From the NCBI GenBank assembly GCA_040752695.1, contig JBFMGO010000045.1, positions 1 through 38,924 on the forward strand: DNA of 38,924 nt, read 5' to 3'. Positions 1 to 38,924 of this stretch are shown piece after piece (position 1 is the first letter of the stretch; every line of letters starts with the position of its first letter). Source of the DNA: a bacterium. Lineage in GTDB: Bacteria; SZUA-182; DTGQ01. The translations under genes and the position numbers were made by a program. The notes under the pieces are model-generated. The model was not told the DNA's origin. It was given only the letters and a program-made list of their open reading frames with translations, and made no database searches.

Positions 1-363
1 CGGCAGGGAACCGGCCATATCATCAATGTCGCCTCCCAGGCCGGAAAATTCGGCTTTCCTAACCTTGCCATCTATTGTGCCTCAAAGTTTGGAGTTATCG
101 GATTTTCCGAATCCTTGCAGCGTGAATTGACTCCCTACAATATAACAGTCTCCTATTTGTGCCCGGGCTATGTGGATACCGAGCTCTTAAAAGCATTTCC
201 TGCCGATATACTCAAGGAGGCCAGCATGTCTTCACCTGATGAGGTAGCCAGTCAGCTCTTCAATTTGATCGTGCGGCCCCGGATCGAGGATAGCCGTCTG
301 GCATCCTTAAAAAAGACCGTTCGGAGGATGGTTAGTCGATGGATGCCATCAGGGTGGGTTTGA
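1..363 (+). CDS. SDR-family oxidoreductase, 5'-truncated by the window edge
   Basis: Frame 1 is open from base 1 and reads RQGTGHIINVASQAGKFGFPNLAIYCASKFGVIGFSESLQRE. This shows the catalytic Ser and YxxxK motifs, followed by CPGYVDT. Confidence 0.9.
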   Translation, partial: RQGTGHIINVASQAGKFGFPNLAIYCASKFGVIGFSESLQRELTPYNITVSYLCPGYVDTELLKAFPADILKEASMSSPDEVASQLFNLIVRPRIEDSRLASLKKTVRRMVSRWMPSGWV

Positions 364-1577
364 TTTCATGTTGGTATAAAGAGAAAAGCTGCGGCATATT
401 CGCTCACAATCTTGCCTCTGCCCTGCAAGAGTTGGGCGTTAATATTAATGTCATTTCAGCTAATTGCCTTTGCTTTCGTGATGATCCTTTTCGCCCTGAC
501 CTGTTTTTCTCCCCTTGCCATAAGATAAAATTCGCAGACTTTTACTGGAAGCCTTCACCCAGACTTATCAGCTATATCCGTTCCATAGGCGAATTGACCG
601 GCGATTCACTCAAAGGGCGCACTTATCTTAAGAAGACTCCACCCTTCCCCATTCTTCACTATCAGCAAACCCAGGGCTCGTTCGGTTTTCTTCCCCTGCT
701 TTCTTTCCTGTCATACCCCACACAGGCAAAGCGGGTGGTCGCTGTCCACGAGATCGATGCTGTGCAAAGGCGATTAAAGGTCAGGTCCAGAGACATTCCC
801 ACGGTCTGGCTTAATAAGATTTACCATAAAGCCGATGCCGTTATCGTTCAAAACAGGGCCTTTAAAGAAGCGATTGAGGGTCTGGGTGTCGATTCTAAGA
901 AAGTTCATATCATACCCCATGGCACCCATATTCCAAAGCTCGGCACATCGAATATATCGTATAATTGGATTCAGGAGAACCAGAGGCCCCGGATTGTTTT
1001 TTGCGGCGGCCACCATCTCACTTCGGGCAAAGGCTTTGATGTCTTCCTGAGGGCACTGCTTATTCTTAAAGCACATGACATTACTCCATCCGTAATGATC
1101 TATGGTCTGAATGCAGGATATGGTCAGGAACAGGGTCGGAAAACTATCTGTGAACTCAAGATCGATAATCCGATCGAGTGGTTTGATTATAAGAGCGATG
1201 ACTCGTTGTTTCAGGAACTGCAAAGAGCCCTGTGCATGGTCATCCCCTATACGAAAAGTGAAGCGGGAACTGCCGTGACCGCAGCCATGGCCAATGCCGT
1301 GCCGGTAATCGCCACCCGCAATGTCGGCCTGCCTGAATACCTCGGCAGAGCCGGCCTCTATATTGAAGAAGATGACCCGTACGATCTTGCGGATAAGATG
1401 CGGATACTTATTCACGATCCAAAGGCAAGGGAAACCCTGGGTAGCCAACTGCATCAGAGGGCTTATGCATTATATGGCTGGGATACCGTAGCCAAAAAAA
1501 CCCTGGATTTGTATAAAAGCCTCCTCGGAGGCGAAGGTCAAAGAATCAGGGTGAATCCTGCGATCGCAAAATGCTGA
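339..1577 (+). CDS. Glycosyltransferase family 4 (GT-B)
   Basis: KGFDVFLRAL, AMANAVPVIAT and C-terminal YGWDTVAKKTLDLY. The ExxxxxxxE motif is degenerate. Confidence 0.85.
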   Translation: MDAIRVGLISCWYKEKSCGIFAHNLASALQELGVNINVISANCLCFRDDPFRPDLFFSPCHKIKFADFYWKPSPRLISYIRSIGELTGDSLKGRTYLKKTPPFPILHYQQTQGSFGFLPLLSFLSYPTQAKRVVAVHEIDAVQRRLKVRSRDIPTVWLNKIYHKADAVIVQNRAFKEAIEGLGVDSKKVHIIPHGTHIPKLGTSNISYNWIQENQRPRIVFCGGHHLTSGKGFDVFLRALLILKAHDITPSVMIYGLNAGYGQEQGRKTICELKIDNPIEWFDYKSDDSLFQELQRALCMVIPYTKSEAGTAVTAAMANAVPVIATRNVGLPEYLGRAGLYIEEDDPYDLADKMRILIHDPKARETLGSQLHQRAYALYGWDTVAKKTLDLYKSLLGGEGQRIRVNPAIAKC

Positions 1578-1717
1578 TCAAGTGAGCAAAATTTTTCCAT
1601 TTGTTCGAAACGGTAAAAGAGTAAAACAAAGTGAAATGGCAATCTTGCAGCAGAATGACAGCGACTAGAAACATTGAGACAATCACGTTCACGTTATCCA
1701 TAATGTGCGGAAATTGA

Positions 1718-3613
1718 ATGTGCGGAATTTTTGGAATATACAATTTTGCCCGGCCTGAGCTTGCGGTTGAATTTTCGGATTTAAAACTGATGGGCGATGC
1801 CATAGCCCACAGGGGTCCGGACGCTGAAGGATTCCACCTGGAGGGAACCCTCGGGTTTGGTTCCAGGCGGCTGAGTATCATCGATCGCAGCGGCGGCCAG
1901 CAGCCGATAGCCAATGAGGATCGGACGATTGTCGTTGTCTATAACGGTGAAATCTATAATTACCAGCACCTGAAAGAGGACCTCGAGCAGAAAGGGCATC
2001 GGTTTTCCACCTCCAGCGATACCGAAGTGCTGGTCCACCTGTATGAGGAATACGGCGAGGAATTGATCACTCCCTTGCGGGGCATGTTCGCTTTCGCTTT
2101 GTGGGATGCCAAAAATCGAAAGCTTCTGCTGGCACGCGACCGGGTAGGCATCAAACCACTCTTTTACACCCAGAGCGGAACGGGAATCGTGTTCGGCTCC
2201 GAACTCAAGTCCCTGCTCAAGATAAAGGGGATACAGCGCACGGTTGACCCCATGGCCCTCGATGCCTATTTTACGCTCTCCTATATCCCGGCTCCTTTGA
2301 CGATTTTCAAGGGAATTCAGAAACTATTACCCGGCCACCTCATGACCATTACTCTCCAAGACGGAATCCGTATTCGGCCTTACTGGAATCTGGCAGTTGA
2401 TCCGGATTACAGCAAACCGGAATCCTACTTTCTCGAAGGGGCAATGGAGTTGATGGAGGAGGCTGTCCGGATTCACCTGATGAGTGAGGTTCCCCTGGGC
2501 GCTTTCCTGAGCGGCGGGCTGGATTCGGGCTGCGTGGTGGCCTTCATGGCCAGGAATCTTCCCCAGGCTGTCAGAACCTTCACTATCGGATTCGGGGGAG
2601 CAGTGGGTGGATTTTCGGACGAGCGGCCCTATGCCCGCCTCGTTGCCCGGCACTATAGTGCCTGCCACTTCGAGCAGGAAGTTACCCCAAAGGCCGTGGA
2701 TGTTCTTCACCGGGTGGTACAGTCCCTCGATGAACCTCTGGCCGATGATTCAGCCATTCCGTCCTATTATGTATCCGAACTGGCCAAACGCCAGGTGACT
2801 GTGGCCCTTTCGGGGCTTGGCGGGGATGAACTGTTCGGAGGATACGAACGATACCTTGGATTTCAGGTAGGAGACTGGTACGACTTTCTGCCTGCCTGGA
2901 TGCGCAATAAGATAATCAATCCCCTGGCGCTGGGGCTTCCGGAGCAGGCAAACGGCAATCCAGGCATCAATCGCCTGAAAAGATTTATCCGTGGATCGGG
3001 GCTTCCGGCTTCGGCCAGGTATCTGGAGTTTATCTCCCTCTTGTCCCTGCAGCAGCGCCGGCACCTGTATCACCCTGATGTTGGCAGGCAAATAGATTTT
3101 TCTCATATCGAATCATATCTCAAATCGTTTTTTTACCAGCCCAAAAATGTTCCCTCCCTGAACCGGGTCTTTTATCAGGATGTGCATACGTACCTGCCGG
3201 ATGATATTCTGGCTCTTACCGACCGCATCAGCATGGCCCATTCACTGGAGGTCCGGGTCCCTTTTCTGGACCACAAATTACTCGAGTTTTGCTTTCGCAT
3301 ACCACCCGAAATGAAGCTTAAATTTTTTCAGAAAAAATACCTCATGAAAAAATTCGGGGCCACTCTTTTGCCATACGCCATATTACGACATAAAAAACAG
3401 GGGTTTGTAGGCCCCATGGCCCATTGGCTTCGCCACGATCTGAAAACTTATCTCCTGGAGATGCTCAGTGAAGAGGCAATCAGAAGGTCAGGATTTTTCG
3501 ATCCGAAGGCAGTCCAAAAGATTCTGGATGAGCACTTTTCCCTGCGCCAAACCCACGATAAACTGATTTTTGCCCTTCTGGTCTTTCAGATCTGGCAGGC
3601 TGAATACTTATAA
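1718..3613 (+). CDS. asnB: Asparagine synthase (glutamine-hydrolysing) family amidotransferase, probably polysaccharide-modifying
   Basis: N-terminal MCGI, HRGPD, NGEIYN, SDTEV, LSGGLDS, GGDELFGGY, EVRVPFLD. Flanked by glycosyltransferases. Confidence 0.95.
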   Translation: MCGIFGIYNFARPELAVEFSDLKLMGDAIAHRGPDAEGFHLEGTLGFGSRRLSIIDRSGGQQPIANEDRTIVVVYNGEIYNYQHLKEDLEQKGHRFSTSSDTEVLVHLYEEYGEELITPLRGMFAFALWDAKNRKLLLARDRVGIKPLFYTQSGTGIVFGSELKSLLKIKGIQRTVDPMALDAYFTLSYIPAPLTIFKGIQKLLPGHLMTITLQDGIRIRPYWNLAVDPDYSKPESYFLEGAMELMEEAVRIHLMSEVPLGAFLSGGLDSGCVVAFMARNLPQAVRTFTIGFGGAVGGFSDERPYARLVARHYSACHFEQEVTPKAVDVLHRVVQSLDEPLADDSAIPSYYVSELAKRQVTVALSGLGGDELFGGYERYLGFQVGDWYDFLPAWMRNKIINPLALGLPEQANGNPGINRLKRFIRGSGLPASARYLEFISLLSLQQRRHLYHPDVGRQIDFSHIESYLKSFFYQPKNVPSLNRVFYQDVHTYLPDDILALTDRISMAHSLEVRVPFLDHKLLEFCFRIPPEMKLKFFQKKYLMKKFGATLLPYAILRHKKQGFVGPMAHWLRHDLKTYLLEMLSEEAIRRSGFFDPKAVQKILDEHFSLRQTHDKLIFALLVFQIWQAEYL

Positions 3614-3695
3614 AATATAAGATCAGCGAAAAACCATCCAACCCTGCCCCCCCAAGCGTGAGAAACTCCATAAAATGTACAAAGGATAAACGCCA

Positions 3696-4805
3696 ATGCT
3701 AAAAGATCGCATTACCATCGTTCACTTGCTCCTTTGCATGGAAACCGGCGGCGCCGAAACCGTCGTCAGCCACCTGATCACAAGTACCGATCCGCAGGTT
3801 TTCAGGGTTGTGGTGATAACCCTGTGTTCGCGGGGAGCTCTGGCTGACCAGGCTGAAAAAAAAGGAGCCAGGGTCATCATGGCTGCCCCGATGATCAGGG
3901 GTGCTTCCCTGATCTATCCCTATTCGCTCATAGCCACGGTGCGGAAAGTGAAGCCGGATATTATGCACAGTCACAGCGGCTGCGGGCCTACGGCTGCTTT
4001 GGTAAGCCGCTGTCTCGGAGTGCCTCAGATTCATACCGAGCATGGCAGGCCCTATCCTGACCCGCGATGGATGATTGAGCTCGAGCGCCTGTATTGCCTG
4101 CGGACAAAAAAAATCGTGGCCGTTTCACCTCTCTTAAAGGAATATTTGCATAAGGCGTTCCGGTGGCCGGATGAGAAGGTGACGGTTATCGAAAACGGGA
4201 TTGATACCGGGCATTTTTTGCCCCGTCCCAAACCTTTTGGGCTTTTGAGTGAATTAGGCTTTCAGCCGGATCAGAAAGTCGTCGGGAGCGTGGGTCGCTT
4301 GAATCAGGTGAAGAACTATCCGGTTTTATTGCACGCTTTCCGGGATGTCGCTGCCAAGGTGCCGGAAGCGAGGTTACTGATTGTAGGCGATGGACCTGAG
4401 CGGGGGAACCTTGAGCGGCTCATAGATCGCCTCGGGCTTTCAAAGATATGCCTTTTGCCTGGCGAGCGCTTCGATATCGCGGATCTTTTATCCTGCATGG
4501 ATATATTTGTGCTCCCTTCCTGGAGCGAAGGAACCTCAATGTCACTGCTTGAAGCCATGGCCTGTGCCAGGCCGGTGGTAGCTTCCTGTGTGGGAGGAAA
4601 TCAGGAGTTAGTCCGGCACGGCCAGACAGGTTTTTTGGTCAAGCCAGATGATGTGCACTCTTTTACACACCACATTCTCTCGCTTTTGAACAACCGGCAC
4701 ATGGCAGCCGGATTTGGTGAAAATTGCCGGAAGGTGGTATTGGAGCGCTACCGGTTAGGGTTAATGGTTGAAAAATATGAAAGGCTTTATGAGCAGATGA
4801 TATAG
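3696..4805 (+). CDS. Glycosyltransferase family 4
   Basis: GGAE, HTEHG, NGID, VGRLNQVKN, EGTSMSLLEAMACARPVV. Confidence 0.93.
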   Translation: MLKDRITIVHLLLCMETGGAETVVSHLITSTDPQVFRVVVITLCSRGALADQAEKKGARVIMAAPMIRGASLIYPYSLIATVRKVKPDIMHSHSGCGPTAALVSRCLGVPQIHTEHGRPYPDPRWMIELERLYCLRTKKIVAVSPLLKEYLHKAFRWPDEKVTVIENGIDTGHFLPRPKPFGLLSELGFQPDQKVVGSVGRLNQVKNYPVLLHAFRDVAAKVPEARLLIVGDGPERGNLERLIDRLGLSKICLLPGERFDIADLLSCMDIFVLPSWSEGTSMSLLEAMACARPVVASCVGGNQELVRHGQTGFLVKPDDVHSFTHHILSLLNNRHMAAGFGENCRKVVLERYRLGLMVEKYERLYEQMI

Positions 4806-4888
4806 GCGGAAATATTGAGCAGGCTTTGCACAGCTTATAATGGTAAAAAAAGATACATTTTTAAGGAGGGAAAATTAACATTTCAGAC

Positions 4889-4917
4889 TTGACATTGTAG
4901 AAAAAATAGCGTACTAT
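4889..4917 (+). promoter_or_regulatory. sigma70-type promoter for the 5042 gene
   Basis: TTGACA-17 nt-TACTAT in an AT-rich intergenic region. Confidence 0.7.
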
Positions 4918-5041
4918 CGGGCCTTATTTTACATAACATGTACTTCCATTTTGTTTATCACATCATCCTTTTTTACTTCAGTGGGAAAAACATGTCCGTT
5001 TTACCTAAAGTCTTATTCCAAATGCAGGAGGTATTACCAGT

Positions 5042-6463
5042 ATGTCCCGAGAAGTACGCTTTATCCCTTCCCCCGTCAGTCCCAAAAGAAAAACCACTGT
5101 TTTACGCTTTGCCTTCCTCAACTCTATTTTATCCTTCCTTTTGATGACAGGAGTTCTTACCCCGCTATCGGCCTTCGGAGAGCCGATAATCTCAGACATT
5201 TCCTTCTCAAGCATGTCTCGTGGAGAGACCGCCTACGCGGGCAGCGAAGAGGCCACTGCCCTTCAGAGTGGTGAGATCGGAGATCTGCGCGGAGAAGGAT
5301 TACTCGATCAGGTAACCAATCACTGGATTCATTGGCCTGAAAGCCAGGGCAGCTTTGAAGACACGAACGGCTGGGTCAGGAACGGAAATTGCTGGCTCCG
5401 TGATAACTGGGAATGCTGGGCACAGACTGCGGAGCGTCGAGATATGGATGTGATTTTCGATCCGAGCGTGGCTGTTATCGGCCATCAGAGCTATCGAAAT
5501 CATCTTTACTATACACAGGATGACTGGAATCATCCGAAAGAGGAGCCGGGTAAGGGCATCTTTTGTCCTCTGACCTGGTGGGATGCACCGGATTCGAATC
5601 AATATTTTTACCGCTACTATGTCCGCTACAGCGGGCCAGTTTTCAAATGGACCAACAACAGTTTCAAACAGTTTTATGTGCATAACCTCTTCAATATGAC
5701 TGCCTGCATGTGGGATGATATTCCGGAAGGAAAGGGTCCCAGCATGTATGATATCCAGGGAGGCGACCGTTTGTTCGTACACTTTGGAAAGCGTATGGAA
5801 CTGGATCAATGGTATTGCATCGAGCTGATGGTGAAAAAGGCCGGCGGCGGCATCGAACTGAAGTTCTGGCTGGATGGCAAGCCGTGTGATATCTATGACG
5901 GTAATGGCGATCTGTTGACCTCTCCCTGGATGAACAGTTACCGAGAATCGGATGGTAGCCTGCGCTTCGGCCCTCTGGAGCTTGGCACGGTCAATTGTCA
6001 GAACTGGACTCACGATCAGTTGCCGGTTGATCAATATATCTGGTTTGATGGGTTTGCCATGAGTCCCTACCAGCGGATTTATCCGGGCACAATCGTAGAA
6101 ATGGGTGACAGCCCGGATTATGAATCAGCCCAGAGGATCACGCAGAAGCTGGTCTGGATGGAAGATCAGGAAGTCAGGTTTCGCACTGACCTTTCGGGAT
6201 TGGGAGACGGCCCCTACTATTTATGGATAACCAATAACCAGGGGGAAAGGAGCAGGGCTTATCGCATCGGCGGCGATCATGGCACTATGCAGGCACTGTC
6301 AGGACCGGAAATTGCTCCCGCCGAACTGGAGTCAGCCACCCTCACCGGGACTGCACAGTCCCGGTCATCCGCCACCAGTCTTGAATTTAGCGAACAGCCG
6401 GTTTGCCCCACATCTTTACTCTGCAGTAAAAGGTTTAACGCATTTATCTACAATTATCAATAA
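5042..6463 (+). CDS. Exported Trp-rich hypothetical protein, possibly a polysaccharide-lyase/ConA-like beta-sandwich
   Basis: 473-aa ORF with a basic then hydrophobic N-terminus. Segments YFYRYYVRY, QWYCIELMVK and LKFWLDG resemble jelly-roll carbohydrate-active folds. Confidence 0.65.
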   Translation: MSREVRFIPSPVSPKRKTTVLRFAFLNSILSFLLMTGVLTPLSAFGEPIISDISFSSMSRGETAYAGSEEATALQSGEIGDLRGEGLLDQVTNHWIHWPESQGSFEDTNGWVRNGNCWLRDNWECWAQTAERRDMDVIFDPSVAVIGHQSYRNHLYYTQDDWNHPKEEPGKGIFCPLTWWDAPDSNQYFYRYYVRYSGPVFKWTNNSFKQFYVHNLFNMTACMWDDIPEGKGPSMYDIQGGDRLFVHFGKRMELDQWYCIELMVKKAGGGIELKFWLDGKPCDIYDGNGDLLTSPWMNSYRESDGSLRFGPLELGTVNCQNWTHDQLPVDQYIWFDGFAMSPYQRIYPGTIVEMGDSPDYESAQRITQKLVWMEDQEVRFRTDLSGLGDGPYYLWITNNQGERSRAYRIGGDHGTMQALSGPEIAPAELESATLTGTAQSRSSATSLEFSEQPVCPTSLLCSKRFNAFIYNYQ

Positions 6464-6641
6464 GTAAGCATGGGTTTTCATCCATAAGCTGCTCTCCATA
6501 GCCCTTAACCCTTTAAGCAAGGGTACATAAAAAGGCATGCTCTTCTTGAAGAAGGGCTCTGCGCCGGTGTAAAGCCATAGGTAAAGGAATTGGCTCCTTC
6601 GAAAGGGTTATGTCGATAAGATATCGTTTAGAGTATTTTTT

Positions 6642-6681
6642 AAGTATTTAAGGAGCGTTTTATAACGCTCCTTAAATACTT
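6642..6681 (+). terminator. Intrinsic terminator-like hairpin
   Basis: Perfect 18-bp stem aagtatttaaggagcgtt / aacgctccttaaatactt, 4-nt loop, then a T run. Confidence 0.7.
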
Positions 6682-6732
6682 TTTATGCCCGTAAACGGTT
6701 CTTAACGATACAGGTTTGAGGGGGAGTCGTTC

Positions 6733-8865
6733 ATGGATATTGCTATTGTGGGTTGCGGAGAGATTTCAACAAAACATATCCAGTTTGCTCTCGATTATCC
6801 GGGAGCCAGAATTGTCGGTCTTGTAGACTCGAATGAAGAACAGGCCAGAAAGCGGGCTGTGGAATTCCACATTTCTGACTGCTACACCAGTCTTTCGGAT
6901 CTGTTCCTTTATCACAAGCCCCAGGTGGCCCATATCTTGACCCCTCCTGCCAGTCATCTGGCATTGGTGCAAGAGTGTGCAGAGGCTGGATGCAACGTCC
7001 TGGTCGAAAAACCTATGGGGTTAAATTATCAGCAAGCCCTGGCCATGGTCAGAGCGGCCGAGAAGCACGGCATTTCACTGTGCGTGGATCACAACCACTT
7101 TTTCGATCCCTGCATGATGGAAGTGAGAAACATGGTGGAAAGGGGAGATCTCGGCCATATCATCTACGTAGAAAGTTACTACGGCTGGAATACGGATATT
7201 CCGGCAGTCCGGGGCTACCCCAGGGCCAACGAGATCCCCTGGATTCATAATCTGCCCGGCGGAGTGTTTCACGACATCATCACTCATCCGCTTTCCCTCC
7301 TCCTCGAATACACCGGGGTTCCCAGAGAAATGAAAGCCATGGCAAGGTCAACGGGCACCTTGCCGCAGGAGCAGCCTGATGAGCTGCGTATCCTCTGCAA
7401 CGGCCCAAAAGCGCTGGGTACGTTATCCATTTCCTTCAATTCCAAACCTTTTTTACATTACCTGAATCTATTTGGCACCGAGATGTTCGTCCAGGTAAAT
7501 TTCGACACCATGACCTTTTATACCCAGCCGAACAGGAGGTTACCCAAGGCACTCAAAAAGCCTCTGTTCAACCTGGATCAGAGCTGGCAGATATCGAAAA
7601 GGACCCTGGGTAATACCTGGAAGTTCTTGCGGGGTAAGTTAAGATCTTACCATGGCATGCGCACCCTTATTCACCAATTTTACGGAAGCATCCAGCGTGG
7701 GGAGCATCCGCCGCTCAGCAAGGACCAATGCCTGCAGGTAGCACGGGTGATAGACGAGATCTGGGATCAGGTCACTCCCAGAAAGCTGGTTTTTTCTCCT
7801 ATCCTTCCCCGGAAAAACAGTCAGCCCCTGTCCAATCTTCCTAAGGTGCTGATTACCGGAGCCTCCGGATTTTTGGGGTCTCATCTGGCCCGGCGGCTGG
7901 TCCGGGAAGGGTATCCGGTGCGGGCATTGGTCAGAAAGCTCTCGCCCGTTGAACATTTGCGCAATCTGGACGTTGAGATTTTCTTCGGTGATGTTCGGGA
8001 TGAAGTCTCCCTGCGCTCAGCTATTCAGGGCATGGAGATGATTGTCCATGCTGCTGCCGCTACCTCCGGATCCCTGGAAGCATCGATGGATACAACGGTT
8101 AATGGTACGAGAAACGTTCTGAAAACCGCTCAGAGAGAAGGGATCAAAAAAGTGGTTTATATCAGCTCTCTCAGCGTCTATGATTATACACGATTTCCCG
8201 TCCATCAAAAGGTGCGGGAAGAGGATGCCCTGGAGCCGGATCCGCAAAAACGTGGAGCCTATACCTATTCGAAGGTGGAGGCCGAGAGGGTAGTACAGCA
8301 GTTTATCACCCGTCTGCCCATAGTCATCTTAAGACCCGGCACCATCCACGGTCCTGGCGGGCCTGCCCTGACTCCCATGATGGGGTATGCTCTTTCGAAA
8401 GGTCTGGTGATAGCCATTGGCAGCAAACGGTTCGAGCTTCCTCTTGTTTACATTGATAATCTTCTGGATGCCATCGTATTTTCCCTCAACAGCCAGACAG
8501 CTACCGGCAAGGCATATAACATCGTGGACGAGGAATTGATCACGAAACATGCATACATCCAGCGGTACCTGCATAAAATGGGTGGTCATGGTCATGTGCT
8601 GTACCTGCCCTATCTTCTGATGTATGGTATGACCTTTGGACTGGAACTTTTGAGTAAGGCCGCACACAAGGACCCTTTCCTCACCCGCTACCGCCTGGCA
8701 GCCTCCTGTAAAAGCTTTCGCTTCGATATTTCGAAAGCCAAACATGATTTAGGATGGTTCTCCCGCGTTCCTGCACGGGAGGGGCTGGAAAATACTTTGA
8801 ACTGGTCCAGGCAAAAGGATCACGATAAGGAACACTTACAAGATCAGGAGTATGTACATGGTTAG
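6733..8865 (+). CDS. Gfo/Idh/MocA oxidoreductase fused to an NAD-dependent epimerase/dehydratase
   Basis: N-domain GCGEIS, VEKP, HDIITHP. C-domain ITGASGFLG, ISSLSVY, YTYSK, LRPGTIHG. Confidence 0.9.
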   Translation: MDIAIVGCGEISTKHIQFALDYPGARIVGLVDSNEEQARKRAVEFHISDCYTSLSDLFLYHKPQVAHILTPPASHLALVQECAEAGCNVLVEKPMGLNYQQALAMVRAAEKHGISLCVDHNHFFDPCMMEVRNMVERGDLGHIIYVESYYGWNTDIPAVRGYPRANEIPWIHNLPGGVFHDIITHPLSLLLEYTGVPREMKAMARSTGTLPQEQPDELRILCNGPKALGTLSISFNSKPFLHYLNLFGTEMFVQVNFDTMTFYTQPNRRLPKALKKPLFNLDQSWQISKRTLGNTWKFLRGKLRSYHGMRTLIHQFYGSIQRGEHPPLSKDQCLQVARVIDEIWDQVTPRKLVFSPILPRKNSQPLSNLPKVLITGASGFLGSHLARRLVREGYPVRALVRKLSPVEHLRNLDVEIFFGDVRDEVSLRSAIQGMEMIVHAAAATSGSLEASMDTTVNGTRNVLKTAQREGIKKVVYISSLSVYDYTRFPVHQKVREEDALEPDPQKRGAYTYSKVEAERVVQQFITRLPIVILRPGTIHGPGGPALTPMMGYALSKGLVIAIGSKRFELPLVYIDNLLDAIVFSLNSQTATGKAYNIVDEELITKHAYIQRYLHKMGGHGHVLYLPYLLMYGMTFGLELLSKAAHKDPFLTRYRLAASCKSFRFDISKAKHDLGWFSRVPAREGLENTLNWSRQKDHDKEHLQDQEYVHG

Positions 8866-8912
8866 GGCAGGAGTATGTACATGGTCAGGGAATGTAATGG
8901 TTAGGGAATGTA
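8845..8912 (+). repeat. Short tandem duplication: two 23-bp copies plus degenerate partial copies
   Basis: caggagtatgtacatggttaggg / caggagtatgtacatggtcaggg / aatgtaatggttaggg / aatgta. Confidence 0.85.
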
Positions 8913-8928
8913 GAGGAGATGAGAAGAT

Positions 8929-10101
8929 TTGACTACCCTCTTCGGTCCATTGTTATGGATGGTTTCTCTTTTTTTAATCTTTTACATCTACCTTGGTTAT
9001 CCATTGTTATTATTTCTCTTTTCGCTTAACCGGCTGCCGAAGGAGCCGGTCGGTGAGCCACAGGATTGGCCCAGCGTAAGTATCATCATTTCCGCCTATA
9101 ATGAAGAAGGGGTAATTGAAGGAAAAATGAAAAATACACTGGAACTGGATTACCCGCCGGAAAAACGGGAAGTCTGGGTAGCCTCGGATGGCTCTACCGA
9201 CCGGACGAACCTGCTGGCAGCCAGATACCAGGATCAGGGAGTGCGGCTGTTCCTCAAGGAAGAACGACAGGGAAAGAGCGCTCTTTTGAACAAGGTAATT
9301 CCAAAGACAAACGGGGAGATTCTCATTTTTACCGATGCCAATGCATTCTTCGATCGAAGTGCCTTACGGAATCTCGTTCTGAATTTTCAGGATGAGAAGA
9401 TCGGTTTTGTGACCGGCAGGACGAGGTACCATTGCAGGGCCGGAAATTCGGTTGGGGAAACTACGGGACTGTACAGCCGTTATGAATGGTATCTCAAGCA
9501 AAAAGAGTCATTGGTGAATTCCTGTGTTGGGGCGGACGGGGCCATTTTTGCCATAAGGAAAAAGCTGTATACCCCTTTGCGTCCCTCAGACCTGAACGAT
9601 TTGACGATTCCCCTGCAAATTATCCGCAAAGGATATCGGGGCCGCATGGAAGCGCAAGCTGCTGCCTGGGAAGATGCATCTTCACAGATCGAGGGGGAGG
9701 TCAACCGCCAGATTCGCATTACCAATCGAACATTGCGGGCTCTGTACCGGAATCGAACCCTCCTGAATCCTTTTCACGATCCCGTCTTTGCCTGGCAATT
9801 GTTTTCTCATAAGCTCCTGCGGCTTATGTCGCCTTTTTTTATGATAACTCTTTTCGGCTCGAATCTGATTGCCGCAGGAAGAGGAAGGATATATTTTCTC
9901 TTTCTTTGCCTTCAACTTGCCTTTTACTGCCTGGCCCTGCTTGGGTCAAGGGCGGAGGGGAAGAAGGGAACGTTCAGTTCGGCCGTCAGGATTCCCTATC
10001 ATTTCATGCTCATGAACGGTGCCATGATGCGTGGATGGCTTCGGTGCTTTTCTCGAAACCGGGATGTACTCTGGACTCCTGGCAGGATGGGCAATGGCTG
10101 A
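8929..10101 (+). CDS. Glycosyltransferase family 2 (CESA-like, membrane-bound)
   Basis: AYNEE, SDGSTD, FTDAN and a QIRI variant of QxxRW. N- and C-terminal TM helices. TTG start with GAGGAG upstream. Confidence 0.92.
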   Translation: MTTLFGPLLWMVSLFLIFYIYLGYPLLLFLFSLNRLPKEPVGEPQDWPSVSIIISAYNEEGVIEGKMKNTLELDYPPEKREVWVASDGSTDRTNLLAARYQDQGVRLFLKEERQGKSALLNKVIPKTNGEILIFTDANAFFDRSALRNLVLNFQDEKIGFVTGRTRYHCRAGNSVGETTGLYSRYEWYLKQKESLVNSCVGADGAIFAIRKKLYTPLRPSDLNDLTIPLQIIRKGYRGRMEAQAAAWEDASSQIEGEVNRQIRITNRTLRALYRNRTLLNPFHDPVFAWQLFSHKLLRLMSPFFMITLFGSNLIAAGRGRIYFLFLCLQLAFYCLALLGSRAEGKKGTFSSAVRIPYHFMLMNGAMMRGWLRCFSRNRDVLWTPGRMGNG

Positions 10102-10122
10102 TTGACATGGGAGATAAAAAAG

Positions 10123-10163
10123 TCCTGAGGGAAAGTCCTCGCAAAAGAGGCTTTCCCTCAGGA
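10123..10163 (-). terminator. Hairpin terminator between convergent genes
   Basis: tcctgagggaaag-t-cctc / gagg-ctttccctcagga, with an A-tract on the left (U-tract on the minus strand). Confidence 0.7.
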
Positions 10164-10274
10164 GCATGTTAAAACACCCCTTGAGTGAAGGGAATATAAG
10201 GGATGAAGTGATGAGGTCAACTATTTGTTTTTACACTACACATATAGCTATGCGCTCTCTCTCCAGCAGGGCAA

Positions 10275-10880
10275 CTACAGCAAAAGGGCGCTTGGTGTCA
10301 GTAAGGAACTGAGAGCAGGTGCAACCGGTGAACTTATCGATGAAGTATAAAAACTGGGATAAACCGTTACGTACTCCCAATTGGCAGCCGGAACATTTCC
10401 CAAAAGCCACCAGGCTGGTGTTGCCGGAAGACTCTCGTAACCGGACGGCAGGGTGATGCTGATCGGGAGTCCGGTAATGGTGCTCTGTAAAATATCCGGC
10501 GGCCACTTATTGATTCCCAGGAAAGGATCGTAATAAGCCAGGCCAATCGGAGTGTTATACAAAAGCCAGGGATGCCCTAAAGAGGGATGCCAGGTCAGAC
10601 CGGGTTGCACGGGAAGAACCGTGGTACGATAAAGATTCGTGACTATGGGTGTAGGTATACCGGTAACCGGATCGACGGGAGAAAGCGGTGCAGACCACAG
10701 GGGCCACAGGGTATTGTAAGGCGGTAAAGCGGTCCAGTTCGGGCTCGTGGTCGTTGTCGTCGGTGTAGTAAAAGTTGTTGTCGGAGCAACCTGGGCAGCA
10801 GCCATTGAACAGAAGACGAATCCGGCAAACAGAATAAGGAATACTAAAAGAATATTCTTCAACCATTTTTTCTTGTACAT
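10275..10880 (-). CDS. Secreted Pro/Leu/Trp-rich protein, family A (LPPYNTLWPLWS), divergent paralog A0
   Basis: SD AGAAGGAG, signal peptide ending MAAA-Q, Thr-rich linker, then WTALPPYNTLWPLWSAPLSP...VLPVQPGLTW...PWLLYNTP.GLAYYDP, shared with the 33918, 36331 and 38213 genes. Confidence 0.88.
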   Translation of the reverse strand: MYKKKWLKNILLVFLILFAGFVFCSMAAAQVAPTTTFTTPTTTTTSPNWTALPPYNTLWPLWSAPLSPVDPVTGIPTPIVTNLYRTTVLPVQPGLTWHPSLGHPWLLYNTPIGLAYYDPFLGINKWPPDILQSTITGLPISITLPSGYESLPATPAWWLLGNVPAANWEYVTVYPSFYTSSISSPVAPALSSLLTPSALLL

Positions 10881-11193
10881 CTTAATTTCTCCTTCTTTAC
10901 ACTAGATTATTGTGCTCGTTTTCCATGATTAAGTCGAGAAACTTCTACACTCCTGAGACTTCCATACTCCTCTTGCGGCCGCTTAAGGGATATAGATCTC
11001 TTCACACAAACGGTACATACATTCACACTCTCTTTAAAGCTTTTAACATTGAGGTTAAAGCTTTTGAAAGGCATTTATGGAGATTAATACTGCCTGACTC
11101 GAGAAAGGAAAAAACAACTTGATACATAAGCCATCCATCCTCAAATACTGGTTTTGACTATGAAAAAAAAGTCGCAACCTGTCAGTAAGAATA

Positions 11194-11209
11194 TGCAATC
11201 ATCATGCCA
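11194..11209 (-). promoter_or_regulatory. sigma54 promoter upstream of A0
   Basis: Minus strand TGGCATGATGATTGCA (GG-N10-GC). Confidence 0.75.
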
Positions 11210-11351
11210 AATGAGAAAAATAGCAATTCAATACTCGCAATTTTTTATTATATTTCAATATGTTCACTTAATTTTTTTAAATTCTTCCCTCATATTCCAG
11301 GTAATTTGACAGGAGCAAAAAGAGGTCCATAACAGGATGAGTCTCCTATTT

Positions 11352-11412
11352 TCTCAATTTGAGATTATCAAAAGTGTTAAAATGTTTCTTATTGAGACAA
11401 AAATGAGGGACA
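11352..11412. promoter_or_regulatory. Putative enhancer-binding-protein site(s)
   Basis: Palindrome TCTCAATTTGAGA (11352-11364) and a related TTGAGACAAAAATGAG about 140-200 bp upstream of the sigma54 motif. Confidence 0.45.
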
Positions 11413-11773
11413 ATCGTTGCGGGTATTTTTATAGAAGCCTGACAGATATATTTATAGAAGACTGATGGTACTTGCTGTGCCTCCCCTTTGCCCTGTTCCT
11501 GGACACTGAACGTTCCGGATGTTGCTTGTCCAATGCCACTGCCGCCTCTGCCGGGATATGATTATCACGGACGCTTCTTAATGGAAGACGACGCTTCTTA
11601 CTGGAAAACGTTTTTTTGCTAACCGTACCGGATTCTCCACGGCGGGCGAATGGATGAAAACAGGGCAGACGGGAGTTCCTCTGTCTCACTTGTCTCAGGA
11701 TTGAGATACAGTAAAAGCCCTGCTGGCCAAAGGCTCCATAATATCCTGAAGGCTCAAATCCCGCCCCTCCAGG

Positions 11774-12874
11774 TCACTTGAGAGACCGGCGGACCCATGT
11801 TCTGGCTTTTCGAAAATAACAGATAACATATGGAAGAACTTTTCGATTGTAGAGCTGGAGAGTGATTGCCGTCCTGTTCGTAGAGCCCCAACGGTACTTA
11901 TAGTGTTCCTCCCCCCGGAGGAAATCGTACTCCAGGAAACCCTTTTCAATAGCATCCCGGATAGTCCAGGCGAAAAGCAGCGTTCCAGGCCGGAGGAATG
12001 CATATTCCGGCAAAAATCCCGCCTGATAATACCAGATCTTCTTCGCGTACCGGAAATTGAGAATGATGGCCAGGATTTCCTGCTCTCTATGGATGAGTGA
12101 GCAGGAAAGCCAGTCCCTCGCCTGAAACTGATCGAGGACATCAGACAAAAACCGGCGGAAGGAAGTAACCTTTAGGGTTGAATCGATTCCTTTTTGCTCC
12201 ATGCGCAGCCCGTTCAGCTTGCTTAAGGCATTGACCAGCTTGGGAATAGGGAACGTATTCTGGGCATCCGGAAGGTATTTTATTCCGGTCTGGCCTTCGA
12301 ATTTCCTGAGAGAGGAACGAACCTGCTGTCGAAAGTTCCGGCTGAGCCGGCTCAAGAATTGACTCCAGTCTGACGGAAGCTTGACATATGGACACATGAA
12401 GGTTCTCTCCAGTTCAGCCAGATAGGATTGACTGACCGTACGGTAGAGATGATGAACCTTTGAATCCTCCAGTGAAAGGGGATTGAGTACAACCCGGTCC
12501 CAGGGAGGACTGTACTTTTTCAGAAATTCCAGCAGCCGGTGATAGACCTCCAGTTCATACCCCGGAGCGACGATCAGGGAGAGAAATTCCGAGCAGGCTG
12601 GTCCGTCGCTTCCGATAAACCGCAGGGTCTGGACCTTTATCCCCCCCCTGATTTCCTCCTCTTGCATGAACGGGGCAATGCCAACCAGTTCCCTGCCCGC
12701 CCAAAATAAAATCACAAACAGGTTTCTTTTCTGCTGGTAGTGGCACCACCAGGTAAACAGCCACTCCCAGGTTAAAAAAATACTGCCGGAACCGCTTTTC
12801 CCCAGCAGTTTGTTCCACAGGGGCCGCAGTTCGTCGAATTTTTGTTCACTCTGGACAAGTTCAGTGTAAATCAT
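11774..12874 (-). CDS. GNAT-family acetyltransferase (CelD/BcsL-like)
   Basis: IFLTWEWLFTWW, LVGIAPF, LSRNFRQQVR, YYQAGF, RPGTLL, YDFLRGEEHYKYRW. Confidence 0.9.
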   Translation of the reverse strand: MIYTELVQSEQKFDELRPLWNKLLGKSGSGSIFLTWEWLFTWWCHYQQKRNLFVILFWAGRELVGIAPFMQEEEIRGGIKVQTLRFIGSDGPACSEFLSLIVAPGYELEVYHRLLEFLKKYSPPWDRVVLNPLSLEDSKVHHLYRTVSQSYLAELERTFMCPYVKLPSDWSQFLSRLSRNFRQQVRSSLRKFEGQTGIKYLPDAQNTFPIPKLVNALSKLNGLRMEQKGIDSTLKVTSFRRFLSDVLDQFQARDWLSCSLIHREQEILAIILNFRYAKKIWYYQAGFLPEYAFLRPGTLLFAWTIRDAIEKGFLEYDFLRGEEHYKYRWGSTNRTAITLQLYNRKVLPYVICYFRKARTWVRRSLK

Positions 12875-13113
12875 TCATAATCCTTAATATTCATTCCTGG
12901 CTTACTATTTTTTGCCTTTTTTGCATGGTTAAACCAAGAGCTATCCTCTTTTGGGTATGGAAAAAAAGCAATCATCAGGGCTCGACCCAATAATAATCAA
13001 ACGGTTTTACTATCGAACTTTCGTACCTAACTATCGACTGATTCTCATTTTTCTTCTACCTGGTTGTGATAATTGATGATTTTACTGGTTAACAATATTA
13101 TAATAGAGCAACT

Positions 13114-14994
13114 ATGAAGCAATTTTTTACTAATTTTTCGAAACGGTTGCTGGTGAGCGTTCTGGCATGTCTGACCATAATGCCGGCGTGGTTACTGCCG
13201 TGGGCAATTCCGATAACTGCGGTTCTTGCTCAGGAGAATAACGAAATCAGGTGGATTCAGGTACGTAAAATCCGGCTGGAAGGCAGGGAGAAAGTCTCCA
13301 AAGGTAAAATTCGACAAAAGATGGCTGACCTGTGGCCACCTCCTTTTTGGAAATTCTGGCAGGAGGGCGCGATATATACACCCGATAAATTGGAAACCTG
13401 TCTGTACCTGGTCGAGCAGCTTTATCGCCAGGAGGGGTATTATAAGACCCGGATCAGGCCGGAGGTAGTCGAGAGTGATAATACCGTAACGATAACCCTG
13501 CATATCGATGAAGGGCCGGCGGTGACGATCGAAGATATTACCTTTGCCATCCGGGATGCCGGGGCGGATGATTGGGCACAACGATTCAGTCGGATCATTC
13601 CTCTCAGGAAATGGGAAATCTTCCGGGCAAAGGACTATGAACAGGCCAAGACCGCTATCCTGGAGCATCTGGCCAATTCAGGTTATCCACGGGCCAAGTT
13701 GTTCGGGAAGGTTTTCATCTACCAGAAAGAAAACAAGGCTGTCATTCATTTACCCGTGGAACTGGGTCCCTTTACCCGGTTTGGCAAGATCAGTGTTTCA
13801 GGGAACAAAAATATCCTTTTGTCCAATATCATGCATGAAGTAACCTTTGTCGAAGGAGAGACCTTTTCGATGGAAAAGGTTTTCAAAAGCCAGTCGAGGA
13901 TCTACGGGCTGGGTTTCTTTCGCTCCGTGCTGGTGAGCCCTGTGGATCTCCAGGAGGAAGAAGGGCCGGTAAGTGTTCAGATACTGGTCCAGGAGCGAAA
14001 GCGCCGGACCGTGGAGGCAGGGCTGGGATACGGAACGGAAGATGAGTTGCGTATTCGGCTATCGGGAACGTACCGGAATATTTTCGGCGGTCTTCGTGAG
14101 TTGCAGCTTTCTTTCAGCTTTTCCTCCCTGGCCGAAGAGGAAGCCCTGACATTCAGGCAGCCCTACTTTCCGGATTCCTCTTCCAGTTCGCGCTGGACCT
14201 TGTTTCGAAGAAAAGACAAGTTTATTTCCTTTGATGTCATCAATACTTCGAACGAGTTACGGATTGACCGTAAGATTTCTCCGCTGCTTTCATCCTTTCT
14301 GGCCTATCGAATCGATTCCTCAAAAATCAGCGGCCTCTCGGAGACAACCGAGGAAGACCAGGAAAAAGTGTACTTTCTCTCCTATTTCCAGACCGGTCTG
14401 AAATGGGACAGCACGGATTCTCTTCTGGACCCCACCATCGGAGAGTCGGCCACCTTGTTTGTGGAGCCTTCCAGCCAGGCCATTGGCTCTGAGGTATCGT
14501 ATGTCAGGGGAACCGCTGAGTATCGGCGTTATTTTCATTTGGTCGCAGGACCGGTACTGGCGGGGCGGATATTTATGGGAACGATTCAGCCCTTCGGCCT
14601 GAATCAGAGGGGAGTGCCGATCATGAAGCGGTTTTTTTCAGGAGGAACCTTGAGCGTCAGAGGATATGATTACCAGGAGCTTGGTCCCCGTTCCGAGGAC
14701 AACGATCCGATCGGCGGGAATTCGCTGATCGAAGGAAGCACGGAGCTTCGGATTCCCCTTTCACCATTAACCGTAAGCGATAAATTCTGGGGTGTGCTTT
14801 TTTTGGATTTCGGTAATGTATTTTTGAATTCCATGGAGTTTGACTTCCATAACCTGTACTATTCCATAGGCGCGGGGCTTCGATATAAGACCATTATCGG
14901 CCCCTTGCGGCTGGATCTGGGGTATCCGCTGAATCCGATCAAGGAGATTAGCGCACCCTACCGCATTCACCTCAGTATCGGTCAGGCGTTTTAG
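13114..14994 (+). CDS. tamA: Omp85-family outer membrane protein TamA
   Basis: Signal peptide, POTRA-like repeats, barrel motifs RFFSGGTLSVRGY and GPLRLDLGYP, terminal GQAF. Abuts tamB. Confidence 0.9.
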   Translation: MKQFFTNFSKRLLVSVLACLTIMPAWLLPWAIPITAVLAQENNEIRWIQVRKIRLEGREKVSKGKIRQKMADLWPPPFWKFWQEGAIYTPDKLETCLYLVEQLYRQEGYYKTRIRPEVVESDNTVTITLHIDEGPAVTIEDITFAIRDAGADDWAQRFSRIIPLRKWEIFRAKDYEQAKTAILEHLANSGYPRAKLFGKVFIYQKENKAVIHLPVELGPFTRFGKISVSGNKNILLSNIMHEVTFVEGETFSMEKVFKSQSRIYGLGFFRSVLVSPVDLQEEEGPVSVQILVQERKRRTVEAGLGYGTEDELRIRLSGTYRNIFGGLRELQLSFSFSSLAEEEALTFRQPYFPDSSSSSRWTLFRRKDKFISFDVINTSNELRIDRKISPLLSSFLAYRIDSSKISGLSETTEEDQEKVYFLSYFQTGLKWDSTDSLLDPTIGESATLFVEPSSQAIGSEVSYVRGTAEYRRYFHLVAGPVLAGRIFMGTIQPFGLNQRGVPIMKRFFSGGTLSVRGYDYQELGPRSEDNDPIGGNSLIEGSTELRIPLSPLTVSDKFWGVLFLDFGNVFLNSMEFDFHNLYYSIGAGLRYKTIIGPLRLDLGYPLNPIKEISAPYRIHLSIGQAF

Positions 14995-17900
14995 ATGCGC
15001 GGGCAGCGGTTCATCCGGAATTTCGCAGCCGTTTTGGGATACCTGGCCGTAAGCCTGGGGATACTTGTGCTGATTCTGGCCCTTTCGACCCGGACGGCCT
15101 CGTTTCGGCAGTGGCTGGCCACAGTGCTGGTGCAAAAGACCAGACAGCGATTCGGGCTCAGTCTGTTCCTGGAAAAAATCGAAGGGAACCTGGTCACCGG
15201 CCTGACTCTCAGGAACGTGAAGGTGCAGGGCAGCGAAGGAGAGTCTTTGTATCTTGACGCCCTCAAGGTGCGCTTTTCTCCGGCAGCCCTTCTTTTCGGC
15301 CGCATGACCTTCCCCCGCATAGTTGTTTCCGGGCTGCATATGACGGTGGTTCGAACAAAGGAGGGTACGTTAAAGGTCATCCCTCTGCCAGAGGCCGGCC
15401 CTTTTGCAGCCGCGTCTTCAAAAAAAAGGAGCCTGCCACCCGTGAGTATCCAGAATCTTCTGATTCAGGACGCGGAGGTAACGTTTCGGGATTACTTCCA
15501 AAAAAATTCGGCCAACACCCAAAAAGAGCCGCTGCAGATCCGGAACATTCAGGCGGATCTTTCTCTCTGGGCGGATTTACAGAAAGGGGCAGAAAGCTGG
15601 GAGGCACGGATTCATACCATTTCGCTGTCCTTGAACCAGAATCAGTTGAGGATTAAAAAGGTTCAAGGCGGCATTTCCTATTACCAGCGATCCTTGCAGT
15701 TTACGGGCCTTGAGGCTGCCACCGACCAGTCCGAGCTATGGCTGCAAGGCAGGGTAGACCTTGGAAATGGGCCTTTTTTCGATCTCAAGGCACGATTTCC
15801 CGCTCTATCTCTTTCGGAATTGCAAAAAAGTGTCCCGGCAGGGGATAGGGCACGGCCCGCCCTGCAGCCTCTTTTCAGACTCAAGGGGCTCAAAGGTGAG
15901 GCCGGAGTGAAGGGGACCTTGAAAGATCTTGACTATACGCTCCTGCTCTTTTTCGAAGAGGGAAAGAAAAAGGGGCACCTTTTGACTGCGGGCAATCTCG
16001 ATCTGTCCGATCCGGGTTTTCCCCGCTATCGTCTGCGTATCAAATGCAAGGGCTTTCCGGTGTCCTGGTGGATGCCAAAGGAAAAGCAGGGTCTGCCTCA
16101 AAACCTGGATCTGGCAGTCAGAATGAAGGGCGAGGGGATTCGACCGGATGAAATTTCAGCCGAACTCGAGGCCGATGTCTCTCCTTTTGACCTGTTCGGC
16201 AAGACCATTTCAGCGGTAAATGTATCGGGTCAATTGGGCAGCCGCACCTTTCGGCTGGAAAAACTGCATGTCTTCAGTCCTGCCGGCAGGGCCAGTATGC
16301 AAGGCCAGTTTGACCTTCAGCCCCCTTTCTTTTACCGTTCAAACCTTTCTTTCCAGCAACTGGACCTTCGGGGGATACATGATCTGCCTTCCACCCGCCT
16401 GACAGGAGAGGCTCAATTCCAGGGGAATATCGGGCAATTATCCCACGCTGTCGGCGGTCATGGAGGCATGAGCGACCAGGGGAGTGATTTTCATGCTGCC
16501 GGTGTCATACGGCTTCTTCCATCACGCTTTGGGGAGAGGTTCTTGGACAGTCTCCTTTTGGAGGGAGATTTCGAGGCAGGGACAGTGCGGCTGAGTCAGG
16601 GAAGAATTTCCATGGAGGGACTGGATCTTTCCCTGAGCGGCATAGTTTCTCGCCAGCGGCTGAACCTGACCTGGAATTTACAGGAATTTGACCTTTCACA
16701 AGCCAGAGCGTTGACAGGGGGGGGCGACAAGGTGGCATCATTTCCCGAAGGGACCCTCAGTGGACAGGGAAAAGTCCTCGGCAGCCCGGAAAGTCCCCGT
16801 TTTGAAGGAAAGCTGAAAGGCCGCGACCTCATCTACCGGGGATACCGCGCTTCTGAAATGGAGGTGACGGGTGAATCGGAAGGATTGTCATTCGAGACAC
16901 TTGGTTTCGATGCCAAAGCCCAGGTTTCTTCCCTCTTTCATGGTCAGCAAAAGCTGCTGAATTCCGTGGAAATCAAGGCTGATAAGAAAGGCAAAAGGAT
17001 CAGGTGGCAGGTTCAGGGCATGCAAGAGGGGGACCTCAAGTATCACGCCAAAGGGTCAGTGGAAATCCCCCAAATCTGGCAGGTGTCGGCCAGGATAGAT
17101 GAGATCAGCTTCCCGCTGGGAGGAGTAATCTGGCACAACAGGGGTCCGATTCAGATAGAATCGGACCTTGAAGGCGTGAGAATCCTCTCCCTGAGGATGG
17201 GAGCGGGGCAGGGGGGACAGGGGTATCTTCTTGCACAGGGGGAATTAAGACGTAGCGGCCAGTTGGATGTGCAGATTAAGGTGTCAGGTTTTCCCCTTGA
17301 GGAGATAGGCAAATGGATGGGTCAAAGAGCAACTCTGTCCGGTACCCTGGACGGCGAGGTGAGTATTAAGGGGACCCGAAATTCCCCGAAATTTGAGGGG
17401 AAACTGGAAACAGTACACGGCAGGTGGGCCTCTTTCTCCTTTGACCGCCTGGTTCTGGGAGTTGCCTACAGCCAAAAAACCCTGACCATCACCACCAGGC
17501 TGGTGAAGGCGGAAAAAGAGATCCTGACTCTGAGCGGCAATCTGGCCGCAGACCTTTCCTTTGTGCCGGTTCCGGATCGCTGGTCCTTGTCGGGATCGCG
17601 AATTAAGGCCAGCATTCGTGACCTGGACCTTTCCTTTCTCCCCTCGGTCCTGCCGTTTATACCTGAGGTGAAAGGATCGCTCCAGGGCACAGGACAAATG
17701 ACCGGAAGTCTTATGGATCCCCAATTTGAGATCAGTGCGGGATTCATCGATACCTCTTTCCGGATCAGGCCGCTTGTACAGGTTTTTAAGGTCAAAAAGG
17801 CCCTGATCAAAGGAAACAGCCGCCGCATTGTCTTTGAAGAGGTGGGCCTTCTTGGAAGGTCAGGTATGGGAATATTTTCAGGTGCCGTGGAATTAGCCGG

Positions 17901-18891
17901 GTTTACGGTTAAGAGTCTGGATGCCAGGGCTAGAATGGATCAATGGAAAATAGCCTACACGAAGGACACCTATTTTGTTTTCAGTGGTGAACTAACGGCC
18001 CAGGGGGAATTGCCCAGGATTTCCCTGGCTGGGCAGGTCGAGGTCCCTGAGGGTAAAGTTAAAATGAGTGATCTGGCCTTCGGCACCGAGGGCTCTCAGG
18101 AAATCCAGGTAGTGCAGGAAAGAGGGGACGAACTGAGACTGGCGGAAAAAAAGGCGGAGTTTTTTAAACCTCATGTTTTTATGAAGCTAAAATTAGGTAT
18201 ACTCCGAAATTTTTGGGTCAGCTCTGAGCAGGCCAATCTTGAACTCAAAGGAGATATGAGCATCCAGAAAGCCTTTGGCCAGAACCCGGCCATGAGCGGA
18301 ACCATCGAGAGTGTCCGGGGAACCTATACCTTTTATGGCAAAGAGTTCACTATCCAGAAGGCGGTTATTCAGTTTCAGGGATTGCCCGAAGTGAATCCCC
18401 TGCTTGATATGATGACCGTCTACCGGGTGGGAAAAACGAATATCTTTATCCTGATCACTGGTACCCGAAAAGCGCCGATAGTCAGATTGGAGAGTGATGA
18501 TAAAACATTGTCACAGGATCAAATCATTTCTCTTTTAGTTTTCGGTCAGCCCATTGAGAACCTGAACCAAAGGGAATCAGCCAGTTTGCAGGGCGAAGCC
18601 TTTGCCCTCCTGGGAAGAGTGGTAGCCACTCAGGTATTGGGGATATTCGGCGAAAAATTGCCGGTAGATACCGTAGAGATCAGGGCGTCAAAGGAGGGGA
18701 CCGGTACCCTGGAGGTGGGCAAATATCTGACCAGAAATATTTTTGTCTCTTACGGTAAGGAGTTTGGCCAGGAGAAAGGATCAGAAAAGATCGTGGTGGA
18801 ATACTACCTGTACAGCAACCTCACCCTGGAGGCAGAAATCCGCAACGATCAGCGATCTGGTGTGGATCTTATCTGGAAGAAAGATTTTTAA
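14995..18891 (+). CDS. tamB: Translocation and assembly module TamB
   Basis: N-terminal TM anchor, long beta-rich body, DUF490-like C-terminus (GTYTFYGKEF, LEVGKYLT, DLIWKKDF). ATG immediately follows the tamA stop. Confidence 0.9.
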   Translation: MRGQRFIRNFAAVLGYLAVSLGILVLILALSTRTASFRQWLATVLVQKTRQRFGLSLFLEKIEGNLVTGLTLRNVKVQGSEGESLYLDALKVRFSPAALLFGRMTFPRIVVSGLHMTVVRTKEGTLKVIPLPEAGPFAAASSKKRSLPPVSIQNLLIQDAEVTFRDYFQKNSANTQKEPLQIRNIQADLSLWADLQKGAESWEARIHTISLSLNQNQLRIKKVQGGISYYQRSLQFTGLEAATDQSELWLQGRVDLGNGPFFDLKARFPALSLSELQKSVPAGDRARPALQPLFRLKGLKGEAGVKGTLKDLDYTLLLFFEEGKKKGHLLTAGNLDLSDPGFPRYRLRIKCKGFPVSWWMPKEKQGLPQNLDLAVRMKGEGIRPDEISAELEADVSPFDLFGKTISAVNVSGQLGSRTFRLEKLHVFSPAGRASMQGQFDLQPPFFYRSNLSFQQLDLRGIHDLPSTRLTGEAQFQGNIGQLSHAVGGHGGMSDQGSDFHAAGVIRLLPSRFGERFLDSLLLEGDFEAGTVRLSQGRISMEGLDLSLSGIVSRQRLNLTWNLQEFDLSQARALTGGGDKVASFPEGTLSGQGKVLGSPESPRFEGKLKGRDLIYRGYRASEMEVTGESEGLSFETLGFDAKAQVSSLFHGQQKLLNSVEIKADKKGKRIRWQVQGMQEGDLKYHAKGSVEIPQIWQVSARIDEISFPLGGVIWHNRGPIQIESDLEGVRILSLRMGAGQGGQGYLLAQGELRRSGQLDVQIKVSGFPLEEIGKWMGQRATLSGTLDGEVSIKGTRNSPKFEGKLETVHGRWASFSFDRLVLGVAYSQKTLTITTRLVKAEKEILTLSGNLAADLSFVPVPDRWSLSGSRIKASIRDLDLSFLPSVLPFIPEVKGSLQGTGQMTGSLMDPQFEISAGFIDTSFRIRPLVQVFKVKKALIKGNSRRIVFEEVGLLGRSGMGIFSGAVELAGFTVKSLDARARMDQWKIAYTKDTYFVFSGELTAQGELPRISLAGQVEVPEGKVKMSDLAFGTEGSQEIQVVQERGDELRLAEKKAEFFKPHVFMKLKLGILRNFWVSSEQANLELKGDMSIQKAFGQNPAMSGTIESVRGTYTFYGKEFTIQKAVIQFQGLPEVNPLLDMMTVYRVGKTNIFILITGTRKAPIVRLESDDKTLSQDQIISLLVFGQPIENLNQRESASLQGEAFALLGRVVATQVLGIFGEKLPVDTVEIRASKEGTGTLEVGKYLTRNIFVSYGKEFGQEKGSEKIVVEYYLYSNLTLEAEIRNDQRSGVDLIWKKDF

Positions 18892-19208
18892 AAAGAGCTC
18901 TTCTTCTCTATCCAAAAGAGAATCGATCCACCCACGGTGCGGCAGGAATAAAGCAGTGCTATCGGAGTAAAAATGTACGATGTCTGCTCTGCTCCCTGCC
19001 GATTCTGTTAGAGAGACAATGATGTAGATAATAAAATACATTACAAAATAAAAGTTTTATCTCATATATGCCGATTGAGAAGGCTCGGAGGATAAGACGG
19101 TAAATCAGAACGAGAACATCTGGAGAAAAGCAAGGGGACAGAAAGAGAAAGCGGAATTTTCTAAAGGTCAAATTCAACTATTCAACATTTTTCTAAGGAA
19201 TGTAACGT

Positions 19209-19634
19209 ATGCAAATAAAGAGAAAATTAACTGAACGGGAGCAAAAGCTTCTCCAAATATTGATTAACGAGAGAAACAAAGGTATTAAAGAGATTGCTCA
19301 TCTGGCGAGGACAGATGTCCATGATCTTAAAACGGTTATCGATTCGGCAGTTGATGAATTGGACCTCTCCTTCCTGAACCAAAACAAAGAAATAGATTGT
19401 ACGCTGATCAGTACGCACAATGAGAAATTAAAACATATCGAAAACGCCATCGACCGTTTGGCGGAAGGTAATTACGGAGCCTGCCAGAAGTGCGGCCAGC
19501 CCATTCCAGAAAAGCGACTGGAGGCACTTCCCTTTGCCTTATACTGCGTCCAGTGTCAGAAAAAAAAAGAGGACAAGAACAAAGAGGCAAACCAAAAGTC
19601 CTTCTCCGAAGGAAGGGACAATATGATCCCTTAA
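19209..19634 (+). CDS. TraR/DksA-family C4 zinc-finger protein
   Basis: Coiled-coil N-half, then GNYGACQKCGQPIPEKRLEALPFALYCVQCQ. Confidence 0.9.
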   Translation: MQIKRKLTEREQKLLQILINERNKGIKEIAHLARTDVHDLKTVIDSAVDELDLSFLNQNKEIDCTLISTHNEKLKHIENAIDRLAEGNYGACQKCGQPIPEKRLEALPFALYCVQCQKKKEDKNKEANQKSFSEGRDNMIP

Positions 19635-19765
19635 GGTTCAAGAGCGCTTTTGTCAGTCAAGACTGGTCGCCATCCACGCAAGGGAGCGAGCAAACCCTGT
19701 TTTTGTGCGTATTCCCATTCCAGCACAGGATTTCCAAACTGTGCTTTGTGCCTGGGTGCTCCTCT

Positions 19766-20269
19766 TTAAAGTTCTTTCACGATCATTTCTGCGAGTTCCT
19801 TGCGATGGGAGCTTTTATTGTGCGTGTCCGGATAACCGACTGCAATAACCGCCATAAGTTCCAATTCCTCTGGAAGATCCAGCAAGGATCGTACTTTTGA
19901 GCTGCTGTTCAGTATCTCGCCGAGCCAGACAGCACCCAATCCCAGCGCATGAGTTGCAAGCAGCATGTTTTGCAGGCATGCTCCTATCGCCTGGTAGTCT
20001 TTGACATCATGATACATTGCATTCCGGTCCACAAAGACCACAATACAGGCCGATGCCGCCTCGATAATCCGGCCGTATCTGGTACATTGTGCCAATTTGT
20101 TGCGCCAGCCTTGCTCCTGTACGATCGCAAAACGCCAGGGCTGATTATTAAGGCCGGACGGCGCCCATGCACCGGCCCTGATTATTTCGAGTAACAGCGA
20201 TTTATCTACGGGCTGGCCGATGTACTGGCGGATACTTCTGCGACTATAAATTCCTTCGAGTAAATCCAT
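19766..20269 (-). CDS. Nitroreductase family protein
   Basis: RRSIRQY, APSGLNNQPWRF, QNMLLATHALGLGAVW, IAVGYP. Confidence 0.93.
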   Translation of the reverse strand: MDLLEGIYSRRSIRQYIGQPVDKSLLLEIIRAGAWAPSGLNNQPWRFAIVQEQGWRNKLAQCTRYGRIIEAASACIVVFVDRNAMYHDVKDYQAIGACLQNMLLATHALGLGAVWLGEILNSSSKVRSLLDLPEELELMAVIAVGYPDTHNKSSHRKELAEMIVKEL

Positions 20270-20558
20270 CCTGTGAACACGCTCCCTTTCGTTGATTGTG
20301 GAGTGATACCATCCAAAATGACAGCATCCTTATTGATTGTAATCTTGAGTATATCCATTTTACCGTGAAATCGGGCAGCATTCAAGCTGCATTCGAGTGG
20401 GAAAAAATGAAACCCTAAAAGGCTGATTTTCCTTTCTGCCGATAGGAATATCTGATTATGAAAAGAGGAATCAGCGGCGATTGATCAACATCAGTAGCCA
20501 GATATCCAGTATCCGGTATCCGGCATCCTATAATTGAGAGCCAGGAGGAAAAAATTAT

Positions 20559-21782
20559 ATGCCAGGTCAGACAGAGGCATTATTCATACGGGCAGCGGAC
20601 CGATTGCCCATGAAAGATCAGCCCATAGAGATCGTGGAGAAAAAGGGGAAGGGGCACCCCGATACAATCTGTGACACGGTGATGGAAGAGGCATCTTTTG
20701 CCTTGAACAGCCTTTATCAAAAGTATGCCGGCCGGATCCTTCATTATAACCTGGATAAAGGGTTATTGGCAGCAGGAAAGGCTGCCGTTGCCTTTGGCGG
20801 AGGAGAAATCCTTACCCCCATGAGCATGATTATAGGAGACCGGGCCACTTTTCAGTATGCCGGAAAGGAGCTGCCGGTATGGGATGTTGTTCTCGGATCG
20901 GCCAAAAACTGTATCGGTCGATGTATCCGGTACCTGGATGCAGATCAGCACCTGACCTTCCAGAACGGTCTTCGTCCCGGATCGGGGGAACTTGCAGGAA
21001 TCTTCACTCAGTCAGGGGAAAGAGCGCAGGCCAATGACACATCCGCTGCGGTGGGATTTGCTCCACGGACAGCAGTCGAGGAGATGGTCCTGGCCCTTGA
21101 GGAGTACATCACCTCACAGCGCTTTCAGCTGAAATTTCCGGCTGCCGGTGAAGATGTCAAGATCATGGCTATCCGGAAGGAACAGTCAGTAGACCTGACC
21201 GTTGCCCTGGCCCTGGTAGACCGGTTTATAACCAGTGAAAGTGATTACTTCAATCAAAAAGAGGCCCTAAGCCGAAAGATAGCCGATTTTATCCGCTCCC
21301 GGTTTGACTTTGCCTCCCTGACCGTTCGTCTGAACACCCTGGACCAGCAGGGGAAGGGGACAGACGGACTTTACCTCACGGTCACCGGCACCTCGGCAGA
21401 GCAGGGGGACAGCGGTCAAGTCGGACGGGGCAATCAGATAAACGGCCTCATTTGTCTGAACCGGCCGCAGAGCAATGAAGCGGCGGCGGGCAAAAACCCC
21501 GTTAGTCATGTAGGAAAAATTTATAACTACCTGGCTTTTCTCCTGGCCAGAGATCTTTATGATACCCTTGAGGCGGCAGATGAGATATTGGTCTGGATGA
21601 CCAGCCGGATTGGTGAGTCGGTTGACCGGCCTCATCTGGTTGTGGTTGAGGTTGTTCCTCAAAAGGGGAGGGAATGTGCTGCCGGATACCGGGACATTAT
21701 TTCCTCTTGCCTGCGACACCATCTGGAGCGAATCCCGGAGCTTTGCCAGGAACTTGCCACAGGCAAAGTTGCTCTTCCCTAA
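20559..21782 (+). CDS. mat: Archaeal-type methionine adenosyltransferase (SAM synthetase)
   Basis: EIVEKKGKGHPDTICD, HYNLDK, ANDTS, GEDVKIM, YLTVTGTSAEQGDSGQVGRGN, EAAAGKNPVSHVGKIYN. Confidence 0.92.
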   Translation: MPGQTEALFIRAADRLPMKDQPIEIVEKKGKGHPDTICDTVMEEASFALNSLYQKYAGRILHYNLDKGLLAAGKAAVAFGGGEILTPMSMIIGDRATFQYAGKELPVWDVVLGSAKNCIGRCIRYLDADQHLTFQNGLRPGSGELAGIFTQSGERAQANDTSAAVGFAPRTAVEEMVLALEEYITSQRFQLKFPAAGEDVKIMAIRKEQSVDLTVALALVDRFITSESDYFNQKEALSRKIADFIRSRFDFASLTVRLNTLDQQGKGTDGLYLTVTGTSAEQGDSGQVGRGNQINGLICLNRPQSNEAAAGKNPVSHVGKIYNYLAFLLARDLYDTLEAADEILVWMTSRIGESVDRPHLVVVEVVPQKGRECAAGYRDIISSCLRHHLERIPELCQELATGKVALP

Positions 21783-21793
21783 ATACAAAAGAT

Positions 21794-22642
21794 TCAGTTT
21801 TCCCTTTTTCCTGAAAAAGCAGGGCTAGGCGGGGGGAGGCAGGCCCTTTCGCGTGGGGAGATTTGTGCCCTCTTGTGGAGATAAGCTAAAATTTCAGCCT
21901 CAATAGTTTGAATTTCAGGAACTTGCGGTAGAAATTTACAGATATGCTCTATATACCTTCGTTGAAGAATCTGGCGGTGAGTGGGGGAGAAATTAATATC
22001 GAAAACCCACCCTAAGAGCAGCAGCTTAAAATCGTTGCGGTTTTGTATGGAGGTGAGGGATGAGATTTGATGATTGTGCAGATCAGATAAAATGACCATA
22101 GAGCAGCCCGGGGTTTCCGGCAGGTCCCATTCCACGGAGGTGTCCTGCTGATCCGCCGGAGCATAAAAATGATTGACAAAAAGCTGCCAGATGTCCAGTT
22201 TATCCGCGTCCCGCAGGAGCCGGGTTATCAGTAAGGCCATGGGACTCTCCATTTCGGGGACATGCAGGGTATTATGATAGCGGACGGCCTGCTTGATCAA
22301 GTCCTGCTCTTCGGGTGGGAGTACGGCCAGGATCCTTTGTTCATCCAGCACTCTTAAGGCAATGAGTGCATGGTTTTCGGACCGGGCGTCGCTGAACGTG
22401 CCATACTGCCGCCATTGCTCGAACCTGCCCAAATCGTGAAAGAGAGCCGCAGTTTCCGCCAGCAGTTGATCCGAACCATCAAGGCCAAGATCATTACTCA
22501 AGGCCGCGATCTCCCGGCACACCCTTTGGGTGTGCTGCTCTTTTAATACGATGTTCCGCTGCCGCTCTGCTGATGCAGAGTAAAAGGTCATTACATACTG
22601 GGAAAACCAGCTCTTAAAGTGAGTCAGCAGTTCCTTTTGCAT
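21794..22642 (-). CDS. HD-domain phosphohydrolase
   Basis: KEQHTQRV...HDLGRFEQ...HN...DADKLD. The ORF extends to 22672; the MQKEL start at 22642 is preferred. Confidence 0.88.
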   Translation of the reverse strand: MQKELLTHFKSWFSQYVMTFYSASAERQRNIVLKEQHTQRVCREIAALSNDLGLDGSDQLLAETAALFHDLGRFEQWRQYGTFSDARSENHALIALRVLDEQRILAVLPPEEQDLIKQAVRYHNTLHVPEMESPMALLITRLLRDADKLDIWQLFVNHFYAPADQQDTSVEWDLPETPGCSMVILSDLHNHQISSLTSIQNRNDFKLLLLGWVFDINFSPTHRQILQRRYIEHICKFLPQVPEIQTIEAEILAYLHKRAQISPRERACLPPPSPAFSGKREN

Positions 22643-22909
22643 ACCCTTAGATATCCCTTTGTATACCCTCAAGTCTTATGTATATCCGCAAACACTGCCT
22701 TTACTGAAAAAGGTCAACGCGATTGGCTTATGGTATCAAAAGGGCGGGCTAATATCCAGAGGAATCTTAAAAATCGTCGTAATCTTGAGAAAAACGAGAG
22801 CGGGAAATCGACAGCTCTCGATTTCCCGCTTATCATGCTGATCATTCTTGCATTGCTTATCGTATCACCGTATGTATTAATCAAGTTCTCTATGAGAACC
22901 AAACCCTTA

Positions 22910-23911
22910 TCACAGGATAGGTGGCAAAACAGACAGTGGTGATACTAAAGCAGGTACTGGTGGTATTACGGCAGGAAATGGCAGTAAACCACCGGCCAGG
23001 GCAATAGCGGCCGTAGCCGTAGTGGCAGCCGGTACTACTGTTGTTGCAGGCAAGACCGTAGCCGCAGGTATGACCGTAGCCGCAGGCAGCGTCGTAGCTA
23101 AAGGCGCTGGAGCCGGAGCTGGCGCTGGAGTAGTGGCTACCGGTGTAATCGTGTTCGTTGCAGTAGGCGGTGCAGGCATTTGGCTGACAAGATCCCAATA
23201 GGTCTGCTGCAAGCCTGCCAATCCTCCCAGCCCTCCATCAAGACCGGTTATTCTCAACAGGTAATCCTGCAGCCCGGCATTGCCGCTGTTGAGTCCGGCC
23301 AGTCCGCCAAGACCGCTCCCGAACAGGCTGCTGCCGCCATAGAGTCCACCGTAGAGACCGCCCATCATGCCGTAGAGACCGCCACCGTAAAGGCCACCGT
23401 AGAGGCTGCTGCCGCCATAGAGTCCGCCGTAGAGACCGCCCATCATGCCGTAGAGACCGCCACCGTAAAGGCCACCGTAAAGGCCACCGTAGAGGCTGCT
23501 GCCGCCATAGAGTCCGCCGTAGAGACCGCCCATCATGCCGTAGAGACCGCCACCGTAAAGGCCACCGTAGAGGCTGCTGCCGCCATAGAGTCCGCCGTAG
23601 AGACCGCCCATCATGCCGTAGAGACCGCCACCGTAAAGGCCGCCGCCATAGAGTCCCCGGCCATAGAGCCCGCCGCCGTAGAGGCTGCTGCCGTAAAGCC
23701 CGCCGTAGAGGCTGCTGCCGTAAAGCCCGCCGTAGAGGCTGCTGCCGTAAAGCCCGCCGTAGAGGCTGCTGCCGTAAAGCCCGCCGCCATAGAGTCCCCG
23801 GCCATAGAGGCTGCTCAGACCCAGTTGGGCGTGGACAGATGTCGTTAAAGAAGTTACAATCAACACTGATAAAGCCGTCACCAATACCTTCAAAAACCAT
23901 TTTTTATTCAC
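22910..23911 (-). CDS. Secreted Gly/Leu/Tyr-rich (GGLYG-repeat) protein with an Ala/Thr/Pro-rich C-terminus
   Basis: GTG start with GAGGGA upstream, signal peptide ending VHA-Q, about 32 LY dipeptides within Gly-rich repeats. Confidence 0.85.
23325..23815 (-). repeat. Nested coding tandem repeats: 27 bp x4 and about 78 bp x4
   Basis: The 27-bp unit (ccgtagaggctgctgccgtaaagcccg on +) encodes GGLYGSSLY. The 26-aa unit [26 protein letters not shown] occurs four times; one copy has an extra 12-bp GGLY and the last is partial. Confidence 0.92.
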
Positions 23912-24102
23912 TTTTATTCCCTCACACAATAACACTGTACATTGAATTTTAACTTCTACAAATACTCTCTTCCCCTTAAGAATACGCTTTTACCGCTTAC
24001 TTTGGGTCCATGAATTATTCTCTCCCTGCATGTGACGATTCACACCTCCTTTCAAAACATGAGGCTCAATGTATTCAACTTATTTCTTCCGTTGATTAAA
24101 GA

Positions 24103-24118
24103 TGCAATTGAAATGCCA
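24103..24118 (-). promoter_or_regulatory. sigma54 promoter upstream of the GGLYG gene
   Basis: Minus strand TGGCATTTCAATTGCA. Confidence 0.75.
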
Positions 24119-24510
24119 CGGTATAAAAAGACAAAAAAGAAACAACAAGAGACAACACTGATCGCACAAGGTTTCCACTTTATCCATAAAGATTCCCGTG
24201 CGGCATGAACGTTTCTCCCCCTTTAGGCCCCAGCCATCTCCCCTCATGAGGAGGGAAAAAGAGGCATGACTCATCAAAGCCCGTGAGGAAGATTAATACC
24301 ATTAAGGCAAAATCCTCCCTTAATCCACGCCTTAAGGTTCATGATAGTGCCCCCTCGAAAGGGGAGAGAGATAGGGGTGAGAGCTCGATGTTTTGAAGCG
24401 CTCTTTTTAACTGCTCTTCTTCAGGAAAGGATGATCCGGGGGCTAAACAGGCAATATGGACTGCACGGATAATTATTATACCTCTGGTATAGGGCTTATG
24501 AAATAAGTTC

Positions 24511-24698
24511 TGAAGAGCCTGAAGGCCGCAAGGGAGAACCGCATCCTGCTTTAAGGTATTTTGCACGGGCTTGTGAGAGGCTCTCCTCAAGGCGGATGCC
24601 CTTTAGACCACCCTATTTGCAGGCTTATGGCTCTCTTTGACATCAGGAGTTCTCTCGGAGTTCTCTTGACGTCAGGAATTCCATGGACAGGCTCTCAG
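24511..24698 (+). ncRNA. Candidate structured RNA, family unknown
   Basis: Ends pair (gagcctg/caggctc), gagaac/gttctc, a long inner stem gcatcc...ggatgc, and GNRA-type loops on the + strand. Confidence 0.3.
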
Positions 24699-24792
24699 CA
24701 GATGTAAAGATTAAAGGATACTATAAAGTAAAGTTTTACTCAAGAAAAAAAAGGGAGAAAAGAGGCAGTAAAATGCCGGTGGGTATACGGCG

Positions 24793-24832
24793 AATCCAGG
24801 CAATCTGTTCGTAAGAACAGATTGCCTGGATT
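24793..24832 (-). terminator. Hairpin just after the stop of the 24853 gene
   Basis: Perfect 18-bp stem aatccaggcaatctgttc / gaacagattgcctggatt, 4-nt loop. Confidence 0.7.
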
Positions 24833-24852
24833 AAGCATATGAAAAAATGAGG

Positions 24853-26055
24853 TTATCTACTTGCCGTAAAAGTGCCTAATTCTATATTGGTACCGGTCAC
24901 GGTGTTCGTCAGAGTATATGCCCCCTCAAGGCTGTTTTCCTGAGCTGTGGCAGTAACTCTTATCGCATAAGCAACATCGCCTGACACGGTGCCGTTCAGA
25001 GTGAGTATTCCGCCGGTTTCCAGCACCCCATTGACAGGGATCACGGTAGAAGTGCTATTTTCAGTAAAGAAGGTGACTGCACCACTTACCGCTGCCGCAG
25101 CCTGGGTCAAATCCAGAGTAATCGGCTGAAACCCTGCTCCATTGCCTCCGCCGCCTTCTCCGGTGCACCCGGTTGTCGTTCCAGTAGCATTTGATGACCT
25201 TATGCTGTAAAACAGTGACCTCATGGAGCCGCTGTTAGTCGTTCTTCCCGTAGTTGGTGCGCCGCTGGCGCTATAGTTTCTCGCCCACCTGCCCTGATAC
25301 GTTCCGGTCACATTGGTAGCTGCATTGGCAGTATACGTTGTGGCAGCCGGATAATAGGTATTAGCAGCCGGATAATAAGAACTGGAAGCGGCAGTACGAT
25401 AGTACGGGCTGCTGCTGCCATAGTACGAACTGGTTGTACTTACAGGAGCATAGTAGGAAGAGACATTGGAACCATAAGATGCAGTATTATAGGAAGCGGG
25501 CGCCGTGTAACCGGCAGTGTAACTGGATGCCGGGTTATAATATCCAGTGTTACTCGATTGATTGGGAGCATAATAATAATTACCGCCAGAAACACCATAA
25601 CTCGGTGTGTAGAAAGAATTCTGGGAAGTGTAACCGAGGGTACTCGGTTGAGTGGTAGTGCTGCCATAATAATAACCCTGCGTGGATGCAGCGTAATTAT
25701 TTGAATAGCCGGATGTATTCGAATAGTAAGATGGCTGAGAATAAGATGGTGTATAGTAGTAAGATGAAGAAGATGGTGATGATGCCAGAGCAGAGTAAGA
25801 TGGTTGATAGTAAGACGTCGCAGAAGCAGAATAGGATGACGGAGCATAAAAATTGGTGCCGTACGAGTAGGTATTGGCCGTAGTTGCAGGTGGTTGATAG
25901 TATGAAGTTCCGAGTCCATAGTAGCCTTGAGCATACCGGGTCCCGGCTACTGTACTGAAGATCAGGGTGAGCATACATGTGTTTACGAAGAGAAAAAATA
26001 CCCAACCCTTTTTCGTTCTCTTCGGCTGCATCGAGAGGCAGGATTTCTTAACCAT
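24853..26055 (-). CDS. Secreted Tyr/Ser/Thr-rich low-complexity protein with a C-terminal beta-rich domain
   Basis: SD GGAGG, signal peptide ending YA-Q, about 200 aa of YY[QTA]P/SSYY-type sequence, then GTYQGRW...ITLDLTQ...GTFTASR. Confidence 0.82.
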   Translation of the reverse strand: MVKKSCLSMQPKRTKKGWVFFLFVNTCMLTLIFSTVAGTRYAQGYYGLGTSYYQPPATTANTYSYGTNFYAPSSYSASATSYYQPSYSALASSPSSSSYYYTPSYSQPSYYSNTSGYSNNYAASTQGYYYGSTTTQPSTLGYTSQNSFYTPSYGVSGGNYYYAPNQSSNTGYYNPASSYTAGYTAPASYNTASYGSNVSSYYAPVSTTSSYYGSSSPYYRTAASSSYYPAANTYYPAATTYTANAATNVTGTYQGRWARNYSASGAPTTGRTTNSGSMRSLFYSIRSSNATGTTTGCTGEGGGGNGAGFQPITLDLTQAAAAVSGAVTFFTENSTSTVIPVNGVLETGGILTLNGTVSGDVAYAIRVTATAQENSLEGAYTLTNTVTGTNIELGTFTASR

Positions 26056-26122
26056 ATCGTGTACTTCCTCCAGTCACAATGAGTTCGTGTAATCGCTTTG
26101 TGAGTCAATTTTTCCCAATGGT

Positions 26123-26138
26123 GCCAATGATCATGCCA
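26123..26138 (-). promoter_or_regulatory. Variant sigma54-like motif upstream of the 26055 start
   Basis: TGGCATGATCATTGGC: consensus -24 element, but the -12 element reads TTGG instead of TTGC. Confidence 0.35.
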
Positions 26139-26716
26139 TTGGTCAAGCCACCGGGAATCCGCATTATCCGCAAGAGCAACAAGAGTGCTGCTGTGAAAAA
26201 GAAATTTTTCCGCCTAACCAGATTTCATTCTCAGTCTGAAAAAACTCACACCTAACCATGACTCTCAGAAACACTGCCAGCCTTTAACCTGTATCTTTAC
26301 TCTTTACGCTTGATTTTTCCCTCCTTCATACGTCATAGGTTTATCCTGTGGCTTTAGCTGCATATTTAATTCCAGTCCGAGCGCAGGATTTTAACAGGAA
26401 TAAGCCTAAGGAAAAAGAAGAGGGATGGGCTGGTAATGACTGAATTTTCAATTGGCTATGCTGCTTATCGCGATTATTGGATTTTTTCAAAGCGCACCGG
26501 AACAATCTCAATTTTTTCCTCTTGTTAAGGATGGCGGGAAAGAATCTATGCGCAAAAGTGCATAATTTACAGGAATGATACAAAAAGAAAGGCTCTTGTA
26601 CCGGAGGAAAGTGCTATACGGCCAGTCATAAATTTTTTTAAGAGAGCTTTTGAGCTTCTTCGGTGGGAAAACTCCCGATTTCTCTTTTATACCCGGAGAA
26701 GAAAAGAATCGAGTTT

Positions 26717-29700
26717 TTACCTGGAAAAGAAAAACCACCTGGCGAGGGACAGGATGAAACACCCTCCTTGCGATGATTGAAGCTCTTTGGGAGCATAGGG
26801 ATCGTTGGAAGAACCTCCCCCACCATCGGGGCTGTTTGGGTCGCTGAGACTGTTGGGATCGCTGATGCTGTTGGGGTCAGCCTGACTGTTCGGGTCTACT
26901 ACGGCCGCATTCTGGTCCAGGATCAGCAGCTTCACCGATCCTTCTGTCGGCTGGCCGGTAGCCTCCAGGAAGCCGTCCCCAAAAGCAAACCGGTAAGCCA
27001 GACTGATCGGAGGAGTGCCTGAAGGGCTTATTGCCAAAGACCGTGTATAGACCTTGCCATCGCTGAAGTCAGGATCGAGGGAATCGATTTCATCCATGCC
27101 GTATTTTTCAGATTCCTGGTATTGGCCGTCGTTGTTTTCATCCACCCACAGTTGCCTGAACCTCGGAGCGAGATTATTCGAATTGATGTATTTCACCCGA
27201 AACTCGAACCGGAACCCGGACGGTCCGCTGTCCGGATTGACCCCATCGAGCATATAGCCCTCATCCTGTGTCCAGGTTAGATATACCGGAGATGTGGCCT
27301 CGATTTGAGCGCCATTCAGGGACGGCTCGCCGGAAGCAAAATTTTTCCCATCCGAGAAGACAAATTTATACCGGATATTCTCTCCTCCCAAAAGGGAGAT
27401 ATTGAGCAGGAGCGCATATATTTTCCCATCCATCATGTTGGTATCAGACGGTATCAATGCTTCCATGGAATGCTTTTCCCCCTGGCTGAATTGGCCGTCG
27501 GCATTCTCGTCTACCCACACCTCACTTAAAGTTGGAGGATCGTTGTCCTGATCCTGATAAGAAACATGGAATTCATAACCATTTCCTCCCGCTTCCGTTT
27601 TAAAGCGAACCCCTTCGGTAAATCCTCCCTCGGAGGTCCAGGACAGGAGTGGTACGGATGAATTGGGAGTTACGAAAAAAAAATGGTCCGTCGAGGGTTC
27701 TCCTTCGACCGGCCCATTGGCATTGGAAAAGTTAAAGCGGTACTTGACCGTGTTTGCAGCACTGGTTGTTGAATCCGGCAGGTATAAGCAGGAAACCGAT
27801 TTTTGATACCCCCTTCCTTCCGAGAAGCTTTTGGTATCGAAGGCGGCCATGGGGAATTTTTCATCCTGGGAATAGGTATTATCACGGTTTATATCAACCC
27901 ATACTTCAGCAGTTGATGGCGGGTCGTTTTCCGCATCGCGGTATTTGATCATAAGGGAAAAGGCAGAGCCTCCCGGTGCACTGTTGGGCTTTACTCCGTC
28001 AGACTCATAATCGCTCGTGCCCATCCATTCGAGTGACGCGGGACTGTCCCCCAACATGACCGGGTGGTTTTTGACCGGCTCTCCAGTCGCCTCATTCGTT
28101 CCGTCACTGAAAACGAACCGGTAGTTGATTTTTCCATCTCCGGCAAACTCCAGCGTTGTGCTGGCCTTGTAGATAGTTCCTTGAATATAATTGCCTCCCG
28201 ACTCGGCAGTCATGTTCATGATCTTATCCATAAGCGGACTGTCGGGATTGATGGAGTAAATACCATCGTCATCCTGGTCAATCCACAACTGGGCCTTTTG
28301 AGGCGCGAGGTTGTTCACGTTCCGGTATTTTACCCGAAACTCGAAGGTGGTTCCTGCCGGGCCGGTGCCCGGGTTGACTCCGCTGCTCTGGTAGCCGGTC
28401 TCCCCGGTCCAGGAGAGGACAGGAGGAGAAGAGGCTTGGAAAGTCTGGGCATAAATATCGGAATTGTTGGATCGTTTTTCTTCCCAGACAATTACGTACT
28501 CGCCGGTATCTGGCATGCGGGTGACTGCGGCCGGGTAATCCGGAGGAGATAAGCCTACGATGCCTAAGGTTAATCCCGATGATGATTTGGTCTGGCTGTC
28601 AAGGAAGGAACCAGCGCTGCTCAGGCGGGCATAGTAGACTTCGGGCTTCCCCGATCTGGTATCCTTCCACGCTATCAGGTAGTGATTCTCACAAAAGATG
28701 GCTGAGGGATTGAGCTGATCCTGTTGTGCCTGGGTAATTGCAAAAACTCCCCGCGAGTCAAGAACCCCCTGGTCGGAAATCAGGGTGCCTACCACATCGG
28801 CATAGCTGCCCTCTGCGTGAACATCCCAGACCACGAGAAAGTCTTTTCCGTCTGAAACTGCAACCGGGTTCAGTTTAAGCCCCTCACCCCCGCCGATATG
28901 CACGGGAGATCCTAAGACCTGACCCGATGCAGACATCAGGCAGCCGTAAATATCCCCTGTTGATGCATCGACGGTGCTTTGCCAGACAACAAGATAGTCA
29001 GTTCCGTTAAAGGCCCCATAAGGGTTGGTTCCGGGAACTTCGATTCCCGATATGAGCAGCCCGCCGGTGTCCGGGGGGCCATCGAACAACTGGAAATCAC
29101 TGGAGACCCTGGTAGCGTATATTCCCGGAGAGCTAGTGATCCTATGGTCTTCCCAGATGACCAGGTAATTTTGCTCACTTGCGTTCCAGAGCAGGGCAGG
29201 TTGAATCTGGTCACCGGCAGCCGCCGAGATGGCCATGCCCCCCTGTCCCTGGGTCTGGGTTGGCGCGTTGTCCAGAACGCTGCCTGAAGGGTTCACCCTG
29301 GCGCCGCAGATATCGGAATTGTCGGTGCGCTTATCCTCCCAGACAACGAAATAATTGCTCCCGTTCCAGACCGCCAGAGGGTTCTTCTGATCTCCCGATG
29401 CAGTACAAATGGGAAAGGGTGTGGCAGTGGTCTGCTGCTGGCCGGTTGCAGGAGGGTGTATCTGGCTGCCGGACACAATGGCCCCATAGATGTCAGAGGA
29501 TCCATTGACGATGTTTTCCCAGACAACCAGAAAACTCCCCTGTCCGGAATAAGCGATATGCGGATGGGTTTGATCCGTCTGTCCTCCCTGGACCATCACG
29601 TCACTCCACACCCATCCATATACAGAAGAAGAGGACATGAATACCGGAAAAGATCCTGAAAGAACAATAGCCACTATCACGAATAGCGGTGAAGTGATAA

Positions 29701-29749
29701 AATGAATCTTTTTCAGGGAAAGGAAAATAAGCCTTTTCAACTGTCTCAT
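26717..29749 (-). CDS. Large exported protein: propeller-like repeats, four ~125-aa repeats and a GGCFI (CFI-box-CTERM-like) tail
   Basis: Repeated YLVVWED.R...DIYG motifs; four LxW...WVDxNxDG...YRFxFSDG...GEP units; DPNS x4 linker; terminal GGCFILSL. Confidence 0.85.
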   Translation of the reverse strand: MRQLKRLIFLSLKKIHFITSPLFVIVAIVLSGSFPVFMSSSSVYGWVWSDVMVQGGQTDQTHPHIAYSGQGSFLVVWENIVNGSSDIYGAIVSGSQIHPPATGQQQTTATPFPICTASGDQKNPLAVWNGSNYFVVWEDKRTDNSDICGARVNPSGSVLDNAPTQTQGQGGMAISAAAGDQIQPALLWNASEQNYLVIWEDHRITSSPGIYATRVSSDFQLFDGPPDTGGLLISGIEVPGTNPYGAFNGTDYLVVWQSTVDASTGDIYGCLMSASGQVLGSPVHIGGGEGLKLNPVAVSDGKDFLVVWDVHAEGSYADVVGTLISDQGVLDSRGVFAITQAQQDQLNPSAIFCENHYLIAWKDTRSGKPEVYYARLSSAGSFLDSQTKSSSGLTLGIVGLSPPDYPAAVTRMPDTGEYVIVWEEKRSNNSDIYAQTFQASSPPVLSWTGETGYQSSGVNPGTGPAGTTFEFRVKYRNVNNLAPQKAQLWIDQDDDGIYSINPDSPLMDKIMNMTAESGGNYIQGTIYKASTTLEFAGDGKINYRFVFSDGTNEATGEPVKNHPVMLGDSPASLEWMGTSDYESDGVKPNSAPGGSAFSLMIKYRDAENDPPSTAEVWVDINRDNTYSQDEKFPMAAFDTKSFSEGRGYQKSVSCLYLPDSTTSAANTVKYRFNFSNANGPVEGEPSTDHFFFVTPNSSVPLLSWTSEGGFTEGVRFKTEAGGNGYEFHVSYQDQDNDPPTLSEVWVDENADGQFSQGEKHSMEALIPSDTNMMDGKIYALLLNISLLGGENIRYKFVFSDGKNFASGEPSLNGAQIEATSPVYLTWTQDEGYMLDGVNPDSGPSGFRFEFRVKYINSNNLAPRFRQLWVDENNDGQYQESEKYGMDEIDSLDPDFSDGKVYTRSLAISPSGTPPISLAYRFAFGDGFLEATGQPTEGSVKLLILDQNAAVVDPNSQADPNSISDPNSLSDPNSPDGGGGSSNDPYAPKELQSSQGGCFILSLARWFFFSR

Positions 29750-29833
29750 CGCCTTTCAGGAAAATAGTGATGACAATTTACCAGATACTTTTATCGGGAA
29801 TGCCGCCTGTGCCGTGCTTTCGTTCACAGGGAG

Positions 29834-29849
29834 AGCAAAACCTGTGCCA
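29834..29849 (-). promoter_or_regulatory. sigma54 promoter upstream of the 1010-aa gene
   Basis: Minus strand TGGCACAGGTTTTGCT, near-perfect consensus, 85 bp from the ATG. Confidence 0.8.
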
Positions 29850-30265
29850 TTATTTCCGGTCAAAAATGAGACACAGTAAGATGAATGTTTTAGCCATGTT
29901 ATTGCTTTTTTGCTGATTGGCAAGTGGTACGGCAGGTATTGATAGAATCGTATACAGATCAGTTATTGGACACTCCCTTTGTCTTTAATCGGACAGGGCC
30001 GGCAAAAAAAGAGGAGGAGGTATTAATATTGCAGATGAAGAATAGCTAAGTACAGGGCGCGGGAATGACAAAGGATTACCTCACATTATATCCAGTCGCG
30101 TATTTACCGGGACGTGTACTAAGGAACTCCTAGTGCCATGATTACCCGGTGCTGAATGAGGTACGATACCCCTTTTTTTAAAGAGGGGATGACGGATGCT
30201 TGATAGCGTTTTCCTGACTCTCGTTGACGAGGGCCGGGTTTCCTTAATTCTAAGGAGGATGTATT

Positions 30266-33193
30266 ATGGAATTGACTTACTCCCTAAAACGGGCTTTTCT
30301 TTATGTCGTTATCTCCGTGTTTTTTTCCGGCCTTGGCTGCCACCCCAAGCAGGTGGCTGCTCCACCATCGGGGATGAGAGAGAAAGAGAGCGTTCAGTCG
30401 CGCAGCAATGTCCTTTTGATCTCGATCGACACCTTGCGTGCGGATCACCTGGGGTGTTACGGCTACCAGGGAATCGAAACTCCCGTAATTGACCAGTTAG
30501 CCATAGAGGGCGTGAGGTTTACTTCCTGCTATACGGCGGTTCCCATTACTCTGCCCGCTCATGCCACCCTGATGACCGGCCAGTATCCCCCCACGCACGG
30601 CGTCAGGGACAACGGTACCTTTCAACTCGGGGAAGAGAGTCTGACCCTGGCCGAGATTTTTAAAAGCAAAGGATATCAAACCGCTGCTTTTGTCGGTGCC
30701 TTTGTCATCGATTCCCGCTTTGGGCTGGACCAGGGGTTTGATATCTATGATGATCGCATGGAATCCGATGAGGAAAAATCAGATCTTCTGTTTGAAGAAA
30801 GACGGGGTGAGGAGGTCGTCGAAGCTGCACTCGAGTGGCTGACCCATAAAAAACCGGGTCCCTTTTTCCTCTTTATTCACTGCTTCGATCCCCATGCACC
30901 GTATCATCCCCCTGCACCTTTTAGCAGGGAAAATCAAAACTGCGACGACCCCGACAGTCTGGCTTCCTGTTATGATCAGGAGATCGCCTATACCGATGCC
31001 TGCCTTGGCAGGCTGTTTCAGAAGATGAAGGAGATGGGAGTATATGACAAGACCACGATCTGTTTTACCGCGGATCACGGTGAGGCCCTCGGAGAGCATG
31101 AAGAACCGAGCCATTCGGTTTTCGTTTATGACAGCACTCTTCATATCCCTTTGATCGTCCGCTGGCCGGGGAACGTTGCACAGGGTGAGGTTATCGAAAG
31201 CCAGGTGAGCAATGTGGACATTGCTCCCACTCTTCTGGCTCTGGCCAGAATTCACGGGGAAGATTCGATGATGCAGGGGCGCTCCCTTCTCCTGCCAAAA
31301 GGAGCGGACGAAGGGCTGCCCTCTTCGATGGCACAGGGCGGGGAGGCGATCTATTGCGAAACCTATTTCCCCTTTTACAATCACCACTGGAGTCCGCTTC
31401 AGGCCGTCAGGACTGCCGAGTGGAAATACATCAAGGCACCGAGGCCAGAACTCTATCATCTTACGGAAGATCCACGGGAACTTGACAACCTTGCACTGAA
31501 AAGACAGGACCAGCTCAACTATATGCAGGGACTTTTCGCCCACCTGGAGGCACAGTATTTTCCCCCTGAAGACCAAAAACAAAAGGCTAATCTGATCACC
31601 ATGGACCAGGATACCCGAAAGAGGCTGGAGCGACTGGGGTATCTGTGGACCGCTCCGAGTGAAGGACCGAAAAAGGAGATCGGAGCCTACCCTGACCCCA
31701 AAGACATGGTTATGGTCCTCAACTTCTTTAACGTGGCTGCCTATCACTACCTTCACCATGAATACCAAAAGGCTATCGAGCTCTTTCAAAGAAGCCTCGA
31801 AATCGATCCAAAGGATGTATTCGCCTACTTTATGATCGGTTTTATCCATAACAAAACCGGGCAATTCGAAAAGGCTCGCGACGCATTCCAGGAATGCATC
31901 CGCCTTGATCCTGCATACCTGAATGCATATGTGAACCTGGGAGGAGTGTACCTGCAACTGGGTCAGAGGGAAAAGGCATTCCAAAAGATCGATGAGGCCC
32001 TGCAATTGAGTCCGGACTCCATAGAAGTATACCAGAACCTGGGGATCCTCTACAGTTACAGCGGAGAACATGACAAGGCCATCGAGGCGTTCGGTGAAGT
32101 TTTGAAGAAGGATGCCAACTATGTCGAGGCCATGAACGGCCTGGCCAATGAATTCCTAGCCAAAAAAGATTATGCATCCGCTCATGAGTATGCCCAAAAA
32201 GTAATCGGGTTGGATCCCAAAAATGTGGAAGCGTATACCATCAAGGGGAACATTTTTCTTGCTCAGGGAGAGATCCAAGAGGCTGAAGAGAGTATCCGAG
32301 AGGCATTGCGATTTGATCCCAAGAGGGTTAATACCCTTTTAAACCTGGCTGATATTTACATTCAAAAACAGGAGTACGATCTGGCGAAGAAGCACATCGC
32401 CTATGCACAGGAGATTGATCCCAATACAGCTAAAATTTACAACGCCCTTGGTATCATTTCGATGAGGGAGGAAAACGATGCGGATGCACTCGTGCAGTTT
32501 CAGAAAGCGCAACAACTGGAACCAGGATCCGCTGAAATCTATTATAACATGAGCCTTGTCTTCTCACATCGAAATGACCTCGATGGGGCAATTCAGCTTC
32601 TTCAAAGATCCATCGAACTGGACCCCGAAAACCAGAGGGCCTACTTTACCCTGGGAACCATTTTTCACCGCCAGCATAAACTTGACCAGGCTATCGAGGC
32701 CTACCAGTCCGCCCTGAGAGCGGACCCGGACAGCATCGATACGATCTTCCAAATGGGTCTGGTCTATCAGGATGCAGGGAACAGCGATCAGGCTATTGAC
32801 GCCTTTAAGCAGGTTTTGTCCAAAGATGCTCGCCACCTGAACGCTCATATTAAATTGAGCCTGCTCTATTTTGCACTGGGGCAGACCGATCTGGGAATTG
32901 AGGAATGCAGGCATATTTTAGAGATAGATCCTGCCAATGAGGCTGCTCATATCAATCTCGGTTTTACCTTTTTTCGACAAAAAGAATTCGACCAGGCGAT
33001 TCTCGAATATAACCAGGCAATCCAGGTGAATCCGAAAAATCCGGTAAGTTATTTTCATATAGCTACCTGCTATCTGTGGAAGCAGGACATTCCCAAGAGT
33101 GTCGAGTACCTGAAGGAAGCCCTGCGTATTGATCAGGATTATCAACCAGCCAGACAGCTTTTGGATCAAATTCAACCCTTCTTTGGGAAGTGA
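30266..33193 (+). CDS. Sulfatase-like hydrolase/transferase with a C-terminal TPR array, probable lipoprotein
   Basis: Lipobox-like GLGC; ISIDTLRADHL, ITLPAHATLMTG, FDPHAPY, ADHGE; a dozen or more TPR-like repeats. Confidence 0.92.
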   Translation: MELTYSLKRAFLYVVISVFFSGLGCHPKQVAAPPSGMREKESVQSRSNVLLISIDTLRADHLGCYGYQGIETPVIDQLAIEGVRFTSCYTAVPITLPAHATLMTGQYPPTHGVRDNGTFQLGEESLTLAEIFKSKGYQTAAFVGAFVIDSRFGLDQGFDIYDDRMESDEEKSDLLFEERRGEEVVEAALEWLTHKKPGPFFLFIHCFDPHAPYHPPAPFSRENQNCDDPDSLASCYDQEIAYTDACLGRLFQKMKEMGVYDKTTICFTADHGEALGEHEEPSHSVFVYDSTLHIPLIVRWPGNVAQGEVIESQVSNVDIAPTLLALARIHGEDSMMQGRSLLLPKGADEGLPSSMAQGGEAIYCETYFPFYNHHWSPLQAVRTAEWKYIKAPRPELYHLTEDPRELDNLALKRQDQLNYMQGLFAHLEAQYFPPEDQKQKANLITMDQDTRKRLERLGYLWTAPSEGPKKEIGAYPDPKDMVMVLNFFNVAAYHYLHHEYQKAIELFQRSLEIDPKDVFAYFMIGFIHNKTGQFEKARDAFQECIRLDPAYLNAYVNLGGVYLQLGQREKAFQKIDEALQLSPDSIEVYQNLGILYSYSGEHDKAIEAFGEVLKKDANYVEAMNGLANEFLAKKDYASAHEYAQKVIGLDPKNVEAYTIKGNIFLAQGEIQEAEESIREALRFDPKRVNTLLNLADIYIQKQEYDLAKKHIAYAQEIDPNTAKIYNALGIISMREENDADALVQFQKAQQLEPGSAEIYYNMSLVFSHRNDLDGAIQLLQRSIELDPENQRAYFTLGTIFHRQHKLDQAIEAYQSALRADPDSIDTIFQMGLVYQDAGNSDQAIDAFKQVLSKDARHLNAHIKLSLLYFALGQTDLGIEECRHILEIDPANEAAHINLGFTFFRQKEFDQAILEYNQAIQVNPKNPVSYFHIATCYLWKQDIPKSVEYLKEALRIDQDYQPARQLLDQIQPFFGK

Positions 33194-33350
33194 AAATCAG
33201 TAGAGGTAAGGATGTGGTTAATAGTTTTCATATATGCAACTTTTTTCCTAAAATGTGTTCGTGAAGATTCGAATCATCTGGCCGTAAGGCGAGGTATATA
33301 ATTCTGATAATTCAAATGCTTGTCTACTTTTATTTTCTTTTTCTCCATTT

Positions 33351-33366
33351 TGGCATGTGAAATGCA
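33351..33366 (+). promoter_or_regulatory. sigma54 promoter upstream of A1
   Basis: TGGCATGTGAAATGCA, with an IHF-like ATTCAAATGCTTG at 33310-33322. Confidence 0.6.
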
Positions 33367-33611
33367 AGTTTAAACGAAAAATACCTGAGAGGTGAAAATC
33401 AGAACTCATAAGGAATAGGCTCTTATGATGCACTCATATTGGTTTGGTTGATCTGTTTTATACAAATTCTCCCTGAAGAATCCTTTTTGGATATTTTCGA
33501 ATTTATCTGTACCTTCATTTTATAATCGATACGACAAAAAGCAGACTCTTTGAGTCAGGCTTTGCTGATGAATTCCTATGCTATGCAAATGATAAGGTAT
33601 TGTTGTGTCCG

Positions 33612-33663
33612 ATGGTCATAAATTTTATGATCATAAAGAATATGGTCATAAAATTTATGACAT
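33612..33663. promoter_or_regulatory. Tandem palindromic operator pair
   Basis: TCATAAA-T-TTTATGA (33616-33630) and TCATAAA-A-TTTATGA (33646-33660), each preceded by ATGG; centres 30 bp apart. Confidence 0.7.
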
Positions 33664-33917
33664 ATTATAAGCAGAAGGAGGTGGTTAAAAAGATTTTAAG
33701 AAAGGGAAAAATTGTTTGAAAAACTTCAATGAGAACCGCAATCATGAAAGAGAAGGAGAAGAAGGAAGCGCTATTTTAAGGGAATACAGAATGTTTTTGA
33801 GAGCATTTTAAAGAAAAACGCACGGGGCTTCAAAAGGTGAAAGCTCTTGTGTAGACAAGGTATGGCCATTTCTAGGATTTGCAGTTAACGTAACAAGTTG
33901 TAAAGGAGATGTTGATT

Positions 33918-34547
33918 ATGTATTCGAGGAAAAATTGGCTGAAATCTGCTTTATTGGGTTTAGCAGTCCTTATGGGATTATTATTGATTACAGCGCCTGT
34001 AACGCAGGCACAGACATGGATAAATCTTCCGCCTTATAATACGCTGTGGCCGTTGTGGTCTCCTCCCCTTTCCCCGACGAACCCTCTGACCGGACTTCCC
34101 ACGCCGATCGTCAGTAACTTAAAACCGAGCACCGTGCTTCCCGTGCAACCCGGCCTGACCTGGGATCCCCGCAAAACCTATCCGTGGCTTTTGTACAACA
34201 CTCCACTGGGTATGGCTTATTACGATCCTCTATACGGTATCGATACCTGGCCGCCGGATTATCTCAAAGATCCTATTACCGGGCTTCCGGCTCCGATCAA
34301 TCTTTCTCTGATCAAAGGCTGGAGTCTTCTTTTGCCCACAGCCACAAGCTGGTTAACCAACAATGTGCCGGTAGCCAACAATTCCTTTATCAATGCCTAT
34401 CCGGCTTATGCCGTAGCCTATGAGATCCTGCAGGGTGGTACCCTGGCCAGTTACCCGATCTTTGCCTCTTTGTTGAATCCTCCTCCTCCATTGCAATCTC
34501 TTTTGACTCCCTCTCTTCTTTTGGGATTAGGACCACTCGTTCCTTAA
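33918..34547 (+). CDS. Family A secreted protein, copy A1
   Basis: SD AAAGGAG lies 9 nt before the ATG at 33918 (ORF open from 33909). Signal peptide TQA-Q; WINLPPYNTLWPLWSPPLSP. Confidence 0.9.
   Translation: MYSRKNWLKSALLGLAVLMGLLLITAPVTQAQTWINLPPYNTLWPLWSPPLSPTNPLTGLPTPIVSNLKPSTVLPVQPGLTWDPRKTYPWLLYNTPLGMAYYDPLYGIDTWPPDYLKDPITGLPAPINLSLIKGWSLLLPTATSWLTNNVPVANNSFINAYPAYAVAYEILQGGTLASYPIFASLLNPPPPLQSLLTPSLLLGLGPLVP
33951..34547 (+). repeat. 597-bp direct repeat, copy 1
   Basis: By eye identical to 36364-36960 except one base near the stop (CTCGTT vs CTCCTT). Confidence 0.93.
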
Positions 34548-34704
34548 CCCTTTCATTGGGTGCTTAACGATTTTTTAACTAAGTGTGGAGTTTACAGGAA
34601 ACCCCAGACTTATACCAGAGAACATTTTGGTAAAGATACCTGTAACACGGCAGCAGTCAGGCTAGCATAACACCAAAGTCTGGCTGGGTATAAAAATGCA
34701 CTTG

Positions 34705-34748
34705 GTAATCTTGTGCCAGGCAGATTTTACTGCCTGGCACAAGATTAC
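34705..34748 (+). terminator. Perfect 19-bp hairpin between A1 and B1 (terminator or mRNA stabiliser)
   Basis: gtaatcttgtgccaggcag / ctgcctggcacaagattac, 6-nt loop, weak U-tract. Confidence 0.6.
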
Positions 34749-34881
34749 TTATCTTCCTCATATTCCCTCTACGTAATAGCGACTCAAGGAACGACTTTTC
34801 ATTCTTTTGACAAAGAAGTTATACAGATATCTGTTCTTTTTCACAAATACTTAAGTCTAATACCCGAGAAGGAGTTGATCT

Positions 34882-35334
34882 ATGATGAAAAGAAATTTCC
34901 TGACGAAAGGATTATTTTCTCTTGGCATTCTTATGATCGGGATACTGCTTTTCAGGGTCCCCCAAGCTAAGGCCCAGCAACTGAGTCCTTATTATAATCC
35001 TTTTCTTATCCCCTCTTATTTTTGCCCGGTTCCTCTCTACTCACCACCGGTTTCACCTCTGCTCAGTTATCCGAGATCAGCGCAGGTATTCGCTACCTTT
35101 CCTGCTCCCACCCTGCCAATTGCTCCTTCCGCTACTCCTGCTGGGTTGAGTGTAACTGCTCTCATCCCCACAACAACCATTACCGCTGTTGTCCCCCTGA
35201 CTGCCATATTCGCGCCTGTCCCCGTTGCTCCAACCTATAGCCCAATTACCCTGCAGGCCGTCGTACCTGTCGCAAGCGCTACTCCATCGACCATTAATAT
35301 TCTGCTTTCATTAATTAACAGTTGGCTTCTATAA
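34882..35334 (+). CDS. Family B secreted Pro/Thr/Ala-rich protein, B1
   Basis: SD GAAGGAG, signal peptide AKA-Q. FPAPTLPIAPSATPAGLSVTALIPT aligns with B2. Confidence 0.82.
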   Translation: MMKRNFLTKGLFSLGILMIGILLFRVPQAKAQQLSPYYNPFLIPSYFCPVPLYSPPVSPLLSYPRSAQVFATFPAPTLPIAPSATPAGLSVTALIPTTTITAVVPLTAIFAPVPVAPTYSPITLQAVVPVASATPSTINILLSLINSWLL

Positions 35335-35340
35335 CCCCAG

Positions 35341-35375
35341 CCCCTAACATAAAGCCCCTTGGCTTGTGTTAGGGG
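35341..35375 (+). terminator. Hairpin after B1
   Basis: cccctaacat-a-aagcc / ggctt-gtgttagggg. The outer arms match the hairpin after B2. Confidence 0.65.
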
Positions 35376-35543
35376 TAACTCTCATCCTTTTTAGCCCATG
35401 TAATTACAGTCTTACGACACCTATGACTGCATTTGCTTTCATATGTGAAATATTTTTCGTGCGCAGGAGAGGCTCTTATAAAGTATTAACAAAATAACTA
35501 ATTGAATTATAAGGATAAAATAACCTAATCATTCAGCCGTTTC

Positions 35544-35559
35544 TGGCATCTGAAATGCA
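35544..35559 (+). promoter_or_regulatory. sigma54 promoter upstream of A2
   Basis: TGGCATCTGAAATGCA, one base different from the A1 motif. IHF-like site at 35495-35507. Confidence 0.6.
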
Positions 35560-35788
35560 AACCTAATCAGACAGACTTATTTTATCAGGGCAAATTTTGA
35601 CACTCATCTACCCGGCTATAGCTCCTTTTGGATAAGATGCAGTTATTTTTAGTTTGATGTAGTTTTTTTGTTATATTATTGCATCAAGCGATAAACGCGT
35701 ATTGTCTTCCTGTCCTTTTTCCAACTGACCTTGAATTCTCATTTTGTGTCTTGAGTATTCGTGGATGTCTACTCCTGAATATTTGCAA

Positions 35789-35804
35789 TGCATTTATTAT
35801 GCCA
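35789..35804 (-). promoter_or_regulatory. Antisense-oriented sigma54 promoter with IHF site and upstream palindrome
   Basis: TGGCATAATAAATGCA on the minus strand; exact IHF consensus TATCAACTAGTTA at 35848-35860; CCGTATG-N5-CATACGG at 35950-35968. Confidence 0.6.
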
Positions 35805-36330
35805 GAAAGGTTTTTCTGTCTTTAAATGAAGAAATGATAGCCCAGGTTATCAACTAGTTACGGCTATGGGCCGAAAATTTTAAGGCCCGCTTCTGTGAAA
35901 TAATTGAGCTGTGCAGGTGCTCAGAGAAAGGTTCCATTATACAAAAAATCCGTATGGAAATCATACGGTGCCTTGAAATCGTACGGTTCTATAAAGAGTT
36001 ATACTTCAGGAAAACCTTATGAGCATGGAGTATAAAATTTATGAAGATGATTCAGAATTTCCACGCATAAGGGAGGTGATGCTTTTTCTAAACACTATGT
36101 TTTCCCTTATCGATATAATATAAACAATTTTTTTTCACCCCTTGGAAGGGAAGACCGTGAGGATTGTGAGGAAAGGAGTAAATTTAAAGGAGAAAGCAGG
36201 TTTAGAGGAAAAGACCGTTTGGTATGAATAGTTTTAGAGCTGTCATCTTTTTTTGATAGCGTCAATCTTTCAGTAAGTTGGCAACTAATTGAGTATTTAA
36301 AAAATGAAAGGAATGAATAGGAGTATTATT

Positions 36331-36960
36331 ATGGACTTGAGAAAAAAATGTTTTAAATATACCTTATTGGGTTTAGCAGTCCTTATGGGATTATTATTGA
36401 TTACAGCGCCTGTAACGCAGGCACAGACATGGATAAATCTTCCGCCTTATAATACGCTGTGGCCGTTGTGGTCTCCTCCCCTTTCCCCGACGAACCCTCT
36501 GACCGGACTTCCCACGCCGATCGTCAGTAACTTAAAACCGAGCACCGTGCTTCCCGTGCAACCCGGCCTGACCTGGGATCCCCGCAAAACCTATCCGTGG
36601 CTTTTGTACAACACTCCACTGGGTATGGCTTATTACGATCCTCTATACGGTATCGATACCTGGCCGCCGGATTATCTCAAAGATCCTATTACCGGGCTTC
36701 CGGCTCCGATCAATCTTTCTCTGATCAAAGGCTGGAGTCTTCTTTTGCCCACAGCCACAAGCTGGTTAACCAACAATGTGCCGGTAGCCAACAATTCCTT
36801 TATCAATGCCTATCCGGCTTATGCCGTAGCCTATGAGATCCTGCAGGGTGGTACCCTGGCCAGTTACCCGATCTTTGCCTCTTTGTTGAATCCTCCTCCT
36901 CCATTGCAATCTCTTTTGACTCCCTCTCTTCTTTTGGGATTAGGACCACTCCTTCCTTAA
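36331..36960 (+). CDS. Family A secreted protein, copy A2
   Basis: SD AGGAG before the ATG at 36331 (ORF open from 36304). Mature protein equals A1 except the penultimate residue (V/L). Confidence 0.9.
   Translation: MDLRKKCFKYTLLGLAVLMGLLLITAPVTQAQTWINLPPYNTLWPLWSPPLSPTNPLTGLPTPIVSNLKPSTVLPVQPGLTWDPRKTYPWLLYNTPLGMAYYDPLYGIDTWPPDYLKDPITGLPAPINLSLIKGWSLLLPTATSWLTNNVPVANNSFINAYPAYAVAYEILQGGTLASYPIFASLLNPPPPLQSLLTPSLLLGLGPLLP
36364..36960 (+). repeat. 597-bp direct repeat, copy 2
   Basis: Offset 2413 bp from copy 1; the flanks are unrelated. Confidence 0.93.
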
Positions 36961-37025
36961 GCGGATTCCCGGAAGGTGAATGAGATCAGAATGCGGAATG
37001 CAAAAACTCTGAAAGGAGAATAGGT

Positions 37026-37571
37026 ATGAATGAAAGAAAGCTTTTGAAAAGAAATGTACTTATGGCTGGCATCATGGTTTTTTTGCTGCTGGCATTTTTT
37101 GCTCCAAAGGTGAATGCCCAAATCGGGCCATTCGGGCCATTCTATAGTCCGCTTGCCGGATTCGGCCCCTTTGGCTATACTCCCTATTTGCCCCCTGCTG
37201 CACCTTTACTTGGGGTTGGTCCTTTCCGGACTGCTCATGTCCCAGTGACCGCTGCTTCTTTGTTTCCTGCTCCTACAGTCCCCACTGCTCCTGCAGTCAC
37301 CATCGCCGGCGTTGGAGTGACAGCCTTGATTCCAACGGTTCCGGTCGCTACAACTGTTCCGGCCAGTGTCCTGGTCACTAATCCATTGGCTCCTCTGATT
37401 ACCTACACCCCCTTAAGCCTGATCGGGCTCACCTACGCGCCAATTCCTGTTACATCTGCTCCTGTTCCTATTCCTATCACCACAATCACCACGATACCGA
37501 CAATAACTCCCACGGTGGCTGCCACGACTGCCGCCACTCTCGTTTCCCTGCTGAGTAGTTTACTCATCTAG
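37026..37571 (+). CDS. Family B secreted Pro/Thr/Ala/Val-rich protein, B2
   Basis: SD GAAAGGAG, signal peptide VNA-Q, FPAPTVPTAPAVTIAGVGVTALIPT. Confidence 0.85.
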   Translation: MNERKLLKRNVLMAGIMVFLLLAFFAPKVNAQIGPFGPFYSPLAGFGPFGYTPYLPPAAPLLGVGPFRTAHVPVTAASLFPAPTVPTAPAVTIAGVGVTALIPTVPVATTVPASVLVTNPLAPLITYTPLSLIGLTYAPIPVTSAPVPIPITTITTIPTITPTVAATTAATLVSLLSSLLI

Positions 37572-37594
37572 GGTACCTTTTTACAGGTTGCATT

Positions 37595-37633
37595 TCCTAA
37601 CATAAGCGCTCTTTGAAAGCGCTTATGTTAGGA
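37595..37633 (+). terminator. Hairpin after B2
   Basis: 16-bp stem tcctaacataagcgct / agcgcttatgttagga followed by T-rich sequence. Confidence 0.72.
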
Positions 37634-38212
37634 TATTTCTTCCCCTGCCCAAAAATGGACTTCCTTCCATGAACTCCTTACACGATATGTGCCCTGTATC
37701 ATAAAATCTTCCTTTCATTGCTCCCACTTTTATCTAAACTGTCTATCAATAATCATCTTTTTTAAGGACTTAAGGTAAAAAAGTCGTTCATCTTATCTGG
37801 TACATGAATTGCTCTCTTGAGAATAAGAGCCTTTACTGCCAAGACTTGTGAAGGGATTATTCGTAAAGGTTAATGGGAGAGATGCAAAGTGGTTAGGGGA
37901 GAGTATTTGCCAAATCTGGAGCAGTCCTCTATTTTTCCTGCTCTTACTCTCTTGTTTACTCTCCTGTATTTTTTCACTGGAATTTTCATCCGCGGTGCTC
38001 ATCGCAAGTTCAGCCGGATAAAGGAGGTGGAGCCTCTAGAGAATATGCCTTGAAAAATTATTTATTCACTCATCATCAACCTGACAACGTGAAAAGAGAG
38101 GAGGGTCATTAATCTTTCGGTTCGGACAGTGCTCTTTATTCGTTTTTCCATCCATCTGTTATTCTGTTATTGAAAGCCGATGGGTCGCAATTTCAAAAAG
38201 GAGGTGTTTTTT

Positions 38213-38842
38213 ATGTTTTCCAAAAAACGCATGCTTTCTCTGGTAGCCCTGGGGTTACTCATAGGAGTGGGAATCGCCTGGCTGTTTACTCCGGCGGCTC
38301 AGGCAGCCAACTGGATAAATCTTCCACCTTATAATACCTTATGGCCATTATGGTCTCCTCCCCTTTCCCCGACGAACCCCTTGACCGGATTACCCACGCC
38401 AATCGTCAGCAATCTAAAGCCGAGCACCGTACTCCCCGTGCAGCCCGGCCTGACCTGGGATCCGAGACTCAAGTATCCGTGGCTCTTGTACAATACCCCG
38501 CTGGGCATGGCTTATTATGATCCTCTCTATGGTATCGATACCTGGCCGCCGGATTATTTCAAAGATCCTATTACCGGCCTTCCGGTCCCGATCAATCTTA
38601 CTCTGATCAAGGGCTGGAGTCTTCTCTTGCCCACGTCCACAAGCTGGCTGAGCAACAACGTGCCAGTAGCCAACAATGCCTTCATCAATGCCTATCCGGC
38701 TTATGCCGTAGCCTACGAGATCCTCCAGGGAGGAACTCTGGCCAGTTACCCGATTTTTGCCTCTTTGTTGAATCCTCCTCCTCCGCTGCAATCTCTCTTG
38801 ACTCCCGCTCTTCTCCTCGGTCTGGGGGCTTTGGCTCCTTAA
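38213..38842 (+). CDS. Family A secreted protein, copy A3
   Basis: SD AAGGAGGTG before the ATG at 38213 (ORF open from 38180). Different signal peptide; the mature region has about a dozen substitutions relative to A1. Confidence 0.9.
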   Translation: MFSKKRMLSLVALGLLIGVGIAWLFTPAAQAANWINLPPYNTLWPLWSPPLSPTNPLTGLPTPIVSNLKPSTVLPVQPGLTWDPRLKYPWLLYNTPLGMAYYDPLYGIDTWPPDYFKDPITGLPVPINLTLIKGWSLLLPTSTSWLSNNVPVANNAFINAYPAYAVAYEILQGGTLASYPIFASLLNPPPPLQSLLTPALLLGLGALAP

Positions 38843-38892
38843 GTTTTTCGCTTCTCTTTCGAGCTGGCTGAATCTTTCGAGGCAGTTTTCGT

Positions 38893-38924
38893 GTATCAGA
38901 CAGGGAATATTCCCTGTCTGATAC
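38893..38924. repeat. Perfect 32-bp palindrome at the window end
   Basis: gtatcagacagggaat|attccctgtctgatac. Confidence 0.9.

Follow-up and report, generated by a model that had tools for sequence, protein, structure and literature searches.

What do small, putatively exported, proline- and tryptophan-rich proteins without a named relative do for the cell, if three near-identical genes for them stand in tandem next to a recurrent companion gene? The question is raised by family A, encoded by four genes in the window (the whole stretch of 38,924 nt analysed here). Our answer draws on the genes themselves, on their distribution and fusion partners, and on their promoters and neighbours.

Family-A genes and companion B in the window

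A1 (33918..34547), A2 (36331..36960), and A3 (38213..38842) are located on the plus strand, and the divergent paralogue A4 (10275..10880) on the minus strand between polysaccharide-synthesis genes. Longest ORFs extend further upstream (from 33909 for A1, 36304-36960 for A2, and 38180-38842 for A3), but Shine-Dalgarno spacing favours the starts at 33918, 36331, and 38213 of the first-pass annotation. The mature parts of A1 and A2 are the same except for 1 nt; identity is 84-86% for A3 and, over the core, about 58% for A4. With a dN/dS of 0.08 (A1 versus A3, dS 0.60) and 444 homologues of A1 at E<=1e-3, which have either no name or the label "hypothetical", the genes initially described as three near-identical copies and a divergent fourth are real and under purifying selection, and are not chance ORFs. 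An identical tract of 588 nt (33951-34538 in A1, 36364-36951 in A2) with unrelated, ~30% identical flanks indicates gene conversion between A1 and A2.

The order A1-B1-hairpin, A2-B2-hairpin, A3-contig end is as first described; the contig ends 82 nt downstream of A3, so that any B3 is cut off. B1 (34882..35334, plus strand) is a putatively exported, almost uncharged protein rich in Pro, Thr, Ala, and Val, to which B2 (37026..37571, plus strand) is related (phmmer 4.9e-10). The hairpin following B1 (35341..35375, plus strand; 9-bp stem CCCCTAACA/TGTTAGGGG) was read from the sequence, as the terminator scan missed it due to the lack of a T-run behind it. B2 is followed by a perfect, terminator-like 16-bp hairpin (37595..37633, plus strand); Rfam microRNA hits on it are below the gathering scores and were treated as chance. 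The spacers, at first taken to be 0.6-1 kb of AT-rich regulatory DNA, measure 724, 996, and 641 nt (GC 0.36 in 33001-34000), and carry putative sigma-54-type promoters followed by long leaders.

All A paralogues share a domain of ~150 aa, which begins at the mature N-terminus with Q/A-N/T-W-x-x-L-P-P-Y-N-T-L-W-P-L-W-S-P. In an alignment of 36 sequences the proposed core motif proved real, with W37, P42-W50 (PYNTLWPLW), L54-P56, and 18 further columns invariant. The low charge, lack of Cys, and richness in P, L, W, and Y noticed at first are borne out by mature A1 (178 aa), which contains 6 D/E, 5 K/R, 18% Pro, 19% Leu, 8 Trp, and 11 Tyr; compared to 3680 crude genes of the same genome, its charged content lies at the 2nd percentile and its Pro and Trp contents above the 99th. 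Mature A1-A4 all have 0 Cys. Inspection by eye of 29 aligned paralogues revealed a basic n-region, a hydrophobic core, and A-x-A before Q/A-N/T-W, and A proteins are thus putatively exported by a Sec-type signal.

As presumed before, no named family accounts for these proteins. Pfam yielded no family at E<=1 for A1, A2, A3, B1, and B2, NCBIfam none for B1, and NCBIfam and PHROGs, which were the two databases scanned for A4, none for the A proteins; A has no relative among PDB sequences. Particular candidates were rejected as well. Neither a Chaplin domain (Pfam; A1, A2, A3, B1, and B2 at E<=1) nor an SLH domain (Pfam) was detected. Fungal hydrophobins have eight conserved cysteines forming four disulfides, which the Cys-free A1-A4 lack. 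Type IV pilins carry a prepilin (class III) leader that is cut before a hydrophobic N-terminal helix; in A, judged by eye, the Pro/Trp-rich core follows A-x-A. PEP-CTERM/exosortase signals combine a C-terminal motif, a transmembrane helix, and a basic tail; at the inspected C-terminal ends of A (...SLLTPsallGL...) no basic cluster was found, and in multidomain members the tail motif is internal.

For B, conservation is narrower than the initial description as a companion implied. The form A-B(-B') is kept in relatives (L013, L015, L017, and G002), but strong B matches occur at 3 out of 73 related loci, and 7 out of 8 B-linked A genes belong to a single 13-member clade, whereby 2 of the 8 labels derive from an upstream B gene belonging to a neighbouring A. 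A-B pairing is therefore restricted to one clade within the family. In this clade B itself might polymerise into a Pro-rich fibre or film, uncharged and beta-branched, with A1-type proteins as nucleator, cap, or chaperone, while other A members do something else. The conserved gene order and the extreme composition of mature B1 and B2 (one charged residue each; GRAVY 0.78 and 0.98, 97th-99th percentile) would fit, but with 21 homologues of B2 in 5.8 billion clusters and 5 copies in this genome B is far rarer than A, and its low-complexity sequence may be disordered. We regard this as distinctly improbable. The small multicopy genes, paired in the window and encoding putatively secreted proteins, would also be compatible with a toxin, bacteriocin, or signal protein A and an immunity or partner protein B. 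This is hardly credible, since A shows strong purifying selection and an invariant core but nothing that points to diversification, Pfam, NCBIfam, and PHROGs gave no match to a toxin or defence family, B carries a putative signal peptide of its own, and most A genes lack a B.

Distribution, multidomain members, and predicted trimer

Among 1.84 billion cluster representatives only 100 match A at E<=1e-3. Within the 20-genome phylum of the organism, small and uncultured, family A is present in every genome of one order (13 out of 13; 11-68 matches per genome), but in none of the other 7 (85-97% complete); none was found in 21 further genomes either. A1-A4 thus represent an undescribed, order-restricted family. 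The genome studied here harbours 29 full copies and 1 degraded copy, and the expectation of multicopy, strongly conserved, hydrophobic proteins agrees with this number as well as with the invariant core and the dN/dS value.

Most paralogues are stand-alone genes or A-A tandems. In 20 longer proteins the A domain is combined with other domains, e.g., at the head of a beta-helix and PKD protein (P0136), and with an LVIVD propeller (P0143), FG-GAP and BACON (P0163), or an M14 peptidase (P0252). In the relative G007 (locus L108), a tandem array of seven genes combines the A domain with Pro/Thr linkers and repeated units of ~100 aa. The SLLTP..ILG tail is internal in such multidomain members, where it is continued by the linker. 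A module for anchoring or oligomerisation therefore explains these findings no worse than a simple subunit of a coat does.

The prediction of homo-oligomers, recommended by the first-pass annotation, pointed to a homotrimer and thus lends in-silico support to the self-assembly that was proposed there. Three copies of A residues 35-212 reached ipSAE values of 0.90, 0.00, and 0.82 in three runs (median 0.82), compared to 0.18 for the best of three controls, with partner pLDDT of at least 69 and contact agreement between runs of at least 6%. In calibration the mark was reached by 20 out of 30 proteins solved as pairs and by 1 out of 23 solved as single chains, pass counts that apply only roughly to the three-copy runs, as two copies with their own alignments were used. 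Due to the lack of a PDB sequence relative, the result is not explained by memory of a solved complex. Conservation is lower in the predicted interface (residues 104-118, 146-166, and 183-212) than elsewhere in the mature protein (mean top-residue fraction 0.51 versus 0.66; 218 sequences), which suggests that the invariant N-terminal core is kept for a reason outside the trimer model.

Promoters, regulators, and neighbouring enzymes

The sigma-54 pattern TGGYAYN5WTGCW (-24 GG/-12 GC; TGGCAC-N5-TTGCW type) matches seven sites in the window, compared to 0.25 expected, and none out of 100 shuffles reached seven. Four of them lie upstream of the A genes on the coding strand: TGGCATGTGAAATGCA (33351..33366, plus) for A1, TGGCATCTGAAATGCA (35544..35559, plus) for A2, TGGTACATGAATTGCT (37798..37813, plus) for A3, and TGGCATGATGATTGCA (11194..11209, minus) for A4. 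Genome-wide (192 sites, 0.016 per kb per strand), 13 out of 29 A genes have a site at most 1.3 kb upstream, whereas about 0.6 of 29 is expected; for these 13, and for all four window copies, the distance to the gene is 150-800 nt. A strict site is absent from the remaining 16, some of which are situated inside tandem operons. In related genomes, 24 out of 88 eligible A genes have a site.

One rpoN gene and 41 PF00158 matches, 38 of them at E<1e-30 and thus about 38 strong enhancer-binding proteins, were found in the genome. Together with the promoter motif they make A genes predicted members of the sigma-54 regulon. Histidine kinase and enhancer-binding regulator genes often adjoin A copies in this genome; at C1 and C164 such a regulator, with or without a kinase, is divergent from A1-type copies. 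At related loci enhancer-binding regulators occur in a minority of 12 out of 73 cases, in 6 of these within 1.5 kb.

A large set of paralogues with separate promoters, often accompanied by a separate kinase and regulator, would also be expected if A proteins were periplasmic or secreted and bound or carried hydrophobic substrates, with a dedicated two-component/sigma-54 sensor inducing each of them in nutrient or stress responses. TolC-like/HlyD/MacB or ABC export genes near 4 out of 19 loci and a FadL-type channel gene near one, as raw counts from this genome, may point in the same direction. Such a role is nevertheless quite unlikely, as fusions to beta-helix, PKD, propeller, and peptidase domains via Pro/Thr linkers do not fit, and a single motif kept so extremely invariant in every paralogue speaks against a variety of ligands.

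Directly upstream of A1, a gene on the plus strand (30266..33193) encodes a protein of the sulfatase fold family (alkaline-phosphatase superfamily; Pfam Sulfatase, 4.7e-55) with matches to many TPR families. It was rejected as a formylglycine sulfatase, since T-L-P-A-H replaces the C/S-x-P-x-R motif; aligned with S-G-P-S-R of a solved GlcNAc-6-sulfatase, it places a Thr at the nucleophile position. T-L-P-[AS]-H is present in 13 out of 15 sulfatase-like paralogues of this genome. The sulfatase-like/TPR family is co-expanded with A and repeatedly adjacent to it: the 13 A-bearing genomes have 7-22 matches each, the other 7 only 0-2 partial ones, and 3 out of 15 genes are located at most 3 kb from an A gene compared to 0.44 at random (24 out of 2000 permutations reach 3). 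At related loci such neighbours are a minority (4 out of 73).

Co-expansion and adjacency of these Thr-type enzymes would also suit an A domain that chiefly binds, and anchors to, a lineage-specific envelope polymer, e.g., a surface glycan. Its aromatic core (PPYNTLWPLW, PWLLYNTP, YYDP, and WPP) would be the binding face, and stand-alone copies would cap or shield the polymer without forming a lattice. Aromatic surfaces bind glycans, and SLH domains and the RsaA N-terminus anchor in that manner. Aromatic and Pro-rich invariant residues outside the predicted trimer interface, the diversity of cargo proteins headed by A, the strictly order-specific distribution, and the position of A4 among glycosyltransferase, epimerase, and acetyltransferase genes are in agreement with this. 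On the other hand, no carbohydrate-binding family was matched by A in Pfam, A has no known ligand, the majority of copies consist of the module alone with nothing to anchor, and only one of ~29 copies is situated in a glycan cluster. Altogether, we consider polymer binding as the chief function unlikely.

Proposed role and comparison with known systems

Our preferred reading, held tentatively and at somewhat less than even chances, is that family A constitutes a sigma-54-switched module for building the cell envelope or surface and for anchoring there. Transcription would begin at the predicted sigma-54 promoters 150-800 nt upstream, probably switched by the neighbouring pairs of histidine kinase and enhancer-binding response regulator, and individual paralogues would accordingly respond to different signals. 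After export, the A domain would self-associate, as a trimer according to the model; copies without further domains would form a layer of hydrophobic protein, to which enzymes and adhesin-like domains would be attached via the A domain and Pro/Thr-rich spacers. In the A1-type clade only, the very hydrophobic, uncharged B would follow as an accessory component. A location beyond the periplasm, like the roles of B and of the sulfatase-like/TPR enzymes, is what we infer; A could stay in the periplasm, since the organism is diderm (Omp85/TamA, TamB, LptE, and TolC-like proteins) and no route across the outer membrane was identified.

One may speculate further, although this extended version is unlikely, that 11-68 interchangeable paralogues with their own sigma-54 circuits build a new envelope layer from a new fold. 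Trimers would be joined in a common lattice via PPYNTLWPLW, enzymes and adhesins would be displayed on Pro/Thr stalks, and the Thr-nucleophile sulfatase-like/TPR lipoproteins would process or attach subunits or the docking polymer. If true, the result would be a modular surface coat programmable by signals. Throughout one order of an almost unstudied phylum, 11-68 genes per genome are devoted to a family without detectable relative, and this family probably has a part in the construction and remodelling of the cell surface. Its function would explain a major lineage-specific investment, and may bring to light a new fold as well as a new module for anchoring or oligomerisation that could serve as a display scaffold. 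Handles for experiments are given by the sigma-54 promoters, the cognate regulators, and the B and sulfatase-like/TPR partners.

Chaplins and rodlins of Streptomyces, BslA of Bacillus, and fungal hydrophobins are, like A, small, hydrophobic, low-charge proteins with several paralogues; they are secreted and coat a surface, as A putatively does. A differs from them in the absence of any sequence relation, 0 Cys, a length of ~180 instead of 50-100 aa, 18% proline, and a diderm host; moreover, the assembly predicted for it is a trimer and not an amyloid or film, and it is also a module of large proteins. Trimeric surface fibres such as BclA of the Bacillus exosporium, in which a globular trimer head is combined with spacers of the Pro/Thr- or collagen-like type, resemble the predicted trimer followed by Pro/Thr-rich linkers and repeated beta-rich units in many A members, but A, known from its sequence and the trimer prediction, has no detected sequence similarity to BclA and no collagen GXY repeats. 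Unlike the SLH domain and the N-terminal anchor of Caulobacter RsaA, A has no Pfam match and no known bound polymer, and most of its genes encode the module alone; what they have in common is a single lineage-restricted N-terminal module, shared by structural proteins and surface enzymes or adhesins, and followed by spacers and cargo. Finally, the type IV pilin gene pilA with PilS/PilR (Pseudomonas, Myxococcus, and Geobacter) is a sigma-54-dependent structural gene beside a kinase and an enhancer-binding regulator. Although A has a putative Sec signal with an A-x-A site instead of a prepilin leader, no N-terminal hydrophobic helix, and unusually long leaders of 150-800 nt, it shares with pilA a sigma-54-type promoter in front of a gene for a small and, in the case of A, putative surface subunit of the abundant type, with a histidine kinase and an NtrC-type regulator encoded adjacently and divergently.

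Layout and family identity of the A and B genes

The plus strand of the A1-A3 region carries five genes, for which the coordinates, the core motif, and the A-B-hairpin layout described in the first-pass annotation were confirmed by ORF listing, hairpins, and alignments. The A1 ORF (33909-34547, +) likely starts at the ATG at 33918, since an AAGGAG box is located 9 nt before this codon. It is followed by B1 (34882-35334, +) with a hairpin at 35341-35375, A2 (likely start 36331, end 36960, +), B2 (37026-37571, +) with a perfect 16-bp hairpin at 37595-37633, and A3 (likely start 38213, end 38842, +), behind which the contig ends at 38924. A4 (10275-10880, -) is a fourth, divergent copy. The mature A1 protein (~178 aa, counted from the A-x-A site) contains 6 acidic and 5 basic residues, 0 Cys, 18% Pro, 19% Leu, 8 Trp, and 11 Tyr; when ranked against 3680 crude genes from the window's own genome, its Pro and Trp contents lie above the 99th percentile and its charge at the 2nd. 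One charged residue is present in each of the mature proteins B1 and B2, with GRAVY values of 0.78 and 0.98, respectively. Between A1 and A3, dS is 0.60 and dN 0.048 (dN/dS 0.08), and judged from their sequences the A genes are real.

A1 and A2 share a tract of 588 nt without any difference (33951-34538 and 36364-36951, respectively), which begins just inside the coding start, ends exactly at the stop codon, and outside of which identity drops to ~30% on either side. Due to the limitation of this tract to the A coding sequence, the divergence of the B genes (B1 and B2 are only ~35% identical), and the unlike A-B spacers (334 nt for A1-B1 and 65 nt for A2-B2), it reads as the signature of gene conversion restricted to the A coding sequence rather than of the entire cassette having been duplicated recently. 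With the contig being metagenome-derived, an assembly artefact is a residual possibility.

No match of A or B was observed in Pfam (E<=1), NCBIfam, or PHROGs, which bears out the earlier statement that no named family is recognizable. The family profile gave only 3 chance-level matches (E 1.3-1.9) against PDB sequences, the ESM Atlas entries of A1 and of the family member P0031 had neither a model nor a usable feature match or neighbour, and the family was not found in print by a search of a limited library with the motif string and descriptive terms. A1 has 444 homologues at E<=1e-3 among 5.8 billion clusters, all unnamed or "hypothetical", and a 36-member profile retrieved only 100 representatives at the same threshold among 1.84 billion clusters (50% identity). 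For chaplins, hydrophobins, SLH proteins, pilins, and PEP-CTERM proteins, one defining feature each was looked for in A and is absent, and each of these assignments was rejected.

The genome of the window (6.05 Mb, 239 contigs) contains 29 full-length A copies and a degraded one (contig C49, 8333-8874, -), which is split over three overlapping frames and probably represents a pseudogene. In a comparison of 20 genomes of the phylum, the family occurs in 13 out of 13 genomes of one order, with 11-68 matches each. It was found neither in the other 7 phylum genomes (85-97% complete) nor in 21 further genomes.

Domain architecture and predicted self-association

In the alignment of 29 paralogues, a putative Sec-type signal is followed by a ~150-aa domain starting at the mature N-terminus, a variable stretch with long Pro/Thr repeats in some copies, and a short tail, S-L-L-T-P-x-a-l-L(GL). 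Across 218 distinct sequences, most positions of the block W37...PPYNTLWPLW..LSP...PWLLYNTP.G..YYDP..G...WPP show an invariance of at least 90%. With a strict regular expression for the tail 42 ORFs were retrieved, the clear matches being nearly all members of the A family. Since multidomain members carry the tail internally, directly ahead of Pro/Thr linkers, a C-terminal sorting tag was rejected, and we presume that the tail marks the end of the domain. An outer-membrane beta-signal, for which an aromatic terminal residue is the criterion, was rejected by inspection, since the tail ends in P, L, or I.

The A domain also occurs in twenty longer proteins, almost always directly after the putative signal peptide; in P0141 it is located at residues 1032-1175. 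Its partners in these longer proteins include a beta-helix and PKD (P0136), an LVIVD propeller (P0143), FG-GAP and BACON (P0163), and an M14 peptidase (P0252). Furthermore, a tandem array of seven genes on contig C12 of the related genome G007 (locus L108, 71000-90900) encodes proteins in which the A domain is followed by Pro/Thr linkers and 1-6 copies of an unnamed, beta-rich unit of ~100 aa (EQAGTW.G.W...MTLNL.ED...GSF.L.L). Considering its N-terminal position on varied cargo and this array, the A domain behaves as a module that is portable between putatively exported proteins of the surface type. A 533-aa gene ahead of the array encodes linkers and the ~100-aa unit without an A domain.

Homo-oligomerization, as envisaged in the first-pass annotation, was predicted for three copies of A1 residues 35-212 with the family alignment (ipSAE 0.90, 0.00, and 0.82; median 0.82), in comparison to 0.18 for the best of three controls. 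In the tool's calibration, 20 out of 30 proteins solved as pairs attained the mark, as did 1 out of 23 solved as single chains; the calibration used two copies and the tool's own alignments and the A1 run three copies and the family alignment, so that these counts apply here only approximately. The partner pLDDT did not fall below 69 and reached 91 in the best run, and contact agreement between runs was at least 6%. Since no solved relative is present among the PDB sequences, the predicted complex is not remembered from a solved one. The contacting residues of the model (146, 150-151, 154-155, 157-158, 161-162, and 165-166) touch their own copies and show a helix-like spacing; we read residues ~146-166 as a helix on the three-fold axis, and the tail (194-212) would pack on residues 106-110 and 159-163 of the neighbour. 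As a point against this model, the predicted interface shows lower conservation (0.51) than the remainder of the mature protein (0.66, 218 sequences), and thus the invariant core must be required for something else, for instance the fold as such, contacts of higher order, or a common ligand.

Companion and neighbouring genes

The small B family of this genome consists of B1, B2, and three further proteins, and only 21 homologues of B2 were found. A strong B match follows the A gene at 3 out of 73 related loci (L013, L015, and L017), at two of which a second, B'-type gene follows as well; one more related locus has a B'-type gene only, and in the sister species the A-B order occurs at a contig end. 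In a quick maximum-likelihood tree of 113 A members (IQ-TREE), 7 of the 8 A genes that carry a B-linked label belong to one 13-row clade (SH-aLRT 91), with 2 of the 8 labels, namely those of A3 and of the second C1 copy, being due to the upstream B gene of a neighbouring A gene. Because the B-linked A genes cluster in this manner, B is presumably an accessory confined to the A1-type clade, and the proposed accessory role of the B proteins would apply within this clade and not to the rest of the family. The converse arrangement, in which B is the true polymer and A its helper, counts among the less likely rivals and is quite improbable. Beside the most divergent A clusters, an unnamed protein of 210-220 aa with ...VSPQE..(I/L)YFI.D..(F/L)S.(P)Q(Q) at its end is encoded (L100:5264-5896, -, on contig C21 and L103:5143-5805, +, on contig C122 of the window's genome), which possibly represents a second kind of companion.

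The gene directly upstream of A1 (30266-33193, +) encodes a fusion of a sulfatase-fold domain with TPR repeats. Its family is co-expanded with A: each of the 13 A-bearing genomes contains 7-22 matches to it at E<=1e-30, in comparison to 0-2 in the other 7 phylum genomes, where each match covers only one of the two parts. Of the 15 copies in the window's genome (on contigs C28, C21, C38, C13, and others), 3 are located within 3 kb of an A gene versus 0.44 at random (24 out of 2000 permutations reach 3), and 4 of the 73 related loci contain such a gene, each 217-479 bp from the A gene. These neighbourhoods suggest a link to A, albeit a modest one, the related genomes being non-independent samples. 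In 13 of the 15 paralogues T-L-P-[AS]-H occurs instead of the C/S-x-P-x-R formylglycine motif, and in the window copy the replacement was aligned to S-G-P-S-R of a solved sulfatase. Due to this replacement, it is unlikely that these proteins are genuine sulfatases. Within the superfamily, phosphodiesterase and phosphotransferase members typically use a Thr as nucleophile.

A4 is situated within a polysaccharide-synthesis cluster (339-12874) comprising genes for two GT4 proteins, an AsnB-type amidotransferase, an oxidoreductase/epimerase fusion, a GT2 protein, and a FemAB-like acetyltransferase. This position speaks for the main alternative considered here, anchoring without a lattice, in which the invariant aromatic core would bind a lineage-specific polymer and which we regard as unlikely. 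The window also encodes an S-adenosylmethionine synthetase (20559-21782, +) of the archaeal type (Pfam PF01941, 2.8e-138), an unusual form for a bacterium.

Putative sigma-54 promoters and interpretation of the A family

The motif TGGYAY-N5-WTGCW occurs at 7 sites in the window versus 0.25 expected (0 out of 100 shuffles reach 7), four of which are located on the coding strand upstream of A1, A2, A3, and A4 (33351, 35544, 37798, and 11209, respectively). The spacers had been described as AT-rich regulatory DNA; their regulatory nature is supported by these putative sigma-54 promoters, and in view of the excess of motif sites they are not merely AT-rich. Genome-wide, 192 sigma-54-type sites are present, and 13 of the 29 A genes of this genome have one within 1.3 kb upstream (~0.6 expected); the sites are of canonical appearance. 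In the related genomes this applies to 24 of 88 eligible A genes, with 43 sites in total in the 73 loci. The putative promoters are 240-900 nt away from the conserved motif, which indicates leaders of ~150-800 nt. Canonical sigma-54-type promoters were also predicted at 29834-29849 (-), ~85 nt upstream of a 1010-aa GEVED-domain gene (26717-29749, -), and at 24103-24118 (-), upstream of an unnamed 341-aa gene (22910-23935, -). A motif at 35789-35804 (-), inside the B1-A2 spacer and directed back to B1, could be due to chance or represent an antisense promoter.

The leaders of A1 (folding z = -2.4, mostly one 21-bp hairpin) and A3 (z = +0.72) have no common structure, and the idea of a structured leader was dropped. 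Rfam revealed no family in 33000-38924; the only matches, sub-threshold microRNA models on the B2 hairpin, are treated as chance. A palindromic element (GGTCATAAA(A)TTTTATGA), present twice at 33614-33660 in the A1 leader, forms the 21-bp hairpin, and a related ATAAAATTTAT is located in the A2 leader near 36034; the element may be a protein-binding site.

The genome encodes one rpoN and ~38 strong enhancer-binding proteins. NtrC-type regulator genes are situated divergently from A1-type copies on contigs C1 and C164, in some cases together with a Cache- or PAS-type kinase gene; no regulator gene was found near A1-A3 in the window. Enhancer-binding proteins are encoded at 12 of the 73 related loci (6 within 1.5 kb; ~4.6 expected from the density in this genome), and a looser BLAST cluster of kinases and regulators covers 23 of the 73.

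On account of putative export, near-zero charge, predicted self-association, N-terminal cargo use, very high copy number within one order, and putative sigma-54 control, we tentatively favour A as a conditionally deployed module for building and anchoring at the envelope or surface, a reading that falls somewhat short of an even chance. The A domain would act as an N-terminal module carrying cargo on Pro/Thr stalks, and its deployment would be conditional through sigma-54 control with dedicated sensors. Among the less likely rivals, carriers for hydrophobic substrates are improbable, and a toxin or signal protein is hardly to be expected. The bolder reading of a signal-programmable modular coat is likewise regarded as unlikely. 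A represents an entirely new family that would supply a surface coat or anchor module: it may work in the manner of coat subunits or S-layer anchors, and the putative regulation of the A genes resembles that of pilA with PilS and PilR.
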